Notes under the pieces: model-generated
Told to the model about the DNA's origin: nothing
Database searches by the model: none
Seen by the model: only the letters and a program-made list of their open reading frames with translations
Part shown: positions 1 to 64,000 of the stretch, in pieces
Position numbering within the stretch: the stretch's first letter is position 1
Layout: each line of letters starts with the position of its first letter
DNA from: Candidatus Eiseniibacteriota bacterium
GTDB lineage: Bacteria; Eisenbacteria; RBG-16-71-46; CAVPCR01
Length of the DNA: 64,000 bases
Reading direction: 5' to 3'
NCBI GenBank assembly: GCA_963823555.1
Contig: CAWGMA010000001.1
Location: forward strand, 1,472,001-1,536,000
Position numbers and translations under genes: made by a program

Positions 1-3000
1 GCAGAGGGCCGCCGCCGGCCATGGCATGGGCCGCGCGGCGGTGGACCGCGGGGAAGAGCGTGCATTCGGCCGTTCCGGTCGGGTCGTCGAGGGTCAGGAA
101 CGACATGGTCTCTCCATGGCGTGTCGAGGTGCGCCGGCGTGCGGCGACGAGCCCGATCACGGCCGCCCGCTGTCCGATATGGGTGCCGATCTGCCCGGCG
201 CCCATCCATCGTGGTCCCCGTGGTGCGCCAGGGAGGCGAGCCACGGCAATCCCCAGCGTTCGTGCAGCCGCTGGATCGAGCGCCGAAGCCAGCTCCGGCG
301 CCTCCGCGAACAGAGGATGGGCGCGCGGCGAGAAGCCGAGTCCGGCCCACTCGGCGCGGAGGCATCGCCCGAGCGACAGCTCGCGCAGCGGCGGTGGCGG
401 CGCCTCGCCGGCGGATCCGGAGAAGAGCCCCGGTTCCACCGGATCGGTGGCGCGAATCGTGAGTGCTCGTGCTTCCCAGAGTAGCCGACTGCGCTCACAA
501 CCGAGATGGTCGAAGGCGCCGACTTGGATCAACGCCTCGATCTCGGGCGCGCTCGCGCGCACGCGCCGGCGGAAATCGGAGAGGGAGGAGAAAGGGCCGT
601 CGGCACTCCGCGCAGCAAGGATCGCCTCGAGCGTGGCCGTGCTCATGCCGGCGACGGCGCCGAGACCCGTGCGCACGGCCGGCGCCTCACCCTCCTCCCC
701 GACCTCGAGCGTGAACTCGGCGGCCGAGCGGTCCACCGACGGGAGCAGCACGCCCACACCGTGGCGGCGTGCGTCCTCGACGTGCACCCAGCGCGCGTAC
801 ATGCCCTGGTGATGGTTGAGCACGGCGCAAGCGAAGGGGGCGGGATGGTGCGCCTTCAAGAAGGCGCTCTGATAGGCCAGAAGACCGTACCCGGCGGCGT
901 GCGCCCGGGAGAAGCTATAGGCGGCGAACCGTGCCATCTCCTCCCAGACGGCGAGCGCCCGATCCGGCTCGACGCCCGCGCGGACCGCGCGAGCGACGAA
1001 GCCGTTCTTGACGAACTGCATCTCCTCGGTGCTCGCGGCCCCGGCGATGGCCCGGCGCAGCGAGTCGCCGGCCTCGAGATCGATCTCGGCGACCGCGGCG
1101 GCGATGCTCATCACGTCCTCCTCGTAGAGGGGGATCCCGTACGTTGCGGCGAGTACCGAGGCCAGCGCCGGATGCGCGGTCGCCACCGGTTCGAGACCCC
1201 GGGCGCGGCGGACGAAACGCTCCTTCATGCCCGAGGAGGCCGGACCGGGACGGATGAGGGACAGCGCATCCACCACCTCGCGCACCGAGCGAGGGGCGAG
1301 CATCACGAGCAAATGGCGCATCCCCGGCGACTCGATCTGAAAGCACCCGAGCGAGTCGCCCGCGGCCAGGAGCTCTGCGGTCGATTGATCGCGGTCGTGC
1401 GCGCGGTCGAGATCGATGGCGGCGCCCTCGGTCGAGCCCACGAGAGCCACCGCCTCGCCGAGCGTGGCCAGAGCCCGATTGCCGAGGAGGTCGATCTTCA
1501 CGAGGCCAATCGCCGCCACCGCCTCCATCTCGTACTGGGTCACGACGATGCCCTTGGTCGCGGACTCGAGCGGCACCAGATCGGCGAGTGGTCGGTCACC
1601 GATCACGATGCCGCCGGGGTGGATTCCCAGGTGGCGGGGCAACCCGTTGAGCCCTGCGGCGCCATCGAGGATCGAACGCCACGGTTCCTCGGTCCATGGC
1701 AGATCACGGAGACCGGGGAGCGATCGCGCCAGAGACGGGAGGTCCGACCCATCGTGGGGCAGGAAGCGGGCGAGGCCGTTCACGACATCAACCGGCACGC
1801 CGTGGGCGCGGGCCGCCTCGCGAAAGGCCGATCGCGGGTGGAAGAAGGTGTGGGTCGAGATCATGGCCACCCGCCCCTCACCATGGGTGCGATAGACGTG
1901 TTCGATCACCCGGTCGCGCCCGCGCCAGTCGAGGTCGATATCGAGATCGGGAAGATCGGCGCCCCGCGCGGCGGAGAGGAATCGTTCGAAGTGGAGGCGA
2001 TGCGCCAGCGGATCGACGTTGGTGATGCCGAGCACGTAGGCGACGATCGAGCTCGCTCCGGAACCGCGGCCGACCACGGCGAGACCCTCGCTGCGTGCGA
2101 AGTCGACGATGTCGCCGACGATGAGGAAGTACTCCGTGTAGCCGAGGCGAGCGATGACGTCGAGCTCCCGCATCAGCCGGTTGACGGGACGCGGGACCAG
2201 GGCGCCATACCGCTTGCGGATCCCGTCGAGACAACGCTCGAGGAGTGCCGTGTACGCGGTCTCCCCTCCCGCCAGCGCCGGCCGGGGAAAGATCGGCGTG
2301 CCCGGGGGTAGCTCGGCGCGGCAGTCGGCGGCGATCTCGCGGCCCCGCGCCAGGAGATCACTGGCCTCGGCCCCATAGCGGCGAGCGATCGCGTGCGGCG
2401 GTTCGGGCCTGCATCCCGGAGCGGGGAGCTCGGCGTCCGTCACCGCGGCGACCACGGCGCCTCGCCGCGCGGCGGCCAGGAGACGCGCGATCTCCACTTC
2501 GTGCGCCGAGGCATACGTCACCGCTGGAGCGGCCACGGCGGCGAGGCCAAGCCGCCGGGCCAGGGAACGGCCACGAGCCATGGCGGCGCGCTCGCCACCC
2601 CCGCCGAGCTCCACGAGAACGGCCAGCCGGTCCGGAGGCAGGCCGCCGCGTAGTGCCGCGAGCAGATCAGGATCCGCGGCCAGGATCCACACGTCCTCGT
2701 GCTCGCCGGCCAGCGCGGGCGCGAGCTTGAACGTCGGATCGAGGTGGCGCCGGGTGATGAGCCGGGTGAGTGTGCGATAGCCTGTCGCCGCGCGGGCGAG
2801 CACGATCGCCACACGATTCTCGCTGCCTGCCGCGCCCGCGCTCTCCGCTGGTTCGTCGAGCTCGACACCCAGGATCGGGGTCAGGCCGGCAGCGCGCGCC
2901 AGGCCGGCAAAGCGCACCGCAGCGTAGAGATTGTTGCGGTCGGTGAGCGCCATTGTGTCATGGCCGGCGGTGCGCACGGCGGCGATGAGCCGCTCGAGCG

Positions 3001-3064
3001 GCGCGGTCCCGCGCAGCAGCGAGTAGCTACTTCGTGAGCGAAGGGGTGCGCAGAACGAAGCCAT
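1..3064 (-). CDS. dnaE2: Error-prone DNA polymerase III alpha subunit (DnaE2/ImuC-like); 3' end runs off the window
   Basis: Not in the ORF track because there is no stop in the window. Manual translation from ATG 3064 gives MASFCAPLRSRSSYSLLRG...MALTDRNNLY (degenerate PHP domain), GRGSGASSIVAYVLGITNVDP...FERFL...PDLDIDL (catalytic core) and MSFLTLDDPTG (OB fold). Overlaps the dinB 3' end by 38 nt. Confidence 0.92.
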   Translation of the reverse strand, partial: MASFCAPLRSRSSYSLLRGTAPLERLIAAVRTAGHDTMALTDRNNLYAAVRFAGLARAAGLTPILGVELDEPAESAGAAGSENRVAIVLARAATGYRTLTRLITRRHLDPTFKLAPALAGEHEDVWILAADPDLLAALRGGLPPDRLAVLVELGGGGERAAMARGRSLARRLGLAAVAAPAVTYASAHEVEIARLLAAARRGAVVAAVTDAELPAPGCRPEPPHAIARRYGAEASDLLARGREIAADCRAELPPGTPIFPRPALAGGETAYTALLERCLDGIRKRYGALVPRPVNRLMRELDVIARLGYTEYFLIVGDIVDFARSEGLAVVGRGSGASSIVAYVLGITNVDPLAHRLHFERFLSAARGADLPDLDIDLDWRGRDRVIEHVYRTHGEGRVAMISTHTFFHPRSAFREAARAHGVPVDVVNGLARFLPHDGSDLPSLARSLPGLRDLPWTEEPWRSILDGAAGLNGLPRHLGIHPGGIVIGDRPLADLVPLESATKGIVVTQYEMEAVAAIGLVKIDLLGNRALATLGEAVALVGSTEGAAIDLDRAHDRDQSTAELLAAGDSLGCFQIESPGMRHLLVMLAPRSVREVVDALSLIRPGPASSGMKERFVRRARGLEPVATAHPALASVLAATYGIPLYEEDVMSIAAAVAEIDLEAGDSLRRAIAGAASTEEMQFVKNGFVARAVRAGVEPDRALAVWEEMARFAAYSFSRAHAAGYGLLAYQSAFLKAHHPAPFACAVLNHHQGMYARWVHVEDARRHGVGVLLPSVDRSAAEFTLEVGEEGEAPAVRTGLGAVAGMSTATLEAILAARSADGPFSSLSDFRRRVRASAPEIEALIQVGAFDHLGCERSRLLWEARALTIRATDPVEPGLFSGSAGEAPPPPLRELSLGRCLRAEWAGLGFSPRAHPLFAEAPELASALDPAAARTLGIAVARLPGAPRGPRWMGAGQIGTHIGQRAAVIGLVAARRRTSTRHGETMSFLTLDDPTGTAECTLFPAVHRRAAHAMAGGGPL

Positions 3065-4262
3065 AGCGATCGCGGGCATGTCCATCGAGAAGGGCCAGGG
3101 CACGGCCGGCGATGAGCGCGCCGTGCCCGAAGCGGTCGCGGACACGGTCGACGCTTCCGGTGAGATCCAGATCGCGACCGCCCAGCGCCGGGTCGAGGAG
3201 ATCGAGCTGCTCGCCGGCGGCGACGGTGAATCCCGAGAGCTCGATGCCGACCCGCCGGAGGGCGATTCGGCGCTGACTGAGACGCGCGAGCAGGTGCCGC
3301 GCCGAGTCGAGGAGGACGCGGTCCAGGGCGCTCGGCGCGGCGAGCGTGTGGTGCGCCTCCTGGCGGCGTTCGCCGTCCGGTTCGGTGCGCACGGCGAGCG
3401 CGCGCGCGACGAGTCCGAGTCGGCGCGTGGCCCGGGCCGCCCGCTCGACCAGGTAGCCGAGCATGGAGTCGACGAGCGCGGGATCGGCGGCAGGCGGATC
3501 GAAGCTGGTTTCGCGCGCGATCGAGCGCGGAACCTCGCGCGCCGTTACGGGGCGCGTGTCATGGCCCAGGGCTCGCTCATGGAGGACACGGCCGGAGGCT
3601 CCGAGCAGGCGCGCGAGCGCGTCGGCGCCCATGGCGGCGACGTCGGCGACGGTCTCGAGCCCCAGCGATTCGAGCACTCCGGCCGTGTGCGGGCCGATCC
3701 CGGGAAGGTCGCCGAGAGGGCGGCCGCGGAGATAGGCGATCTCCTCTCCAGGCGGCACCTGGGAGAGGCCATCGGGCTTGGCGCTCCGGCTCGCAAGGCG
3801 CGCGATCATGCGGTTCGAGCCGATCCCGATGGTGACGGTGAGACCGGTCCTGGCGCGGACACGCTCGCGCAGCGTCGCACCGAATGCGGCGAGATCCGGG
3901 TAGAGGCGTTCGGTGCCGGTCAGGTCGAGGTAGGCGTCGTCGAGGTAGCTGTCGACCGCCGGGGCGAGATCGCGGCAAATGGCGAAGACGCGGGCGGCGA
4001 ATGCCTGATAGGTCGGCGCGTGGCCGGCGAGGATGACCGCCCGCGGGCAGCGGCGGCGGGCCTCGCGGAGCGGCATGCCGGCGCCGAGGCCGAGGCGGCG
4101 CGCTTCGTAGGAACAGCTGGCGATGACTCCGGTGCCGACGATCACCGGCCGGCCGCGCAGGCGCGGGTTCTTGAGCTGCTCCACCGCGGCGAAGAAGGCG
4201 TCGATGTCGAGATGAACGATGCGGCGGACGCTCGCAGTGGGCTGGGAACGGTGGATGCTCAT
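3027..4262 (-). CDS. dinB: Y-family DNA polymerase IV (DinB-like)
   Basis: Motifs HLDIDAFFA, SYEAR, SYLDDAYLD, KPDG and LPGIG; QLDLL clamp-binding motif; C-terminal DRVRDRFG (RecA-NT-like motif). Confidence 0.93.
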   Translation of the reverse strand: MSIHRSQPTASVRRIVHLDIDAFFAAVEQLKNPRLRGRPVIVGTGVIASCSYEARRLGLGAGMPLREARRRCPRAVILAGHAPTYQAFAARVFAICRDLAPAVDSYLDDAYLDLTGTERLYPDLAAFGATLRERVRARTGLTVTIGIGSNRMIARLASRSAKPDGLSQVPPGEEIAYLRGRPLGDLPGIGPHTAGVLESLGLETVADVAAMGADALARLLGASGRVLHERALGHDTRPVTAREVPRSIARETSFDPPAADPALVDSMLGYLVERAARATRRLGLVARALAVRTEPDGERRQEAHHTLAAPSALDRVLLDSARHLLARLSQRRIALRRVGIELSGFTVAAGEQLDLLDPALGGRDLDLTGSVDRVRDRFGHGALIAGRALALLDGHARDRYGFVLRTPSLTK

Positions 4263-4513
4263 GCTTCCATCATGACCGAGTCGAGGTACCAGAGCAGATC
4301 GCCGGCGCGGAAGTGGAGCTGGTACACGTCACCCGAGGCCACGCTCACCGAGAAGTAGTGGATCTTCTGCTGTCCCTCTCGATCCTCCCAGCGCGCGTTC
4401 ACCGCGACGACGCGATGGGAGACGGCGCCGCGGCGAAACAAGAGGGGCTGGATCACGCCGCCCTGGAAGTCGGCGCGTACCTTGACCGGCTCATCGAGTC
4501 GCTCGATCAGCAT
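4259..4513 (-). CDS. Small 84-aa protein resembling a stand-alone ImuB C-terminal (DUF6504-like) domain
   Basis: Pattern P..F.R....HRV......W.......HYF.V....G..YQL.......W; ATGA overlap with the dinB start. Confidence 0.65.
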   Translation of the reverse strand: MLIERLDEPVKVRADFQGGVIQPLLFRRGAVSHRVVAVNARWEDREGQQKIHYFSVSVASGDVYQLHFRAGDLLWYLDSVMMEA

Positions 4514-4656
4514 CGCTTACCCCCGGGTATGGCGGCCGCCCGGGCCGCCGCCTTAGCGGTGCCGGGCGGGTCCGGTGTCGGATCGAGGTCGCTTGTCGGG
4601 TGAGGGTGCGCGGGGGACGACGCGCCGGCAGACACCCGCCGGGGGGGAACAAGCCC

Positions 4657-4685
4657 ATTATCCATCCATATGTTTAGTGCTGCAA
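4657..4685 (-). promoter_or_regulatory. Sigma70-type promoter for the mutagenesis cassette
   Basis: TTGCAG-N17-GATAAT on the minus strand, within an AT-rich patch. Confidence 0.55.
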
Positions 4686-4826
4686 GCGGGATTTCAGCCC
4701 CGGGTGGTTGGGATGGACTTCTCGCTCCCCTGCCCCATTCCGAGATCAAGACCGCTCCCCCACCGGCCGATCCAGGAGGGAGAGCCCCCATTCCGCGGAC
4801 CCCTGGCCCGCAAAGGAGGTCACCAC

Positions 4827-5660
4827 ATGAAGCCCGGCCAGCCGGTCATGATCGCCCCCGGGACGGGGGATGACTTCACCCCGCAGAGCGCACGCGTTGC
4901 CCTGGTTGCCGACGGGGAAGTCGTGCTCCAGCTGGATGAGCCGCGGGCGGACCGCTTCGTCGTGCAGTCCGGGCTCAACCTCCGCTACCGGGACGAGGCC
5001 GGAGATCACGCGGTGACGGCTCGGGTCGTTGCCGCCCAGGGCACCGGGCGGCTCCGGGTCGCTCTTCCCGTCGAGGGCGCGGGTCCGGCCGAGGAACGCC
5101 GCCACGTTCGCGTCGAGCATCTCCTGCGCATGGAGTACCAGGTCATTGCCGGGCAGGAGATCGAGGAGTTGCGGGCCCAGGTGCTCGACGGACCGCGCAT
5201 CCTCAAGTACGAGTGGTCGCCCGGACTTCCCAGGCAAACCGCCGGCGCCGAGAACGAGCCGGTCGACCCCGAGTGGATCGAAACGCCCGACAACGAGCGC
5301 CTCACTCGCATCGAGCGCAAGCTCGATCTGCTCCTCGAGCGACTCGGTGTGGAGTCGCCCCGGTCCAGTGAGCGGCCATTCTTCAACGTCAGCCTGTCGG
5401 CGAGCGGCCTTCGCTTCCGGGACTTCCAGCGCCGCTGCCAGACCGGCGATGTCGTCTATGTCTCCCTCGAGCTCCCGCTCAATCCCACCGTCGAGGTATG
5501 CGCGATCGCGGAGACCCTCCATGTCGTCGAGGATCTCCGGCAATGGAACCTGTCCACCGGTCGCGATGTCGTGCTCGAGTTCCGCGTCATCAAGGATGAA
5601 TCGCGTGATCTGATCGAGCGCTACTGCCAGCAGTTCCAGTCGATCCAGCGCACCGCGTAG
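4827..5660 (+). CDS. PilZ-domain (c-di-GMP-binding) protein
   Basis: RBS AAGGAGGT before ATG 4827; RRHVR (RxxxR) and SLSASG motifs; internal coiled coil (LTRIERKLDLLL). Confidence 0.75.
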   Translation: MKPGQPVMIAPGTGDDFTPQSARVALVADGEVVLQLDEPRADRFVVQSGLNLRYRDEAGDHAVTARVVAAQGTGRLRVALPVEGAGPAEERRHVRVEHLLRMEYQVIAGQEIEELRAQVLDGPRILKYEWSPGLPRQTAGAENEPVDPEWIETPDNERLTRIERKLDLLLERLGVESPRSSERPFFNVSLSASGLRFRDFQRRCQTGDVVYVSLELPLNPTVEVCAIAETLHVVEDLRQWNLSTGRDVVLEFRVIKDESRDLIERYCQQFQSIQRTA

Positions 5661-5715
5661 GCGGAGATAGCCCGCGCGACGCCGGCACTCCCAGTCGCTC
5701 GCGCTCGCCCTGGGG

Positions 5716-6363
5716 TCAGGGAATGCCGAGCAGCTTGTGGGTCTGCAGACTGAGCCGCCATTCCGGATGCTTGAGGCAGTAGTCGAGAGCGAGCCGCGTG
5801 TTGCCCTCCCGCTCCGGGCCGTCGATGGGCTGCAGGTAGCGGTGGTCGAAGGCCAGGCTGGCGAGGGCCTCTGGTTCGAGGCTGCGCTGCGGATAGGCGA
5901 GCTTGAGCTCCGCTCCGGCCCTGAGCACGAGAGCGGCACCGGCCTTGGGGCTGACGGTGAGCCAGTCGATGCCGGGCGGCGCGGGCAGCGTCCCGTTGGT
6001 TTCCACCGCGACCTCGAATCCGGCCGCATGGCACGCGGTGACGAGGTCGGCGTCGAGCTGGAGAAGCGGCTCTCCTCCGGTGAAGACAACGTACGGTCGG
6101 GCCCCTTGGCTCGCCGCGGCCGGACGCCAGGCGGCGCGGATCCTCAGGGCCAGGGCGGCGGCATCGGCGAAGACTCCGCCACCCGGACCATCGGTGCCGA
6201 CGAACTGGGTGTCGCAGAAGGCGCACGGGGCGCCGGCGCGATCGGCCTCGCGTCCGGTCCACAGATTGCAGCCGGCGAAGCGACAGAAGACCGCCGCGCG
6301 GCCGGCCCTGGCGCCCTCGCCCTGCAGGGTGTAGACGATCTCCTTGATGCCGTAGCGGGCCAT
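5716..6363 (-). CDS. queE: 7-carboxy-7-deazaguanine synthase (radical SAM, Cx14Cx2C type)
   Basis: TLQGEG, CNLW..(14)..CAFCDT, TGGEPLLQ, ETNG, VSPK, WRLSLQTHK. Confidence 0.95.
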   Translation of the reverse strand: MARYGIKEIVYTLQGEGARAGRAAVFCRFAGCNLWTGREADRAGAPCAFCDTQFVGTDGPGGGVFADAAALALRIRAAWRPAAASQGARPYVVFTGGEPLLQLDADLVTACHAAGFEVAVETNGTLPAPPGIDWLTVSPKAGAALVLRAGAELKLAYPQRSLEPEALASLAFDHRYLQPIDGPEREGNTRLALDYCLKHPEWRLSLQTHKLLGIP

Positions 6364-6410
6364 GAGCGCGCCTCTTCCTTCTCCCCTACGTTCTCCGTCG
6401 TGACGTTCGG

Positions 6411-7505
6411 CTACGGTATGAGCACGACCTTCCCGCAGTCGCGGTCGACCGAGGTCATCATCTCGACGGCGTGTTCCACCTGCTCGAGCGGCAAGCGATG
6501 GGTGATGACCGGCGCGGGATCGAACGCACCTGATTCGAGGAGCCCGGCCATCTGCACCCAGGTGTCGAACATCAGGCGGCCGTTGATGCCGACGATGCGC
6601 GCACCCTTGAAGATGATGTCGCGAGCCAGGTCGATCTCGACCGCGCCGGGAGGAATGCCGAAAGCGGTGAAACGACCACCCTTGGTCAATATCTCGAGGC
6701 CCTGGCGAATGGCCTCGCGAGCCCCGCTCATCTCGAGCACGACATCGGCTCCTTCGCCTTGGGTGAGGTCGCGGATGGCCGCCACGGCGTCGACCTGGTC
6801 GACATGCAGCACGGCATCAGCGCCCATGGCCTCGGCCAGGCGCCGCGAGTATTCCTGCTTGATGGTCATGATGACCTGCCGCGCGCCCGAGGCCCTGGCG
6901 ATACCGATCGACCACAGCCCGATGGGACCGCCACCGAGGACCACGACGCGCTTGCCCACGACCGGCTCGGCGAGCGTCGCGTAGACCGCGTTCCCGAGCG
7001 GCTCCATGATGGACGCGATCTCCGGCTTCATGTCGGGGGGGTTCTTCCAGGCGCAGATGGCCGGCAGCGCCACGTACTCGGCGAAGCAACCGTTGATGTC
7101 CACTCCCAGGATCTTCAGATTGGCACAGATGTGACGCTGCCCGGTGCGGCACTGCGGGCACATCTCGCACGGGATGTGACTCTCGGCGGAAACCAGGTCA
7201 CCGACAGCAAGACCGTTCACGTCTCGCCCGACCTCGACAATGGTGCCACACAGCTCGTGGCCGACGATGAGCGGCGGATTGAGCCGGTGTGAAGCCCAGT
7301 AATCCCAGGCATGAATGTGCGTGTCGGTGCCGCAAACCGATGTGGCGCGGACCTGGATCAGGATTTCTCGGGAGCCGATCGCCGGAATCGGCGCCGTCCC
7401 GATCTCGAAGCCAGGGGCTGCCTTCCGCTTCCATATCGCCCGCATGGTCCCACGCGTGTCGGCCCGGCCTCTCTTCTGCTGTGTCGTCGTTCCTGTTGTG
7501 ACCAT
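6411..7505 (-). CDS. tdh: L-threonine 3-dehydrogenase
   Basis: Zn-dependent MDR motifs CGTD, GHE and CxxCxxC...C; AESHIPC; LEMSG; GINGRLMFDTW. Start may be ATG 7445. Confidence 0.9.
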   Translation of the reverse strand: MVTTGTTTQQKRGRADTRGTMRAIWKRKAAPGFEIGTAPIPAIGSREILIQVRATSVCGTDTHIHAWDYWASHRLNPPLIVGHELCGTIVEVGRDVNGLAVGDLVSAESHIPCEMCPQCRTGQRHICANLKILGVDINGCFAEYVALPAICAWKNPPDMKPEIASIMEPLGNAVYATLAEPVVGKRVVVLGGGPIGLWSIGIARASGARQVIMTIKQEYSRRLAEAMGADAVLHVDQVDAVAAIRDLTQGEGADVVLEMSGAREAIRQGLEILTKGGRFTAFGIPPGAVEIDLARDIIFKGARIVGINGRLMFDTWVQMAGLLESGAFDPAPVITHRLPLEQVEHAVEMMTSVDRDCGKVVLIP

Positions 7506-7579
7506 GGCGCTCGTCCCCCCTCATCGTTCCCACCCGGCGGCCGGTTCGGCTCCTGCAAGGCCCAGTTGGGCAGCCTCGG

Positions 7580-7609
7580 ATGATCCCACTGGCTCCCCAT
7601 GGGTGTCAA
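7580..7609 (-). promoter_or_regulatory. Putative sigma70 promoter for tdh-queE
   Basis: TTGACA-N18-GATCAT on the minus strand. Confidence 0.4.
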
Positions 7610-7658
7610 GGTAACGGCATGCTGGCGGCGCCGACGTGGCGACCGAGCGGAAGGTCTG

Positions 7659-8933
7659 TCACTCCGGAACGCGCGAGACCGGCACGATCTCGCGCACGCC
7701 GAACGCCAACCCCAGACGGTAGAAGCGCTCGCTTGCTCCGTTTCGCTCGCGGTCACCGCGGAAGCCGAGCTCGAAGGCGACCTGAGCGATGCCTCCACCC
7801 GTGCCGCCGATCGGGAGGCCGGCCCCGACGCTGAAGACGTGGTCCCTGATGTCCTCGCCGTATCCATCGCGGAAGTGCCAGGGGGTCGTGGAGTATCCCG
7901 CGCGCAGCGGCATCCGGCGGCGAAAACCGAACGCTTCCGGGGACCGGTCACCCTGGTACTCGATGCCGATCCCGAAGCGGGTCACGTCTCGGGTCTCGAT
8001 GTTCGTGCGGTGAATCAGGGGATCATCGCCCGTCGTGAGTTCGGTCCCGCCCCACCAGGTGCGCGTCACGTCGGCGGCGACGCGCACCTGATCGGTCAGA
8101 TCGCCACAAACGCCGAGGGCGAGGGATGTGGGCAGATGCAGCTCCGACTCCTGCAGGATCTGCGGATCGTCTACGCTGCCACGGATCTCGGTACGCGTTC
8201 CGACATTGCGGCCGAGCGTCAGGGCACCGCCTGCTCGCAGTCGGCGATGCGGGTTGCCGGCTACCCCGAGGCGCAGGATGAGGCTGCGGTCGATGTTGAC
8301 GACGAGCGAATCGTTGGTGTCGACGAAGTTGGGATCGGCGAACCGAGTCTCGTAGATGTCGGCGTAGGATCCAATCGGCAGATCGAGATCGACTCCGAAA
8401 TCGAGCCGCGGCTGAAGCCGCCGGGCGAACGTGAAGGTCACCATGCTGAGACCATCCTCGCCACGAAAGACCTGCCGGACCAGGGATCCTGTCGATGTAT
8501 CGAGATTGATGAACTCGTAGTCGACGACCGCCCAGGGCTCGACCCCGAAGCCCAGAGTACCTGCTTTCGGCACGTCGACCGCGAGGCGCAGCAAGGGAAA
8601 GGTCGTGGACTTTCCCGTGTAGTCGCCTCCCGAGCGATCGCTGATGCTCCGGCGCTCGCCCATGATCTCCCCGTGCAGGATGAAACCCCGGGTCTGCGCC
8701 AGGATGGCGGGGTTGGCAGGGCTCATGTTCCAGGGATCGGGTACGGCGATCGAGGTACCACCCATACCCCGACCCCGCATATCGGTCGGAGTCACGATCT
8801 CGCCGAGCCCCTGGGCCGAGAACACGGAATCGGCCCTGACGGGTGGCGCCAGGATCAAGACCAGAGCCAGCGTGGCGACCCGCGCCGCGTTCATGTTGCG
8901 TGCCGGGGACCTACCCTTCGCGCCGGCGAGCAT
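7659..8933 (-). CDS. Outer-membrane beta-barrel protein (FadL/PorV-like superfamily)
   Basis: Signal peptide; SVFSAQGLG...RGRGMGG...NPA N-terminal hatch motif; alternating beta strands; RBS AAGGAG before ATG 8933. Confidence 0.75.
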   Translation of the reverse strand: MLAGAKGRSPARNMNAARVATLALVLILAPPVRADSVFSAQGLGEIVTPTDMRGRGMGGTSIAVPDPWNMSPANPAILAQTRGFILHGEIMGERRSISDRSGGDYTGKSTTFPLLRLAVDVPKAGTLGFGVEPWAVVDYEFINLDTSTGSLVRQVFRGEDGLSMVTFTFARRLQPRLDFGVDLDLPIGSYADIYETRFADPNFVDTNDSLVVNIDRSLILRLGVAGNPHRRLRAGGALTLGRNVGTRTEIRGSVDDPQILQESELHLPTSLALGVCGDLTDQVRVAADVTRTWWGGTELTTGDDPLIHRTNIETRDVTRFGIGIEYQGDRSPEAFGFRRRMPLRAGYSTTPWHFRDGYGEDIRDHVFSVGAGLPIGGTGGGIAQVAFELGFRGDRERNGASERFYRLGLAFGVREIVPVSRVPE

Positions 8934-8967
8934 GGTGGGCTTCTCTCCTTCCACCGTTCTCTGGCTC

Positions 8968-10188
8968 CTAGAACCGCACTCGCGGCGGGAGGCTGTAGGT
9001 GATGTCGAGCTCCGGCCATCCACCTGCCGCCTCGCGGGTGCGGAACCCCAGGCGAACCAGGGACGGATAGTCCTGTTCCACCTTGAGGAGGACACCCTTC
9101 TCGACATTCGCGCGCAGAGCGGCCAGCTCGAGGGTGATGGTGCTGTCGGTCGCCGCATTCACCGTGACTCGCGTGAAGGGTACCGTGGCGAACCCGACCA
9201 CGGGGAGCGGGTCCAGGTTCTCGCCCGGCAGGCTGGCGATCTCGTGAGCGCCGATCGTCACACTCGGACTGGCCTGTCCCACGGCGACCTGTGCCGGGTC
9301 GATGCGCAGAGTGAGCCGGAGACGATTCAACGTCGCGAGCGAGTTGAGGGAATCGAGATTGAAGCGGACGACCGCGCGAAAGTCGTTGGCTCCCCCCAGC
9401 AGCGCATGGCTCTCGCTTCCGGTGCCGCCTTCGACCTCGGGGCTCAGGCTGTAGAGCGTGGCGTGCTCTCGTACGGCGAGGCGCAGCGTGTCGAGCTCCC
9501 CATCGATCGAGTAGCGCACCTCGATGGCGGGCTCCTCGAGGGTTGAGGCATCGCCCAGCGTGCCGATGACGGTGCGCACGGCACGGAAGCGTTTGAAACT
9601 GCCGGTGCCGCGGGCCACGAGCGCGATCCCGTAGTTGGAATCGGGTCGAGCAACCCAGCTCTGCAGGAGACTCGCCGGGAGGGGCGCCGTGAAGCGAACG
9701 TTCGGCGTATCGCACACCCCGACGGTGAAGATGGAGGCCGGCGACAGCGGCTCATGGCTGTCGAAGGGCCAGCCCTGGCCGCTGTTCGTGAACCAGCTGG
9801 CGGCGGTCACGCCCTGGACCTCGAGGTCCTGATCCAGCGTGTTGCCATAGTCGCCGCCGGCATCGGCGTTCAAGATCAAGGAAGCGCCGGTCACCTGGGC
9901 GGCCGGCGGGATCTCGAGGACGGGAAAGCGCAGGAAGGCCTTTGCCTCGACGCTTGCGCTCGCTTCAGACTGCAGCCCGGCCCACACCACGTTGCCGGTG
10001 CTGCGTGTGGTCTGAAAGAAGGTGTCGAGATCGGAGGTCGGCAGGATGGTCGATCGAATCTGCGTCGAGTCGAGGATGCCCGGGGCCAGATCGAAACCAG
10101 AGATGGGATCGGAGTCCTCGGAACAAGCCAGGGCCCAGCCCAGAAGAACGAGCAAGACCACAAGAACGCAACGGGTCGAGTTCACCAA
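8968..10188 (-). CDS. Lipoprotein with two beta-sandwich domains, function unknown
   Basis: Lipobox WALAC; repeated 'A.LRF....P...V..A.L.L' and 'P.L.I.Y' elements; LQSWV...NYGIAL (DNRLRE-like). Confidence 0.7.
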   Translation of the reverse strand: MVNSTRCVLVVLLVLLGWALACSEDSDPISGFDLAPGILDSTQIRSTILPTSDLDTFFQTTRSTGNVVWAGLQSEASASVEAKAFLRFPVLEIPPAAQVTGASLILNADAGGDYGNTLDQDLEVQGVTAASWFTNSGQGWPFDSHEPLSPASIFTVGVCDTPNVRFTAPLPASLLQSWVARPDSNYGIALVARGTGSFKRFRAVRTVIGTLGDASTLEEPAIEVRYSIDGELDTLRLAVREHATLYSLSPEVEGGTGSESHALLGGANDFRAVVRFNLDSLNSLATLNRLRLTLRIDPAQVAVGQASPSVTIGAHEIASLPGENLDPLPVVGFATVPFTRVTVNAATDSTITLELAALRANVEKGVLLKVEQDYPSLVRLGFRTREAAGGWPELDITYSLPPRVRF

Positions 10189-10331
10189 GCGCGCACCTCA
10201 TCCGGCCGGCGACCCCACCCTCCCTGGTGGTCCGTGCCGCAGGGCTCAAATGCTTAGCACGCTGGCACTTGGGGGTCAAGAACGGAGCGCGCCCGGCTGC
10301 CGCCGAGCGTGGCGCACCGCCAGGCCCTGAA

Positions 10332-12323
10332 CTATCGTACCCGGGCCGTATAGATGTTCGTGAAGACGGTCTCGCCGTCGGTGCTCGCCGTCGAGAAGTA
10401 GTAGCGGATGCCGGACCCCGCTTCGGTGGGCAGCGGGACGCCGACCGCAAAGGTCCCGGGAGCCCCCGGGATGGCCGCCATGGCCAGATCGGACCAGCGT
10501 CCCCCGATCTCGACGTGGAGGTGGACCGGCTGACCGGAGGGTGCGTCCAGGCCACGCCGGACCACGGTGAAGATGGGAGCGTCGCCGGCCTCGAGGCGCG
10601 TGAGGGGAGCGTGCTCGAGGGTGACCGCCGGGAGCTTGTCGAGATTCACGTTCAGGATGAGGCGATCGCCCTGGCGTACATCGAGGATGCGGTGGATGGT
10701 CGGGCCGGCGGCGGGACGGATCGCGATCGCATGCACGCCGGGATCGAGATCGATGTCGAGAGGGGTCTCCCCCTGCTCCACACCATCCACGACCACGGGC
10801 AGACCTTCCTTGAGCACGGTTCCGCGGTGATTGATTGAGCTCGCCTGGACCGTGACCAGGGTCACGTCCTCTATGGGCTCGACGCGCGCCACGACCTGGC
10901 TCGCTTCACCGGGGCGGACGGCAACCTCCTCTTCCCAGCTGTATCCGGCGGCACCAAGGAAGCGGACACGGTGGCGTCCGGGCGAGATTCCATCGAGCGC
11001 TGCGGGCGCCACGCCCAGTTCCTTGTCGTCGACGAAGACCCGGATCTCCGGGAGAAATGGTTCCGTTCGCGCGTTGATCGATCCCATCACGGGCGCCGCC
11101 GTGCCCTCGGCTCCCGATTCGCTGCCTGCCCTGGCAAATGAATTCGCTTCCGGGAGCGGGACGGCGCCCGCGAGCGGTTCTTCCCCGGCAAGGCGTACCG
11201 TTCCGGTGAGCGGAACCGTCCCGGCAAGCGGGGCCGCCGCTCTCACGACCTGTTTCGCGGGCGGGTGCTCGACTTGGCGGTTCGCAGAGGCCATCCGTCC
11301 CAGCTGGGCCACCAGCATCACGAGGCCGGCCACAATCACCACGACCCCGATGAGGCGCGGGGCCTGGCGCCGCCACCCCGGCCCGGAAGAAGTTGGCAGC
11401 GCCGGCCCATCCCCGGACTCGGGCTCGCTGGCAGCGAAGTCGGGTGTGGTTGGCGCGAGCCAGGACGGAAGCTCCCCATGGGGCGAGCCGTCGCGGCTGT
11501 CCGCCACGGGCATGGCGCCGCGTGCGCCTCCCGTGGCGCTGCCCCGGATCTCCACGCGCGCGTCCAGTTCGGAGTCTGGTGCCTCGAGCGCGGTATCGTC
11601 CGGCTCGGGAATGAGAACCGCCTGCAGGATCTCCACGTAAAGCGCTGCACACGGAGAACGCCAGCTCTCCTGGCGGAGCTCGCTTCCCGTCTCCGCCCAG
11701 GCCACCGCCTGCTCGAGTGTGAGCGTGGCCTGCTGCATCAGGTTGCCGGGCGCTTCCGCCTCGAAGCCCCCAGGAACGGCAACCAGCAGATCTCCCGGGT
11801 AGAGGGACTCGCTCGTCACCTCGATCAGCACGCGGGGCGACTCGCCAAGGGCAGGACGGACGCGGGGACTCAGGGGAGCCACCAGCTCGACGTCGCCGCG
11901 GCGGCGCCTGAGGCATCCCACCCCTCCGGCCGCGATCACGTGCAGGCGACCGTGTCGGGCGATCGCGATGAGGGCTTCCAGCCCCTGCCCCGTGGCGGCA
12001 TCGGTTGCCTGCCGCACCTCGTGATGAACGGCGCGGAGGAAGGAGACCAGCGTCCGGACGACCGGGGGAGCACCTCCCTCGGCAGCCGGGATGGCGGCGT
12101 CAGGATCGCTCAGGGCATCCTCGATGGCGCCGTGAAGGGCCGCCGCGAGCGGCGCCGAGCGACCACGGCCACGAGCGAGGAGCAGGAACCCATGCTCGGC
12201 GTTCGCCGAGGCATGCCACCCATCGGCGGAGCTGGCAGCCACCCGGAGCGTGATCGGCCACGCCGCCGGCGGCGTCGTCTCCAGCGGTGAGGAAGTCCGC
12301 TTCATCTCGGGATCGGTGGGCAT
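10332..12323 (-). CDS. Membrane protein: degenerate PP2C-like N-terminal domain, TM helix, two PEGA domains, C-terminal Ig-like domain
   Basis: PEGA motifs VFVDDKELGVAP..ISPGRHRV and VVVDGVEQGETP..LDPGVHAI; TM LIGVVVIVAGLVMLV; PP2C-like segments. Confidence 0.7.
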   Translation of the reverse strand: MPTDPEMKRTSSPLETTPPAAWPITLRVAASSADGWHASANAEHGFLLLARGRGRSAPLAAALHGAIEDALSDPDAAIPAAEGGAPPVVRTLVSFLRAVHHEVRQATDAATGQGLEALIAIARHGRLHVIAAGGVGCLRRRRGDVELVAPLSPRVRPALGESPRVLIEVTSESLYPGDLLVAVPGGFEAEAPGNLMQQATLTLEQAVAWAETGSELRQESWRSPCAALYVEILQAVLIPEPDDTALEAPDSELDARVEIRGSATGGARGAMPVADSRDGSPHGELPSWLAPTTPDFAASEPESGDGPALPTSSGPGWRRQAPRLIGVVVIVAGLVMLVAQLGRMASANRQVEHPPAKQVVRAAAPLAGTVPLTGTVRLAGEEPLAGAVPLPEANSFARAGSESGAEGTAAPVMGSINARTEPFLPEIRVFVDDKELGVAPAALDGISPGRHRVRFLGAAGYSWEEEVAVRPGEASQVVARVEPIEDVTLVTVQASSINHRGTVLKEGLPVVVDGVEQGETPLDIDLDPGVHAIAIRPAAGPTIHRILDVRQGDRLILNVNLDKLPAVTLEHAPLTRLEAGDAPIFTVVRRGLDAPSGQPVHLHVEIGGRWSDLAMAAIPGAPGTFAVGVPLPTEAGSGIRYYFSTASTDGETVFTNIYTARVR

Positions 12324-12367
12324 CGCTTGTCAGAATCCTTTCTTGGCGTTACCGGCTTTCCTTCGAT

Positions 12368-13816
12368 TCAAGCTGCGAGATCGTTCTCACCCTCGGCGCC
12401 GGGATCGGCATCCGTCCTGGGCGTCGGAGGAGCATCCCCCTCCGGCTGCTGCCGGGCACGGCGTAGATCGTTGTGAAACAGTGCCAGGCGATCGCTGAGG
12501 TTCGCCTCCTCCGCATAGTGGAAGAAGCGCCGCCAGGCGGCATAGGCGCGCGTGCGCTGGCCGCGTTCCTGGAAGATCCGACCCAGGTGATAGTGAATCG
12601 GGGCATACCGTGGATTCAGCTGTGCCCCTCGACGCAGGGCATCGATGGCGCGTTCCTTGTTACCCAGGTGCAGATGAATGAGGGCCATGGAGAGATAGAT
12701 GTCCGCCGACTTGAGCCCGATGGCGATCGCCCGTTCGTACTGCCCCAGGGCTTCCTCTTCGCGGTGCGTGCGTGTGTAGAGAAGAGCGAGGCTGGCTCGG
12801 GCCAGCGCGAACTTGGGGTTGAGCTCGATGGCCTTGAGGAAGCTCGCCTCGGCCGCTGCGGGTTCCTGGCTCTCGGCATAGAGGAGTCCAAGCTGGTAGT
12901 GGAGGTCGGGATAGTCCGGCGCGATGCGGGCCCCGGCGCTGAACTGCACGATCGCATCGGCCGTGCGTCCGAGTGCTGCAAGCTCGTAGCCAAGATCGAT
13001 GCGCGCTCGGACGTGATCCGGGTCGATGGCCAGGGCATGGCCGAACTCCGCCGCCGCCCCCGCCTCATCCCCTTCGATACCGAGCAATCGCCCCATCTGG
13101 ACATGGTAGGAAGCCAGGTCGAAATCCGCGGCCAGCGCCCTGGCGAATTCGCTCTCCGCCTTGCGCCGGGTTCCGAACGCGGCATACGTGAGTCCGAGGT
13201 AGAGGTGGATCTCGGCGAGGTTGTAATTGGATTCACGCTCATCGAGGAAACGGCGCACGGCCTCCGGCGTGAGCGCCCCATCGACATCCAGACGGAGGCG
13301 TAGCAGGAGATCATGGAGCTTTGGACTCAGAGCGGACAGGCGGTCGCGCAACGCTGCCGCCTCGTTCGTGCGACCCGACAACCCCAGGAGCAGCATCCGC
13401 TCCCGGTCGGCGAGCTGGCGGTAGCGACCTTCGGGCTTGACGCGGTCGAATGCGGCAAGTGCCCCGTCGGCGTCACCGGTGCGGCCGAGCGCCAGGGCGA
13501 CGTCGAGAGCCGCCCCCGCATGCTCGTTGGGATGGGCGGGCTGAGGGTCACGGGCCAGTACCGCCTGCCAGTGGGTCAGGGCTGCCTCCAGTCCCTTCAC
13601 CCGCTCGATCGCGTAGCCCAGGGCGGACTGGGCGGCGGTGTAGCGGGGATTGAGCGCCAGGGCACGCTCGTGGCGTTCGATGGCGTGTTCAGGATCGCCG
13701 GCGAGATAGAACAGCAGGCCAAGACGATGCTGCGCGTCGGCGTACTCGGGGTGCTCGGCCGCCTGGGCCGTCAAGGTCTCGAGCGCCTCTTCGTAGGCAT
13801 CGATGAAGAGGTCCAT
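12368..13816 (-). CDS. Tetratricopeptide repeat protein
   Basis: Many TPRs, e.g. YADAQHRLG, ALALNPRY, YPDLHYQLG, AIELNPKF. ATG 13816 preferred; the ORF track starts at 13867. Confidence 0.88.
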   Translation of the reverse strand: MDLFIDAYEEALETLTAQAAEHPEYADAQHRLGLLFYLAGDPEHAIERHERALALNPRYTAAQSALGYAIERVKGLEAALTHWQAVLARDPQPAHPNEHAGAALDVALALGRTGDADGALAAFDRVKPEGRYRQLADRERMLLLGLSGRTNEAAALRDRLSALSPKLHDLLLRLRLDVDGALTPEAVRRFLDERESNYNLAEIHLYLGLTYAAFGTRRKAESEFARALAADFDLASYHVQMGRLLGIEGDEAGAAAEFGHALAIDPDHVRARIDLGYELAALGRTADAIVQFSAGARIAPDYPDLHYQLGLLYAESQEPAAAEASFLKAIELNPKFALARASLALLYTRTHREEEALGQYERAIAIGLKSADIYLSMALIHLHLGNKERAIDALRRGAQLNPRYAPIHYHLGRIFQERGQRTRAYAAWRRFFHYAEEANLSDRLALFHNDLRRARQQPEGDAPPTPRTDADPGAEGENDLAA

Positions 13817-13824
13817 ACGGGGTC

Positions 13825-14145
13825 TTACGGCGTGCTCTTCGTCGTGGGCGTGGTCGTGCGTTCCCAATGTTCCCCTCGCAGCTCGAAGCCGTCGATCTCG
13901 AGCACCAGGTCCTTCACCCCTTCGATGGCGCGCAGATCGCGGTCGAGAAGGTGAAGGAGCTTGAGTTCATCGTCGGGGCCCTCGACCCCGGCGGCGGTCG
14001 GAAAGAGCGGATTTCGTTTGAGCGCGCCGCGCAGGTAGATGACCCCGTTGACACTGCCGAAGCTCAAGCCACGAAGGTCGATCCAGCGGCGCAAGAGGAC
14101 ACTGCGAGTTCGATTGTTGATCACGTGATCGCGTGCTTCAGGCAT
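13825..14145 (-). CDS. Small BON-like domain protein
   Basis: NGVIYLRG and LRAIEGVKDL resemble the BON domain pattern. Confidence 0.55.
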   Translation of the reverse strand: MPEARDHVINNRTRSVLLRRWIDLRGLSFGSVNGVIYLRGALKRNPLFPTAAGVEGPDDELKLLHLLDRDLRAIEGVKDLVLEIDGFELRGEHWERTTTPTTKSTP

Positions 14146-14332
14146 GCGCTCCCTCCGCCTCCAGGACGGGATTCAGGCGTCCTGGTGTCTCGTTCCGGGT
14201 TATCGGCGGCGGAGGACCGGGGCTTGAGCCGCCCGGGTCAAGGCGGGTGGGAGCCGGCGGGGTGGTGGACAGGGTCAGCGAGCCGCCAGGGGGCGGGCGC
14301 GGGCGAGTCGTTACGGACGATGCGCGTGGGAG

Positions 14333-15613
14333 TTAGTGGCCTTCCTCACCCGGGGCCTCGATGACCTCGCCGGAAGCCACGAAGCGGGAGGAGAACTGCT
14401 GCTCCACGGCGTTCGAGCCGATGCGGACGTTGCGGCCGATGCCCGCGCCATCGGGGATCCGGGCGTGCTTGCCGATGACGCTCAGGCCCGAGGACAGGTG
14501 CTCCGGGCAACCCCGGTTCGGGACGAGGAGATCTCCCTCTCCAACCCTGGCTTCGCGCCCGACATGCACGTTCTTGTCGATGATCACGCGATCGACATGG
14601 GCATTGGGTCCGATCCAGCTGTCATTGAAGATGATCGAGCGCTCGACCACGGCTCCCCGCTCGACCACGACGCCCGGTGACAGCACCGAGTCGCGCACCT
14701 CACCGTAGATGATGCATCCGTTCGAGAGAAGGCTGCGTTCGGCAGAACCGGACCCCACGAAACGGACGGGTGGGTAGTAGACGTCGCGGGTGTGGACCCG
14801 CCAATCGGGGTTCGCGAGGTTGAGAGCGGGCTCATCTGCGGTCAGATCCAGGTTGGCCTCATAGTAGGTGTCGAGCGTCCCAATGTCCTGCCAGTATCCA
14901 CGGAACGGAAAGGCATAGACACGGCAGCGTTCGAGCATGGACGGCAGCACACTCCGGCCGAAATCGTGCTTTGAGTCCTTGATGGTCGCATCCCGTTCGA
15001 GCTCACGGGCGAGCACGGAAGAACGGAAAATGTACACACCCATCGAGGCGGTGTTGATCGGCGGGCGCGAGTGCGGCTTCTCGATGAAGTTGCATACCCG
15101 TCCATCCGATTCCGTCTCGACGATGCCGAACTGCGAAGTCAGCTCCCACCTCACGGGGAGCACACCCATCGTGACGTCCGCCCGGTGATCGCGATGGAAC
15201 TCGAACATCTCCGTATAGTCCATCTCGTAGACATGATCGCCGGACAGGATGAGAACGTCCTCGACATTTCGTCGCTTGATCTCGCCCAGGTTCTGGTAGA
15301 CGGCGTCGGCGGTGCCGGCATACCAGTCGCTGGCCCGCCAGCTCAGATGAGGCTGCAAGAGCTGGATTCCGCCGTGCCGGCGGTCGAGGTCCCACGGTTT
15401 ACCGATGCCGATGTGCTCGTTCAGCGACTGCGGCTTGTACTGGGTGAGGATACTGACATCGACGATGCCGGAATTGACGCAGTTGGAGATCGTGAAGTCG
15501 ATGATGCGATACTTGCCGGCAAAGGGAACGGCGGGCTTGGCTCGCTTGTCGGAGAGCACGCATAGACGGCTACCGATCCCCCCGGCCATGATCACGGCAT
15601 AGCGAAGCGGCAT
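14333..15613 (-). CDS. glgC: Glucose-1-phosphate adenylyltransferase
   Basis: [55 protein letters not shown]; left-handed beta-helix C-terminus. Confidence 0.96.
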
Positions 15614-15619
15614 CGTGCC

Positions 15620-16906
15620 TTACTCCCGCCCTATGCTTCCCGCCAGCGGACCCGGCGTGGACGCACCCGCCGCGATCCGGCTGCCCGCCGGCAGGTCGAG
15701 GGACGCGAAATCGTCCGGTGCGGCGCTGACCTCGACGACAGAGCGGCGGCCGATACGCGCCGCGGGTGGGATCACCGCCATCTTGCCGACGACGATCACG
15801 CTCGAGCCAAGGGCTTCGGGCGGCTCCTGGATGGCCTCGCCGTGTCCCACGACGGCCCCCGCGCCCACCTGAACCCGCTTGTCGAGAATGGCCAGATCGA
15901 CGCGGGCGCCACGCTGGATGATGGTGTCCTGGAATACGATGGAGCTCTGAACCAGCGCTCCCTCCTCGACGATGGCTCCCGGAAAGAGGATCGAGTCCAC
16001 GACACGGCCGCGAACGACCGCTCCGTTGGCGACGAGCGATCGGGTCACCTCGGCGCCCCTGGTCAGCTTCACCGGCGGCCGCTCTTCGGAGGGCGTGTAG
16101 ATGCGCCAGTCGGGGTCGGCCAGCACCAGCCGCGGGCGAGTCCCCAGGAGCTCCATGTTGGCCCGGAAATAGGAGTCGATGGTGCCGACATCATCCCAGT
16201 AGCCATCGAAGACGTAGGTGTTGACCGGCCACCCTTCCCGCACCAGCGGCAGGATCAAGTCGAGGACCAGGTCCTTTGCTTCTCCACCCGGGCCGAGGCG
16301 CTCGTAGAGCAGTCGCGTATCCAGCACGTAGATGCCGAGATTGGCGATGGAGCTATGGGGCTGGGTCGGTTTCTCCTCGACCTCGAGAATCCGCCCCTGG
16401 CCATCCAGGCTGACGATGCCAAAGCGGCTGCGGTCCCAATCCGGCACCTGTTTCACCACCATCGTGGCGCGGCAGCCGGATTCCCGATGCAGTCGGAGCA
16501 GCTCGGCATAGTCCATCTTGTAGACCTGGTCGCCGGAGCACACGATCACCCATCGAGCCGCCCAGTTCTCGAGCACGTTCAAGTTCTGGGCAATGGCATC
16601 CGCCGTCCCTTGATACCAGATCGATTCCAGCCGACGTCCGTACGGCTGCAGGAGCTTGATGCCCAGATCGCGGCGATCGAGATCCCAGGTGGCGCCGGTT
16701 GCGATGTGCTCGTTGAGGGATACCGGCGCATACTGGGTCAGCACGGCGACGCGGGTGATATCGGAATTGGAGCAATTGGAGAGACAGAAGTCGATCACAC
16801 GGTACTTGCCGCCAAAGGGCATGGCCGAAGCCGGACGGTGGCTGGTGAGCACACCGAGCCCGGTGCCCTGTCCGCCGGCGAGAATCATGCTCACGACCTG
16901 CCGCAA
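15620..16906 (-). CDS. glgD: Second ADP-glucose pyrophosphorylase subunit (GlgD-like or divergent GlgC)
   Basis: Paralog of the adjacent gene with GTGL replacing GSRL and RPASAMP replacing RAKPAVP; retains WYQGTAD, SGD and EKP. Confidence 0.75.
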   Translation of the reverse strand: MRQVVSMILAGGQGTGLGVLTSHRPASAMPFGGKYRVIDFCLSNCSNSDITRVAVLTQYAPVSLNEHIATGATWDLDRRDLGIKLLQPYGRRLESIWYQGTADAIAQNLNVLENWAARWVIVCSGDQVYKMDYAELLRLHRESGCRATMVVKQVPDWDRSRFGIVSLDGQGRILEVEEKPTQPHSSIANLGIYVLDTRLLYERLGPGGEAKDLVLDLILPLVREGWPVNTYVFDGYWDDVGTIDSYFRANMELLGTRPRLVLADPDWRIYTPSEERPPVKLTRGAEVTRSLVANGAVVRGRVVDSILFPGAIVEEGALVQSSIVFQDTIIQRGARVDLAILDKRVQVGAGAVVGHGEAIQEPPEALGSSVIVVGKMAVIPPAARIGRRSVVEVSAAPDDFASLDLPAGSRIAAGASTPGPLAGSIGRE

Positions 16907-16942
16907 GGCGATTCCTCCTGGATTCAGGCCAAGCCCGAGTCC

Positions 16943-17572
16943 CTAGCTTGCTCGTTCCAGCTCCTGCACCAGCTCTCTCACTGCAGCCTGCATGTTGTCG
17001 GCCCGTGCCACCGCCCCGATCACCGCGACCCCGGCCGCTCCCTGCCGGAGGACATCGCCCACGGTCGCCGGCTCGATACCCCCGATGGCAAAGACCGGAA
17101 CCGCACTCGCCGCACACGCCAGAGCGAGCCCGGCGAGCCCTCTGGGCGGGATCCCGGGCTTGGACGGCGTGGCGAAGACGTGGCCGAAGAGAACCCAGTC
17201 CGCTCCCCCATCCGACGCCCGGCGCGCCCCTGCCGCGTCATGAATCGACCGTCCGATCGCGAGCCGCGTGCCAGCCAGCTCTCGCACGCGATCGGGCGGC
17301 AGCGAGCATTCCCCGAGCTGTACCCCGAAAGCCCCCGCGGCGAGGGCGACATCCACGCGATCGTTGACCACGACGCGGAGCGCCCCGGCTGTGAGCTCTC
17401 GCACCAGATGGGCCAGTCGGCCGCCGCCGAGGCTCGGCTCCCGGATTTGAAATCCCCAGGCTCCGCCCTCTGCCGCGGCCCGTCCCAGCGCCGCGATCCG
17501 GGCCTCGTCCCCGGTGCCATCGCTCACGACCATGAGGGCGGGGCGATCCAGGCCAAGCTCGGTGCGCCTCAT
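16943..17572 (-). CDS. thiE: Thiamine-phosphate synthase (ThiE/TenI family)
   Basis: QIRE, VNDRVDVA, GRSIH, FATPSKP, AIGGI. Confidence 0.85.
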   Translation of the reverse strand: MRRTELGLDRPALMVVSDGTGDEARIAALGRAAAEGGAWGFQIREPSLGGGRLAHLVRELTAGALRVVVNDRVDVALAAGAFGVQLGECSLPPDRVRELAGTRLAIGRSIHDAAGARRASDGGADWVLFGHVFATPSKPGIPPRGLAGLALACAASAVPVFAIGGIEPATVGDVLRQGAAGVAVIGAVARADNMQAAVRELVQELERAS

Positions 17573-17576
17573 CCGG

Positions 17577-18377
17577 TCAGGCTCGGGGCGCTCCGGCCCC
17601 GATCGCGCTCCCGAGTCCGGCTCCGGGACTCGAGGTCGCGGCGTAGCGACGGCGCTCCATGCGCCCCGCCAGGAATGCCATGCGCCCCGCTTCGACGGCC
17701 AGCCGCATGGCCTGGCCCATGGCCACCGGGTCGTGGGCCAGGGCGATCCCGGAGTTCATGAGGATGCCATCGACCCCCAGCTCCATGGCGACCGCCGCGT
17801 CGGATGCCGTGCCCACTCCCGCGTCCACGATCACCGGGACCCTGACCGCCTCTCGGATGAGCTGGATGTTGAGCGGGTTCAGGATCCCCATCCCCGATCC
17901 AATCGGCGAGGCGAGCGGCATCACACAGGCGGCGCCGGCATCGACCAGGCGTCGCGCCATGATCGGGTCGTCGTTGGTGTACGGAAGCACGGTATAGCCC
18001 TCGCTCGCGAGGGTCTCGGTGGCACGCAGGAGATCGACGACATCGGGGAGCAGCGTCTCCTTGCTCCCCAGCACCTCGAGTTTGATGAGGTCGCCCATTC
18101 CCGCCTCGCGCGCCAGGTGGGCGATGCGGATCGCATCCTTCGCCGAGTAGGCCCCGGCTGTGTTGGGCAGGATGGTGTAGCGCTTCCAGTCGAGGTCGTC
18201 GAGGACGTTGCCAGCGCCGCGCTTGGTGAGATCAACGCGACCGATGGCGACCGTGATCATCTCGGCGCCCGAGGCGTCGATCGCCGCCCGCATCACGTCG
18301 GCGTTCGGGTACTTGCCGGTACCGACAATGAGGCGCGAGCGAAAACGCTGCTTACCGATGGTCCATTCTTGAGACAT
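17577..18377 (-). CDS. thiG: Thiazole synthase
   Basis: SRLIVGTGKY, LPNTAG, KLEV, VMPLASPIGSG, DAGVGTASDA. Confidence 0.96.
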   Translation of the reverse strand: MSQEWTIGKQRFRSRLIVGTGKYPNADVMRAAIDASGAEMITVAIGRVDLTKRGAGNVLDDLDWKRYTILPNTAGAYSAKDAIRIAHLAREAGMGDLIKLEVLGSKETLLPDVVDLLRATETLASEGYTVLPYTNDDPIMARRLVDAGAACVMPLASPIGSGMGILNPLNIQLIREAVRVPVIVDAGVGTASDAAVAMELGVDGILMNSGIALAHDPVAMGQAMRLAVEAGRMAFLAGRMERRRYAATSSPGAGLGSAIGAGAPRA

Positions 18378-18469
18378 GCCGTTCGCTTCCTTGCTCGGGG
18401 ATGTGACGCAGAGCATCGTAGCGCGAGGCCGCGAGGGGGTCAACTGGCAGCCGGCGTAACCAGCGAAGG

Positions 18470-18670
18470 CTAACCGCCGGCGATCATCTGGATGATCTCG
18501 ATGCGGTCGCCCGGCTCGAGGATCGTCCGTGCAAGCTCGGCCCGCTTGATGACCTGCTCGTTGCGTTCGACGACCACGACCTCCGGGCGGAGGCTGAAGA
18601 GCTCCACGAGCTGGCGGGCTGTGGTCCCGCCTTCGACCTCTCGTTCTTCACCGTTGACGATCAGTTTCAC
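18470..18670 (-). CDS. thiS: Sulfur carrier protein ThiS
   Basis: 66 aa, VNGE, GDRIEI, C-terminal GG. Confidence 0.95.
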   Translation of the reverse strand: MKLIVNGEEREVEGGTTARQLVELFSLRPEVVVVERNEQVIKRAELARTILEPGDRIEIIQMIAGG

Positions 18671-18697
18671 TGGCTGCCGCTCGTGTACGCGCTCGGT

Positions 18698-19789
18698 TCA
18701 GAAGCTATACGAACCGCCGATGCGATGGGACGAGTCGAAGGCAGGATGATCCCCGACGAAGGCGTAGTCGACGCCGAAGCCGCGGTAACGGAAGCCGGCG
18801 CCGGCGGTGATGGCGTCGGTGGTCGCACCGAACCTCAAGGCGAGTGCCCGTGCGTACCAGTATTCGAGGCCACCATGAAAGTCGGCGCCGAGAACCGTTT
18901 CCCCGAAGGAGACTCCGCTCGCCGTCTTGCGGTTGTCGAAGGTCATGTCCATGTCCCCGGCGGCGGTGACGACGCCGCGCAGAACGGGGACCTCGCGGGT
19001 GTACTGGGCGCCGATGGTGACCGAAGGGGCGATGGTCTCGCGCCGCCCGGAGTCCCAGGCCAGAAGCGTGGTGGTGACGTCGGAGACCCGGAGCCCGGCG
19101 GAGAAGGTCGTCGTGGGAAAGTACATGAGGCCGAGGTCGGCGCCGATGCCGAAGCTCGAGTTGCCCGGAAGCGACTGCCGGATGATCTTCGCCGTCCCAG
19201 CCAGCGAGAAGGCCGATCCCAGACCGCGCGCATACGAGATCAGGAACGCCATCTCGGACTCGGAATCGTAGCGGACGGGGATGTTCTCGATGAAGAGGCG
19301 CTCGGATCCAGCCGGGTCATCGGGATCGAAATCCCAGCGTCCGTTGCCGTTGGTGTCCTCGAACTCGACTCCCGGGATGAGATCCTCCGGATCCTTGTCC
19401 CGGATGGCGATATCGTCGACGGCGCTGCGCAGGAAGCCAAACGCTACGGCTTGCGGTTTACCGCCTCCCGTATCGGACAGGGGCTGGCGGAAGGCGATGA
19501 AGTCGTGGTTCACGAGCTGCCCGAATTGCTCGGCGTGCTCGGCCCATACCTGGCGCTGGCTCCCGAAGATGAGCCCGGCCGGGTTCCAGTAGACCGCGGT
19601 GGCGTCATCGGCCATGGCCACGAAAGCGCTCCCCATACCCAGGGCGCGGGCCCCGACCGGCAGTTTCAGGAACTCCCCGGCGTACTTGTCAATCGCCGCC
19701 GCGGGCTGGCTCGACCCGGCGGTCACCACCAGGGCGACGACCAGGGCGCATCCGAGGCCCAGACCTTTCGAATGGAGCGGGCAAATCAC
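18698..19789 (-). CDS. PorV/UPF0164-family outer-membrane barrel (T9SS-associated family)
   Basis: KYAGEFLKLPVGARALGMG.AF.A.ADDATAVYWNPAGL signature; C-terminal SHRIGGSYSF; GTG 19789 with GGAGG RBS. Confidence 0.82.
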   Translation of the reverse strand: MICPLHSKGLGLGCALVVALVVTAGSSQPAAAIDKYAGEFLKLPVGARALGMGSAFVAMADDATAVYWNPAGLIFGSQRQVWAEHAEQFGQLVNHDFIAFRQPLSDTGGGKPQAVAFGFLRSAVDDIAIRDKDPEDLIPGVEFEDTNGNGRWDFDPDDPAGSERLFIENIPVRYDSESEMAFLISYARGLGSAFSLAGTAKIIRQSLPGNSSFGIGADLGLMYFPTTTFSAGLRVSDVTTTLLAWDSGRRETIAPSVTIGAQYTREVPVLRGVVTAAGDMDMTFDNRKTASGVSFGETVLGADFHGGLEYWYARALALRFGATTDAITAGAGFRYRGFGVDYAFVGDHPAFDSSHRIGGSYSF

Positions 19790-19950
19790 GACTTGGTCCT
19801 CCAGGAGGAGCCGCTCTGTGGCGGGCGCGGTCATGGGCGATCGCGTCGCCATGGGCAAGCCCTGGCCGGGCTCTCCCATGGCGCCTTGAGGGATAACACA
19901 GCATACCTGGGACGTTGGTTCCGGTGAAGCCCTGAAGCGAGCCCCCTCCG

Positions 19951-20415
19951 CTAGCCCCTCTCAGCACTCTCGATCAGGGACCGTTCCAGCCGCCAGTGGA
20001 CATAGGCCTCGATCCGGTTGTGGTCCGCCGGACTCAGATGGAGAAAGGCGATGCCGACCGCGTAGCGCTCTGCCGCGGCCGCTCCTTGCTTGCCTCCTCC
20101 CGCGATGGGATCGCAGCGCACGACGATGCCCTCGGCCCGGATCTCGCTGCCCTTCGCTCCCCCGTGAGCTACATCCTCCCTCGCCGCGCCGCCCTTCCGG
20201 GCGCCCTTCTCCTCGTTCAGGGCGAAGGGAGGAACAACGAGGGTCAGCTCGACCTTGGTCAAGGGGGTGAAGTAGCGCGGCGTGATGGCATAGATCCCGC
20301 CAGCCGACAGGTTGAGCGCCTCGGCTTCCACCTCGGGTGTGCCGAGACCGACGACCTGCAGATCGAGCTTGGTCGCCACTCGGCGGGACTTCCGTCGCTC
20401 CTTGGGATGGCTCAT
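19951..20415 (-). CDS. Single-domain PilZ protein
   Basis: ERRKSRR (RxxxR) and NLSAGG (NxSxxG); coupled to the rnr stop. Confidence 0.85.
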   Translation of the reverse strand: MSHPKERRKSRRVATKLDLQVVGLGTPEVEAEALNLSAGGIYAITPRYFTPLTKVELTLVVPPFALNEEKGARKGGAAREDVAHGGAKGSEIRAEGIVVRCDPIAGGGKQGAAAAERYAVGIAFLHLSPADHNRIEAYVHWRLERSLIESAERG

Positions 20416-22529
20416 GGACTGGACTCCCCGGGCAGCGCCTTGAGCGCACCGCCCACGATGGTGAGGTCGAGCTCCCGGTGCAGCACCGAGAGCCGCTCGA
20501 TTCGCACGCGCACCCGCTGCCCGAGGGCAAAGCGGGTCCCCGTGCGCCGGCCGGTCAGGGAATGTCCCCGGGATCCCAGATCATAGCGGTCGAAAGGCAA
20601 TCGCTCCCGGGCGACGAAGCCATCGACCGGCACTTCATCGAGGGTGACGAACAATCCCGTTGGAAGCGCGGCCGTCACCATACCGTTCAACTCCTCCCCC
20701 AGACGGGGAATGAGCAAGCGCAGGGCCTTGATCCGAACCACGAGACGCTCCGCGTCCGCGGCGGCGACCTCGGCGGCCGAGGTGGCGCGGGCCAGCTCCT
20801 CCAATCCAGGACGGTAGCGGTCGCGCACCGTCTGAAGCAAGCCCTCCGCATCGGCTCGCCGCCGGGCCCGGGGACCGCCGTCCCCGAGGGCGTCCATGGC
20901 CGCGATCAGGACGCGATGGGTGTGAAGATCGGGGTAGCGACGAATCGGCGATGTGAAGTGCGTGTAGGCCGAAACCCCCAGCCCGAAGTGCCCAGCGTCC
21001 TCATCCGAGTAGCGTGCCTTCTCGAGGGAACGCAGGAGATAGCTCGATACCAGCTCGCCCACCCCGCGCTCCTCCGCCTCGGTGATCACGTGGTGGAGAT
21101 GAACCGGATCCGCGAGGTTCAAGCCCGAGCGCACGATCCCGAGCTCATCGAGGACGAGCCCGAACTCCATGAGGCGCTCGATGCGTGGTCGCTCGTGGAT
21201 GCGGTAGAGAATAGGTAGACGTGCCGCCAGGCCCCAGCTGCCGACGACCTCGTTCGCGAGGAGCATGAACTCCTCCACCAGACGATGCGCAGCTCCCTGC
21301 TGGCGCGGGGTGAGATCCAGAGGATGCCCGAGCTCGTCCATCTTGACGCGGTATTCGGGCACGTCGAGATAGAGCCCCCCGCGCGACTCCCGGCGTGCTC
21401 TCAGGATCGCGGAGATCGCTCCCAGACGTCTGAGCGCCGTGACCCAGGTCTCATCCGGCTCCGGCGGCCCCTCCCCATCGAGGATCCCCTCGGCCTCACC
21501 GTAGGTGAGACGCCGGCGGCTCCGGATGAGCGATCGATCGATCCGCCAGGCCTGGATCTCGCCTTCTGGATCGAGAGCGGCACGGATCGAAACCGCATAT
21601 CGATCGACGTCGGGCTTGAGGCTGGCGGCATGACTCGACAGCGGGTCCGGAAGCATCGGCAGAACGAGCCCGGGCATGTACACGCTCGTGCCCCTCGCCA
21701 AGGCATCGAGGTCCACGGCATCATCGGACTCCACGTACCAGGCAACATCCGCGATGTGCACGCCGACCTCGTCCATGCCATCGGGAAGTCGCCGCCAGGA
21801 GATGGCATCGTCGAAATCGGCGGCCTCCTCGGGATCGATGGTGACTAGATCGAGCGAACGCAGGTCGGTGCGCCCGGTGTCGAGGATGGCCTCGCGGGCA
21901 CGAGCAGCGGCGAGCTCCTCCGCTTCGCGCGAGAAGATCAGGGAGAGCCCGATCTCGTGGGCGATGTCGCGGGCGTCTTCGGATGGATCGCTGAGGTCAC
22001 CCAGGCGCTCGAGGAAGCGGTAGCGGACAGGGCCCGGGCGGCGCCCCCCCTCGAGCTCGACGACGATGCGATCGCCGCTCCGGAGGTCGGGGTGCACTCC
22101 GGCGACGGGACCATCGTCGTAGCGGCGGATGATCGGCTCGAGTTCGATCCGCTCACCCCGGCGATGCACGATGCCGGCGAGCCGCCGGGGTTCACGCGCC
22201 AGGACCTCCACGACATGAGCTTGCTCGCGTTCCCGGCCGCGGAAACGACCACGTCGGATGAGGCGGTACGCGACCAGGTCGCCATGGACCGCGGCGCCCC
22301 GGTCTCCAGCCCGAACCAGGATGTCGCCCCCACCGTCCTCGGGCGTGATGAACCCCACTCCGCTCCGGCTGACTGCGATCGTCCCGGTCAGGGCGGAGCG
22401 GCCCCGCCGGCGGGTCCGGGTGGCGTTGGCCCGACGCGAGCCGCGGCGCGGTCCTTCACGGCGCAAGGGGGACTCCAGAAAGCTCCTGGGGGCGGGCGCC
22501 GTGGCGGAGGGTGCCAGCACGAAGCACAC
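20412..22529 (-). CDS. rnr: Ribonuclease R (RNB family)
   Basis: Cold-shock domain (GVGFI), TIDPEEAADFDDA, HIADV, EEFMLLAN, HFGL..YTHFTSPIRRYPDL, C-terminal S1. Start uncertain. Confidence 0.93.
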   Translation of the reverse strand: MCFVLAPSATAPAPRSFLESPLRREGPRRGSRRANATRTRRRGRSALTGTIAVSRSGVGFITPEDGGGDILVRAGDRGAAVHGDLVAYRLIRRGRFRGREREQAHVVEVLAREPRRLAGIVHRRGERIELEPIIRRYDDGPVAGVHPDLRSGDRIVVELEGGRRPGPVRYRFLERLGDLSDPSEDARDIAHEIGLSLIFSREAEELAAARAREAILDTGRTDLRSLDLVTIDPEEAADFDDAISWRRLPDGMDEVGVHIADVAWYVESDDAVDLDALARGTSVYMPGLVLPMLPDPLSSHAASLKPDVDRYAVSIRAALDPEGEIQAWRIDRSLIRSRRRLTYGEAEGILDGEGPPEPDETWVTALRRLGAISAILRARRESRGGLYLDVPEYRVKMDELGHPLDLTPRQQGAAHRLVEEFMLLANEVVGSWGLAARLPILYRIHERPRIERLMEFGLVLDELGIVRSGLNLADPVHLHHVITEAEERGVGELVSSYLLRSLEKARYSDEDAGHFGLGVSAYTHFTSPIRRYPDLHTHRVLIAAMDALGDGGPRARRRADAEGLLQTVRDRYRPGLEELARATSAAEVAAADAERLVVRIKALRLLIPRLGEELNGMVTAALPTGLFVTLDEVPVDGFVARERLPFDRYDLGSRGHSLTGRRTGTRFALGQRVRVRIERLSVLHRELDLTIVGGALKALPGESSP

Positions 22530-22531
22530 AC

Positions 22532-22558
22532 AAAAAAGCGGGGATCGGGACCCCGCTT
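22532..22558 (-). terminator. Intrinsic terminator after HU-bS22
   Basis: AAGCGGGG-loop-CCCCGC followed by TTTTTT on the minus strand. Confidence 0.75.
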
Positions 22559-22660
22559 CTCCATTCTCTCCGAAGGCGGCAGCGACTTCCGCAGCCGCCC
22601 TCTCGGATCGGGCTCGAACGTGCCGCGCGGCGATCGTCGCCGCGCGGCGGCGGCACTTTC

Positions 22661-22756
22661 CTAGCGGACCCGCTTCTTGTGCCGGTTCGCACGCTGCCGC
22701 TTCTTGCGCTTGTGCGTGGCGATCTTCTTCCGCTTGCGCTTCTTACCACTTCCCAT
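22661..22756 (-). CDS. 30S ribosomal protein bS22-like (AURKAIP1/COX24 family), 31 aa
   Basis: Manual translation MGSGKKRKRKKIATHKRKKRQRANRHKKRVR*; AGGA RBS upstream; below the ORF-track length cutoff. Confidence 0.85.
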   Translation of the reverse strand: MGSGKKRKRKKIATHKRKKRQRANRHKKRVR

Positions 22757-22812
22757 GCGTTTTCCTGCTCCCTGATGGCTCCCGCGAGCCGCAGGGGCCG
22801 CGAGGAAGCGAT

Positions 22813-23163
22813 CTACTGTTGCCCGCCGTCGGCGCTCGGGCGGGCCTCCGGACCGGAATCGCCAGCCCAGCGGTCAGGCAATTCCACCTCTCCCCGCACC
22901 ATGGCCTTGAGCTGGTTGGATGGCTTGAACACCGGCACCAGCTTCGCGGGGACATTCACCTCGTCACCGGTGCGCGGGTTGCGCGCGCGGCGCGAGCGCC
23001 GGGCGCGCACCTTGAAGGTGCCGAAGCCCCGGATCTCGATGTGGTTGCCCTCACTCAACGCCTGCGCGATCGCGTTCAAGATCTCGTCGACGATGCGCGC
23101 GTTCTCGCTCTTGGACAAACGACTGCGCTTGCAGATGTCCTCGACAAGGTCGGCTTTCGTCAT
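22813..23163 (-). CDS. HU/IHF-family DNA-binding protein
   Basis: MTKADLV, IEIRGFGTF, ARNPRTG, PVFKPS; GGAGG RBS. Confidence 0.95.
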   Translation of the reverse strand: MTKADLVEDICKRSRLSKSENARIVDEILNAIAQALSEGNHIEIRGFGTFKVRARRSRRARNPRTGDEVNVPAKLVPVFKPSNQLKAMVRGEVELPDRWAGDSGPEARPSADGGQQ

Positions 23164-23305
23164 GGCCTTCCTCCGGAACCACTGGTTCTCGCTCGCCGCA
23201 GCGTAGACGAAGGTGCCGGACGGATCCCAGGGCGAGAGACGGTCACCGAGCCGCAACCGACCTGGCCGGCTCGACGCCGACTCGTCATGCGCGAACTCGG
23301 GGGGC

Positions 23306-23334
23306 AAACTACACCGGCCAAGATGTGATGTCAA
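23306..23334 (-). promoter_or_regulatory. Sigma70 promoter for HU/IHF-bS22
   Basis: TTGACA-N17-TAGTTT on the minus strand. Confidence 0.65.
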
Positions 23335-23410
23335 CAGGACTTTCGGGATTTTTCCGGCCGCGAGCCGCTCTCATCGGCCAGGCCGAGGGCTGGCGCCCGA
23401 GCCCCAGCGC

Positions 23411-24295
23411 CTAGCGGTATTCGAGCCGTGCCCAGCCTCTGGGCAGGGTCAGCGCTCCGGCGACGCGCTCCTCGAACCAGCGCTGCCAGGCTGGGATGTG
23501 CTTGCGCTCGCGCACCGTCTCGGGCTCGCCCTCGATTCCAGCCATCCGCCCCGCCACGCGCACCGCCTCGTCCAGGTCGGCAAGGCGGTCGACCAGGCCG
23601 CTCTGGTAGGCCTGACGCCCGGAGAACAGACGACCATCGGCGAGCGCACGCACCGAATCCGCAGGCAAGGGACGGGAGGCGACGATGGCGTCGATGAACT
23701 GCTCGTGGACGTCACCGAGGACTCCGGTCAACCATTCCCGCTCCTCCGGTGTCAGTGGTCGGAACGGAGAGCCGGCATCCTTGGCCGAGCCGGCCTTGAT
23801 GACCTGATAGTCGACTCCGATCTTCTTCAAGAAGGCCGAGAGGTCCGGGAAGCTCATGATGACGCCGATGGAACCCGTGAGCGTGCCGGGCAAGGCGAAG
23901 ATCGAGTCGGCGGCGGTCGCTACGTAGTAACCGCCGGAAGCGGCGACATCGTCGAGCGCTGCGATGATGGGGATGCCATCGGCCTTGAACGCCTCGAGCC
24001 GGCTGATGATGCGTTGCGTCCGCCCAACCGCGCCACCGGGAGAGTTGACATGAAGGACCAGCGCCTTGACCGAGGTGTCCTCGCGCAGGCTCTCGAGCTG
24101 GTCGAGTACATCCTCATCGTCTCCGAGAACACCGAAGACCTCGACCACGCCGACCTTGGGGCCAGGGCTGGGCAGCTTGAACTCCCCACCTGCCAGCTGC
24201 ATGGAGGCGAACAAGATGAAGCCTCCGCCGATCACGAGCAGAAGCAGAATGAAGAGACTGCACCCGATCAACCAACCGCGGGGCTCTGAGGCCAT
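23411..24295 (-). CDS. sppA: Signal peptide peptidase SppA (S49, 36K type)
   Basis: N-terminal TM; NSPGG, AASGGYY, TGSIGV, ADGRLFSGRQA. Confidence 0.93.
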   Translation of the reverse strand: MASEPRGWLIGCSLFILLLLVIGGGFILFASMQLAGGEFKLPSPGPKVGVVEVFGVLGDDEDVLDQLESLREDTSVKALVLHVNSPGGAVGRTQRIISRLEAFKADGIPIIAALDDVAASGGYYVATAADSIFALPGTLTGSIGVIMSFPDLSAFLKKIGVDYQVIKAGSAKDAGSPFRPLTPEEREWLTGVLGDVHEQFIDAIVASRPLPADSVRALADGRLFSGRQAYQSGLVDRLADLDEAVRVAGRMAGIEGEPETVRERKHIPAWQRWFEERVAGALTLPRGWARLEYR

Positions 24296-24335
24296 CCTGG
24301 CTCTCCTTTGGACTCCAACCACACCTTGCGACGGC

Positions 24336-24365
24336 ACGCTATCAAGCGATGGAGGAAGGTGTCAA
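24336..24365 (-). promoter_or_regulatory. Putative sigma70 promoter for sppA
   Basis: TTGACA-N18-TAGCGT on the minus strand. Confidence 0.5.
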
Positions 24366-24402
24366 TGCGGGGCGAAGGTGGGATAGTCAGGGGGTGGAGG
24401 GG

Positions 24403-24614
24403 AAAAGAAGAGGTTCCCCACCTCTGCCGTTCGTCGGGTCGTGAATCACTGCACCATCAAGAGACTGGGATCACAGCCCACGTCCCGCCGATTCGAACAG
24501 CGCAGGGAACCTAAGCTCTGGGGACCCTTGGCCGGCGTATCGACCGCCTGCTCGCAGGCGGTGAGGAGGTGGGAGGCTCGCCCCTCGCGAGCCTCCCGCG
24601 CCAGCATGGTCGAC
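24403..24614 (-). ncRNA. Candidate structured ncRNA: 5' three-way junction plus a ~100-nt 6S-like long hairpin
   Basis: Stems AGGTTCCC/GGGAACCT (24505-24512 with 24411-24418) and GCTGTTCG/CGAACGGC; two perfect hairpins at 24543-24562 and 24571-24597; G-U wobbles favour the minus strand; U-rich 3' tail; sigma54 motif upstream. Confidence 0.55.
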
Positions 24615-24625
24615 CTCGCATCAGG

Positions 24626-24640
24626 GCAATGCGCGTGCCA
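24626..24640 (-). promoter_or_regulatory. Sigma54 (-24/-12) promoter
   Basis: Exact TGGCAC-GCGCA-TTGC on the minus strand in an intergenic region. Confidence 0.7.
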
Positions 24641-24781
24641 CGGCCCATTGCCGCGCCCGGATTGACTGCTAGTTGATAGGGCAACAACGGGTTGACTCAG
24701 GGCACCCGAGGCGCGTCCGATCGTGTTCGGGTTGGCGCCAGGATGCTCGTGCGGGGAAAAGCCCCGGGTCGTGGGGAGATC

Positions 24782-25756
24782 TCACCCGCGGCGGACGCGG
24801 ATGCAGCTCACCAGATGCCCTGGCTTCTTGGCCTCGAGGAGGGGGGCGATCTCCTTGCAGTCCGGGATCACTTCGGGACAGCGCGGATGAAAGGCACACC
24901 CGGCGGGCGCCGCGCTGGGGTCCGGAGGTTCGCCCACCGTGTCGGCTACGCGGTTCGGGATCCCGGGTGCGAGTCGCGGGACTGCACTGAGCAACGCCTG
25001 TGTGTAGGGATGGAGGGCTCCGCTGAAGAGCACGCGCTTCGGTGCCAGTTCGACGATCTTGCCGAGATACATGACAGCGACGCGATCCGATACGTGCTCG
25101 ACCAGGCTCAGGTCATGGGCGATGAACAGGTACGCGAGTCCGCGTTGCTGGCGGAGATCGGCGAGCAGGTTCACGATCTGGGCTTGCACCGAGACATCGA
25201 GCGCCGACACGGGCTCATCGGCGATGATCATCTCGGGTTCCACCGCCATGGCACGGGCAATGCCGATGCGCTGGCGCTGCCCCCCTGAGAACTCGTGGGG
25301 GTAACGGTCGGCGTGATCGGGACGAAGGCCGACAAGCCTAAGGAGCTGGGCCACCCGGTCCCGCGCCGGTGGACCCGACGGGAACCCCTGCAGGGTCAAT
25401 GCCTCGCCGAGGATCATCCCGACCGAGAGGCGTGGGTTGAGGCTCGAATACGGATCCTGAAAGATGATCTGCATCCGGCGGCGGAGAGCCCTGAGCTCCT
25501 GCTTGCCGGCCTTGAGCACGTCCACCCCAGCGAAACGGACCTCACCCGAGCTGGGCTCGAGAAGCCGGAGAACGAGCCGAGCCACCGTCGATTTGCCGCA
25601 TCCCGATTCACCGACCAGTCCGAGGGTCTCACCCGGGGCGAGTTCGAACCCGATGCCGTCGACAGCGACCACGGATTCTCCGCGGCGACCGACGAGCCCG
25701 CGCCGGGCAGGGAACACTTTCCGGAGATCGCGCACCTCAAGGAGCGCCGCACTCAT
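24782..25756 (-). CDS. oppF: Oligopeptide/dipeptide ABC transporter ATPase (OppF/AppF)
   Basis: [38 protein letters not shown], Cys-rich C-terminal domain. Confidence 0.92.
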
Positions 25757-26787
25757 GCGCCACCTCGCTCGGAACCGGCGGCCGGGGTCTCAGCGGGCGC
25801 CGGGAAGGCGATCGGTCCGCGGTGGAAGCAGGCGGCGAGATGCCCCACTCCAGCGCGCTCGAGCTCGGGCTCCTCGCTGCGGCAGCGTGGATCAGCGAGG
25901 GGACACCGGGGATGAAAGGCGCACCCGGGAGGGAAGGAAGATGGATCGGGCACAGCACCAGGTATGGCGGGCAAGCGATCGACGGCGGCCCCCAACCGCA
26001 ACAGCGAGCCCATGAGACCCTGCGTGTAGGGATGCTGCGGACGCGCGTAGAGCGTTGTCGCCGGCGCCACCTCGACGATCTTGCCGGCATACATGACCGC
26101 CACGCGATCGGCCACCGCCGCCACGACGCCGAGATCGTGCGTGATGAACAGCATGGCCATGCCCAGCTCGCGTCGCAGGCGCGCCAGGAGAGCGAGGATT
26201 TGCGCCTGGACCGTGACATCGAGCGCCGTTGTCGGTTCATCCGCGATGAGGAGGACCGGATCGGCGGCCAGCGCCATGGCGAGCATCACCCGCTGGCGCG
26301 TCCCGCCCGACAGCTCGTGCGGGAATCGATCCACGCGATCGGATGGAGCGGGTATGCCGACGCGATCGAAGAGCTCGATCGTCCGCGCCCGCGCCGCGCG
26401 GCGCCCGACGCCAAGGTGGAGGCGGATGGCCTCCTCGACCTGGGCGCCGGCTGCCATGACCGGATTCAAGGCGCTCATCGGTTCCTGGAAGACGATCCCG
26501 ATCCGGTTGCCGCGGATCTCTCTCATGGCGGTCTTGCTCTTGGCCAGGAGATCTTCTCCCTGGAAGAGGATCGGGCCACCCCTCACCTCCGCTGGCGGCT
26601 CCGGCAAGAGCCGGAGCAAGGCGAGGGCCGTGACGCTCTTGCCCGAGCCGGACTCACCCACGAGGCCGAGGGTCTCCCCCCTTTCGATCTGGAGAGAGAG
26701 ACCGCGCAGAGCGCCGACGACACCGCTCCGCAGATGGAAATCGACGTGCAGGTCTCTCAGCTCGAGCAATGGAGTCGATGTCGTCAT
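25753..26787 (-). CDS. oppD: Oligopeptide/dipeptide ABC transporter ATPase (OppD/AppD)
   Basis: [31 protein letters not shown]. Confidence 0.92.
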
Positions 26788-26959
26788 GGGGTCCGTGGGC
26801 TGCGCCTCGCGCCCAATCCTCGTCTGGCCCGATCAGGCATATCTTCCGACAGCATAACAGAGTGAATCCCCGGCACCGGGCCCGCGCGGCTGCCACGACC
26901 GTCGCAACGAACGGGGGTCTCGTCTCGTAGAGAATGCAGACCGACAGGAGGAGGCGATC

Positions 26960-28225
26960 ATGAAGCGCAGCCTGTTGTTGCCTTGGCTCCTGGTTCCGCT
27001 CCTGGCTGGTGTGCCCGAAGCTCTGGCCGGCTCCCCCGGAGCTCGTGACTCGGCCCAGGCCCGGACCGAGCTCCTGGCGAGTGAACTCCTGCCGCAGGTG
27101 GCTGGCCTCCTCGGCTTTGCCGACTATGGTCCGGTGCGAATCGAGGCCAAGGACAAGGCTGAGCTGCGGGCCATGGTGGTTCCTACTCTCCGCGAGTTCT
27201 ATGGTGCGGAGGGACTCGAGCGCCGGAGCCGGGTGGCTGGCATTCTCGGCTTGATCCCGCCCGATTACGACCTGGGCCGCGGGATGGGCGAGCTCCTGGT
27301 GGAGGTGATGGGGGGCGGCTACGATCCGTTGCGGCACACGTATTACACGCTCATCGACAAGCCGCCATCGCTCTTTGATCCTCAGGTCGAGAAGATGGTC
27401 GCCGCGCACGAGCTGACGCACGCCCTCGAGGATCAGGTCGATGACATCGCGGCTTCACTTCGCCGCGGCGCCACGGATTGGGACTACGGCTTCGTCTACG
27501 ACGCGGTGATCGAAGGCATCGCGTATCAGACCATGATGGCGGTCGTGGCGGGGGTGTCGCTGGCGGAAGCACCGGACGCGACCGACATGCTCACAAGAAC
27601 GCGCACTGCGATGGCCGCGAGCCCGGCCTTTCCCGTCTTTGCCCGGACGCCCCCGGCGATCATCGAGATGGTCTTCGGGCCGGCCATCCACGGCCTGGCC
27701 TTTTGCCGGGCCTACATCCAGGCCCACCCACAAACCTCTCCGCTCGATCTCCTCGCGAACCTTCCGGTCTCGAGCGAGCAGATCCTCCATGTCGATCGGT
27801 ATGCGACCGATGATCGGCCCGCGACCATCGACCTGTCGCCGCTCGACGACGCCGTGCCGGCCGGGTGGCGCCCCTATCTGGCGGGCTCCCTCGGGGAATT
27901 CGACCTGAGGTTGTGCCTGGAGGCACAGGCCGCGACCCGCGAGGGGGCGGCCGAGGCGGTCGCCGGCTGGGACGGGTGTCGCTTCGCCACCTACGAGACG
28001 GTGGCCGGGGAGCTCATACTCGTCGGTCTCTCGGCCTGGGATTCCCCCACGGATGCCGGGGAATTCACTCAGGCCCTCGCCGTGGCGCTCGCCGGACACG
28101 AGGATCCGCGGACTCTGGCCATCGAGCAGTCCGGATCGATCGTGCCGTTCGTGATCGGCGCCGTGGCCCCGGCCACCCAGCGGGCGCTTCTGGCTCGCCT
28201 GGCCACCATGGCGATCGAGAGGTAG
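26960..28225 (+). CDS. Secreted zincin-like metallopeptidase
   Basis: Signal peptide; AHELTHALEDQ (HExxH) with downstream IEG; PVSSEQILH; GWDGC; GGAGG RBS. Confidence 0.7.
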   Translation: MKRSLLLPWLLVPLLAGVPEALAGSPGARDSAQARTELLASELLPQVAGLLGFADYGPVRIEAKDKAELRAMVVPTLREFYGAEGLERRSRVAGILGLIPPDYDLGRGMGELLVEVMGGGYDPLRHTYYTLIDKPPSLFDPQVEKMVAAHELTHALEDQVDDIAASLRRGATDWDYGFVYDAVIEGIAYQTMMAVVAGVSLAEAPDATDMLTRTRTAMAASPAFPVFARTPPAIIEMVFGPAIHGLAFCRAYIQAHPQTSPLDLLANLPVSSEQILHVDRYATDDRPATIDLSPLDDAVPAGWRPYLAGSLGEFDLRLCLEAQAATREGAAEAVAGWDGCRFATYETVAGELILVGLSAWDSPTDAGEFTQALAVALAGHEDPRTLAIEQSGSIVPFVIGAVAPATQRALLARLATMAIER

Positions 28226-28519
28226 CTCGGAACGCGTTCCAGCCGCATCGGGACCGCCACAGCAGTGTGATTCCCCGGCCACACCCCTCCCCTGCCCGAG
28301 TTGAATCCGCCCTCATAACCCCTTGTCCCCCAACGGCCCGGCGAAATCCCTGGATCGGCATGCCGCATGCGCTGGGAGGTGGCCAGTGGTTCGCGGGCTC
28401 CCGCCCCCGGCTCGACCCTCCCGGGGAAGCCAAGGCGGCTTGGCGGTGCGAGTGGGGCCTTGCCACCGCGATTGCGGGTGCCCGCGGCCGCGCCAGCTCC
28501 ACACTGAAGGAGGTCGACC

Positions 28520-29236
28520 ATGAGGGTATCCACGCTGTGCTCGCTCATGCTGGCCGCTGTCCTTGCGAGCCTGCCCGCAACGGAAGCGCTTGGCGGCAGT
28601 GCGCCGGGATGGTCCCTGTCTCGCCGGCCGCGCCACGCTCAGCCACGCCGGCCCACGGATCGCCAGAACTTCGTCCATCTGAAGCTCGGGACCTACGATC
28701 CCGAGGGTCCGGAGAATGGTGGCGCGTTCTTCGGCCTCGTGACCGGCGTCGAGTTCCAGAACCGGGTTACGGTGGGATTCGATCTTGATGTCTACCGGCG
28801 ATCCTACCGCCAGGAGACCCTCATCGCCGAGACCGTCGATCCCACCGGCAATGTCATCACGACGACCGCGACCAGCCTCAGAACAGCCTCGACGCTGGTC
28901 CCGCTCGGCATCTCGATCGGTCTGCGTTTGCCGGGAAGCCGTACGCTGACGCCCTACGTGGGAGCGGCCGCAGCCTACGAGGTCCTGGTCAACGAAGTTC
29001 GCAACTACGACCTGGGTGTCGAGGCCACGAATGTCTACGGCGGGCCGGGATGGAAGGTCTATGGCGGTTTGCTCTGCCCCATCACCCGCGAGGTTCGGGT
29101 CATGGGTGAGCTTGCCTACAACGACGCTCTGGTTCGCCGCAACATCGATCGCTACGCGCTCGGATTGCCGGTGGGAGAGCGGATCGATGTGAGCGGGCTC
29201 GGTGCACGCGTCGGTGTCGAGTTCCATTTCGATTGA
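28520..29236 (+). CDS. Outer-membrane beta-barrel (OmpW/OmpA-barrel-like)
   Basis: Signal peptide, PYVGA motif, C-terminal GVEFHF; AAGGAGG RBS. Confidence 0.78.
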   Translation: MRVSTLCSLMLAAVLASLPATEALGGSAPGWSLSRRPRHAQPRRPTDRQNFVHLKLGTYDPEGPENGGAFFGLVTGVEFQNRVTVGFDLDVYRRSYRQETLIAETVDPTGNVITTTATSLRTASTLVPLGISIGLRLPGSRTLTPYVGAAAAYEVLVNEVRNYDLGVEATNVYGGPGWKVYGGLLCPITREVRVMGELAYNDALVRRNIDRYALGLPVGERIDVSGLGARVGVEFHFD

Positions 29237-29279
29237 CGGCGTCCGAACGGCAGTCGAGCATACGGCGCATCCTCGGTCA

Positions 29280-29308
29280 TTGACACCTCCGGCGCGCTTA
29301 CGTAACCT
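29280..29308 (+). promoter_or_regulatory. Sigma70 promoter
   Basis: TTGACA-N17-TAACCT. Confidence 0.6.
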
Positions 29309-29388
29309 GCGGCGCGCCGGGCGGGTCCTTCGTCGGCCGCACAGCGGTCACCCAGCCCGGATGGACTCGTGCTGAGGAGGGCTGACCG

Positions 29389-30777
29389 ATGCTGTCCAGC
29401 CGTTCCGCGTCGCTCATCGGTGGCGCGCCTGCATCTTCGCGGAGCCACGGCCGCGGGTACCTGGGATGGGCGGTGATCCTGGCCCTGGCGCTCGCCGCGG
29501 GCGCTGCCAGCGCGGACGAGGACGGCACGGGTTCCGAACGGGAGCTCAAGCCCATCGGCCAGGTGCGCGTGCGCCCCGAGTTCCGGGACAACGCCAACTT
29601 CGACAGCGACCTTTCCGATCGTCAGAAGTTCTTCGGGCAGCGCACCCGGCTCGGACTCGATGCCAAGCTGAACCCGAAGCTGGGAGGACGTATCCTGGTC
29701 CAGGACACTCGTTACTGGGGTGTCGATGAAGGTCCGAACACGGCCTCGACCGGGACCGAGCGCCAGGCCACCGATCTCTTCGAGGGCTACATCGATGTGC
29801 GCTGGATCTGGGATCTCCCCCTCGATTTCCGCCTCGGACGACAAACGCTCAGCTTCGGGCGTGAGCGACTGATCGGGGAGCTCGACTGGTCGAACTCGGC
29901 CCGCACGTTCGATTCCTACAAGCTCCGGTTCACCATGGGCGCCTTCGTCCTCGACGTGTTCTCGGCCAAGCTGGTCGACACCAACACCCCCCGCCCGGAT
30001 ACGACCCAGTTCTATTCAGATCAGGACCGCAACTTCTCCGCGCTCTACATCACCCGAGAAGGGGAACGGGTCGAGCGCGCGGACGTCTACTGGCTACGGG
30101 ACATCGACAAGACCCGCCCGACGACACCCGGTGAGATCAAGCGCCATACGATCGGGGGCATGGCTCGTGTCCGCCTTCCAGCCCACTTCGCGGTCGAGGG
30201 CGAATATGCCTATCAGACGGGCACTGCCGGCAGCGCGTTCGATATCGCGGCCCAGATGCTCACGGCCGAGCTGCACTATTCGCGGCGGGATCTCCGCGAA
30301 CTCAAGATCGTCGGTGGCTTCGACTGGGCCACGGGAGACAGCGATCCCACCGATGACAAGCTCAAGACGTTCAATCAACTCTTCCCCACCGGACACAAGT
30401 TCCTGGGACTGATCGACTACGTGGGACGCCAGAACATCCGCGACTATCGCGCCCAGCTGGAGGGCCAGCTCGTCGGCGCGATCGATGGCCAGATCCAGTA
30501 CCACTGGTTTCAGCTCGATCAACCCGAAGACGCCTGGTACAACGCCGCCGGCGGCATCAATCAGGCGGGGGTGCGGGGGTTCGCCCCCAATCGGGCAAGG
30601 ACCGCGCGCAACCTCGGCAGCGAAATCGATGTGGTCTTCCGTTTCGGTGGCATCATCGACCAGCTGGGACTGGACGCCGGCTACTCGCACTTCTTTCCCG
30701 GCGACGTGGTGGGCTCGGATGGCGGCCCTGAAGATGGCTCCGACTGGGCCTACTTGCAGTTCAGTATCGACATCTAG
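29389..30777 (+). CDS. Alginate-export (AlgE-like) family porin
   Basis: QRTRL, LGRQ.L.FGRERLIG..DWSN..RTFD, EYAYQTG, ATGD, FNQLFPTGHKFLG, WAYLQ C-terminus. Confidence 0.85.
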   Translation: MLSSRSASLIGGAPASSRSHGRGYLGWAVILALALAAGAASADEDGTGSERELKPIGQVRVRPEFRDNANFDSDLSDRQKFFGQRTRLGLDAKLNPKLGGRILVQDTRYWGVDEGPNTASTGTERQATDLFEGYIDVRWIWDLPLDFRLGRQTLSFGRERLIGELDWSNSARTFDSYKLRFTMGAFVLDVFSAKLVDTNTPRPDTTQFYSDQDRNFSALYITREGERVERADVYWLRDIDKTRPTTPGEIKRHTIGGMARVRLPAHFAVEGEYAYQTGTAGSAFDIAAQMLTAELHYSRRDLRELKIVGGFDWATGDSDPTDDKLKTFNQLFPTGHKFLGLIDYVGRQNIRDYRAQLEGQLVGAIDGQIQYHWFQLDQPEDAWYNAAGGINQAGVRGFAPNRARTARNLGSEIDVVFRFGGIIDQLGLDAGYSHFFPGDVVGSDGGPEDGSDWAYLQFSIDI

Positions 30778-30792
30778 ACGGTCGCACAGCAC

Positions 30793-33645
30793 TCACGGTG
30801 CTTGGCCTGCGGTTGATGCGGGACTCACCATCAGGTTGTCGAAGTGCACATGACCCTGGAGCGCGATGAGCCCGATGCGACCGGAACCCGGCTCGTCGAC
30901 GGGCACCGTGGCGCTCAGCACCTTGCGGTCGTCGATCCAGGCGCTGATGAGCTCGCCGCGTGCGGTGATCCGTAAGGCGTGAGTGGCGAGCCCGGGGCGC
31001 ACGTAGGGGAAGTAAGCCGTCTCGATCGGCACGATCTGATCGCCCGCGATGCGGGCGATCACCGCCTCATGGTGCTGAGTCCCCGTCAGAAGCAGGGCCA
31101 CGCCGTTTCCCCGGCTGTCCCCCCGGATCAGAAGCCCGCCAGCGAACGGTGTGCTCCCGTAGCCCTCGATCTTCACTGCGACGTCGAGATCGGTGAACTC
31201 GCTGTCCCCCAGAAGCGTTTGCGCGCGCCGCGTGGCGTCCGGCGAGCATCCAAAGCCGTACTCGCCCTCATGAATGGTCCACGTTCCGGAGAGGACCACG
31301 AAGTCCTCCGTGTCTGCTGGGTCGGCGAAGCTGAAGTTGATCGAACCCCTGTCAGCTGCCCCCGTGACGGGCTGAGAAGGCGGTCCCTCGTTCCCGTTCA
31401 CGTCGGCTGCGGCCACCGCATAGCTCCAGGTCTCACCGGGGTCCACGGCGAGATCGCGATAGTGCGTTTGCTCGAACACTTGAGCCACGGCCTGGATCGC
31501 CGCCGTGTTCTGGAAGCTGGGATCCGGACCGCGATAGATGTGGTAGCTCGCAACATGCTGATTGTCGGTAGCGGGTTCCCAGGAGACTCCGAGCCCGACG
31601 GTCACCGGCTTGACCTCGACGCCGGTCACGATCTGCGGCGGACGCTGATCGAAGTAGACGCTCGAGGTCTTGAGTCCAAGGTCGAGCCCCTGGGCGATCC
31701 AGTCCGGCATGGAACCGCGCACGAAGAGAAAGGCCCGGATACCGTGACGAACGATGGCATCTGTTCGTAGCCGCCCGTTCTGCGTGGTTCCGAGGTGAGT
31801 GACCGAGAACCCTTCGATCGTGTCCGCGCTCAGCATCTCGACCGCATAGTCCCCGGCGTAGCCGAGGGCGGGAAAATCGACCCAGATCGCGGTCGAATCC
31901 TGATCCGCGAGGGAGAGGTTCGCCGTGACCAGCAGTGCCGCGTCGTCGCTCATGCGATACACCACGGACCAGAAATCGAGGTTGGATGAAGCGGAGACCG
32001 CGGTGATTCCAGTCGTTCGCACCTCCACCTGCGGGCCGGGTGGAACGAGGCGCATCACCTGCCAGAGGGGGAGCGCATGGCGCGCTGCGTAGGCCGAGCG
32101 ACCCTCGTTGAACCCCAGGGCCACGAGCGGGACGGAGCCGGTCGCCGCGGCGATGGCCATGGCCCGAGCGGTCTGCATCTGCACGGTCGTGGCCAGGGGG
32201 CACGGCGTCGCGTAGCTGGAGCCCCCGAGGTAGGCGTTGGCCAGCGTCGAGCGGGCGGCGCGCCAGTCAGCTCGCTCCTCGCCGAAGCTGACCCCATCCG
32301 CGAGAAGACCGAAGGTCAGGTCCGGTACTTCGAGCCCGGAGTGCGTGATCAGGATGCCGCTCGGCCCCAACCCCCGGCGGACCCCTTGCATCCAGGCGAA
32401 GCTCTCGCGCCCCGGGAAATCCGTGGGTCGCGCCGCGAGCGCTGCGTAGTGAGCGGACGCCTGCTCGATGAACAGGCCGTCCAGGCCGCTATCCCGCGCC
32501 CAGAGCCCCACGGCTTCTCCATCTCCTCCCGGCAGCACCGTGGCCAGGCAGCGCATGCCGGCGGCATGCACCTCGTCGATCGTGCGCCGGAACTCAGGCT
32601 CGTCGAGCGGGACGTTGCCGATCCGCCCGCCCTGAGCGCGCCAGCCGCCCCCGAGGACGAGGCCCGTCGCCCCGGCTCGCGCCATGGCCGTGATCGCGCT
32701 CGAGGACGGAAAGACCATGCCGTCGCCCTGTTCCTCGATCCAGTGGGCAAGGCGATGACCGGTGAGACGCGAGCGCAGCGGATGGACTCCGAGAAGAAAC
32801 CCCCATTTCATCTCGTAGGTGTAGGGCGCCACGAGCTCGAAGGGTCCCTCCTGTTCGGGAAGGATCCAGGTCGCGAAGTTCTTGCCGTCTCGTACGGCCG
32901 ACACCGCCTGAACCTCCGAACCCTTGAGAGAGTGCGGGCTTTCGGCGATGACCTGGAGCTGATTCGAGAGGCTGCCGGCGGTACCGAGGGCAAGCCCGAC
33001 GTTGGGGCAGAACGGTGTGGTGAAAACGGGCTGCGGCTCGAGCATGCCCGAGCCGCGATCGCGATTGCGCTGCCAGTGCCAGAAAGAAAGGGTGTAGGTG
33101 CCGGTGTCGACCTGCATCCCCAGAGATGCCTTGGTCACGGTGATCGGCTTGGATTTCTCGGGCAGGTTGAGGGCCAGGTCGAGGAAGACAGCACCCGCGC
33201 TGTGGATCGTATAGGTCGTGCGCAGCGCGAGCGGGGTTTCCTTTCCCGCCTCGGTGGCGAGCCGGGTGTCGCAAGCGACGACAACCCGCTCCGGTGTCTG
33301 CTCCTCGATCCGGATGCTGCCGGCGCTGAAGGGGCCCAGAGGACCATCCGGGGTGTAGACCAGGATCCCCGGCACCGAGTTGCGGCGAATGCCGGCCGCG
33401 ACCAGTTCGTGCCACTCGATCCCATCGAAGAGACGAATCGAGGTCAGGTCTCCCCCGGCGGCCCGCGACCAGCTGAGAGCGAAGTGGGAGCCGGTCACGG
33501 CCACGCTGTCGGCGGACGTGACCACCACGAGCGCCGCAGGTTCGAGTTCGGAGGCCAATCCATCGGCCAGCGGCAGCATCGTCCCGGAAGCCAGCGCGCC
33601 GGCCAGGGCAAGCACTACGGGAAGTGGAAGGGTGGCGTGTTTCAC
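30793..33645 (-). CDS. Large secreted multidomain protein: beta-sandwich, putative glycoside-hydrolase-like TIM barrel, FN3, LamG/DUF1080-like domain
   Basis: Signal peptide; EFRRTIDEVHAAGM and LDGLFIE (GH-like barrel); SWEPATDN..Y.IYR..Y.V.A.D..GNE (FN3); GRIGL....HFDNL. Confidence 0.6.
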   Translation of the reverse strand: MKHATLPLPVVLALAGALASGTMLPLADGLASELEPAALVVVTSADSVAVTGSHFALSWSRAAGGDLTSIRLFDGIEWHELVAAGIRRNSVPGILVYTPDGPLGPFSAGSIRIEEQTPERVVVACDTRLATEAGKETPLALRTTYTIHSAGAVFLDLALNLPEKSKPITVTKASLGMQVDTGTYTLSFWHWQRNRDRGSGMLEPQPVFTTPFCPNVGLALGTAGSLSNQLQVIAESPHSLKGSEVQAVSAVRDGKNFATWILPEQEGPFELVAPYTYEMKWGFLLGVHPLRSRLTGHRLAHWIEEQGDGMVFPSSSAITAMARAGATGLVLGGGWRAQGGRIGNVPLDEPEFRRTIDEVHAAGMRCLATVLPGGDGEAVGLWARDSGLDGLFIEQASAHYAALAARPTDFPGRESFAWMQGVRRGLGPSGILITHSGLEVPDLTFGLLADGVSFGEERADWRAARSTLANAYLGGSSYATPCPLATTVQMQTARAMAIAAATGSVPLVALGFNEGRSAYAARHALPLWQVMRLVPPGPQVEVRTTGITAVSASSNLDFWSVVYRMSDDAALLVTANLSLADQDSTAIWVDFPALGYAGDYAVEMLSADTIEGFSVTHLGTTQNGRLRTDAIVRHGIRAFLFVRGSMPDWIAQGLDLGLKTSSVYFDQRPPQIVTGVEVKPVTVGLGVSWEPATDNQHVASYHIYRGPDPSFQNTAAIQAVAQVFEQTHYRDLAVDPGETWSYAVAAADVNGNEGPPSQPVTGAADRGSINFSFADPADTEDFVVLSGTWTIHEGEYGFGCSPDATRRAQTLLGDSEFTDLDVAVKIEGYGSTPFAGGLLIRGDSRGNGVALLLTGTQHHEAVIARIAGDQIVPIETAYFPYVRPGLATHALRITARGELISAWIDDRKVLSATVPVDEPGSGRIGLIALQGHVHFDNLMVSPASTAGQAP

Positions 33646-33791
33646 GGTCTATCTCAGCTGGAGGAGGGGTGAACTATGCGCCGCGTGACTGAAGCAACGG
33701 AATCCGACCGGGGGAATGGGGGTCGCCTGGAGCCCGGCCCGTCCTGCCAAAAGTATGCACTGGAAGAAGGTAGCCAGCGCGCAAGAGACTG

Positions 33792-34676
33792 TCAACGATC
33801 TAGCCTGCCCGGTTCCGCGTCGAGGTCGATGAGGACCCGGTCGCGCCGCCGCGCCGCCTCGGCGGTGACGATGGGGGGCAGCTCACTCAACTTGACCACC
33901 TGCCCCGGGAAGCGATCCCGGAAGACGTCCTCCAGCGCGTTCGCCATCTCCTCCCCCGAGACCACCCGGCCCGCTGCGGTGCTGACGTCGATCGTCTCGT
34001 TCGCCAGCCGTTGCCGGAGAGCGTCTCGATCCCCGCTCAGGCGCAGGAAGCGCACGAGTTCCGCTTGCTCCGGACCGAGGAGCAGCGATCCATGCTGCAG
34101 GAAGGCGCGGGTGAGTCGCCGCTGGGCGCTGCCGCAGATCTTCCGTCCGGCATGGACGAGTTCGTGGCCGTAAGCGACGGCGAAACAGGCGGCGAGGAGT
34201 CGCTCCGGTCCCGAGGAGCCCGGCGTCGCGGTCCCGGAGCGCCGCGGCGCGAAGGCCGTCTCGACGCCCAGGCGCGAGAGCGCCGCCATGATCAGCTCGG
34301 AGACGCGGCGATAGGTGTCATGGAGATTCGCCCCCCACCTCCCATCCGGGACCCCGCCGACCAGCGAATAGGTGAGCTCGTTGGCATGATAGACCGCCTT
34401 ACCGCCCGTCGAGCGGCGCACCACGGGCACGACGGCGCGGCGCAGGGCTGCCAGATCGAGCTCGTCATGGGGCGACTGCAAGCGCCCGATCGAGACCGCG
34501 GAGGGGGCCCAGCCGAAGAGCCGCACCCACGTGCCAGCCACGGCGCCGGATTGCCGCAGCTGGAGCAACGCGTCGTCGAGGGCCATGTTCCAGGCCGGAT
34601 CGCGGGGCCCATCCTGAACGAGGTGAATGTCGTGATCGGGCGCCGGTGGGACGCCCGCGGCGTCGAGTGGACTCAT
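33792..34676 (-). CDS. Lipoate-protein ligase A family / LipM-like octanoyltransferase
   Basis: WNMALDDAL, SIGRLQ, VVRRSTGGKAVYH, ACF, KICGSAQRR, LQHGS; single catalytic domain. Confidence 0.88.
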   Translation of the reverse strand: MSPLDAAGVPPAPDHDIHLVQDGPRDPAWNMALDDALLQLRQSGAVAGTWVRLFGWAPSAVSIGRLQSPHDELDLAALRRAVVPVVRRSTGGKAVYHANELTYSLVGGVPDGRWGANLHDTYRRVSELIMAALSRLGVETAFAPRRSGTATPGSSGPERLLAACFAVAYGHELVHAGRKICGSAQRRLTRAFLQHGSLLLGPEQAELVRFLRLSGDRDALRQRLANETIDVSTAAGRVVSGEEMANALEDVFRDRFPGQVVKLSELPPIVTAEAARRRDRVLIDLDAEPGRLDR

Positions 34677-34700
34677 GACCGGCAAGGCTAGCAGATGGGA

Positions 34701-35471
34701 CTATTGCGACCCGGAGGTCCCGCGCCGGCCCCGCATCCGCATCTCGAGCAAGCTGGCCACGATGATCGCGGCGATGAACAGGGCCATGCAGATCTGCGCG
34801 ATACCGGGGGCCGCCGCCGGCCAGTCGATGAACAGGAGGTCCATGCGACCGATGAGGAGCGAGTAGCGCGCCATCACGGTGAAGCCGTAGGACGCACCGA
34901 AGGAGATCATCAGGAACCAGATGCCGAGCCGCGCCACTCCCCCGAGGGCTCCCCGGTGTTCCCTTGAGAAGAAGAAATAGGCCAGCGAAGCGATGACACC
35001 GATCACGAGCACGAGGTTGTTGATGACGCTCGGTCCCGCGATGTTCTCCGCGTTCCAGAACGGGGTCCCGGGCCGTGGCACTGCGGAGATCATGGTGGCC
35101 TCGACCTGGGGCACGAAATCCCCCTGCGCCGCCCCGATCACGGCGAGCCCGGCAAAGGCGCCGACCATCACCGCCAGGGACCAGCGCGAGAGCCAGGCGT
35201 ACCGGGGCAGGAAACGGCTGAACATGAGCAGCCCGATGGCGAACGGAATGAGCAGGATGAGACGCGGCGGGGCCCCCTCGGCGCCGACCAGCGGCCGCCA
35301 CAGGTTGGGCAGGAAGACATTGTTCCACTCGAGCCCCACGTAGTAGCCGGCGGCCACGCCGATGAACAGGTGCTCGGCGAACTTGTAGATAGGGTTGTCC
35401 TTGAAGAGAAAGCTCAGGATGGCCAGTGTGAACAGGCCGTTCATCGTGAGCAGGAAGGCTTCAGGCAGCAT
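34701..35471 (-). CDS. Polytopic membrane protein, uncharacterised (GlmL-associated cluster)
   Basis: About 6-7 TM helices; TLAILSFLFKDNPIYKFAEHLFIGVAAGY; MISFGASYGFTVMARYSLLIGR. Confidence 0.8.
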   Translation of the reverse strand: MLPEAFLLTMNGLFTLAILSFLFKDNPIYKFAEHLFIGVAAGYYVGLEWNNVFLPNLWRPLVGAEGAPPRLILLIPFAIGLLMFSRFLPRYAWLSRWSLAVMVGAFAGLAVIGAAQGDFVPQVEATMISAVPRPGTPFWNAENIAGPSVINNLVLVIGVIASLAYFFFSREHRGALGGVARLGIWFLMISFGASYGFTVMARYSLLIGRMDLLFIDWPAAAPGIAQICMALFIAAIIVASLLEMRMRGRRGTSGSQ

Positions 35472-35477
35472 GGCGAA

Positions 35478-36320
35478 TCACCTCACCTTCCTCCCGGCGG
35501 CCACGAACAGCAGGTTGCCTAGGACAATGAAGAAGATGATGACCACGTGGGCCAGCGATTGCCCATCCATGCCGCGAGTGGCGGTGCCCATGACGCCGAT
35601 CAATTCCTCGAACTCGGCCGCTCCGGCGAGACCGCCGAGCAGGCCGTCGAGCTGGCCGGCATTGACGTAGGCGTAGTACTCGGGGGCGCTCACCGCGGTG
35701 CATCCCGAGACGATCGGGATCATCTCTTCACCGGCATTCTGGAAGCGCTGTCCCACCTGCTGCACCCATTCCTTGGTCCCGGGGTAGCCCGCCGAGATAC
35801 TCACCAGCAGATAGACGCTCGAGAAGTTCTGGACGTCCGCCATGATGGGCAGCTGGGATACGGGGCGTCCGTCGTAGTCGGTGGGAAAGGCCTCACGCAC
35901 CGCGGTCCCGACCCGCACCATCACCGCCTCCCGGCCCTCCTTGAAGCCCAGGTTCACGTAGTCGACGCCGTATTCCTTTGCATAGCGCGGGGCCACATCG
36001 CCAAAGGCTCGAGCCAGGAGCGGCGGCCCAGCCGGCCACAGGCAGAATCCAACCACCTTCACGTTGCGCCGGAAGCAGAGGTCGAGGACCGCCATCGTCA
36101 TCGGCTGCAACTCCGGCATCGACCCCGGATCGTAGTCCGCGGCGAGGAAGATGGTCCCGCCTTCCGGCACCCGCTCGACGGCCTGGAAGAAGGATCGCGC
36201 CTCGCGCGACACGCGGATCGGCAGACCCAGGGGGCGGACGTATGGCACGATGATCACGAGCAAGACCACGAGGAAGATGAACCGGCGGTCGAGATGCATG
36301 AGGCGGTGGGCCAGGCTCAT
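35478..36320 (-). CDS. Membrane-anchored alpha/beta protein, uncharacterised (GlmL-associated cluster)
   Basis: N- and C-terminal TM helices around a soluble domain (YGVDYVNLGF, GLLGGLAGAAEFE). Confidence 0.8.
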   Translation of the reverse strand: MSLAHRLMHLDRRFIFLVVLLVIIVPYVRPLGLPIRVSREARSFFQAVERVPEGGTIFLAADYDPGSMPELQPMTMAVLDLCFRRNVKVVGFCLWPAGPPLLARAFGDVAPRYAKEYGVDYVNLGFKEGREAVMVRVGTAVREAFPTDYDGRPVSQLPIMADVQNFSSVYLLVSISAGYPGTKEWVQQVGQRFQNAGEEMIPIVSGCTAVSAPEYYAYVNAGQLDGLLGGLAGAAEFEELIGVMGTATRGMDGQSLAHVVIIFFIVLGNLLFVAAGRKVR

Positions 36321-36324
36321 CAAG

Positions 36325-36972
36325 TCACTCGCCCCCCAGGTAGTTGCGCTCGAGACCGAGGATGACCTTGAGCCCGGTGGCGATGGCGCCGAGCGCGGCG
36401 CCGATCAAGATCGCTCGCTTGGCCGCGTTGTTCGGGATCCCCATGATCCAGTCCGAGATGTTGGGCAGCTGATCCCAGATGGCGGCGCCAATCGGCACCC
36501 GGCCCAGCATGACCAGGACCGCAGCGATGGCGAGCAGACCGGCCTCGAACGAGCGGACACGAAACGCCCGGAACGCGGCCGAGGCGATGAAGAAGGCGAG
36601 GAGGGCGAACATCGTGCCTTGCATCGGCACATAGACGTGGAGATAGAAATCGTTGAACAGCGTTCCTTCGGCAATGCCGAACAACGGAGCGCGGCCCACG
36701 CTGCCCCCGACCCCGAGCACCACCATGACGGCGAAACCGATCAGGAGCGGGATGTGATAGAACCAGTCGTGCTCGCGGCGCGTGATACGCAGGTAGCTCA
36801 AGCGGGCGATGTTGGCCACACCGAGAACGGCGGCGAAGGCGAGGATGATGATGGCCCAGGACTCGAGCTCGGTACGTCCCGCCGTGAAGTGGCGCTGCGG
36901 GACAAAGAGTCCGATGACCATGAACAGGCCGACGATGAGCGTGATCGCCAGCGGCACCTCACGCCGGAGCAT
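36325..36972 (-). CDS. Polytopic membrane protein, uncharacterised (GlmL-associated cluster)
   Basis: About 6 TM helices; TMFALLAFFIASAAFRAFR; PNNAAKRAILIG; LGLERNYLG. Confidence 0.8.
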   Translation of the reverse strand: MLRREVPLAITLIVGLFMVIGLFVPQRHFTAGRTELESWAIIILAFAAVLGVANIARLSYLRITRREHDWFYHIPLLIGFAVMVVLGVGGSVGRAPLFGIAEGTLFNDFYLHVYVPMQGTMFALLAFFIASAAFRAFRVRSFEAGLLAIAAVLVMLGRVPIGAAIWDQLPNISDWIMGIPNNAAKRAILIGAALGAIATGLKVILGLERNYLGGE

Positions 36973-37005
36973 GGGTGTCCTCCTCCGCCGGCGCGCCGGC
37001 TCTGG

Positions 37006-38262
37006 CTACCGCAGCACGAACCATTGGCGGAACGCCTCCCACCCAGCACTCGCGGTCAAGACTCCCAGGAGGATCAAGGCGATCACGATGACCTTCATCC
37101 AATCGGTGCCCTTGAGCACGCCGATCAGCTTGGGCTCACGAGACAGATAGGCCGAAGCAGCGTAGAACTCCTCGCCGATCAGGGTGTAATCGCAGGCGAC
37201 GACGAAGAAAGGTAGCTGGTGGATGTTGGCCGTGCCCGCGATCTGCACGGCGCCGGTGGCGAAGCCGGTCTCGGCGAGGATCAGCGACTCGGCGAAGAAC
37301 GAGCCCAGGAACAGGTTCGCCGCCGGCTTCTCGCGCAGCATGATGCCGTCGACTCCGGCCGTGAAGGCGAACTGCTCTTCGGAGAGGTAGCGAATATTGT
37401 TCTTGTTGTAGGCGTCGGGGCGACCGGCATCCAGGTAGCCCTGCTTCACCGTCTCCTCGGCGAGGGGCACCACGAAGGCGCGGCAGACGGGCACGATGAG
37501 GGGTGTCTCGTAGCGCGCCACAGTCTTCGCCACGTTGCCGAGGATGATCATCGAGTAGATGGTCTGGATGTTGTTCGCGTCGTCGATTCCTGGAACGTAG
37601 AGCACCGCGCGGCCCATCTCGGTGGCGCGCCCGATCGCCTCCTCGATGGCGGTGAGGCCGGCGATCTTGCGGACGAAGGGTGCCTGCCCGCGGCGGGCAT
37701 GATCCTCGGTGAGCCGCGTGAAGACGAGCACGAGCGCGAAGAACAGGAGAATCAGCACCAGCAGATTCGAGCGATCGGTGTTGAAGTAACTCTGACGCGC
37801 CACACCGGATACGGCCGTGCTTGCGGTTTCCCCGAGTTCACCGCGGGCGGCGACCCGGTAGTAGTAGGCAACGCCGTTGCGCAACGGAGAACCGGGCCGG
37901 TCGGTATCGACGAAGACCGAGGTGCCGGCGTTCACGGTGTCGATGGCGGCAAAGGGCCCGTCCGGGCTCTCGCTTCGATAGATCACATAGCCCTGCGCCG
38001 CATCCCCCGGCACGCGCTTCCAGGTGATGTGCAGGGCTTGCCCCGCGTCGTTGCGCACGTCGCGAACGGACACGCTATCGGGAGCCGCCGGGATCCTCGG
38101 CGCCTCACGTTCCCCCGCGGCGGGGGTGAGGGTCGTGGGCGCACCGGCCGCGGCGGAGGAAGGGTCGGGACCGGGCTCGGCCTGGGCGATCGGCAAGAGG
38201 ATCACGAGCGCCAGGAGCGCCATGACCGCCCACACCGTGCTGCCGCCCCGCTTGCTCCTCAT
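37006..38262 (-). CDS. Fibronectin-III plus DUF6754-like membrane protein
   Basis: Signal peptide; FN3 (ITW..GYVIYRS..YYYRVAA); TM; RKIAGLTAIEEAIGRATEMG; ESLILAETG; LIGEEFYAASAYLS; C-terminal TM. Confidence 0.8.
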   Translation of the reverse strand: MRSKRGGSTVWAVMALLALVILLPIAQAEPGPDPSSAAAGAPTTLTPAAGEREAPRIPAAPDSVSVRDVRNDAGQALHITWKRVPGDAAQGYVIYRSESPDGPFAAIDTVNAGTSVFVDTDRPGSPLRNGVAYYYRVAARGELGETASTAVSGVARQSYFNTDRSNLLVLILLFFALVLVFTRLTEDHARRGQAPFVRKIAGLTAIEEAIGRATEMGRAVLYVPGIDDANNIQTIYSMIILGNVAKTVARYETPLIVPVCRAFVVPLAEETVKQGYLDAGRPDAYNKNNIRYLSEEQFAFTAGVDGIMLREKPAANLFLGSFFAESLILAETGFATGAVQIAGTANIHQLPFFVVACDYTLIGEEFYAASAYLSREPKLIGVLKGTDWMKVIVIALILLGVLTASAGWEAFRQWFVLR

Positions 38263-38311
38263 GTCATCTCCGGCCCTGCTTGCTCAACCGGCAGCTCCGC
38301 TGCCGCTTCAG

Positions 38312-39444
38312 CTAGCCCTCGATCATCTCGACATTGGCGCGCGGCAAGGTAACGCGCTCGCCCGGAGCGAATTCCACCTCGAGGACTCGGACCCGGGCTT
38401 CGGTCTCGAGGGCCTGGAGCTCGCTCGGGAGATCGCTCACGGTGCCCAGGTGTCCAAAGTAGGGTTCGCGGATGACGCGAATCGGCGTCCCCACCGTGAG
38501 TCCAATGTTGTGGTCATGACCCGCATCGTCAATCGCCGCCTTGTCATCAGGGACGATCAGCTCCGGACGCAGCACGCCGGCGCGAATCTGCGTGGCGCCG
38601 TTCATGGAGGCCACCCGCCCCGCGCTGGCGCCGAGGAGATCGAAGGTCTTCTGCGCCATGGGCATCTGTCCGAAACCCTCGGTCACCATCAGAGTGATGC
38701 CGATGTCCTCGTGCCCGGTGATGGCCACACCGAGGTCGTAGCCGAGAAAGTCACGCAGGTCCTTGTCGGAAAACCCTCCCACGACGATACCCGCGACACC
38801 CGCTTTCACCGCCAGCGAGAGCGTCTCCTTGGTCACGTGGGAACCCCCGATCAGGAGCGCTCCCCGGGCGCGATCGCCAAGAGCGGACAGCGCCGCTCCA
38901 TCGAGTTCATGGTCACGGGCCTTGACGGCGACAGTAAGGGTCCCATGAGTCTCGCCGCCAATGCCGAAGATGCCTTGAACGAAGGCCCCGCGGGTCTCGA
39001 TCACGACTCCCTGCCGCTCGATGATCTCCACCACTTCCCCATCGACGTAGGCCTGCACCTCGAGGGGGATGGGCGGCTCGCGCAGGATGACATTGCCGGT
39101 CACCTTGGACACGGTCTCCACGGTGCCGGTCACGGGCGCTTGCACGCGGGAAGTAAAGAGACCGAAGAAGGTCTTGCTGAGCGCCGAGGTCCTTGCCCTT
39201 CTCGATCGTGCTCGCCTTCCCGCTTCACCAGGGAGCGTTCGAGATCCTCGGGCAGGAGGCCAAGCAGATTGGCGACGTTGACCGTCTGCACGTTTCCCGG
39301 GAGCTCGGTCTTCGCCACCACGTCGGTCGCTTTGACCCGGCTGCCCTTCTTGACCAGGACCTCGCCGAGGATCGGCAGCCGCCGCTCGCGTCGCATCGTG
39401 GCGGTCTTGGTGACGGTGAGACCTGGGGTGTAGGCGTGAGCCAT
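38312..39444 (-). CDS. Protein with repeated barrel-sandwich hybrid (biotinyl/lipoyl-like) motifs, an alpha/beta domain and a KOW-like C-terminus; apparent frameshifts near 39.2 kb
   Basis: Joining ORFs 39130-39444 and 38312-39523 by removing two single-base insertions gives about 376 aa; GEVLVKKG, APVTGTV, AYVDGEV, QGIFGIGGE, IRVIREPYFG. Confidence 0.75.
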
Positions 39445-39456
39445 CTCGCTTCCTTC

Positions 39457-41335
39457 CTAGCCCGCCATGACCGGTGCGTTGGGACGAGCGGCGACCCCGG
39501 CGGGCGCCATGCCGGGTAGGCATCCAGCGCCTCGATCCACTGGGTCAAGCAGACGGATGCGCTCGTCGCGATTCTCCGGCAGTCCGAATGGGCGCCGCCC
39601 GCGCCCGTCGAGCAGGATGCCCACTTCGCCGCCGACGAGACGAGCACGGATTGCTCGGCCCTTGCCCTCGCCGAGGTCCTGGTGCCGGCCGGGGGTCAGC
39701 ACGGCGTCGATCTCCTCGCCCGGGCCGGCCGCAACGCGCCGGATCTCCCCGTACCGGATCTCGAACTCCTCCGTCCGTGCCAGCCGTCCAGGTCAGGCTC
39801 GCCTGGAGCGCCGTCTCTGCCGCGCCGTCCCTGGCCCCACGGGGCGACGGCGGTGCCGAGGCGGATCAGGCAGTCCTTGCTCGAAGACCTCGGTGGCCGC
39901 CTTCTCGTGCACCGTCGGCGAGCACGCCGAGCTGCGGCATCATGAAGATCGAGTCGACCGCCAGCTCGGTGACGCCCTCGGGCAGGAAGGCGTCGATCAT
40001 CATCAGCGCGGCCTGGATCGCGCCGCGGCGCGTGCGAGAGCACGCCGCCCGACCCGACCAGCAGGTCGAGCGCCATCAGGTCGACCAGCGTGTCGCCGCT
40101 CGAGCTGTCTGCTCGAAGGTGTCGGAGATCGTGCGCTCCTGCTGCACGCCCTTGAGGCCGACCGCCAGCGGCTTGTGCTGCTCGAAGGCCAGCCGCAGCG
40201 CCTCGCGGGCGATCGCCTGCTCGATCATCAGCTCCTCGAGCGGTCTGCGGGATGGTGGTCGGGCGGATCATCTTGTTCTTGATCCGGTTGCGCAGCTCGG
40301 CCTCGTCCAGACCGAACGGCACCCAGCGCATGACGTTGGCGACCCCGGCCTCGGCCAGCACGTTGGAGACGCGAGTAGCTCATGCCGAGGTTGGCGCACA
40401 CCGTGCGGTTGAAGACGCCCTGGAAGACGGAGAAGACGTCGGTCGTGGCGCCGCCGATGTCGACGCCGACCACGTCGATCCTCTCCTCGCTTGGCGATCG
40501 TCTGGATGATCGAGCCGACCGCCGCCGGGCGTCGGCATGATCGGGACCGGCGGTCCAGGCCATCAGCTTCTTGTAGCCCGGCGCCTGCGCCATGACGTGC
40601 TCCATGAACAGGTCGTGGATCTTGTCGCGCGCCGGGCCCAGGTTCTCGCGCTCGAGCATCGGCCGGAGGTTGTCGGTGATCACGAGGGCGGTCTTGTCCG
40701 CCAGGCGCTCCTCGATCAGCGGCGCGGCGTCCTTGTTGCCGGCGTAGATGACCGGCAGCTCGTAGCCGGCGCCGAGGCGCGGCCTTGGGATCGGCCGCGG
40801 CGATGATCTCGGCCAGCTCGACCACGTGCTGGGTCGTGCCGCCGTCGATGCCGCCGGAGAGCAGGATCATGTCGGGCCGCAGCTGGCGGATGCGCTCGAT
40901 CTTCTCGTGCGGCAGGCGGCCGTCGTTGGAGGCGATCACGTCCATGACGATGGCGCCGGCGCCCAGGGCGGCGCGCTCGGCGCTCTCGCCGGTCATCTGA
41001 CTTGACCACGCCGGCCACCATCATCTGCAGGCCGCCGCCGGCCGCTGAGGTCGAGAGGTAGAGATCGACCCCGCGGTCGCCGCTCTGCGGGGTGATGATC
41101 GTGCTCGCCGTCGAGGAGCTCGCGGCCGGCAGAGCTCCTCGACCTCGCGGATGGCGTTGAGCACGCCGCGGGTCACGTCCTCGAACGGCGCCTCGACCGT
41201 GGTCGGCGCCTCGCCGCGGACGATCAGGCGGTAGACGTCGCCCTGCTTCTCGATGAGGATCGCCTTGGTCGTGGTCGAGCCGCAGTCGGTGGCGAGGATG
41301 GAGCGGATCTGATTGGGTTGGATGGTCTGACTCAT
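39457..41335 (-). CDS. glmL: GlmL/MutL (glutamate mutase reactivase)-like ASKHA ATPase; many frameshifts (probable sequence errors, or a pseudogene)
   Basis: Fragments in several frames: ATDCGSTTTKA (phosphate 1), LRPDMILLSGGIDGG, VDIGGATTDVFS (phosphate 2), RTV.ANLGMSYS, GSGGVLSHAP, GGEVGILLDGRGR. Confidence 0.75.
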
Positions 41336-41794
41336 CGTCCTCTAGGCCACTGCGGGGCACCGGGGTGAGCCCAGCGGTGAGGTCGCTCTTCGAGCCGGTC
41401 GCCAGCGGCTTCCGATAACTTCGATGCGGTGCCTGCTCGCGTCGCGACATGACAGCGGCACCGGCCCACCGGTGCCGCAAGGGATTGGAGTATATAGAAA
41501 GGCGTCCACCGGAGAAAGGCTCCTCCTGAGCACCGGGGATGGCGGCCCGCCTCCTGACGGCGGGCCGGGAACGAGCGGCGGCAACGCTGGACCAGCATAG
41601 GCAGCCCGGATGCTCCAGAGGCCACCGGAGCGGACGCCGCACCGGCCCGGGCGGGACCCGGTCCCCTCCCGGACTTCATGTGATGCCCGAAGCCACCGGC
41701 AGTAACTGCTTGTGCTTCAGCATGCTATGGCGGTTCTTGTGAGATGCGTTCCGGGGCGGCCATCGATCTCACCCGCGCGGCGTGCTGGACCGGG

Positions 41795-42205
41795 CTACGC
41801 CTCCCCACGCCGCCTGGCCGCTTCGCGTGCTTCCCTCTCAGCCTTCTTGGCGGCGCGCGCCGCGGCCTTCGCTTCGCGTTCGCGATCTCGCTCCTCCTCG
41901 TCGAGGGTCTCGATGAGCACAAGGAGCCGCTCCAGAGAATCGCGATTCTCCATGAGCTGGGCGAAGCGCTCGTACTGAGCGATGTGGAAGAAGGTCCGCA
42001 CGAAGGGCTCGAAGAAGATGAGCGCCTGACTGCCGATGAAGCTCAGCGGCTTCACCGACTCGAGAAAGAACACCGCTGGCGTGGCCAGCCCCATCCGCAC
42101 CACCCGACCGGCCACGGCAGAGAGCAGGGCCTCGTCCTCCGCTGGGAAGCTCCCTTCGGGGGCCGGCTTCGATCCCGCGTCGTCGCCTGGACTAGTCATG
42201 AGCAC
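41795..42205 (-). CDS. Conserved-looking hypothetical helical protein
   Basis: PAVFFLESVKPLSFIGSQALIFFEPF; overlaps the upstream gene; charged C-terminal coil. Confidence 0.65.
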   Translation of the reverse strand: MLMTSPGDDAGSKPAPEGSFPAEDEALLSAVAGRVVRMGLATPAVFFLESVKPLSFIGSQALIFFEPFVRTFFHIAQYERFAQLMENRDSLERLLVLIETLDEEERDREREAKAAARAAKKAEREAREAARRRGEA

Positions 42206-42668
42206 CTTCGCTCTTTCGTTTCGACCTGGGCAAGGGCGAAAGGCGGGCGGCCACCGCGGCGACCACCTGCTCTCGATTGCCGGCGAAGAGGAGCCTCACA
42301 CCACGATAGGACTCGAGCCAGGAGGTGTGTCGGTATGGGCTCAAAGTAACGCCTCGCGCATCGGCGACATAGGTACGGAGAGCGGACCACTCGCGCCGCC
42401 GCGCCCCGAGGACCGATGTGGCGGCCACACCCTGGTCATCGATGCGGAAATTGGTCGGCAAGAAGTACGTGGCCAGCGACAGGAACAGGATGGCCAGGGC
42501 CACGCCGCCAATGATGGGACTACCGCCGTAGATCCCCAGAGCGAAGGCTGCCGCCAGGAGCGCCAGGGCCACGGCACCCGCCTGCGCCGGCCGTTCCGCT
42601 GCAGGCCACGCCCGCCAGAGGAGGGTCGCCGGTCCCCTCTCCTCCTTTCCTATGTCTCCGGCTTCCAC
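42192..42668 (-). CDS. Small two-TM protein with PH-like C-terminal domain
   Basis: Two TM helices, then YFLPT.F.IDDQGV..RRREW; overlaps the gcvPB end. Confidence 0.65.
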   Translation of the reverse strand: MEAGDIGKEERGPATLLWRAWPAAERPAQAGAVALALLAAAFALGIYGGSPIIGGVALAILFLSLATYFLPTNFRIDDQGVAATSVLGARRREWSALRTYVADARGVTLSPYRHTSWLESYRGVRLLFAGNREQVVAAVAARLSPLPRSKRKSEGAHD

Positions 42669-44191
42669 CGCAGCTTGAGCTCACGGGCCGCCCGAGCCTC
42701 ATCGAGACGGCGAACGGGGGTCGCATGGGGAGCCTCGTGCAAGAGGTCCGGGTTTTCACGGGCTTCACGGGCGATGTCCTTGAGGGCCGCCGCAAAGCGA
42801 TCGAGGGAGTGCTTGGTCTCGGATTCAGTAGGTTCGATCATCATCGCCTCGTGCACGATGAGCGGGAAGTAGACCGTCGGCGCGTAGAAGCCATGGTCGA
42901 GAAGCCGTTTCGCCATGTCCGTCGTGCGCACCCCGTGCGCCTTCTGCCGGTCGCCGGAGAGCACGAACTCGTGCAGTGAAGGCCCGTCATAGGGCAACTC
43001 GAAGTCATCGAGCAGAAGCGCCTTCAAGTAGTTGGCGTTGAGCACGGCGTTCTCTGTCGCCTCGCGCAGACCATCGGGACCCAGCGCCAGGATGTAGGCC
43101 AGGGCGCGCACGTGCATCCCGAAGTTTCCGTAGAAGGAGTGGACCTTCCCCACCGAGCGCGGCCGGTCCCATTCGAGGACCACGCGACCGTCCTTCCTCT
43201 CGATCGTGGGACGGGGCAGGTACGGTTCCAGCGCAGCCTTGATCCCCACCGGACCGGAGCCCGGACCGCCGCCCCCATGGGGCGTCGAGAAGGTCTTGTG
43301 CAGGTTCAGATGGCAGATGTCGAATCCCATGTCGCCCGGTCGGGTGACACCGGCCAGTGCATTCAAGTTGGCGCCATCGAGATAGAGGAGTGCCCCGGCT
43401 TCGTGCACCCGGGCCGCGATCTGGACGATGTCCTCCTCGAAGAGGCCGAGCGTGTTGGGGTTGGTGACCATGAAGACGGCCGTCCGGTCGTCGAGAGCGC
43501 GGAGCAGCGCTTCGAGATCGACCAGTCCGCGCGCATCGGACTTGATCTCCACCGGTTCGAAGCCACACATCGCGGCGCTGGCCGGGTTGGTGCCGTGGGC
43601 TGAATCAGGGTAGATCACGCGCTTCCGGTCGTGCTCGCCGCGGTCATGGAAATACGCCCGTGCCATCAACAGGCCGGTGAACTCCCCCTGCGCCCCGGCC
43701 GCGGGCTGGAGAGTGATGTGATGCATGCCCGTGATTTCCGCCAGCAAGTCTCGCAGTTGGGCCATCAGGCCGAGGGCCCCCTGGGTGGCCGCCGCGGGCG
43801 CCAGGGGATGCAGGGCAGCGAATCCGGGGAGCGCGGCCAGGGCCTCGTTCACCTTCGGGTTGTACTTCATGGTGCACGAGCCAAGAGGGAACACGTCGCG
43901 GTCGATGTGATGGTTGAGGACCGAGATCCGCGTGAAGTGGCGGACCACCTGGGGCTCGGTGACCTCGGGCAGACGCGGCTCGCTCCGCCGCAAATGTGCT
44001 GATGGCAGCAGATCCTCCAGCGGAGTATCGGGTACATCGAGCGGTTCCAGGCGGTATCCGATGTGGCCAGGAACGGAGAGCTCGAAGATGAGCGGCTCGG
44101 GACCTCCGGTCATGGCACGAGGGTCAGGACCGGACGGTGACGTTCCGGTCTTCTTCCCGGTCTCCTGATGGGTCCGCTTCGGCGCGCTCAT
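42650..44191 (-). CDS. gcvPB: Glycine dehydrogenase (decarboxylating) subunit 2
   Basis: PLGSCTMKYNPK, AHGTNPAS, HLNLHKTFSTPHGGGGPG (PLP lysine), IEPTESE. Confidence 0.97.
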   Translation of the reverse strand: MSAPKRTHQETGKKTGTSPSGPDPRAMTGGPEPLIFELSVPGHIGYRLEPLDVPDTPLEDLLPSAHLRRSEPRLPEVTEPQVVRHFTRISVLNHHIDRDVFPLGSCTMKYNPKVNEALAALPGFAALHPLAPAAATQGALGLMAQLRDLLAEITGMHHITLQPAAGAQGEFTGLLMARAYFHDRGEHDRKRVIYPDSAHGTNPASAAMCGFEPVEIKSDARGLVDLEALLRALDDRTAVFMVTNPNTLGLFEEDIVQIAARVHEAGALLYLDGANLNALAGVTRPGDMGFDICHLNLHKTFSTPHGGGGPGSGPVGIKAALEPYLPRPTIERKDGRVVLEWDRPRSVGKVHSFYGNFGMHVRALAYILALGPDGLREATENAVLNANYLKALLLDDFELPYDGPSLHEFVLSGDRQKAHGVRTTDMAKRLLDHGFYAPTVYFPLIVHEAMMIEPTESETKHSLDRFAAALKDIAREARENPDLLHEAPHATPVRRLDEARAARELKLRWKPET

Positions 44192-45561
44192 CTCCGTGCC
44201 TCCGCGAGTGCCGGTCCCGTCGCTTTCACGCCCGCCACAACGGAACCCAGTCGCTCGATCTCCTCGCGAGTCCGGCGCTCGGTGACGGCGACGAGAAGAC
44301 CCTCCTCGAACTCAGGATCGAGTTGCCGGAGCGGAACCCCGGCGAGAATGCCCGCTGCGAGGCCACGCTCGATCACTGCAGCTGTCGGTCCGGGAACCCT
44401 GACGGCAAACTCACGGAAGAACGCTCCGTCGTGAAGCCGCGGGGCGCCGGCGCGTTCGAGCACGCGAGCAGCGAAGTGCGCCTTCTTCAGACAGTGCTCG
44501 GCGGTCTCGCGGATGCCTTTCTTTCCGAGCAGACTCAGACTGATGGTGGCCATCAAGGCGATGAGGCCGGTGTTGGTGCAGATATTGGAAGTCGCGCGCT
44601 CGCGCCGGATGTGTTGCTCGCGCGTCTGCAGAGTCAAGACGTAGCCCCGCCGCCCATCACGATCCACGGTTTCCGCCGCGAGGCGCCCGGGCATACGTCT
44701 CACGTGCTCAGCCTTGGCGGCGAAGAAGCCGAGGGCCGGCCCACCGAAGCTGGCGAACGTGCCCAGCGACTGCCCCTCGCCGACGGCCACATCCGCGTCG
44801 TAGTCTCCAGGGGGCGCGATGAGCCCCAGCGAGATGGGGTCGACGCTGGCAACGAGCAAGGCTCCGGCCCGATGGATCACCTCGGAGAGATGTCCGACAT
44901 CCTCCAGCAATCCGAAGACGTTCGGGTGCTGGATGACCACCGCAGCGACATCGTCACCGATCTTCTCGGCCAGCAAGGCTGCGGGCGTCGTGCCGCCGGG
45001 TGCAGGAACGGTCTCGAAGGCGAGACCTGAGGCCGAGGCATACGTGCGCGCCACCTCGGCATGGAAGGGATGAACCCCGCCGAGAAGCAGGATTCGCGAA
45101 CGCCGTGTCGCGCCCGCGGCCAGCAGGATGGCTTCGGCGAGGGCGGAGCCGCCGTCGTACATGGAGGCATTCGCCACATCCATGCCGGTGAGCTCGCAGA
45201 TCAAGGTCTGAAACTCGAAGATCACGGCGAGGGTGCCCTGGCTCACCTCCGGCTGGTACGGCGTGTAGGCCGTCATGAACTCCGAGCGCGTTGCCAGCAT
45301 CCGAACCGCAGCCGGAACATAGTGGTCATAGATCCCGGCACCGAGGAAAGAGGCCATGCGCTCGTTGTCGGCGTTCTCGGCGGCCATGGCACCGAGGACG
45401 CGCGACAGCCGGTCCTCGCCATGCGCCGGCGGCAGGTCGAGCAGTTCCTGCAGCAAGAGGCGTCGTGGGATGGACCCGAAGAGCTCATCAATGCTCGAAA
45501 CACCCATGGCGGCGAGCATGGCTCGCCGCTCCGCATCACCCTTCTGAGAGTATCGGCTCAC
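44188..45561 (-). CDS. gcvPA: Glycine dehydrogenase (decarboxylating) subunit 1
   Basis: FLGAG, AYTPYQPEVSQG, NASMYDG, LQTREQHIRRERATSNICTN; GTG 45561 with GGAGG RBS. Confidence 0.97.
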   Translation of the reverse strand: MSRYSQKGDAERRAMLAAMGVSSIDELFGSIPRRLLLQELLDLPPAHGEDRLSRVLGAMAAENADNERMASFLGAGIYDHYVPAAVRMLATRSEFMTAYTPYQPEVSQGTLAVIFEFQTLICELTGMDVANASMYDGGSALAEAILLAAGATRRSRILLLGGVHPFHAEVARTYASASGLAFETVPAPGGTTPAALLAEKIGDDVAAVVIQHPNVFGLLEDVGHLSEVIHRAGALLVASVDPISLGLIAPPGDYDADVAVGEGQSLGTFASFGGPALGFFAAKAEHVRRMPGRLAAETVDRDGRRGYVLTLQTREQHIRRERATSNICTNTGLIALMATISLSLLGKKGIRETAEHCLKKAHFAARVLERAGAPRLHDGAFFREFAVRVPGPTAAVIERGLAAGILAGVPLRQLDPEFEEGLLVAVTERRTREEIERLGSVVAGVKATGPALAEARR

Positions 45562-45702
45562 GCCACTTATCCCTCCGCGGAAACGGTCCCGCTCCCGCGC
45601 TTGCGAGCCGCTCCCCACCTCGGGCATGGGAGAGCGCGACATGGCGAACGACATGTTTGGCCGGCATCCGGAGCCGACCCCATCCTGCGTTCGAGGCGCC
45701 GG

Positions 45703-46095
45703 CTACGCCCCGATATGGTCGGCGTACCCCTTGGCATCGAGGAGTGTTTCGAGCTCACTCTCATCCTGGACGCGGATCTTGACCACCCATCCCTCTTCAT
45801 ACGGAGACTCGTTGATGAGGCCGGGATTCTTGTCCAGGTGGATGTTGATCTCGACGACCTCGCCGGAGACGGGAGCGTAGAGGTCGGCGACGGTCTTCAC
45901 CGCCTCAACGAGACCGAACGGTTTCCCCTGGACCGTATTCTCTCCGATGTCAGGCAGCTCCACGTAGACGACGTCACCGAGCTCACCCTGGGCGTAATCG
46001 GTGATCCCGACGGTGGCGACACCATCTTCGATCTCGATCCACTCGTGGTCCTGGGTGTAGCGCAGATCCTCAGGGATGGTTGTTTCTTCCGCCAT
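45703..46095 (-). CDS. gcvH: Glycine cleavage system H protein
   Basis: HEW, GITDYAQ..LGD, VEAVKT (lipoyl Lys), APVSG, N.SPY..GW. Confidence 0.97.
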   Translation of the reverse strand: MAEETTIPEDLRYTQDHEWIEIEDGVATVGITDYAQGELGDVVYVELPDIGENTVQGKPFGLVEAVKTVADLYAPVSGEVVEINIHLDKNPGLINESPYEEGWVVKIRVQDESELETLLDAKGYADHIGA

Positions 46096-46175
46096 CAGTC
46101 CTCCCCCTCCGGCTCGTGCCGACGTGGGCCAGCGTCTCCGGGTCCGCATGTGAGCTCCGGATGCGCGTGGCAACC

Positions 46176-47285
46176 TCACTTCGCGCCGGGGCGTCCTCGC
46201 TTGTAGAACGGCTTCGCTACAACATGAGCCGAGAACACCTGGTCCCGAATCGTCACCTCGATCTCATCCCCCAGATTCGCCGAGTTGCTCGCAATGAGGG
46301 CAAGCGCATACGCCCCATCTAGAGTCGGCGCGAACATGCCGCTTGTGACCTGACCGATCGCCTGACCTCTCCACGCCACGCGACTACCCTGGCGCGCGAT
46401 GCGCGCCCCGGCCATCTTAATCCCAACCAGCTTCCTGGGGATGCCTGTTTCCCGCTGGCGCAGCAGAGCATCGCGACCCAGGAACGGTTTGTCGAGCTTG
46501 ACCGCAAAACCGATGCCGGCCTCGAGCGGCCCGATCTCGGGCGTCAACTCATGGCCATAGAGACAGAGCCCCGCCTCGAAGCGCAGCGTATCGCGCGCGC
46601 CCAGGCCAGCGGGTTGGACTCCCAGATCGACTCCCGCCGCCAGGAGCCCGGCCCACAACCTGGCCGCTTGCTCCGCATCGACCATGATCTCGAAACCGTC
46701 TTCCCCGGTGTACCCGAGCCGGGCGATGAGCGCATCGATCCCGAAGACCCGTCCGTGCTGGAAGCGGTAGTAGCCAAGATCATGGACGAGTGCTCCCCCG
46801 CGACCGAGGAGCTCGGGCGCGCGCGGGCCCTGCACGGCGACAAGGGCGCTGCGCGCCGAGATGTCGTCCATCTCGACCCCGGCCGGCCGGTGGCTCTCGA
46901 GCCAGGCGAAGTCCTTCTCGCGGTTCGAAGCGTTGACCACCATGAGGTAGTCACCGGCAGCAACGCGGTAGACGATCAGGTCATCGACCGTGCCGCCGTC
47001 CTCATAGCAAAGCGCCGAGTAGATGGCCTGGCCATCGGCGATGCCGGCGATCCGGTTGGTCACCAGGTGATCGAGGAAGGACTCGGCGCCGCGGCCGTGA
47101 ACCCGGAAGCGCCCCATGTGCGAGACGTCGAAGAGACCGACCGCCTGGCGGACGGCGAGGTGCTCGGGAATGATGCCCGAGTAAGACAGGGGCATGTCCC
47201 ACCCGGAGAAGTCGACCATCTTGGCGCGTAGCTCCCGGTGGGTGGCGTTGAGTGGAGTCTTGTGCGCAGCGAGAGCGGAGTCCAT
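46176..47285 (-). CDS. gcvT: Glycine cleavage system aminomethyltransferase T
   Basis: FSGWDMP, FDVSHMG, GYTGEDGFE, GLGARDTLRFEAG. Confidence 0.97.
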   Translation of the reverse strand: MDSALAAHKTPLNATHRELRAKMVDFSGWDMPLSYSGIIPEHLAVRQAVGLFDVSHMGRFRVHGRGAESFLDHLVTNRIAGIADGQAIYSALCYEDGGTVDDLIVYRVAAGDYLMVVNASNREKDFAWLESHRPAGVEMDDISARSALVAVQGPRAPELLGRGGALVHDLGYYRFQHGRVFGIDALIARLGYTGEDGFEIMVDAEQAARLWAGLLAAGVDLGVQPAGLGARDTLRFEAGLCLYGHELTPEIGPLEAGIGFAVKLDKPFLGRDALLRQRETGIPRKLVGIKMAGARIARQGSRVAWRGQAIGQVTSGMFAPTLDGAYALALIASNSANLGDEIEVTIRDQVFSAHVVAKPFYKRGRPGAK

Positions 47286-47364
47286 GGGTGTCGGCCGCTT
47301 CCTTGCCCCGCGGCGGGAGTCTGCTGCCGCCCGGTGCTTCCGGGCGGCGGTGAACAAGCGCCCG

Positions 47365-47394
47365 AGTCTAGACCCCCCTTCCGTCGGACGTCAA
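47365..47394 (-). promoter_or_regulatory. Sigma70 promoter for the gcv operon
   Basis: TTGACG-N18-TAGACT on the minus strand. Confidence 0.55.
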
Positions 47395-47877
47395 TGACCC
47401 GCCGTCCTTATAACCTCCGTTCTTGAGGTCCTTTGACTCTGGGCGCGGGCACCGATCGGGACCCGGCCAGCGCGCGGCCGCCATGTTCCTGGAGCGCTCA
47501 CGGTCCGCCCTGCTCCAGGCCCATCCCCAGGGTTCCTGAAGTCGCCTCGCACATCGCCATCGAGCCCCGGGCCTTGGCAATCCCCAGCGCGAAGCGCGCC
47601 CCAGCCAAGGCGAGGGCTGGAAATCATCATCCAGTCATGATATAGTGACCGCGTTCACGATGACCGTGGACAAGGAGGTCCCATTGGCCGCCGCAGCGCC
47701 TCCAGCCAGCGCCCCTCCCTCCCCGCCCGAACCGCGGCCGCCCCCGCGCGCTTCCCCTCTCTGCCGACATCTTCTCCCCCAACCCGTCCAGTTCCATCGC
47801 GCCCTTGCACAGTTGGTTGGGGTCCCGCCAGAAGAGCGGACCCTGCCCGGCACTGCGCACTCAAGGTGAGGTCCGCC

Positions 47878-50800
47878 ATGAAGCTAGCCGTCCGGCTCGT
47901 CGCCGCTTCGCTCCTTCTCGGTGCCGCCCTTCCCGCGTCCGCCACCACCCCGATCAGCAGCTGGGGCACCACGATCACGGTCTCGAACGAGACCTATGTC
48001 CTCACCGCGGATCTCATCGATGCCGCCCAGGGCAGCGATGACTTCGCCATCGGCATCGCCCCCGGCGTCAGCGATGTGATCATCGATGGCGCGGGATTCC
48101 TGATCGATGGGCGCGACACCGCCGGAGCGGCAGACGACGACATCGGTATCGCCATGGTTGGCAACTCCGGCGCCCCGATTCGCAATGTCACCGTTCGCAA
48201 CGTTCGCTTCACGGATATCGGCAACGCCGTCTTCGGCCAGGACGATCTCTGCCTCGTCACCATCGAGGATTGCGAGTTCTTCACGGTCAACGACTGGAGC
48301 GCCATCGAGTTCATCACGCTCACCGCGGGAGCCGAGCTCAAGTGGATCACCGTGCGTGAGAACTGGATCCACGACTCGGCCGTCTTTCCCATCAAGTTCT
48401 TCAACTACGCCAATGCCGGGGCCGGCGTTGCCGTCATGCAGCATGTCTACGTCGTCGGCAATGTGATCCATGACAACGCTCGCTCGACGACGCACCCCGA
48501 GAACTGGAATGGAGCAATCGGCTTCCGCCACGGGGCGGAGGATGTCCGCGTCTGGGACAATGTCGTCATTCACAACGACGGGCTGGCCGGTCTCTTCCTC
48601 GGCTCGAACGACGTGGCGGGTGATGTGTTCGATGGAGTTTCGATCCGGGGGAATCACTTCTCCGCCGCGACGGGCAACATCCGGGCTCCATCGGGAACGG
48701 TCGTGGCCTCGGGCATCACGCTTCACCAGGTGACGACGACGAGCGGAGACTTCTCGACGTGGGCGGTGAGCGGCAACTACCTCTATCAGAACGCCAACCG
48801 GGGCATCGACCTCATACCCGGCGGCGGGCCCGCTCCTCTGCCCACGAACGACAACTGGTGGGGTGAGGACGGCACGATCGCCGGCACCTACGGCAACGGC
48901 GCCAGCAATGCCACCGATGCGAGTCCCCTCGATCTGGCCGACGGCATTCTGGCCTCCCCTGATGCAGCCGGCATCGACCGCGCCCTCTCCGATGTCGACG
49001 GCTACTTGGCGCAAGTCGTCCTCCTCAATCAGGATGACGGAGTGCCTGGCATTCGCGGGTTCGATGTCGACTACGACTTTGCCGCGTCGCTCGCTCTGCT
49101 CAGAACGATCGAGGGCCCCTTCCTCCGGTTGCAGTACCCGACGACCACGTTCTTCGACGTGCCCCGGATCGGGGGCAGCGGCAACCAGCGCACGGCGTCA
49201 GGAGCCGTCCTCGGTGGCGGCGCTCCCCTCGCCATCGGCAATGGCGCTCTCGCCATTTCGATCTTCCGCGCCACCGCCGAGGATCTCGGCGCCGGGGACG
49301 ACTACACGATCGACGCGGTCCTGCTTCGGGATCCGTTGAATGTGCCGCTCGCGGTCCTCGGGGATGATGATGCCAATCGTCCCGTTGACGATACCGACCC
49401 CACCGCGGGAGTCGCTTATACCGGTGGGGGCAACGGCTGCTTCAACACCCCCATGGCGAGCATCGATGTCACCGCCGATGACAACCTGGCACTCGAGGAT
49501 ATCCTCTATCGCTTCTACAAGGCGAGCCTCGACCCGGGTTGCTTCGTTCCCGTGGCCCTTGACCTGAACGGGACGGGCTATGGACCGAGCCCGACCGTGG
49601 TGACCTTCGCGGACGGCGACGGGGTCTATCTCTTCGAGGTCCGCGCCAGCGACGACGCGGGCAACTGGACCACCGCGAGCATCACGCTCACCTACGACAC
49701 CACTCCTCCGGCTGACTTTGCCGGTGCCACGGGGGCCGTCGCGGTCCCCGGTCCGGGCACTCCCGCCGCCGAGGAGGTGCTCGTGAGCTGGAACGGGAGC
49801 TTCGAGGCGGGCGGTGATCTTCGCCTGCGCTACCTGCCCTATGGTGGCGCCGTCGGCAACTACGCCTACCCGGAATACGATGACGCCGCACCCACGCCCG
49901 GCCCGCACTACCCCGGACCCGGCGAGGGTACGGAGATCGATATCCCCGATGTCGCCACGGGCAGCGTCACGATCCCGTACCTCCTCGCTGAGCGCTCTTA
50001 CTACTACTACGTCGTCTACGTGATCGACTGCGCCGGGAACCCATCTCCCGGTGTGGCTGGAAGCGCACGCGGGAGCGCGCTCAGTTACTACCTCGGTGAT
50101 TGGGATCCGAACACCACTCCCGCCTGTGCCGGATCGCCGCAGTACGCGAGCGGTAACGGCGAGGTGGATTTCTGTGATCTCATCGGGCTCAGCGCCACTT
50201 TCGGCACCGGCGACGGCCAGCCCGGCTACCAGAACTTCGCCGATATCGGACCGACGACGCCGGGTCCGGGAGTCCTCGATCTCCCGGCGACCGACAATGT
50301 CATCGACTTCGAGGACCTGATCCTGTTTGCGATCAACTTCGGGAACGTGGCACCGCTTGGCGGGGACATCGTGCTCGGCGAGGAAGCGCCCGGAGTCATC
50401 GGCTTCGTGCTCGAACCGAGTGCTGGCGATCGCGACGAACACCTGATAGTTCATCTCACGCTCACCGGCAACGCGCGCGAGGTGAAGGGATTCGAGGCGG
50501 TGGTCGGGCACGCGCCAGGCCTCCGTTTCGTCGCCGCCCGACCCGGTCCGCTGCTCGGCGAGGAGGTCTTCTTCCGCGGCCTCGAGCGCGGCAACACGGT
50601 AAGCGTCAACGCCGCGGTCCTGACTGGAACCTTCGTCGGCTCCGGAGTCGTGGCCGAGCTCGAGTACCAGATTCTCGACCCTGGCGACACCTCCGTCGAG
50701 GTGGTCGGGGCCAAGGTTCGCGATACCACCAACCGTGAGCTCGGCGGCATGGTGACCACTGGAATCGAGGCTCCGGAGGTCGCCCCGGCGGCGACGATCT

Positions 50801-51066
50801 TCCACGCCCCGGCGCCCAACCCCGCCTTCGGAAGCGTGGCGCTCCGCCTGACCCTCGCCCAGCCCGCGGTGGCACGCGTTCGCATCATCGATGCGACCGG
50901 TCGCGTGGTGCGGACGCTGGCCGATGGCCCGCTCACGGCCGGGGATCAGGAGCTCATCTGGAACGGCAGGAACGACGCGGGGCTTCCAGCCCCGAATGGC
51001 ATCTATCTCGTGGAGTTCGCCGCCGGTGCCAACCGGTCGGTGCACAAGCTGATGCTCGTGCGCTAG
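47878..51066 (+). CDS. Secreted protein A: parallel beta-helix, cohesin-like, Ig-like domains (incl. YPEYDD), dockerin-like, cohesin-like, FlgD/T9SS-type CTD
   Basis: Signal peptide; Asn-rich beta-helix repeats ending in NWWG; YLGD...GNGEVDFCDL and DNVIDFEDLILFAINFG; APNP..GRVVRTL..WNGRN..GIYL..K. Confidence 0.8.
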   Translation: MKLAVRLVAASLLLGAALPASATTPISSWGTTITVSNETYVLTADLIDAAQGSDDFAIGIAPGVSDVIIDGAGFLIDGRDTAGAADDDIGIAMVGNSGAPIRNVTVRNVRFTDIGNAVFGQDDLCLVTIEDCEFFTVNDWSAIEFITLTAGAELKWITVRENWIHDSAVFPIKFFNYANAGAGVAVMQHVYVVGNVIHDNARSTTHPENWNGAIGFRHGAEDVRVWDNVVIHNDGLAGLFLGSNDVAGDVFDGVSIRGNHFSAATGNIRAPSGTVVASGITLHQVTTTSGDFSTWAVSGNYLYQNANRGIDLIPGGGPAPLPTNDNWWGEDGTIAGTYGNGASNATDASPLDLADGILASPDAAGIDRALSDVDGYLAQVVLLNQDDGVPGIRGFDVDYDFAASLALLRTIEGPFLRLQYPTTTFFDVPRIGGSGNQRTASGAVLGGGAPLAIGNGALAISIFRATAEDLGAGDDYTIDAVLLRDPLNVPLAVLGDDDANRPVDDTDPTAGVAYTGGGNGCFNTPMASIDVTADDNLALEDILYRFYKASLDPGCFVPVALDLNGTGYGPSPTVVTFADGDGVYLFEVRASDDAGNWTTASITLTYDTTPPADFAGATGAVAVPGPGTPAAEEVLVSWNGSFEAGGDLRLRYLPYGGAVGNYAYPEYDDAAPTPGPHYPGPGEGTEIDIPDVATGSVTIPYLLAERSYYYYVVYVIDCAGNPSPGVAGSARGSALSYYLGDWDPNTTPACAGSPQYASGNGEVDFCDLIGLSATFGTGDGQPGYQNFADIGPTTPGPGVLDLPATDNVIDFEDLILFAINFGNVAPLGGDIVLGEEAPGVIGFVLEPSAGDRDEHLIVHLTLTGNAREVKGFEAVVGHAPGLRFVAARPGPLLGEEVFFRGLERGNTVSVNAAVLTGTFVGSGVVAELEYQILDPGDTSVEVVGAKVRDTTNRELGGMVTTGIEAPEVAPAATIFHAPAPNPAFGSVALRLTLAQPAVARVRIIDATGRVVRTLADGPLTAGDQELIWNGRNDAGLPAPNGIYLVEFAAGANRSVHKLMLVR

Positions 51067-51081
51067 CCAAGTCATGAGGAC

Positions 51082-51103
51082 CGGGACGGGGCCCTCCGTC
51101 CCG
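51082..51103 (+). other. Intergenic stem-loop between A and B
   Basis: CGGGACGG/CCGTCCCG inverted repeat with no U-tract. Confidence 0.4.
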
Positions 51104-51118
51104 ACTCGAGGAGGGGTC

Positions 51119-54100
51119 ATGGTCCAATCGCGCTTGACGCAGCGGGTTCTCCTGAGCGCCCTGGTGGGGAGTCTCCTCTTCGCCGCACCCGCGCTCGCCG
51201 CTGTGCCCATCTCCAGCTGGGGGTTCGTGACGCTCTTCAGCGATACCACCTACGTGGTCACGACGGACCTGACGGAACCGGCGGGCACACAAGGGGTGAG
51301 CGGCACCGTCGCCATCCGCATCCCGCCATCGGTGCACGACATCGTCATCGAAGGAGGCGGCTTCACGATCGATGGGCGCGATACCGGCGGTAGCCCTGAT
51401 CTCGACATCGGGGTGGCCATGAGCGGCATCGCCTCCGGATCGGTGCGCGACATCGTCATCAGGGATCTCCGCCTCACCGATGTCTCGATCGGCGTGCAGA
51501 TCCAGGATTACGTCTGCCGGGCCGTTGTCGAGGACTGTGAGTTCGCCGCCTGTGTCAACCAGGCGGGGATCGAGCTGGCGAACGTGATCGGCGGCGCCGA
51601 GATGCGCTGGATCACCGTGCGTGACAACTGGTTTCACGATGGCGCCGGCGTTCCGATCCTGGTTCGCAACACCGCCAACGCCGGGCCCGGGGTGGCCGTG
51701 ATGGAACACATCGCCGTCGTCGCCAATGTGGTCCATGACTACCGGCGCTCGCCGGCCTTTCCGGAGCCCTGGAACGCCGCCATCGTGCTCCGGCATGGCG
51801 GCAGCGAGCTGCGGGTCTGGGACAACCTGATGGTGGGAGGGACAGGCGAGTCCGGCGTCTTCATGACCTCGGATGACAGCTCCGACCAGCCCTACGATGC
51901 GGTCTCGATCCGCGGCAACGTGCTGGCCGGAGCGAGCGGCAACGTTCGCTCGGCAGGAGCCCAGAATGCCAGCGGCATCACGCTCGACCGCGTGACGACC
52001 ACGACCGGCGATTTCTCGACCTGGGTGGTCACCGGCAACTACCTCGTCCAGAACGAGGCCTACGGCATCGAGCTCTTGACCGGGACCAACACCCCGGCGA
52101 GCCTGCCCGCGGATGGCAACTGGTGGGGTGAAGACGGCACGGTCACCGGGGCCTTCGGCAACGGAGCCCTCAATACCACGGACGCCTCGCCGCGCGACAT
52201 CGCCGATGGCATCCTCGTCATCCCCTCGCGTTCCGCGGGTGGCGACCGCGCCGTGGCCGCTGTGGGCGGATTCGCCGGGGTCGCTGTCATCCTCAACCAG
52301 AACGACGGGGCACCGGGGATCCGCGGCTTCGATGTCGATTACGATCACACGGCCAGCTTCGCCTACCGACGCACGATCGAGGGCCCCTTCCTCGATCTGC
52401 AGGCGCCGACCGTGCAGTTCTACGACATCCCGCGGATCGGCGGGTCCGGGAACGAGCGCACGGCATCAGCCGCGATCCTGGGCGGCGGCGCCCCCCTGGC
52501 CGTCGGCAACGGAGTGCTCTTCCTGACCGTGCTTGCAGGCACCAGCGAGGACGAGGCGCCGGCCGCCGACTTCCTGCTCCAGGGCGCGGCGCTTCGTGAT
52601 CCCGGGAACTTCCCGGTTGCCATTGCCGCTCTCACCGATGCCGATCGCCCGATCGACGACACACCACCGGCGGCGACCGTCACCCCTCCAGGCGGCAACC
52701 CCTGCGTCGGGAGCGAGACCGCGCCCGTGGGGGTCGCGGTGAGCGACGACTTCGCTCTCGAAGATGTGGCCTACCGCTTCCATCGCATCGATCTGGCTCC
52801 GGGCTGCTGGACGGCCCTCTCGCTCGACGAACCGGGCACTGCCTACACCGGTCCAGCCAGCGTACCTGTGACGTTCGGTTTCGGCGAGGGGACCTATGTG
52901 TTCGAGCTCCTTGCCACGGATGACGCCGGCAATGCCGCCATCGAGAGGCTCTTCCTCTCCTTCGATGAGACGCCTCCGGCGGACTTCACAGGCACCACGA
53001 CCGCGCTCGCCGTTCCCGGTCCCGGCACGCCGGCGGCCGAGGAGGTTCGTTTCACCTGGAACGGCAGCTTCGAGGCTGGCGCCGACCTGAGGCTCCACTA
53101 CCTCCCCTATGGCGGCACACCCGGGAACTACGCTTACCCCGAGTACGACGACGCGGGCCCGGTGCCGGGACCGCACTTCCCGGGCCCCACGGAGGGGACG
53201 GTGATCGATCTCCCCGATGTCGCCTCCGGAAGCGTGGTCATTCCGTTCACGATCGCCGAACGTTCCTACTACTACTTCACCCTCTACGTGTTCGACTGCG
53301 CCGGAAATCCCTCGCCGGGGGCCAGCTCGACCGTGCGCAAGAACGCCCTCAGCTATTACCTGGGCGACTGGGACTCCCACAGCCCACCGGCCTGCCCCGG
53401 GTCGCCCGAGTACACGAGCGGCAACGGCGAGGTCCACTACTGCGATCTGATCGGAATGAGCCGTGCCTTCGCCACGACGCCGAGCGACCCCAACTACTCC
53501 GCCTATGTGGACATCGGTCCGACGACCCCAGGGCCTTCCCCCCGTGATCTACCCGTCACGGACAATGTGATCGACTTCGAGGACCTCATCATCTTCGCGG
53601 TCAACTTCGAGACCGTGTTCCCCTTCGCCGGCGATGACGAGACCGTGCTGGCCGACGAACGGACGGGGCGAATCGGCTCCGTCCGCCTCACCCTCGACGT
53701 GACATCGCGCGAAGAGGACCGAGTGCTGGCCAGGCTGCGGGTCGACGGCGACGTTGAAGAGCTCCTCGGTCTAGAGGCGGTGATCCTGACACCGGGCTTC
53801 GAGCTGGTTCGGGTCCGTCCGGGACCCATCGTGCCGGACTCGCACTTCCTGATCGCCGTGCCGCACAAGGATGGATGGACCTTCAACCTCGCCCTGCTCG
53901 GACCGGAGGCACGACTGGCAACCGCGGGCGTGGTGGGCGAGATCGAGCTCCGGCCCACGGGGAGCCTGGATGAACCCACATGCCGCCTTCAGAGCCACAA
54001 GCTCCGCGACCGCCGGAATCGCGAGCTGGATGGGTCCGGAGGCGTTGCGGCGGTGGGAACCGGGCCCCCCGCGAGCGACATTCCACGCACCTTCGCCCTG

Positions 54101-54349
54101 GCCGAGCCCGTTCCTAACCCGGCCAATCCGGTCACGAGCATCAATTTCTCTGTGCCGGGCCGCTCCGAGCTGAGGATTCACGTCTATGACGCGGCAGGTC
54201 GGCTCGTGGCGCGTCTTTTCGAGGGCATCGCCGAACCCGGCGAGCACACGGTGACATGGCGCGCCGACGAGCATGCCAGCGGCATGTACCTGATCGAGAT
54301 GACGGCGGGTGAATTCCGCGCGGTGCGGAAGGCGCTCATCATCAAGTAG
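51119..54349 (+). CDS. Secreted protein B, full-length paralog of protein A
   Basis: Colinear with A (IDGRDT, WITVRxNWxHD, NWWGEDGT, PRIGGSGN, AVPGPGTPAAEEV, NYAYPEYDD, DNVIDFEDL); PNPANP CTD; GAGGAGG RBS. Confidence 0.82.
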   Translation: MVQSRLTQRVLLSALVGSLLFAAPALAAVPISSWGFVTLFSDTTYVVTTDLTEPAGTQGVSGTVAIRIPPSVHDIVIEGGGFTIDGRDTGGSPDLDIGVAMSGIASGSVRDIVIRDLRLTDVSIGVQIQDYVCRAVVEDCEFAACVNQAGIELANVIGGAEMRWITVRDNWFHDGAGVPILVRNTANAGPGVAVMEHIAVVANVVHDYRRSPAFPEPWNAAIVLRHGGSELRVWDNLMVGGTGESGVFMTSDDSSDQPYDAVSIRGNVLAGASGNVRSAGAQNASGITLDRVTTTTGDFSTWVVTGNYLVQNEAYGIELLTGTNTPASLPADGNWWGEDGTVTGAFGNGALNTTDASPRDIADGILVIPSRSAGGDRAVAAVGGFAGVAVILNQNDGAPGIRGFDVDYDHTASFAYRRTIEGPFLDLQAPTVQFYDIPRIGGSGNERTASAAILGGGAPLAVGNGVLFLTVLAGTSEDEAPAADFLLQGAALRDPGNFPVAIAALTDADRPIDDTPPAATVTPPGGNPCVGSETAPVGVAVSDDFALEDVAYRFHRIDLAPGCWTALSLDEPGTAYTGPASVPVTFGFGEGTYVFELLATDDAGNAAIERLFLSFDETPPADFTGTTTALAVPGPGTPAAEEVRFTWNGSFEAGADLRLHYLPYGGTPGNYAYPEYDDAGPVPGPHFPGPTEGTVIDLPDVASGSVVIPFTIAERSYYYFTLYVFDCAGNPSPGASSTVRKNALSYYLGDWDSHSPPACPGSPEYTSGNGEVHYCDLIGMSRAFATTPSDPNYSAYVDIGPTTPGPSPRDLPVTDNVIDFEDLIIFAVNFETVFPFAGDDETVLADERTGRIGSVRLTLDVTSREEDRVLARLRVDGDVEELLGLEAVILTPGFELVRVRPGPIVPDSHFLIAVPHKDGWTFNLALLGPEARLATAGVVGEIELRPTGSLDEPTCRLQSHKLRDRRNRELDGSGGVAAVGTGPPASDIPRTFALAEPVPNPANPVTSINFSVPGRSELRIHVYDAAGRLVARLFEGIAEPGEHTVTWRADEHASGMYLIEMTAGEFRAVRKALIIK

Positions 54350-54359
54350 GAGGTCGGTG

Positions 54360-55130
54360 ATGGCACGATTCCTTGCGCTGATTGCAGTCGCCTCACTAGC
54401 CGGGATGCTGGCGGTGACCGTGGCCCTCGCCGAACCGATCGTCTACCTGCGCCCCTTGTGCCTGGACATCCAGGCTGGGCAGACCCTGACGGTGCACCTC
54501 AGCGTGGGCGACACCGGGGATGAGATCAGCTGCTTCTATGCGGTGATCGCGTACGATCCAGCCAGGATCGTCATCAACGATGTCACCGAGGGCGGTCTCT
54601 ACGTGTCGACATCCGAGCCGACCTATCCGGGCTGGACGGCGACGGCGCCCGATTCCTTCGAGGTCTACAACTGCATCCTGGGTTCGGGAACGTTCGTGCT
54701 CGGACCGGGCGATCTCGCCGACATCGAGGTCGAGGGGCTCGTCACCGGGCCGGCGCCGATGACGATCAGCTTCATCGACATCCGGGACCGGAACCGGGAC
54801 TCCTACCCCACGCTCTTTGTCGTCAATTGCGGCACGACCGGGCTTCCGGCGGAAGCCGAGACGCCGGCGATCGCGCCGCGCCTCAGGGTCGCGCCGAACC
54901 CGGCACCGGGCCGAGCTCGGATCGAGCTTCTCGGCCCGGTGCCGGCGGGGAGCGTCGACATCTACGATGTCGCCGGCCGGCTCTGCCGCAGCCTCGGTGT
55001 CGCTGCCGGCGGCGCCGTTCTCCGCTGGGATGGTCGTGACGACCACGGCCGCAACCTGCCGCCCGGGATGTACCTGATCCGGGGCGGTGAGAAGGGGGAA
55101 CTTGGAACCAAGTTGCTTCTGATTCGCTAG
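54360..55130 (+). CDS. Small secreted protein C: cohesin-like domain plus FlgD/T9SS-type CTD
   Basis: Signal peptide; GQTLTVHL...IAYDP...VTEG...GPGDLADI...IRD; APNP..IYDVAGR..WDGRD..GMY. Confidence 0.78.
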   Translation: MARFLALIAVASLAGMLAVTVALAEPIVYLRPLCLDIQAGQTLTVHLSVGDTGDEISCFYAVIAYDPARIVINDVTEGGLYVSTSEPTYPGWTATAPDSFEVYNCILGSGTFVLGPGDLADIEVEGLVTGPAPMTISFIDIRDRNRDSYPTLFVVNCGTTGLPAEAETPAIAPRLRVAPNPAPGRARIELLGPVPAGSVDIYDVAGRLCRSLGVAAGGAVLRWDGRDDHGRNLPPGMYLIRGGEKGELGTKLLLIR

Positions 55131-55214
55131 GAGGGCGCACGGCCGCTCGGCCGCCAGAGCCCCTGCTTCCCATCGCCCCCTGGCCGCTCATGGGGACACA
55201 GTGAGGAGAGGATC

Positions 55215-58200
55215 ATGCACAAGCCGCAACTGATCTTGCTGTCTTCTGCCATCGCCCTGGTGCTGGCCGCCGCCGTGGCGGCGGCTCCAGTGGCCACGCG
55301 CTTAAGCGAGAACCCGGATGACATCGTGGGTCCTCCCATGGCCGTCCGCGGTTTCTCGCCGCTGTCGGTGCTCGGGAGCCCGGCCAATCTCGATGATGGG
55401 ATCCAGCTCGGAGGCGACTACGGGCGGCGCATGCAGGCGGACGTCACCGAGGACAATGCCGGCAATGGAGGGGGCGATTCGGATCCTGACGATGCCGGAT
55501 GGGACTGGGTGCGCACCTCGCCTCCCGATCCCTACGAACACTCGGCGACGGCAAGCCCCACGAACCTCTACGGCGTCTGCTCCCTCGGGCTCTACTACGC
55601 GCATCTGCGCAATCCCGGCGACGCCGGCATCCTGCAGGCCATGACCGACGCCGCCGTGTGGAGCAGGAACGCTGGGAGCGGGAGCATCCGCACCTCTGCC
55701 GACATGATCTTCCTCATGCTGTATGCGGATCTGGTGACGGATAACACCTTCGCAGATGCGGCCAAGGCCAAGATGGATGCCCGAATCGCGGCCGCGGGCA
55801 CCAACGGGACCGATCTCGCTGTCTACATTCGAGATCTCCGCGGCGTCACGCAGAACTACCCCAACGGCATCATTGCCTGGGACATCGGGGCCTATGTCGT
55901 GGCCTGTCAGATGCTCTTCGACGCGGGCTACGGATCACCTTATGACACCTGGGCCGACCAGATGGCCGAGGTGCTGTGGCAGGATTCGTTCAACGATGAC
56001 CCCGGTCTCTTCGATGTCGTCGATGACGCCGGCTGGGATCCCACCTACACCAATCGCAACTTCTGGTGGTACAACCTCGGCATCTCGGGCCTGATCGACG
56101 CCTTCGAGACGTCAGGTGTCCACACCGCCGAGATCCCGGGCCTGGTCCAGCGCATCCTCGACAGCCAGGCTTCCACGGGGGCGATCTGCTTCAGCTATGG
56201 CGTCCATGCGGATGACGAGGACTGGCAATCGACGGCCTACGCGGCCATGTCCCTCGCTCGTCACGACAAGCCGACCTACCAGCTCGATATCAGCCACATG
56301 GCCTACTACATGGCCGCCACCCAGGATCCGACCCACGGCTCCTGGCTCTACTCCGGCGGTGACCACTATCCGGAGGTTTGCCTCGAGAACGTCTCGGGCA
56401 TGTACTTCGGCGAGCCACCCACGGAGGTTCTCGTCGACGACGACTTCGTCGATCAGGATGCGGTGGATACCTACAACGCCGCCAACAGCACCAGCTACGT
56501 CCTCGGCTACGACGCCTTCGACAACATCCAGGATGGCGTCAATGCCGTCTCCGGCAGCACGGTCAACGTGCTTCCGGGGACGTATGAGCAGCAGGTGGTG
56601 ATCACGACCAATAACCTCGTTCTTGCCGGGTCCGGCGTCGGCAGCACGATCATCAAGTCGCCGGTAAGTCTCGCCGCCTCATTCAACACCGGGGTCAGCA
56701 ATTACCCGGTGGTATTCATCAACGGAGCGACGGGAGTCACGATCCAGGACCTCACCGTCGACGGTTTCGGCCGCGGGAACTCGAACTACCGCTTCATCGG
56801 TATCGCCTACTGGAATGCCGGTGGGACGATCCAGGACTGTCGCATCACTGGTATACGTGAGGCGCCGCTTAGCGGGAATCAGCACGGGGTCGGCATCTAT
56901 AGCTACAACAACACCGGTGGTCCATACGCCTTGAACGTCCTTGCCACGACAGTTGATGACTACCAGAAGAACGCAATGGCGCTTTCCGGGGATGGCATGG
57001 TCGTAAGCGTGGCCAACTGCACTACGGTTGGTTCCGGAGATCTAGGCTTGGGACTGCCGGCTCAGAATGGCATCCAGGTCAGCTATGGAGCCAGCGGTTC
57101 GGTTTCATCCACCTCCATCTCCAATATGCGGTATACGCCGGCGACATGGGTGGCCAGCGGGGTTCTGGTCTATCTGCCTGGTGACGCAGTCACCCTCAGC
57201 AGCCTGAGCGGAGCCAACGCGATCACCAACGTGCAGGCTCCGATCAGCTGGTACGACGGATCCGGATCAATGACTGATGTGGAGACGGTCGGCGGATCGG
57301 ACTTTGGACCTGTGTACATCGAGAATGCTTCGACGGTCTCCAAGACTGCCGAGTCGAGTCCGCGGCGCTCCGAACCTCTTTCAGAGGAACGCCAGCAGTC
57401 GGGACCGCCCGTGGCAACGAGCTTCAGCGTTAGCGTTTCCGGAAGCTGCTTCACGGGCACCGGGGTTACCGGGACCGCGGGCGTTTATGCCTACTCAGCG
57501 GGCATGCCACTCAGTGTCTTGGTAAACAACACTACGCTCAGCAACTGGGACTATGGCCTTGTCGCTGATGGCGCAGCCGTCAACCTGACCGCCCAGGACA
57601 ACTCGATTTCCGGGAATGTCAGCGCCGGCTTCGACAACACGCTGAGCCTCGCCGCCCAGGATGCAGAGTACAACTGGTGGGGTCATGTTGGCGGACCGGC
57701 CGGGGGCGGAGACCTTGTCCTCGGTACCGGGGTTGATTACACGCCGTGGCGCACGGACGGCACGAGCACCACGCTCTGCGCCTTTACCCCGGCCAACACC
57801 AACGCGGTTACGCCCGGACCGGCGCCGAGCTGCATCTCGACGGTGAATCCGTGCGTCACCATCCCGGTCGACATCGCGCGGAGTGACAACGCGAATCTCC
57901 GTGGTTTCAGCATCCAGGTCACGCTCTCCTCGGAGCTGGCGCTGTGCGGATCCGGGATCAGCGAGGGCACTTACCTGAGCGGCATCGGTGGCACGAACTT
58001 CCAGGTCACGGGATCCAATCCCTACACCGTGGACTGTGCCATCCTCGGCGGCACGTGCGGCGCAACGGCGCCAACCGGCAATCTTTTCAACCTGAATGTG
58101 ACGAGCGCGAGCCCGACAGCCACTGGAACCATCAGCATCACGGGCGTCACGCTGCGCGACTGCGTCAACCAGCCCATTCCGGGTTCGCCCGGCACGCCAC

Positions 58201-59533
58201 TCTCGATCACGATCGACAACACGCCGCCGGTGGCGGTCACGAACCTCACGGCCACGCAGGTCAAGGCCGCGAATGACTCGGATGGCACGACGAAGATCAC
58301 CCTCAACTTCACCGTCCCGGGAGACGCGGCGGTGACCGAGGTCTACCGGGCGCCCTACGGGAACTATCCCGAGTACGACGACCCGACGCCGACTCCGGGC
58401 GCCGTGCCGAGCGCTCCCTCCTATCCGCCGGCTGCACCCTGGGCTCCGACCGGCGTCACGGGAACCGGGCAGACCGATGAGGTGGCCTGGCCGGCGCGTG
58501 ACTTCTGGTACTACGCCGTCTTCACCAAGGACGCCTGCGGCAACGTGTCCGCGGTCTCGAACATGACCGACGGAACGCTCAACTACCACCTCGGCGATGT
58601 CACGGCACGCCTCCGGCGCAGGGGACAATGTGGTCGGTTACCGTGGACATCTCGCTCCTCGGAGCTCACTACGGCATCACCCTCATTCCCAACGATCCAT
58701 TCAACTACCTCGACGTCGGTCCCACCACCGACTACTCGGTGGATGCCCGGCCGACGACGGACAACCTCATCAACTTCGAGGACCTGATCGTCTTCGCCAT
58801 CAACTACGAACTGGTCGGCAAGAACGCAGCCCCATCCGGTATCAACGACATCCCGGACGGCAGACCGACGCTCGTGCTCCGCACCGAGGCGACGGCCGAT
58901 GGCATCCTCGCCCACCTCGTCCTCGCGGATAACCCGGGCAGCGTGAAGGGTATCCACGCCGTGATCGAGTCCGACCCAGGGCTCGCCCTGGTCACGGTCG
59001 AAGAGGGAGCTCTTCTCGCGGGCCAGGAGGACATCTTCTTCCGCCATCTGGCCGAAGGCGGTACCGGCATCCATGCCGCGGCGCTCGGCAACGGGGTCGC
59101 GATCCACGGCTCCGGCGAGGTCGCCACGCTCCGCTATCGCGGTCGCGGCGACGTGCGCCTGGCGGTGACCGATCTCCGCGATCTCGACAATCGCTTCCTC
59201 GGTGATCCGCCGACGACGACGGCGGTGGCCGAGGCGGCACAGGCCGTGATCCCCGAGCGCTTCGCGCTCCTCGCGGCCCAGCCCAATCCCTTCAACCCGT
59301 CGACCACGCTCCGCTTCAACCTGCCGGTGGCCTCGCACGCCACGCTCGCGATCTACGACGTGAGCGGGCAGCTGGTGCGCATGCTCGTCGACGGCGATCT
59401 ACAACCGGGCGAGTTCTCCGCCTACTGGGACGGCCGGAACGGCCGGGGCCAGACGGTGAGCTCGGGTGTGTATCTGGTGCGGATGCGGGCCGGCAGTTTC
59501 GAGGCCACGCAGAAGCTCCAGCTCCTCAAGTAA
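55215..59533 (+). CDS. Secreted protein D: alpha/alpha toroid (QW-repeat-like), beta-helix, cohesin-like, YPEYDD Ig, dockerin-like, cohesin-like, CTD; two frameshifts at about 58.60-58.64 kb
   Basis: ORFs 55215-58787, 58597 (GAGDNVVG) and 58628-59533 join colinearly with intact paralog E; QxxxGxW-like motifs in the N-terminal part. Confidence 0.75.
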
Positions 59534-59542
59534 GAACGATCC

Positions 59543-59575
59543 GGGGCGGGGAGCTTCTGCGCTCCCCGCCCCTTT
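59543..59575 (+). terminator. Strong GC hairpin with a short U-tract between D and E (terminator or stabiliser)
   Basis: GGGGCGGGGAGC-TTCTGC-GCTCCCCGCCCC-TTT. Confidence 0.6.
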
Positions 59576-59620
59576 CGACTCCGCGACCGCCGGGCGGAGC
59601 CCACAAGGAGGACAGGGCCG

Positions 59621-62600
59621 ATGCAATCACACTCACGCTTCTGGATTCCGGTGCTGATCATGATGGTCGCCGTTGCGGCCATCACGCTGCCCCCGACCAG
59701 CGCCGGCGCACGTGTTTCCCCGACCGAAGATGCGCCGGGGGGCGCCGACCTCGATCGCACCCCGGTCGAGACTCCGGGCGACGCCAGCGATGTGAAGAAC
59801 CTCGCTACCGGTCTGTTCTACGACAGCGTGGCCCTGGCTCTGGCCGACCCCCTCACACTCGACGGTCATACGCTGGAAGTGCAGAGCAGCTATGCGGAGG
59901 GCCTGGTCGACGTCAACAAGGCGGTCACCATCCAGGGGCTCTTGGGATCCGAGGTCATCACGCCGACCACGAACACCGGGAGCTCGGGTGACGCTCGTGG
60001 CTGGTTCCTTGTCACCGTTCCCGGAGTGACCATCAAGAACCTCAACTTCGATGGCACCGGCTTTCTCATTCAGCAGGCGGTCCGCTGCCTCGAGGATGTC
60101 GTCATCGAAGACTGCTCGTTCTCGAACATCAGCTACTCCCTCTACACCGGCATCGGAGTGGTCGGATTCAAGATTACGACGGTCAATCGATGCAGCTTTG
60201 CCAACATCGAGCGCATCGGCATCATCCTCTTCGGGCTCGACGCCAATGGGTTCGTCAACGAGTGTACCTACACCGGGAAGGGCATCGTCGACGGCCTCGA
60301 CTACGGAATCGAGCTGGGCGGAGGAGCCATCGCCGCTCTGTACAACAACACGATCACCAATTGCCTGGGAGTCGCATCGAGCGACGGCTCGACCTCGGCT
60401 GCCACCCTCATCACGACCTACTTCGGCCTGGGGACCATGGGAGATGTCTCCCATAACTTCCTCAACAACAACACAGCTGCGATTGCGGCCGGATATGATG
60501 CGGCCGACGAGTCGATGGTGATGGCTTACGAGAACGACTTCTCAGGGAACCTATCCTACGGTGTCGAGAACACTTCGTCGATCAGGATCACGGACGCCTC
60601 CGCCAACTGGTGGGGCACCAATGACCGCACCACGGTCGCGTCCCTGACCTCGGGCACCGTCGACTACACGCCCTGGACCGATGTGGGCACCGACACATCG
60701 GCGGATCCTGGCTTCCAGCCCGACCTCTCGACGCTCCACGTCGATGCCGCAAGCCCACAACTGGGCTCTAGCATCCTGCAAGAGGCCATCCAGCTCGTAA
60801 GCGGTAGCACCGTCATCGCAGGGCCTGGCACCTACGTCGGGGGTATCAACCTCAACAAGTCGGTAACGCTCCTTGGCGCTCAGAGCGGCGTTCCGGCATG
60901 TGGCCGCGTGGTCGGCCCGCCGAATCCGGCGGTCGAATCGATCATCACCGGCGGCGGGACGCCCCTACTCAAGCTCCTCGGCGGCTGCGCCGGCAGCGTG
61001 ATCGACGGCTTCGCCTTCATCGGCGGCGCCAAGGGCATCGAATCCAGCTCCGGCCCGATCAACAACGTGCAGATCCTGAACAACCACATTGCCGGCTTCA
61101 CGGGCAGCGGCGTCTTCTTGAACGATTCGGGAACCGACATTACCGTGGATCAAAACAACATCGATGGATCGAGCCAGACGGGCGCCGGTGGTATCTTCCA
61201 CCTCGATCAGGACAACTTCGATGGGTTGCACTTCACCAGCAACTGCGTCCTCAATTCCGTCAACGGTACCGGCCTCTTCGTCGATGGCAATCACAATGTC
61301 GGCGCCAGCGGGCTTCGCACGCCGCTCATCGACGGCAACCAGTTCACCGCCAATAACACAGGAACGAATCTCGGACGGTTTGCGTTCGAGTTCGGAACCA
61401 TCAGCAACAACACCTTCTCCGGGAGTGGGTTTGACGGATTGCAGGGCGGCATCCAGAACACGGCGATCACGGGCAACACCTTCTCCGGGAACGGCCGTTT
61501 CGGACTCGCCCTGACCGGTTTCGGAGGCAGCAGTGATCCCACGCGCGGAGCACAGAACTGCACCATCACGGGGAACAGCTTCACCAGCAATGTGAGCGCG
61601 GGGCTGCTGTTCAGCGGGAGTCAGTACCCTGGCACCATCTCGACGAACATCGCCAACAACAACAACTTCACCGGAAACATCGGCCCAGGCGCGTCGTATT
61701 CGGGCACCGAGACCCTGGATCTCACCTGCAACTGGTGGAGTGACCTGGGCGGCCCGGACTACTCGCCGACCAATCCCAATCCGCCTGGAGACGCAATCGT
61801 CGCGGCCAGCGCGCTTTTCGCCCCGTGGCTGAACGGCGCTGCTCCGGGCGGCAGCTGTGACCAGTACGGCAACAATACGATCGCGGCGAACACGACGGGG
61901 CTCTGCATCTCGACGGCGACGACCTGCGTGACCGTGCCGGTCGAGTTCAACCGGCTCGACGCGAGCCCGGCCCGCGCCGTGAGCGTCACGATCCAGCTCA
62001 GCTCGAACATCGAGCTGTGCGGCGCCATCACCCAGGGCACCTGGATCGGGCCCTACAACTCGGTCTTCCAGGTCATCGACAACACCGGTGGATCCTACAC
62101 CGTGGATCAATCGATCCTCGGCACACCCTGCGGGATCACGACCGGGGGCACCCTCTTCACGGTGCCGGTCCGGAAGACCACGGCCGCCGGCGACGGCACG
62201 GGAACCATCACCGTGACCGCAGCCGATGTCCGTGATTGCGGTAATCCCGCTGTGACGCTGCCGGGCATTGCTGGCGCCCCGGCCTCGATTCCGATCGACA
62301 TCACGGCCCCGGCGGCGGTGGCGCTGACCGCCGCTCAGGATCTCACCTCGAACGGCACCGACGGCACGACCTCGATCGATGTCACCGTCCCCAACACGGT
62401 GGTCGCGGGCGACGAGGTCCGCGTCTACCGCAAGGGCTTCGGCAACTACCCGGAGTACGATGACCCGCCCAGTCCGGGTGCGGTGCCCATGATACCCACC
62501 ACGGAGGCAGCGGCGCTGGGCACGGGCTGGACCCTCGCCTTCTCGACCACCGGTCCCTACCCCATCACGGTCCCGAACGAGCCCACGACCCGGGACTTCT

Positions 62601-63634
62601 GGTACTACGTGGCCTTTGCCGAGGATCCCTGTGGCAACGTGGGCGGGGCCACCGCGATCACGGGCGGCAACCTCAACTACCACCTCGGCGATGTCACCGA
62701 CGGCACGACGCCCGGCAACGGCGACAACTTCGTCGATGGCGCCGACATCTCCGCGCTGGGGACAGCCTACGGCCAGGTGGACGGCGGGCCTTTCTACCAG
62801 AACTACATCGATGTCGGACCCACCACCGATGGCTCCACGCGCGGTCGCCCGATCACCGACAACCAGATCGAGTTCGAGGACCTGATCCTCTTCGCGATCA
62901 ACTACGGGAACGTGAGCCTGAACGCCCCGGCGGGTGGTTTGGCGGACGTGCCTGACGGCAGGCCCGTACTCCTCCTCCGCACCGAGGCCACCGCCGACGG
63001 CATCCTCGCCCACCTCGTGCTCGAGGACAACGCCGGCCAGGTCAAGGGCATCCACGCCGTCCTCGAGTTCGATCCAGGGCTCAGCCTGGTCGCGGTCGAG
63101 GAGGGGGCGCTCCTCCAGGCTCAGGGCCAGCCGGTCTTCTTCCGTCACCTGGAGGAAGCCGGTGCCGGCATCCACACCGCCGTCCTCGGTAACGGCATCG
63201 GCCTCCACGGCACAGGCGATGTCGCCACGGTGCGCTTCCGGGGCCGCGGCGAGGTGCGGCTCGGCCTCGCCGACCTCCGGGATCTCGATAACCATGCCAT
63301 CGGCGATCCGCCCCAGACCACCGGCATCGAGCCGGCGGCGGTGACACCCACGCCCGAGCGCTTCGAGCTGCTCGCGGCGCAACCCAATCCCTTCAATCCG
63401 TCGACCACGCTGCGCTTCCGGCTGCCGCAGGCGGCTCACACCACGATCTCGATCTATGATGTGAGCGGGCAGCTCGTGCGCACCCTCGTTGACGGCGATC
63501 TGCAACCGGGCGAGCACACCGCCTTCTTCGATGGGCGGAACGCTCGGGGCCAGACGGTGAGCTCCGGCGTCTATCTGGTGCGCATGCGGGCCGGCAGCTT
63601 CGAGGCCACGCAGAAGCTCCATCTCCTCAAGTAG
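59621..63634 (+). CDS. Secreted protein E: two beta-helix domains, cohesin-like, YPEYDD Ig, dockerin-like, cohesin-like, CTD
   Basis: Signal peptide; NosD/pectin-lyase-like repeats, NWWG, VDYTPW; YHLGD..GNGDNFVDGADI; DNQIEFEDLILFAINYG; PNPFNPST CTD. Confidence 0.82.
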   Translation: MQSHSRFWIPVLIMMVAVAAITLPPTSAGARVSPTEDAPGGADLDRTPVETPGDASDVKNLATGLFYDSVALALADPLTLDGHTLEVQSSYAEGLVDVNKAVTIQGLLGSEVITPTTNTGSSGDARGWFLVTVPGVTIKNLNFDGTGFLIQQAVRCLEDVVIEDCSFSNISYSLYTGIGVVGFKITTVNRCSFANIERIGIILFGLDANGFVNECTYTGKGIVDGLDYGIELGGGAIAALYNNTITNCLGVASSDGSTSAATLITTYFGLGTMGDVSHNFLNNNTAAIAAGYDAADESMVMAYENDFSGNLSYGVENTSSIRITDASANWWGTNDRTTVASLTSGTVDYTPWTDVGTDTSADPGFQPDLSTLHVDAASPQLGSSILQEAIQLVSGSTVIAGPGTYVGGINLNKSVTLLGAQSGVPACGRVVGPPNPAVESIITGGGTPLLKLLGGCAGSVIDGFAFIGGAKGIESSSGPINNVQILNNHIAGFTGSGVFLNDSGTDITVDQNNIDGSSQTGAGGIFHLDQDNFDGLHFTSNCVLNSVNGTGLFVDGNHNVGASGLRTPLIDGNQFTANNTGTNLGRFAFEFGTISNNTFSGSGFDGLQGGIQNTAITGNTFSGNGRFGLALTGFGGSSDPTRGAQNCTITGNSFTSNVSAGLLFSGSQYPGTISTNIANNNNFTGNIGPGASYSGTETLDLTCNWWSDLGGPDYSPTNPNPPGDAIVAASALFAPWLNGAAPGGSCDQYGNNTIAANTTGLCISTATTCVTVPVEFNRLDASPARAVSVTIQLSSNIELCGAITQGTWIGPYNSVFQVIDNTGGSYTVDQSILGTPCGITTGGTLFTVPVRKTTAAGDGTGTITVTAADVRDCGNPAVTLPGIAGAPASIPIDITAPAAVALTAAQDLTSNGTDGTTSIDVTVPNTVVAGDEVRVYRKGFGNYPEYDDPPSPGAVPMIPTTEAAALGTGWTLAFSTTGPYPITVPNEPTTRDFWYYVAFAEDPCGNVGGATAITGGNLNYHLGDVTDGTTPGNGDNFVDGADISALGTAYGQVDGGPFYQNYIDVGPTTDGSTRGRPITDNQIEFEDLILFAINYGNVSLNAPAGGLADVPDGRPVLLLRTEATADGILAHLVLEDNAGQVKGIHAVLEFDPGLSLVAVEEGALLQAQGQPVFFRHLEEAGAGIHTAVLGNGIGLHGTGDVATVRFRGRGEVRLGLADLRDLDNHAIGDPPQTTGIEPAAVTPTPERFELLAAQPNPFNPSTTLRFRLPQAAHTTISIYDVSGQLVRTLVDGDLQPGEHTAFFDGRNARGQTVSSGVYLVRMRAGSFEATQKLHLLK

Positions 63635-63666
63635 AACTGAGGTAGAATTGGATGAGGGTTGAGCGA

Positions 63667-63695
63667 GGCCGGGGCGCCACCAGGGCGCCCCGGCC
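63667..63695 (+). other. Intergenic 12-bp stem-loop after E
   Basis: GGCCGGGGCGCC-ACCAG-GGCGCCCCGGCC with no U-tract. Confidence 0.5.
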
Positions 63696-63735
63696 CGCCT
63701 CCCAGAACCGATCACCGCTTCACGAAGGGGTCGCC

Positions 63736-64000
63736 ATGCGGACTTCCTCGACTGCCGCCATCCTCCTTGCCACGTTCGTCCTCGTGCTCTCCGCCTCGGC
63801 AACGGCGCAACCGGCGGACTTCAACGCCTTCCTGCTGCCCGAGCTGAGCACGATCGACGTCGGGGACACTGTGTTCGTCCGCTTCGAAGTGGATGCGACG
63901 GCGATGGAGTTCAACGGCTATGAAGTGACGATCCAGTACGACCCCACGATCGTCGACTTCCTGCCGCCAGTGATCGAGGGTCCGCTCATGACCGGCGCTT
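63736..64000 (+). CDS. Secreted cohesin-like domain protein F (truncated by window edge)
   Basis: Manual translation MRTSSTAAILLATFVLVLSASATAQ...VGDTVFVRFEV...FNGYEVTIQYDP...IEGPLM, similar to the start of protein C. Confidence 0.72.
   Translation, partial: MRTSSTAAILLATFVLVLSASATAQPADFNAFLLPELSTIDVGDTVFVRFEVDATAMEFNGYEVTIQYDPTIVDFLPPVIEGPLMTGA

What the first reader, a model, noticed from the sequence alone, without database searches (positions are those of the whole stretch)
24403..24640. Sigma54-dependent structured ncRNA candidate
Seen: a perfect TGGCAC-N5-TTGC element points into about 210 nt with no convincing ORF. The predicted transcript (from ~24614) folds into a three-way junction followed by a ~100-nt irregular hairpin and a U-rich end. 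Downstream sppA has its own sigma70-like promoter, so the sigma54 promoter seems to serve the RNA. A partial IHF-like site (TATCAA) and TTGA repeats lie at 24662-24697.
Basis: partly seen in the sequence, partly recalled or inferred. Interest (0 to 1): 0.7.

Follow-up and report, generated by a model that had tools for sequence, protein, structure and literature searches.

The report
Half-length 6S RNA under sigma54 control
A conserved gene for a roughly 100-base hairpin, a half-length relative of the RNA-polymerase decoy 6S RNA, sits behind a sigma54-type promoter site alongside the normal 6S gene in most families of an uncultured bacterial phylum; it is likely transcribed on a signal and likely decoys RNA polymerase without the parts that select the housekeeping sigma factor.

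Summary
The core is a 101-nt hairpin (24511-24411, minus strand). It is a shortened 6S RNA paralogue that keeps the terminal stem, downstream helix and pRNA-start-like motif but lacks the apical (-35-like) arm and most of the bubble. Matrices built only from other families' full-length 6S rank it second genome-wide, after the genome's normal 6S. A covariance model matched 99 of 151 genomes of this class (Ca. Eisenbacteria), nearly all once; at least 3 matches are not this type. The closing stem covaries. A sigma54 site lies within 200 nt upstream in 84 of 84 cores, against 3 of 84 on the opposite strand. The three-way junction is a genus-specific leader; the IHF/TTGA claim is not conserved; the 53-codon ORF is refuted. 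The window's family carries a degenerate start motif (0 of 3). The genome also holds a second short paralogue with a sigma70-type promoter. No RNA data exist, so transcription and polymerase binding are inferred. Ten literature searches found no natural half-length 6S; this scan noted short 6S-like RNAs on other DNA.

The parts
24753..24787 (-). Candidate enhancer (activator-binding) half-sites about 115-150 bp upstream of the -24 element; the first overlaps the oppF stop codon
   Evidence: Palindromic motif ATTTCCCC-N8-GGGGAAAT learned on 23 genomes outside f9/f10; held-out families score higher in the upstream window than in a control window (f9 median 6.3 vs 0.2; f10 3.9 vs -1.0; only 7 of 36 and 2 of 24 reach 10 bits); coordinates. 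Function inferred.
24626..24640 (-). sigma54 -24/-12 promoter element; predicted start near 24614
   Evidence: 84 of 84 homologues; minimum gap to the core 13 nt, which puts +1 three bases before the hairpin
24512..24614 (-). Genus-specific structured 5' leader (three-way junction), likely trimmed from the precursor
   Evidence: z -4.95; same topology with a different second hairpin in G001; absent in G002; gap between promoter motif and core 13-159 nt across 84 genomes
24411..24511 (-). Core: 101-nt shortened 6S RNA paralogue (terminal stem + downstream helix + small capped bulge)
   Evidence: 33.6 bits, exact ends, best background 23.9; HMM without the own family, E 1.7e-8, top genome hit; covariation; Rfam 6S sub-threshold hits on homologues
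24467..24479 (-). Motif at the position of the 6S pRNA start site (family consensus GRGCUGAUCC; here with a UG insertion)
   Evidence: E. coli U44 is the U of GAGCCGAU and is the pRNA start site (PMC3988568, passages)
24403..24410 (-). U-rich run after the closing stem, likely 3' end / terminator tail
   Evidence: a U-run or a separate hairpin follows the core in the other families
24336..24365 (-). sigma70-type promoter of sppA (context; shows the RNA is a separate unit)
23411..24295 (-). sppA, peptidase S49 (downstream neighbour in families f1, f8, f9)
24782..25756 (-). oppF-type ABC ATPase (upstream neighbour in f1 and in 23 of 25 f10 genomes)

Best explanation
The locus encodes a half-length 6S RNA paralogue behind a conserved sigma54 site; it is likely transcribed when an enhancer-binding activator fires, likely trimmed from a ~210-nt precursor to the ~100-nt hairpin, and likely docks in the downstream-DNA channel of RNA polymerase as a decoy that would not select sigma70, because it lacks the -35-like arm and the -10-like bubble strand. 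SHOWN: 6S ancestry of both stem arms, covariation, conservation as a near single copy beside a full-length 6S, the sigma54 site, and loss of the apical arm and of the CACCU bubble motif. INFERRED: transcription, trimming, polymerase binding, and the target form (core enzyme or alternative-sigma holoenzyme rather than sigma70 holoenzyme). Short product RNAs starting at the conserved GAU would release it.
For: Arm matrices from 18 full-length 6S of other families rank three loci on top in G000: normal 6S 43.5 bits, this core 33.6 with exact ends, a third short paralogue 26.1; best background 23.9. Rfam RF00013 hits homologues in families f9, f5, f3 and f4 end to end with 83-95 central model positions replaced by 4-15 nt (26-33 bits; 34 bits, E about 3e-5 per genome). 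Closing stem on 70 sequences: 94.8% of cells paired, 118 two-sided changes against 44.6 in shuffles, at most 21 in slid controls (alignment fitted to a model). In an unfitted f9 alignment the inner helix also covaries (7 pairs, 27 cells vs 9.8). The motif GYURAUCC stands at the U44 position in 78 of 86 cores and is predicted mostly unpaired (mean unpaired probability 0.82 in f9, 0.92 in f10). CACCU-type motif: 22 of 22 full-length 6S, 7 of 86 cores. Engineered 78-82-nt B. subtilis 6S-1 without the -35 region still binds polymerase (about 10-fold weaker) and makes pRNA; helix P2 contacts beta and beta' (PMC8876501, abstract, introduction and section 3.1). sigma54 site in 84 of 84 vs 3 of 84 (reverse strand), 2 of 82 (farther upstream), 5.4% (shuffles).
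Against: The window's own copy has no Rfam 6S hit, and its family is the one where the start motif is broken (0 of 3). The bubble is reduced to a 3-6 nt bulge, whereas the engineered short 6S kept the whole bubble. The best-conserved part is the terminal stem, which PMC8876501 (section 3.1) says is dispensable for polymerase binding. E. coli and B. subtilis 6S do not bind core enzyme (PMC11077062, passages). The cap is invariant within f9 and f10 but differs between families, which fits a dedicated partner as well. A simulated pRNA does not give a uniform release hairpin (f8 mean 1 pair, f9 7.8). Three hits were left out before the promoter count (G027, G060, G039b); none has a site of 9 or more, so with them it is 84 of 87. 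Kin are not independent samples.
Confidence: 0.45

Rival explanations
1. The 6S terminal stem has been reused as a stable scaffold, and the RNA titrates a protein other than RNA polymerase (one that reads the terminal stem or the family-invariant cap).
For: Terminal stem is the most conserved part yet dispensable for polymerase binding (PMC8876501 section 3.1); the cap is invariant over about 35 columns in 26 f9 sequences and nearly invariant over about 30 in 20 f10 sequences while stems vary; the bubble is nearly closed.
Against: The invariant GAUCC lies exactly at the pRNA start position; no partner gene travels with the RNA, neighbours differ between families.
Confidence: 0.2
2. A weak but conventional sigma70-holoenzyme decoy, a natural version of the engineered short 6S-1, that adds a sigma54-controlled pulse of 6S activity.
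For: Short 6S-1 variants lacking the -35 arm still cycle on sigmaA polymerase (PMC8876501); a second short paralogue with a sigma70-type promoter exists in the same genome, so shortness is not tied to sigma54.
Against: The -10-like CACCU strand is lost too (7 of 86 vs 22 of 22); a full-length 6S is already present in 117 of 151 genomes over the Rfam cut-off.
Confidence: 0.13
3. A base-pairing small RNA that shows a C-rich, anti-Shine-Dalgarno-like loop and blocks ribosome-binding sites.
For: AUCC(C) is predicted unpaired and the motif resembles the 3' tail of the genome's own 16S rRNA.
Against: Loop pairs with the own sppA leader no better than with shuffled leaders (-9.5 vs -8.9 +/- 3.1 kcal/mol, n=45). 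The f10 loop 10-mer has only 2 sites outside the RNA in 5 genomes. Of 32 perfect complements examined (30 of 320 f9 sites, 2 f10 sites) 2 looked RBS-like, the rest lie in open frames. Imperfect G-U pairing was not searched genome-wide.
Confidence: 0.12
4. A cis-acting leader or attenuator of sppA.
For: Lies 115-290 nt upstream of sppA in f1, f8 and f9.
Against: sppA has its own promoter downstream of the RNA's end; other families place the RNA before other genes; a terminator-like feature follows the core.
Confidence: 0.04
5. The family is functional but the window's copy is decaying.
For: f1 lacks the intact start motif (0 of 3).
Against: All 3 f1 genomes keep promoter, hairpin (z -2.3 to -3.3) and synteny; G000 and G001 are 87% identical over the core stretch; the G000 arms score as high as typical members.
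Confidence: 0.06

Closest known systems
6S RNA / SsrS (Rfam RF00013), including paralogue pairs such as B. subtilis 6S-1 and 6S-2
   Same: Terminal stem sequence and structure, downstream helix, motif at the U44 pRNA start position; occurs as a paralogue beside a normal 6S.
   Different: About 89-106 nt instead of about 160-200; apical arm and -10-like strand missing; below the Rfam cut-off; sigma54 site upstream. [quoted passage not shown]
Engineered truncated B. subtilis 6S-1 variants 6S78 and 6S82cp (PMC8876501)
   Same: No -35-like arm, under 100 nt.
   Different: They keep the whole central bubble and drop the terminal stem; this natural RNA keeps the terminal stem and drops most of the bubble.
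Ms1 RNA, CoRP RNA and scr0792 (PMC11077062 passages; PMC4191392 and PMC9130861 search listings only)
   Same: Structured RNAs that bind core polymerase or polymerase without strict primary-sigma selectivity; scr0792 is about 85 nt.
   Different: Actinobacterial; no Rfam match to any such family here; in those species they occur without 6S, whereas here a normal 6S is present.
Small SRP RNA (RF00169)
   Same: About 100-nt rod.
   Different: The genome's SRP RNA lies elsewhere (C1:2005671-2005770, 72 bits); this locus does not match the model.

Membership tests
6S RNA (RF00013) | Terminal (closing) stem homologous to 6S in sequence and pairing | tested here: met
6S RNA (RF00013) | Reaches the Rfam gathering score 46.4 bits | tested here: not met
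   window copy: no hit; homologues 21-34 bits
6S RNA (RF00013) | Apical arm carrying the -35-like element; length about 160-200 nt | tested here: not met
   83-95 model positions replaced by 4-15 nt; cores 89-106 nt
6S RNA (RF00013) | Large central bubble with a -10-like 3' strand | tested here: not met
   CACCU-type motif 22 of 22 full-length vs 7 of 86 cores; equating this motif with the -10 mimic is my inference from the E. coli sequence and recall
6S RNA (RF00013) | pRNA start site motif after the downstream helix (E. coli U44) | tested here: inconclusive
   78 of 86 cores keep GYURAUCC, but 0 of 3 in the window's family
6S RNA (RF00013) | Binds the housekeeping holoenzyme and templates pRNA | not testable with these tools
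   no RNA run listed
sigma54-dependent transcription unit | GG-N10-GC element at fixed spacing, correctly placed | tested here: met
   84 of 84; never closer than 13 nt to the core
sigma54-dependent transcription unit | rpoN and activators in the genome | tested here: met
   rpoN in 193 of 206 genomes of the phylum
sigma54-dependent transcription unit | Upstream activator site | tested here: inconclusive
   palindromic motif enriched in held-out families but weak in most single genomes
sigma54-dependent transcription unit | Mapped start 12 nt after the GC, lost without rpoN | not testable with these tools
   needs dRNA-seq or in vitro transcription
Small SRP RNA (RF00169) | Matches the SRP model | tested here: not met
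   single match per genome elsewhere, 5 of 5 genomes
Ms1-type core-binding RNA | Binds sigma-free core polymerase | not testable with these tools
   no sequence match to any Rfam family; binding needs experiment

The most novel reading that the evidence does not exclude
This is the first 6S-type RNA aimed at a polymerase other than the housekeeping holoenzyme: sigma54 polymerase, once activated, makes a sigma70-blind promoter mimic that feeds back on sigma54 or core enzyme, and Eisenbacteria run a panel of three 6S genes (full-length, sigma54-driven short, sigma70-driven short) that divide control over polymerase forms.
Probability: 0.2. Interest if true: 0.92.

Novelty: new variant of a known kind. 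Interest (0 to 1): 0.76.

Why it matters
Described 6S RNAs are about 160-200 nt and select the housekeeping holoenzyme through -35- and -10-like parts. Nature has here deleted exactly those parts and kept the rest across at least 11 families, under a sigma54 site. That gives a ready natural deletion series to test what a minimal polymerase-binding RNA is, whether RNA decoys for other polymerase forms exist, and why the terminal stem of 6S is conserved although it is dispensable for binding. Such genes score below the Rfam cut-off, so surveys of 6S copy number would have missed them.

Tried and rejected
Rfam at gathering score over the whole window: 0 matches; E-value mode gave only chance hits. 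Being the genome's main 6S or SRP RNA: rejected, both lie elsewhere. 53-codon ORF: rejected. IHF/TTGA repeats: not conserved. No RNA holder listed among 23 runs, no evidence either way. Viral contigs: 0 matches with two patterns; phage records: only a 34-bp chance match in 3 records. The one genome-contig scan returned 2 FCPU426 loci; a 26-bit hit there lies in apparent coding sequence and model R2 found nothing in those 2 genomes, so range beyond this phylum is essentially untested. Metagenome pattern scan: 69 of 80 fetched loci (of at least 120) are family members resembling f9, f10, f12 or f18, or one new type (L199); 11 look like chance; the pattern was biased to known members. A local HMM of full-length 6S did not find the core because the arms are separated. 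Weak R1/R2 hits in G060, G047, G013 and G027b were judged not 6S-like; the G026 hit is the 5' half of its normal 6S. The apparent excess of the f9 loop 10-mer (46-105 per genome) is coding-sequence bias. A first fold of the G051 candidate used wrong coordinates and was redone. Ten paper searches found no natural half-length or sigma54-driven 6S and nothing on Eisenbacteria 6S. Wehner 2014 (the 6S survey), Chen 2017, Shephard 2010 and Wassarman 2018 are not held, so their text and supplements could contain something I did not see; subscription journals are not searched.

Full report
Observation. The sigma54 element is at 24640-24626 (minus strand), the only one in the window, 0.10 expected. The 217 nt below it fold well (z -3.74). 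No Rfam family reaches its cut-off in the window. The genome has rpoN, 17 strong sigma54-activator domains, a normal 189-nt 6S RNA about 110 kb away (C1:1385085-1385273, 88 bits) and a normal small SRP RNA. The lineage is Candidatus Eisenbacteria: a protein so named by NCBI is 99.7% identical to SppA of G030, a genome of the same class.

What is conserved. A DNA search of 41 genomes found the element in the two other genomes of the family, between oppF and sppA. In G001 the match runs from the promoter to the U-run. In G002 the promoter motif is 13 nt from the hairpin and the three-way junction is absent. So the core is the 101-nt hairpin at 24511-24411, and the junction is a leader that G000 and G001 share in topology. 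The 53-codon ORF is not conserved. The TCAA repeats are absent in both relatives.

The family. Looking upstream of sppA orthologues gave related hairpins in families f8 and f9. A covariance model from 15 of them (R1) matched 99 of 151 genomes of the class at E<=0.1, all but one once: f1 3/3, f8 8/8, f9 37/41, f10 35/40, f12 5/5, f17 3/4, f18 2/3, f3, f4 and f5 1/1 each, f14 1/2, f11 1/3, f16 1/15, and none in f2, f6, f7, f13 or f15. Three of these are not the sigma54 type: G026 is half of a normal 6S, G060 looks like chance, G027 is a sigma70-type paralogue. I examined 86 cores from 11 families (25 of the 35 f10 hits); they are 89-106 nt. Diverged hairpins behind a sigma54 site also stand before sppA in G003 (f2) and G051 (f13), which the models miss (z -3.0 and -3.6). 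An HMM built without the window's family finds the window's core as the top hit in the genome (E 1.7e-8, next 0.32). The closing stem covaries across families: 118 two-sided changes against 44.6 in shuffles and at most 21 in slid controls (that alignment was fitted to R1 and kin are not independent). In an unfitted alignment of 26 f9 sequences 7 of 37 pairs show two-sided changes (27 cells vs 9.8); in 20 f10-type sequences 4 of 29 do.

It is a shortened 6S. Rfam's 6S model, which I did not build, hits homologues in f9, f5, f3 and f4 from end to end but below its cut-off, with 83-95 central positions replaced by 4-15 nt, and at 34 bits (E about 3e-5) in five f9 genomes. It does not hit the window's copy. 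As a direct test I built matrices from the two stem arms of 18 full-length 6S of other families and scanned the whole own genome for pairs 80-200 nt apart: the normal 6S came first (43.5 bits), the window's core second (33.6, exact ends), a third short paralogue next (26.1), and the best background was 23.9. A full-length 6S over the cut-off exists in 117 of 151 genomes, so the short RNA is an extra copy. After the downstream helix, 78 of 86 cores read GYURAUCC. E. coli has GAGCCGAU there, ending in U44, the pRNA start site (PMC3988568 and PMC9670815, passages). The CACCU-type motif on the far side of the bubble is in 22 of 22 full-length 6S but 7 of 86 cores; reading it as the -10 mimic is my inference. 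Against a neat picture, the window's family is the one in which the start motif is interrupted (0 of 3).

The promoter. A site scoring at least 9 of 12 against the recalled consensus lies within 200 nt upstream of 84 of 84 cores, against 3 of 84 on the reverse strand, 2 of 82 farther upstream and 5.4% of shuffles. Two cores were dropped for short contigs. Three other hits (G027, G060, G039b) were left out beforehand and have no such site; with them the count is 84 of 87. The gap to the core is 13-159 nt and never less than 13, which would put +1 three bases before the hairpin. The 12 nt before the core are A-rich (A 0.37, A+T 0.47 vs 0.30), as expected for a processing site (inference). A palindrome ATTTCCCC-N8-GGGGAAAT is found 120-250 bp upstream; it is enriched in held-out families but weak in most single genomes. 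rpoN is in 193 of 206 genomes, so co-occurrence cannot discriminate.

A third 6S gene. Model R2 found 108-115-nt hairpins with the same terminal stem, another cap and a sigma70-type promoter in f2, f12 and f15. Their neighbours predicted a copy in the own genome, and it was there (C1:639560-639673; z -5.1); copies also occur in G001, f7 and f16. Shortness is therefore not tied to sigma54, which tempers the idea of a sigma54-specific feedback.

Mechanism. What the RNA keeps is everything downstream of the 6S start site; what it lost are the parts that sigma70 reads. PMC8876501 (abstract, introduction, section 3.1) reports that the helix next to the bubble contacts beta and beta', and that 78-82-nt variants without the -35 region still bind (about tenfold weaker) and cycle. 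I therefore commit to a polymerase decoy with little sigma70 selectivity, made on a signal through a sigma54 activator (0.45). The same paper says the terminal stem is dispensable for binding, PMC11077062 (passages) says 6S does not bind core enzyme, and the bubble here is only a bulge; hence real weight for a protein-titrating scaffold (0.2), a weak sigma70 decoy (0.13) and a base-pairing RNA (0.12). Tests for base pairing were negative but limited. No RNA run was available: every step after DNA is inferred.

Comparison and novelty. It works most plausibly like 6S and descends from 6S, but fails three defining features (cut-off, apical arm, full bubble), so I file it as a new variant, not a member. 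PMC11077062 names about 160 nt as among the shortest known 6S. Ten searches showed no natural half-length or sigma54-driven 6S; the main 6S survey and structure papers were not held. Earlier notes of this scan describe short 6S-like RNAs in other genomes; I could not check them, and none matched these sequences. Range outside Eisenbacteria is untested in effect.

Verdict. Real ncRNA gene about 0.95; 6S-derived about 0.93; sigma54-driven about 0.9; polymerase decoy of some kind about 0.58. Interest 0.76.

Noticed in passing
G000:C1:639560-639673 (-), L307:1507-1622; also L306, L308, L309, L312, L314, L315, L317, L279, L280, L283, L285, L291: Second family of short (108-116 nt) 6S-like RNAs with a sigma70-type extended -10 promoter, in families f1, f2, f7, f12, f15 and f16; G000 and four f12 genomes thus carry three 6S-type genes.
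   Followed up: partly
L011:673-847 (-), G004: 175-nt divergent 6S-like RNA (16 bits on RF00013) with a sigma54 site 13 nt upstream: a possible full-length sigma54-driven form.
   Followed up: no
L282:1187-1279 (G004), L281 (G017), L287 (G015), L288 (G067), L098:993-1115 (G039), L108 (G073): Further 6S-like hairpins of 93-167 nt with other caps; G015 has a sigma54 site (10 of 12), G067 a weak one (8 of 12), the others none seen.
   Followed up: no
L030:1277-1374 (G003) and L082:372-478 (G051): Diverged ~100-nt hairpins behind a sigma54 site upstream of sppA that the models miss; probably orthologues that lost the GAUCC cap.
   Followed up: partly
f9 loci, e.g. L032, L038, L052, 40-90 bp upstream of the promoter: AT-rich tracts between the candidate enhancer and the sigma54 site, as expected of IHF sites; an HU/IHF-family gene lies right downstream of sppA in the window (22813-23334 frame).
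   Followed up: no
f10 loci, e.g. L133-L157, just 3' of the core: A conserved GGGCCC...GGGCCC-closed structured element follows the core in most f10 genomes.
   Followed up: no
G000:C1:800708 (+): Perfect sigma54 site before a pilM-like reading frame (label from recall of the sequence type, not searched).
   Followed up: no
L020, G001:C2:462670-464089: rpoN of G001 shows 3 in-frame TGA or frameshifts in the match; perhaps long-read assembly errors.
   Followed up: no
L057-L063, L068, L069, L073, L075-L077, L079, L080: In families f4, f6, f11, f14, f15 and f18 an sppA homologue lies directly behind genes that look like microcompartment shell/vertex genes (label from recall, not searched).
   Followed up: no
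window 14333-16906 (-): Two tandem glgC-like (ADP-glucose pyrophosphorylase-like) genes (label from recall).
   Followed up: no

Follow-up and report, generated by a model that had tools for sequence, protein, structure and literature searches.

A GlmL/MutL-family ATPase conserved with membrane-protein cassettes in little-studied phyla: a possible shared-energiser importer

ATPases of the PF13941 family include GlmL/MutL, the accessory protein of B12-dependent glutamate (methylaspartate) mutase, and Or-4 of ornithine degradation, and the models covering these proteins are PF13941, NF040745, NF040744 and TIGR01319. Related ASKHA proteins act as remodelling chaperones, and reactivase-type members, such as the diol dehydratase reactivase DdrA and EutA, work by nucleotide-driven bind-and-release. 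One energiser serving several membrane modules is found in group II ECF transporters and with shared ABC ATPases such as MsmX, and we know of no solute transporter that has an actin-fold ATPase as its driver. Here, we analysed 64,000 nucleotides of a Candidatus Eiseniibacteriota genome (the window), in which a preliminary description had pointed to six co-directional genes including a GlmL-like ATPase gene.

Gene calls confirm the six co-directional genes at 34701–41335 and place them on the minus strand. They encode the ATPase, a partner with hybrid motifs (HYB), a DUF6754 protein, a polytopic membrane protein (M3), a membrane-anchored alpha/beta protein (AB) and a second polytopic membrane protein (M4). 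The module lies between the glycine-cleavage operon (gcvT, gcvH, gcvPA and gcvPB, 42650–47357, assigned with Pfam) and a gene for a lipoate-protein ligase catalytic domain (33792–34685; PF21948, E 2e-32), which are on the same strand and are not members. The six genes thus stand, but not the size of the unit, which is eight, as u2 (42192–42668) and u1 (41795–42205), two minus-strand ORFs with uncertain start codons, travel with them. The seventh conserved member of the unit, u1, encodes a small helical protein without a recognised family and occurs at 72 of 80 GTDB loci, either adjoining the ATPase gene or between the HYB and DUF6754 genes. The accessory member u2, present at 44 of the 80, has no Pfam family and is predicted from hydropathy to consist of an N-terminal membrane hairpin and a cytoplasmic domain. 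Other genes that intervene among those of the module are unrelated and differ from locus to locus.

The ATPase gene (39457–41335, minus strand, with an inferred 3′ end) is matched by pieces of PF13941 between 41335 and 39696. In relatives the protein has about 605 amino acids, against 448–459 positions in the GlmL and Or-4 profiles; one intact relative scores 421.7 bits with PF13941 over profile positions 1–450, the whole profile. The core residues of the phosphate-1, phosphate-2 and adenosine motifs, which had been recognised at the outset, are invariant in 69/69 relatives, and the protein may hydrolyse ATP. Its reading frame in the window is not open: 16 insertions shift it, 15 by a single base and 1 by two, and the gene's fragments, scored alone, reach 17–48 bits against the NF040745 equivalog cut-off of 475 bits. 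The match to EutA is weak (E 0.003), and a PDB sequence search with the ATPase gave nothing useful. Two single-base insertions also interrupt the HYB gene, near 39207 and 39182, and the ATPase gene of the same-genus genome G001 is broken by 3 insertions. We regard the insertions in the window's ATPase and HYB genes as probable consensus errors of the assembly, because there is no in-frame stop in the ATPase gene despite at least 16 insertions, substitutions by codon position (0.11/0.07/0.34) follow a purifying pattern, the gene is intact in most relatives, and all of its breaks are insertions within a stretch of abnormal GC3 (0.96–1.0 vs 0.78–0.90 in neighbouring genes).

The genes were found together across phyla when their co-occurrence was checked. 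DUF6754 and the ATPase family are found in exactly the same genomes, 38/41 of the class and 23/151 of Nitrospirota, where the genes are adjacent, a co-occurrence far above chance. All six genes are present at 44 of the 59 GTDB loci having at least 6 kb downstream; 13 of the 59 are without DUF6754, and of 10 of these that were checked, 9 belong to genomes that carry DUF6754 elsewhere. Anammox records carry the system as well, as do those of Nitrospirota. The eight-gene set is real and conserved across many little-studied phyla. It is missing from 3 of the 41 class genomes, and in module-free G005 and G013 no trace of the module, u2 included, lies between gcvPB and lpl. Copy number is uneven: the present genome has one ATPase-HYB pair and four DUF6754-M3-AB-M4 cassettes, three of them orphan, and genomes hold from one to several cassettes, up to five. 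Thirteen further orphan cassettes that were fetched were all complete (13/13) and kept the gene order. Distance matrices of the four cassette proteins correlate with one another at 0.79–0.81 and with that of HYB at 0.66–0.69, values confounded by kinship. The finding of one ATPase for many cassettes supports a transporter-like system with a shared energiser.

An ordinary GlmL-type reactivase serving a B12 mutase encoded elsewhere, with membrane neighbours by chance, or else a decaying pseudogene, would be suggested by the Pfam MutL match, by the broken genes here and in G001, and by the 10 B12-binding matches of this genome. These matches all lie outside the window, which agrees with the initial remark that it holds no B12-enzyme gene. 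The ATPase does not track with GlmE, which exceeded the cut-off in 0/41 class genomes, was found neither in this genome nor in two further sets (0/5 and 0/5; controls gave a weak positive only), while PF09043 was found in 0/41 genomes in a search that had no positive control. The matching occurrence of ATPase and DUF6754 largely refutes a reactivase, the character of the breaks speaks against a pseudogene, and we hold this explanation to be extremely improbable. A corrinoid importer, in which the cytoplasmic domain of DUF6754 would be stripped of the cofactor by the reactivase-like ATPase, has in its favour the tie of the ATPase family to B12-mutase operons and, in this genome, a gene that by eye resembles an outer-membrane receptor and is preceded by a cobalamin riboswitch, with no FecCD/BtuC permease found. 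However, FecCD/BtuC is also present in 22/23 module-positive Nitrospirota, so that there is no complementarity, and full-length FecCD occurs in 8/41 class genomes, all of them module-positive, and in 0/3 module-free ones. Riboswitches, including those for cobalamin, were found at none of 20 DUF6754 loci and in none of five longer regions. Neither DUF6754 nor AB has a Pfam B12 match or, judged by title, a B12-binding domain among the best 50 fold matches. B12 uptake is thus not supported by FecCD complementarity or by the riboswitch scans, and is very improbable.

The cassette opens with the DUF6754 protein (37006–38262, minus strand; PF20539, E 1e-111), whose FN3-like N-terminal region, already noticed in the preliminary description, is seen in a weak Pfam match in a relative and a tblastn self-match. 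M3 (36325–36972), AB (35478–36323) and M4 (34701–35471), on the same strand, were confirmed as two polytopic proteins and a second membrane-anchored alpha/beta protein, and none has a Pfam or NCBIfam family. DUF6754 (2,454 clusters at 50% identity) has a signal-like N-terminus, a variable outer domain, a membrane helix, a Rossmann-like domain and a second membrane helix (model pLDDT 95.5). AB, modelled within a natural AB-M4 fusion (pLDDT 85), consists of a Rossmann-like domain between two membrane helices; such fusions occur in two natural proteins, and the AB-M4 alignment was built from 60/64 AB rows, trimmed ahead of the last helix, and 40/56 M4 rows. In these confident models, DUF6754 and AB share a helix-Rossmann-helix plan. 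Their Rossmann-like domains are predicted to lie on opposite faces of the membrane, that of AB extracytoplasmic and that of DUF6754 cytoplasmic, from the Lys+Arg charge bias and from a helix that the AB-M4 fusion has in addition. An inverted-repeat design is nevertheless unproven, because neither DUF6754 and AB nor M3 and M4 show profile homology above block shuffles; internal repeats within M3 and M4 likewise gave no profile signal above block shuffles. No DUF6754-M3 fusion was seen among 150 representatives. The outer domain of DUF6754 ranges from almost none to more than 1000 amino acids, and among 50 surveyed 14 were BamB-like propellers and 3 were FN3.

Foldseek with the DUF6754 and AB-M4 models returned no match at E<=0.001. 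The matches of a wider fold search were all generic Rossmann domains, with highest Z values of 9.6 and 10.4, the list for the AB-M4 model being filled by AB and M4 barely tested. AB matched 1kjn (Z 9.6, rmsd 3.5, 140 aligned) and 5but (Z 8.9, rmsd 3.4, 132 aligned), and DUF6754 matched 3fwz (rmsd 4.1, 128 aligned) and 1kjn (rmsd 3.3, 132 aligned), both at Z 9.7, with 5–15% identity of the two proteins to their Rossmann matches. No distinct solute-binding-protein fold stood out for AB above the other Rossmann matches, its relatives in the Atlas were all unnamed, and PDB sequence searches with DUF6754, AB and M4 gave nothing useful, the best E for M3 being 7.6. A nucleotide-gated ion channel or pump, gated by the Rossmann-like domains in the manner of RCK/KTN domains and regulated or driven by the ATPase pair, could be read from the RCK/KTN titles among the best 50 fold matches (7 for AB, 8 for DUF6754) and from the RnfC/NqrA-type hybrid motifs of HYB, known from ion-pumping complexes. 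No pore family was found. The RCK/KTN matches score no better than those to sirtuins, dehydrogenases and glycosyltransferases, all at Z 8–10, the AB domain is predicted to be outside, and neither variable outer domains nor as many as five cassettes per genome would be expected of a channel, which makes this reading quite unlikely.

HYB (38312–39444, minus strand; 376 amino acids in relatives) had been taken for a protein of repeated hybrid motifs. The repeat holds (hhalign probability 80, E 1.5e-5, a level reached by 0/30 block shuffles), but hybrid motifs do not make up the whole protein, whose central domain is alpha/beta and whose C-terminal domain is KOW-like, the latter from a weak NusG match (E 0.038) and an Atlas cluster name. 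By eye, the central domain looks like a swivelling beta/beta/alpha domain. Homologues match RnfC_N, NQRA_N (E 3e-6) and Biotin_lipoyl; the alignment of relatives shows no invariant cysteine, and no flavin or Fe-S motif was found. Four relatives have natural ATPase-HYB fusions, and HYB was not found on plasmids. A local profile match between DUF6754 and HYB (E 0.008, 25 columns) was too short and was set aside.

The lipoyl-like motifs of HYB, together with gcv, lpl, lipA or pdh genes within 10 kb at 44 of 80 loci (gcv and lpl in Eisenbacteria, lpl in Latescibacterota, pdh and lipA in some Nitrospirota), could indicate that the system takes up or passes on lipoate or octanoate, or that it services glycine cleavage and pyruvate dehydrogenase. 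Against this, such neighbours are missing at 36/80 loci, and the HYB hairpin tip has no invariant lysine (best column 44/69, with threonine in the window). Module-free genomes retain gcvH and the ligase, with glycine cleavage and ligase side by side in two, and several cassettes per genome would go unexplained. LipA occurs in 40/41 genomes whether or not the module is present, and lipoate uptake is not supported. We consider a lipoyl role improbable. The suggested link to amino-acid catabolism is a contextual one: amino-acid or peptide genes lie near 51/80 loci, a count biased by kinship, and 23/80 have neither amino-acid nor lipoyl neighbours. The neighbours of orphan cassettes are heterogeneous, with peptidases beside 4 of the 16 examined, and no conserved client gene was found near cassettes.

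We tentatively propose that the system is an ATP-driven importer of an organic nutrient with a shared cytoplasmic energiser, a reading that we hold possible though somewhat short of probable. The initial idea of an ATP-driven membrane complex survived two of its refuting conditions, as the genes do co-occur in other genomes and the ATPase does not track with GlmE. The cytoplasmic ATPase-HYB pair would energise one to several DUF6754-M3-AB-M4 cassettes, in which AB and the variable outer domain of DUF6754 may capture the substrate and M3 and M4 may form its path. Driven by nucleotide, the ATPase would bind and release the cytoplasmic domain of DUF6754 in cycles, with HYB as a putative coupling arm between ATPase and cassette. 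We infer both the docking of the ATPase pair on the cassettes and the transport. Amino acids or peptides are our best guess for the cargo, with about half of the confidence given to import as such. A peptide importer fits poorly with Nitrospirota and anammox bacteria, which carry the system and are largely autotrophs, and import in general has against it the cassette models without a transporter-fold match, the lack of riboswitches and the heterogeneous surroundings of orphan cassettes. The FN3 and propeller outer domains, typical protein-binding folds, are also compatible with protein handling or sensing. An ATP-driven envelope machine for proteins or polymers, acting in insertion, release, quality control or export with these domains binding clients, would suit them, as it would the very high conservation across phyla unlike in diet, the remodelling activity of related ASKHA proteins and the peptidases near some orphan cassettes. 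It is rather unlikely, as fold and PDB sequence searches matched no insertase or secretion component, no client gene is conserved nearby and the module is cleanly dispensable in 3/41 relatives.

The system is undescribed. We found no published description of it, and DUF6754 is absent from the literature searched; among the papers listed on GlmL and reactivases, titles and opening lines of abstracts do not refer to it, although proteome supplements could list its genes by locus tag, and a term search of PMC5898192 returned no mention. The proposed importer would represent a primary active transporter of a new kind, with an actin/Hsp70-fold ATPase-HYB energiser and interchangeable four-subunit cassettes in at least ten phyla, which we hold slightly more tentatively than import itself; nitrite oxidisers and anammox bacteria are among the carriers. 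If the proposal is correct, ABC, P-type and rotary pumps would be joined by a further energising principle. Large and conserved, the machine occurs in abundant, mostly uncultured phyla, whatever its role may be, and metabolic reconstructions are misled by a family label that points to glutamate mutase. The single-copy versions of Nitrospirota and anammox bacteria may make proteomics and structural work feasible.

Compared with known systems, the module ATPase differs from GlmL in being tied to HYB and membrane cassettes, with no GlmE found in the genomes tested. It is an ASKHA protein like DdrA and EutA, but its proposed target is a membrane complex and no B12 lyase partner was identified. By gene counts, a single ATPase unit per genome faces several unlinked cassettes, as in group II ECF and MsmX systems. 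Unlike in ECF and ABC transporters, this ATPase is actin-fold, the PF13941 gene is the only nucleotide-binding one of the module, and no EcfT, S-component or solute-binding-protein family was detected; M3 and M4 have no sequence match to a known permease, EcfT or S-component. HYB homologues and fusions share hybrid-motif matches with RnfC and NqrA (PF13375, PF05896), whereas HYB is without their flavin/Fe-S motifs and M3, M4 and AB match no Rnf/Nqr family. Finally, AB and DUF6754 have the Rossmann-like topology of the RCK/KTN domains of Ktr, Trk and MthK and of MT0777 (1kjn) but, unlike RCK/KTN, each domain is held between two membrane helices.

The genes of the minus strand run in the order gcvT, gcvH, gcvPA, gcvPB, u2, u1, the GlmL/MutL-family ATPase, HYB (its hybrid-motif partner), DUF6754, M3, AB, M4 and a lipoate-ligase gene, and none of the window proteins M3, AB, M4, HYB, u1 and u2 matched a Pfam or NCBIfam family. 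The six genes of the preliminary description, from the ATPase to M4, are present on one strand, but the unit (34701-42668) comprises eight, adding the small upstream genes u2 and u1: its limits are set by the direct gcvPB-ligase junction in two of the three class genomes devoid of DUF6754 and the ATPase. In a relative (L043, G003:C1:3197500-3215500) the block u2-u1-DUF6754-M3-AB-M4 is inverted relative to ATPase-HYB, which suggests that u1 and u2 belong with the membrane cassette DUF6754-M3-AB-M4. The region just downstream of the ligase (28520-33645) encodes two outer-membrane barrels, of which one is alginate-export-like, and a 950-aa FN3-bearing protein without family. The plus strand (47866-63634) encodes four large secreted proteins, three with beta-helix and FlgD-Ig tails.

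The genes co-occur elsewhere. DUF6754 and the ATPase family were each found in 38 of the 41 genomes of the class, the set being identical for both. Of 151 Nitrospirota genomes, 23 encode DUF6754, and exactly these have a full adjoining ATPase; the one additional match is a fragment at a contig end. Joint presence and absence holds within these two phyla, though kin are not independent. A GTDB scan confirmed at least 573 relatives, from Eisenbacteria, Latescibacterota, Marinimicrobia, Nitrospirota, anammox Brocadiales, Zixibacteria, WOR-3 and others. At the 80 of these loci used for neighbour counts we found u1 (72), HYB (66), DUF6754 (52), M3 (51), AB (51), M4 (49) and u2 (44), where distant copies of u1 and u2 may be missed, their profiles having been built from one class. 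Where the sequence continues downstream for 6 kb or more (59 loci), all six genes occur in 44; DUF6754 is absent from 13 of these 59 and lies elsewhere in the genome in 9 of 10 cases checked. A Memo-like gene follows M4 in six Nitrospirota loci (for example L145:16504-17823), and pdhA-pdhB-pdhC-lipA precede u1 in several.

The window ATPase gene appears as four separate Pfam pieces. Frameshift-aware alignment with a same-family relative revealed 15 single-base insertions and one two-base insertion, which account for all 16 breaks, and two breaks in HYB; once mended, the ATPase reading contains no stop and shares 489 of 578 residues with that relative. Third-position G+C reaches 0.96-1.0 in three ATPase segments vs 0.78-0.90 in all neighbours, and substitutions at codon positions 1, 2 and 3 (0.11, 0.07, 0.34) follow the pattern of intact neighbours. 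The ATPase is intact (602-625 aa) in 33 of 40 regions from relatives and carries three insertions in a same-genus genome; a cassette on another contig (C4) of the window genome is also frameshifted. From these sequences we infer that the breaks in the window are probably consensus error from mixed reads. It was also asked whether the GlmL homologue tracks with a B12 mutase: GlmE exceeded the cut-off in none of 41 class genomes (two weak matches) and in 0/5 and 0/5 of two further sets, and the lysine/ornithine aminomutase family was found in 0/41, in a set without positive control. Judged by the GlmE searches, the ATPase is probably not a helper of glutamate mutase, and an ordinary reactivase, or a pseudogene at this locus, is the least probable of the readings weighed here.

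The ASKHA motifs and hybrid repeats reported in the preliminary description were both confirmed, the former being invariant in 69/69 ATPases and the latter found in HYB, whose homologues match RnfC_N and NQRA_N. HYB also gave a weak NusG/KOW match, has no invariant lysine or cysteine among aligned relatives, and its middle resembles, by eye, a swivelling domain. The models of the DUF6754 core (pLDDT 95.5) and AB-M4 (pLDDT 85, pTM 0.82) each present a six-stranded alpha/beta domain between two membrane helices. Lys+Arg counts beside the helices are 4.1 + 3.2 on the domain side vs 1.7 + 0.7 opposite for DUF6754, and 1.9 + 1.8 vs 3.5 + 3.3 for AB, predicting a putative inside location for the DUF6754 domain and outside for that of AB. 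Foldseek returned no match for either model at E<=0.001, and a wide fold search, which scarcely probed the M4 part, gave only Rossmann folds of a generic kind with tied scores, reaching at best Z 9.6 and 10.4. The top-50 fold lists of DUF6754 and AB have 16 entries in common by our own count; no sequence signal links DUF6754 to AB, or M3 to M4. Tentatively, we read the system as an importer, in which AB and the outer domain of DUF6754 would capture the substrate, M3 and M4 would conduct it, and the ATPase-HYB pair would power repeated binding to, and release from, the predicted cytoplasmic domain of DUF6754. This reading ranks as most likely, ahead of protein or polymer handling, which is possible but rather unlikely, and of gated ion flux, which we consider doubtful; part of the likelihood is assigned to none of the readings named.

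Neighbours at the 80 loci, a kin-biased sample, include lipoyl-linked genes at 44, amino-acid/peptide genes at 51 and neither at 23. The first count speaks for lipoyl servicing, but LipA occurs in 40 of 41 class genomes, and ligase and gcvH are kept in module-free genomes, which weakens lipoate uptake and leaves this role improbable. A cluster of three divergent GcvH-like genes lies on another contig (G000:C2:358119-362602). Oligopeptide ABC transporter (Opp) genes occur near 27/80 loci, and after the ligase gene also in module-free G005 and G013; in four Latescibacterota loci (L115, L116, L122, L128) about 4-6 kb with such genes separates ATPase from HYB. B12 import was considered because a cobalamin riboswitch is present in the window genome, which encodes B12-binding proteins but gave no FecCD/BtuC match. 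This riboswitch, outside the window (G000:C1:2098000-2108323), precedes two genes, of 642 and 388 aa, the former resembling by eye an outer-membrane receptor. Full-length FecCD occurs in only 8/41 class genomes, but FecCD is found in 22 of 23 module-positive Nitrospirota, and the three class genomes that lack the module have no full-length copy, making B12 import very improbable; no riboswitch was found at the module loci scanned.

The window genome encodes one ATPase, one HYB and four cassettes. Another 13 orphan cassettes (apart from the ATPase), chosen by hand from match tables, are all complete with genes in order, and the neighbours of orphan cassettes are mixed, as seen in 53 proteins picked among 176 candidates. 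Across 150 representatives, the DUF6754 outer part varies in length between <100 and >1000 residues; among 50 long ones scanned of 67, BamB-like propellers were found in 14 and FN3 in 3, the other 33 having no match at E<=1e-4. AB and M4 are naturally fused in two proteins. Of two AB homologues, P0121 has a tandemly duplicated Rossmann domain and P0124 an N-terminus with a zinc-ribbon and a long acidic repeat. Four proteins (L050:3396-6146, L051:3154-5697, L052:6248-8803 and L053:9147-11783; 848-917 aa) fuse the ATPase to a HYB with extra hybrid repeats and no KOW-like domain; each is a second copy without adjoining cassette, for which a stand-alone function is possible. Literature searches by term yielded no description of the eight-gene system, nor did a term search of PMC5898192 find it mentioned. 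Among known systems, ECF and MsmX offer a likeness in that one energiser serves several membrane modules, and DdrA in its bind-and-release mode of action; GlmL is described as a mutase reactivase.

Follow-up and report, generated by a model that had tools for sequence, protein, structure and literature searches.

An open reading frame of Archaeoglobus fulgidus carries a cohesin as well as a dockerin. Type II X-dockerin pairs are represented by C. thermocellum CipA Coh9-X-DocII (3kcp) and by the A. cellulolyticus ScaA XDoc with its ScaB cohesin (4wi0/4u3s). In the text available from each source, the cohesin of R. bromii Amy4 binds the Amy4 dockerin and multimers were proposed (PMC4611034), the Amy4 dockerin had to be taken out to prevent aggregation (PMC12663171), ANME possess dockerin plus multi-cohesin proteins (PMC9012536), and a cellulosome is defined by a multi-cohesin scaffoldin together with dockerin-fused glycoside hydrolases (PMC13487519). 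Literature searches of openly accessible main texts returned nothing on cohesins and dockerins in Eisenbacteria and no earlier description of a cassette of X module, dockerin, cohesin and C-terminal sorting domain (CTD).

We analysed a 64,000-nucleotide stretch of a Candidatus Eiseniibacteriota genome (hereafter the window) in which a sequence-only reading had pointed to six co-oriented genes with signal peptides. Six open reading frames, A to F, were found where that reading had placed them, all on the + strand and each opening with a hydrophobic signal-peptide-like stretch as judged by eye, but the array really consists of seven genes, the fifth large one, G, lying just beyond the window. 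These seven adjacent genes encode surface proteins that, from their sequences, are likely secreted. The tail has a fixed order of FN3-like X module, dockerin, cohesin 2 and sorting domain, with cohesin 1 optional, and HMMs detected the order cohesin, X with YPEYDD, dockerin, cohesin and CTD in D, E and G as well as in A and B. The common C-terminal order proposed for A, B, D and E holds in HMMs and profile alignment, except that D is not one frame and that additional Ig-like domains separate cohesin 1 from X in A and B.

Gene A (47878..51066, + strand, as are all array features below within the window; 1062 aa) has a signal-like N-terminus, a beta-helix, Ig-like domains and X, with cohesin 1 at about 49000-49350, the dockerin at 50077-50349, cohesin 2 at 50428-50742 and the CTD at 50794-51063. 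Its paralog B (51119..54349; 1076 aa; 51% identical) likewise has a beta-helix, Ig-like domains and X, with cohesin 1 at about 52270-52620, the dockerin at 53345-53617, cohesin 2 at 53684-54028 and the CTD at 54092-54346; in both proteins the first cohesin has diverged, and its position comes from a profile alignment (87% probability, E 4e-6). Gene D (55215..59533) encodes an alpha/alpha-toroid-like domain, a beta-helix and a full tail of cohesin 1 (57798-58223), X (58227-58571), dockerin (58572-58816), cohesin 2 (58862-59203) and CTD (59258-59530). It is broken in this assembly, where the frame shifts twice (two indels) near 58605 and 58640, within the first dockerin repeat; no independent contig spanning the breaks was found in sequencing runs, whose shares did not suffice to identify a habitat or to demonstrate expression. 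The toroid domain is a lead, its named matches scoring below 0.9. Gene E (59621..63634; 1337 aa), whose protein was modelled, joins a beta-helix cargo to a complete tail, and G (about 1,800 aa; 64705-70107, beyond the window) has the same tail as the other large genes.

The two short genes are separate cohesin-CTD proteins. C (54360..55130; 256 aa) carries a single cohesin (about 54420-54812) and a CTD, as had been suggested, and lacks a dockerin; its CTD exceeded the FlgD_ig cut-off, while its match to the Pfam Cohesin family (18.6 bits, E 0.002) fell under the 24.1-bit cut-off of PF00963, which no protein of the window reached. F, of which the window holds the 5' part (63736..64000), had been taken to begin like C and to be cut by the window edge; its complete form extends to window-equivalent 64572 and encodes 278 aa with a single cohesin and a CTD. 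A scan found 4 promoter sites (2.0 in shuffles) and 3 terminator sites (6.3 in shuffles), nothing above chance.

Structure searches of models and profile searches agreed with the proposal that the modules have cohesin and dockerin folds, and unrelated folds are ruled out by the matches. The model of E cohesin 1 (61871..62305) aligned over 137-138 residues to 5nrk_A and 6kgc_A (Z 16.6, rmsd 2.3), and the best 20 rows of the fold search were all cohesin-containing entries, with non-cohesin rows at Z 11.2 and lower; the modelled domain has the nine-stranded jelly-roll cohesin fold. Cohesin 2 of E (62963..63304), the partner of the preceding dockerin as inferred from covariation, was judged by profile and cohesin 1 by fold, and the two are linked by a 96.7% match of the cohesin 2 profile to cohesin 1. 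Cohesin entries made up 22 of the 23 matches of the cohesin 2 profile (best E 2e-6), and in 11 of 41 relatives the cohesin-2 position passed the PF00963 cut-off.

The E dockerin (62666..62917) is atypical and type II-like. Its model (pLDDT 78.5) retrieved dockerins in 15 of the 15 chains with Z≥2 among 48,161, the best being 2ozn_B (Z 6.2, rmsd 1.9, 55 aligned), and 12 of 13 Foldseek rows were dockerin entries, although none reached E≤0.001; Foldseek on the whole 588-residue model returned mostly uninformative multi-Ig rows. As modelled, the domain consists of two calcium-loop/helix repeats in a dockerin fold closest to type II X-dockerins, and it is predicted to bind calcium. Asp is invariant at loop positions 1 and 12, and F336 and E337 (numbering of the modelled E fragment) are near-invariant on helix 3. 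Pfam Dockerin_1 (PF00404) matched none of 48 members even at E≤10 and was silent for the array in the genome search, probably because of inserts in both calcium loops. The module on the N-terminal side of the dockerin is an FN3-like X (62306..62662 in E, with conserved YPEYDD), which precedes the dockerin in nearly all of 271 proteins and forms several covarying pairs with it at z 7-9.6. Elsewhere in the genome, the domain behind the dockerin of an S8 peptidase appears cohesin-like by eye and matches no cohesin profile, and the domain behind a dockerin at C1:1025 kb matches cohesin profiles (66%, E 5.5e-5).

The tail ends in a T9SS type A/FlgD-like sorting domain, as had been claimed. TIGR04183 scored above its cut-off of 23 in A, B, D (second frame), E (30.2 bits; 63359..63631) and G and under it in C, and the fold matches the PorU CTD (Z 11.2). 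The genome has SprA, six PorV-family genes above cut-off and C25/PorU-like genes. With a signal-like N-terminus and a CTD, the large proteins resemble Bacteroidota T9SS type A cargo; the host lies outside Bacteroidota. A search of the genome for GldM found none, with the control silent too. Export by a type IX-like secretion system is likely. The PorV-like gene previously noted at 18.7 kb is real (18698..19879, PorV/PorQ family, PorV_fam 119 bits, cut-off 90) and serves as context only: it is on the minus strand, 28 kb off and one of the six, and we rejected its linkage to the array.

The E tail had 450 relatives at E≤0.001, and the dockerin alone retrieved 845 clusters (50% identity) at E≤1e-10 and was present in 79 of 151 sampled genomes of the phylum, about half. 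Relatives are labelled Eisenbacteria/Krumholzibacteriota. Judged across these sequences, the module pattern lies far above chance. Among the best 150 matches of the dockerin-only search, cohesin 2 follows the dockerin in 140, and of the remaining 10, 4 end within 31 residues and 6 enter seemingly out-of-frame or unrelated sequence. Cargo is variable and adhesin- or lectin-like, comprising beta-helix, LamG, FG-GAP, cadherin/Ig or Calx-beta domains or regions without an assigned family. No glycoside hydrolase family was found in the 41 relatives scanned or among the window's proteins, in line with the non-cellulosomal character previously ascribed to the array, and we rejected membership in a cellulosome, whose definition requires dockerin-fused enzymes of this kind.

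We assessed covariation between modules as an indicator of which cohesin the dockerin binds. The top inter-domain pair was I340 of the dockerin and G394 of cohesin 2 (z 10.1, next dockerin-cohesin 2 pair 5.0, 284 rows), a single standout chosen post hoc from 9,240 pairs; with 346 rows it reached 19.6 against 5.5 and dropped to 2.2 once dockerins were re-paired with the nearest relative's cohesin. On a tree of 300 rows the two positions co-changed in 11.8 of 15 independent pairs, with 0 opposite (sign test p about 0.0005). The matched state differs among paralogs of one genome: here one paralog (C2:203-209 kb) is V/A and its neighbours I or M/G, and in L027 two of three genes are V/A, again with neighbours I or M/G. 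Both positions fall on the known interface, which the available text of PMC8063739 and PMC5141474 assigns to positions 10, 11 and 14 of the dockerin and to strands 8-3-6-5 of the cohesin. On this evidence the cohesin 2 of the same gene is likely the dockerin's partner, and the signal is equally compatible with binding in cis and with binding between two copies of one protein. Between dockerin and cohesin 1, the top pairs (I14-R327, z 7.3; A37-D286, z 6.3) do not join helix 3 to the face, and the face block peaked at 4.0. Raw counts gave non-Gly at the matching cohesin-1 position in 11 of 13 V/A340 proteins versus 61 of 229 others, and on the tree this signal was not significant (4.6 vs 1.3 pairs, p 0.375).

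Our preferred reading, to which we give an even chance, is that these are exported surface proteins in which the dockerin holds on to the cohesin that comes next in its own chain. Each large protein is laid out as variable cargo, optional cohesin 1, X, dockerin, flexible linker, cohesin 2 and sorting domain, with the predicted folds of a cohesin and a type II-like X-dockerin. Helix 3 of the dockerin would touch strand 3 of its own gene's cohesin 2, mostly in cis, and so form, beside the membrane anchor, a closed stalk joint that depends on calcium and could keep the monomer from polymerising ahead of export; the sorting domain would then be removed and cohesin 2 attached to the surface, as in Bacteroidota. 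The least certain step is that cohesin 1, C and F may act as spare sockets that catch the dockerin when a clasp opens, cross-linking a surface layer. The 588-residue monomer model had a pTM of 0.77, which we read, with coordinates unseen, as suggesting that cohesin 2 is docked. A complex prediction for two copies of cohesin 1-X-dockerin-cohesin 2 (482 aa) scored 0.01 against a mark of 0.42 and is evidence neither way. A permanent clasp would leave the conserved face of cohesin 1 unexplained, and a lattice would form only if the clasp opens. It is conceivable, though we hold it rather doubtful, that the proteins make up a phylum-wide, scaffoldin-free, calcium-dependent coat, whose subunits would be exported self-latched and swap the latch at the crowded surface to neighbours' cohesin 2 or 1, with cohesin-only proteins as caps or anchors and interchangeable adhesin cargo.

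Gene-specific covariation is accounted for equally well if the dockerin binds the cohesin 2 of a second copy, a domain swap that would build rings, filaments or a layer from surface-anchored subunits of one protein with no need of a scaffoldin, for which Amy4 offers a precedent in the available accounts (PMC4611034, PMC12663171). We consider such a homotypic head-to-tail polymer unlikely. The linker between dockerin and cohesin 2, rich in Ala, Pro, Ser and Gly, shows a sharply cut minimum length (11 of 346 below 16 residues, 57 at exactly 16, tail to 39) rather than a short maximum, as expected if it has to loop back in cis; a self-polymerising protein with no cap would risk periplasmic assembly; and the relative P0142, with four X-dockerin-cohesin 2 units before a single CTD, suits a local clasp at least equally.

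Binding of dockerins to other subunits' cohesin 1 and to cohesin-only proteins, so that heteropolymers would branch and be fitted with caps or adaptors, was the model of the sequence-only reading and appears improbable to us. Cohesin 1 and short-tail stand-alone cohesins do keep the face motif R-G / D-x-A-x-L-G / R-D-x-x-N, with mean entropy at ten matched positions, selected for being conserved, of 0.59 bits for cohesin 1 vs 0.74 for cohesin 2; stand-alone cohesin genes accompany the cassette in 47 of 59 loci, in agreement with the sequence-only reading; and 39 of 271 relatives have two or three copies of cohesin 1. Eight array-type dockerins were found in the genome, all preceding a cohesin 2, and as no free one was found the spare cohesins have no other evident partner; the genome's dockerin count is a lower bound because loose pattern scans for more of them were insensitive (one missed both known ones, one missed one). 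All five large array proteins have an identical state at the covarying pair and therefore could cross-bind, and type II X-dockerins can carry two binding sites differing in specificity, according to the available part of PMC5141474. However, scaffoldin-free polymerisation of different subunits through cohesin 1 lacks direct support: the sole strong inter-domain covariation joins the dockerin to its own gene's cohesin 2, and its matched states vary between paralogs within one genome. Since helix-1 positions 10/11 vary, no second conserved dockerin site is evident; two paralogs in the genome lack cohesin 1, which is thus dispensable; the F cohesin belongs to a conserved class with a different face motif; and a tethered cohesin 2 should outcompete free cohesins. 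A promiscuous lattice is without direct support. Occupation of the dockerin only by its own neighbouring cohesin in cis, which the sequence-only reading had named as counting against its model, is indicated as far as same-gene pairing goes, which does not distinguish cis from homotypic trans.

The linker might instead be cut after export, leaving cargo held to an anchored cohesin-2 stub by a calcium-dependent bond and thus sheddable or transferable. This would agree with pairing inside one gene and with the conservation of the spare sockets; Peptidase_C25 has 21 matches in the genome, and Lys or Arg occurs in 276 of 346 linkers. No conserved cleavage motif was found by eye, however, and the G linker has no basic residue; we consider such a tether very improbable. 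The idea of a cellulosome-like scaffold, with the large proteins as scaffoldins that use their free cohesins to recruit enzymes with ordinary dockerins, draws on two Pfam-type dockerin proteins in the genome, one of them the S8 peptidase, and on a CTD-bearing scaffoldin-like system inferred in Cloacimonadota in the available text of PMC8542988, but we give it hardly any credence, as two such dockerins face at least 11 free cohesins, neither shows linkage to the array, the peptidase has a lipoprotein cohesin of its own next to it, and glycoside hydrolases are absent from the proteins scanned.

The array by itself settles no long-standing question, but it widens the range of cohesin-dockerin biology by a large family in uncultured diderm bacteria that annotation has missed, Pfam seeing no dockerin. 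If the cis clasp is true, the cohesin-dockerin bond would be put to an undescribed use, as a latch within one molecule or a joint of the stalk; if the clasp swaps, the proteins would form a surface coat that assembles itself and would be a source of new orthogonal pairs of cohesin and dockerin for designer complexes.

Compared with type II pairs, the array shares the cohesin-X-dockerin order of CipA (3kcp aligns to model residues 2-351, Z 16.1, rmsd 8.9), the fold and the L/F-E-D recognition motif of the dockerin, a first calcium loop that holds an insertion as in AcScaA (in the available text of PMC5141474), and a cohesin 2 whose profile matches ScaB cohesins best. It differs in that the inferred partner cohesin lies behind the dockerin in the same chain, whereas theirs is on a separate wall-anchored scaffoldin. 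Further differences are that both loops of the array dockerin hold larger inserts, that its X is FN3-like, that the sorting domain is of T9SS type, that enzyme cargo is lacking and that the host is a diderm. Among non-cellulosomal proteins, A. fulgidus cohesin 2xdh is one of the best array cohesin matches, the C. perfringens NagJ-NagH complex 2ozn supplies the best dockerin match, and CTD-anchored cohesin proteins had already been inferred for the Ca. Stygibacter scaffoldin of Cloacimonadota (PMC8542988); unlike these systems as described in the available texts, the array places an X-dockerin-cohesin-CTD unit on many cargo proteins, with likely own-gene pairing. Amy4 (Sca1) likewise has both modules in one chain, their mutual recognition being shown biochemically there, in the available text (PMC4611034, PMC12663171), and suggested by covariation here, but it is a single enzyme, a GH13 amylase from the amylosome of a Firmicute, and its dockerin is C-terminal, whereas the array family comprises at least 845 clusters with an internal X-dockerin fixed directly ahead of a cohesin, non-catalytic cargo and a sorting domain. 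Self-recognising cohesin-dockerin proteins are thus already known, and the array is a previously undescribed version of an established kind of assembly system.

Six co-oriented genes (A–F) lie on the plus strand from window position 47878 to the window edge, as the sequence-only reading had stated. Beyond the edge, gene F was complete (278 residues, a cohesin plus a sorting domain), and a seventh gene, G (~1,800 aa, LamG cargo), closed the array with the same tail as the other large genes, namely an optional cohesin 1, X, dockerin, linker, cohesin 2 and a sorting domain (CTD). The source genome comprises 4.6 Mb in 4 contigs and is 92.5% complete; signal peptides of the array proteins were called by eye. 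Gene D contained two frame changes, near 58605 and 58640, within the first dockerin repeat, which may be long-read errors, since the sequence on either side shared 48–69% identity with paralogs and no independent contig spanning the breaks was found. A related locus, L011, carried the same seven-gene set in slightly different order, including a D-like gene with frame breaks at other positions. The N-terminal domain of gene D (window 55215–56400) was alpha/alpha toroid-like (squalene-cyclase or TED-like; named hits below 0.9) and recurred in relatives, P0005 and P0022 among them. On the minus strand, window 42650–47357 holds four genes that we take to resemble a glycine cleavage operon, transcribed away from the array.

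Module identities were assessed with an AlphaFold2 model of E residues 750–1337 (79 sequences, pLDDT 91, pTM 0.77) and profile searches, and the earlier cohesin-like, dockerin-like and sorting-domain calls proved right, with predicted-fold and profile matches to cohesins, dockerins and the PorU CTD. Model residues 1–146 matched solved cohesins (Z 16.6, rmsd 2.3, 137 aligned), residues 2–351 matched CipA Coh9-X-DocII (Z 16.1, rmsd 8.9, 250 aligned) and residues 499–588 the PorU sorting domain (Z 11.2), while 22 of 23 matches between the cohesin 2 profile and PDB sequences were cohesin entries. For the E dockerin modelled alone (pLDDT 78.5), all 15 chains at Z ≥ 2 in the fold search were dockerins (best Z 6.2); Z values for this predicted fold are modest, yet all matches come from one family. 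Type II X-dockerins ranked first for the array-type dockerin in both Foldseek and sequence profile search. This dockerin has inserts in both calcium loops, and no Pfam dockerin match was obtained in 48 cassette-family members; as a lead only, the X module is similar to dockerin-linked FN3. Dockerins of A (window 50150–50345) and B (53410–53610) weakly matched NCBIfam ‘flexitail’ (19 and 17 bits; cut-off 40), which may be a related atypical dockerin.

The cassette is real and conserved. The dockerin profile recovered 845 clusters at E ≤ 1e-10 and was present in 79 of 151 genomes of the phylum, with eight copies in the source genome, five of them in the array; relatives were labelled Ca. Eisenbacteria, Krumholzibacteriota and, in a few cases, Gemmatimonadota or Fibrobacteraceae. 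Cohesin 2 directly followed the dockerin in 140 of the 150 best dockerin-only matches, the other 10 being shortened or continuing into out-of-frame-looking sequence. Cohesin 1 was missing from some members and present in three copies in others, and P0142 (2,234 residues) combined four tandem X-dockerin-cohesin 2 units, Ig/cadherin domains between them and one CTD. At least two cassette frames occurred in 19 of 69 loci, and of 59 loci with sufficient flanking sequence, 47 had a stand-alone cohesin gene close to the cassette, as detected by a profile built from the same loci. Outside the array, the source genome held three further cassette genes and one further gene for a cohesin-CTD protein (C2:203391-217485, C1:478106-482425); the copy at C2:203-209 kb is without cohesin 1 and has V340/A394, a rare pair.

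Across 284 rows, each with all modules, mean-field covariation placed dockerin I340 and cohesin 2 G394 (numbered in the E fragment) as the top inter-domain pair (z 10.1, next dockerin-cohesin 2 pair 5.0), although this is one pair only, picked post hoc from 9,240. With all 346 rows the values were 19.6 and 5.5, and z was 2.2 after each dockerin was given its nearest relative’s cohesin. V340 accompanied A394 in 25 of 300 rows, neither change occurred in 267 and 8 were mixed. On a FastTree phylogeny of these rows (after removal of 46 near-duplicate or gappy rows and of the trait columns), 11.8 of 15 independent pairs showed joint change and 0 showed opposite change (P ~0.0005), compared to 4.6 versus 1.3 pairs (P = 0.375) for the matching cohesin 1 position against dockerin 340. 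The pair state varies among paralogs of one genome, being V/A in the C2 copy and I or M/G in array genes, and both types occur in L027. I340 occupies position 14 of the second dockerin repeat, with the near-invariant F336/E337 at positions 10/11; the interface of solved type II complexes comprises dockerin positions 10, 11 and 14 and the cohesin 8-3-6-5 sheet (PMC8063739, PMC5141474). In ScaB cohesins, the residue aligned with G394 is the glycine of strand 3. Covariation thus points first to pairing of each dockerin with its own gene’s downstream cohesin 2.

Such own-gene pairing would take place either in cis, as a clasp, or from one identical copy to another. We favor the dockerin clasping its own chain’s cohesin 2, an even bet in our judgment, because the flexible linker has a sharp lower length limit (<16 residues in only 11 of 346), the unit is duplicated as a block, and the monomer pTM suggests that cohesin 2 is docked in the model. 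Such a clasp would make the stalk more rigid next to the anchor and hold the protein monomeric during export. Homotypic chains, with the dockerin bound to cohesin 2 of an identical copy, also fit own-gene pairing and are unlikely but credible. The promiscuous polymer of the sequence-only reading, a mixed lattice in which dockerins bind cohesins of other subunits, is less probable again: it keeps some standing, but the I340–G394 covariation points first to the own downstream cohesin. Several points speak against a clasp that is permanent: cohesin 1 and one stand-alone cohesin class retain the same face motif, no free dockerin of the array type was found in the source genome to fill spare cohesins, and the array’s five large proteins share one pair state and could cross-bind, which leaves some chance of a latch-and-swap assembly. 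We give little credence to a cleaved tether between dockerin and cohesin 2, and slightly less to a scaffold for enzymes with ordinary dockerins; cargo across 41 sampled relatives was beta-helix, LamG, FG-GAP, cadherin/Ig, Calx-beta or unassigned, with a glycoside hydrolase family in none.

Genes for SprA and for six PorV-family proteins are present in the source genome, as are 21 Peptidase_C25 matches, of which six form one tandem run of 1,600–1,700-residue proteins (C1:490795-516153) and the others lie elsewhere; a GldM search gave no match, and its control was equally silent. The long CTD occurred in 259 six-frame ORFs, and at least 80 ORFs ended in a short tail, [ST]WGx[IV]Kxx[YF], without a FlgD-type domain and preceded by the same kind of linker as in CTD proteins (related-locus examples, L013:16667-17275 and L017:11712-12386). 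This tail is a candidate second, very short sorting signal, and in 34 of 59 loci a single-cohesin protein bearing it adjoined the cassette. For Porphyromonas, cleavage of the CTD and attachment to A-LPS are reported (PMC8545088, PMC4804311). Elsewhere, an S8-like peptidase (labelled by eye; C3:175109-178662, minus strand) had an ordinary Pfam dockerin and a CTD, and the small protein encoded directly behind it combined a lipobox-like start (by eye) with a Pfam cohesin (E 7e-13); the two may form a separate surface-anchoring pair. The module order of the array cassette recurred, with a canonical dockerin, in a PKD-repeat-like protein (C1:1022476-1026177), where two cohesin-like domains flank an ordinary dockerin and a CTD follows.

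A cellulosome was ruled out for the array, which has no dockerin-fused hydrolase, under the definition in PMC13487519. Self-recognition within one chain has been shown for R. bromii Amy4 (PMC4611034, PMC12663171), and work on ANME and Cloacimonadota has described non-cellulosomal pairs and a scaffoldin-like protein that bears a CTD (PMC9012536, PMC8542988). No description of the array cassette was found in the openly accessible literature searched. Cohesin-dockerin systems and self-recognition are already known, while the cassette arrangement is apparently undescribed; in its working, it is similar to the anchor that type II X-dockerins provide in cellulosomes.
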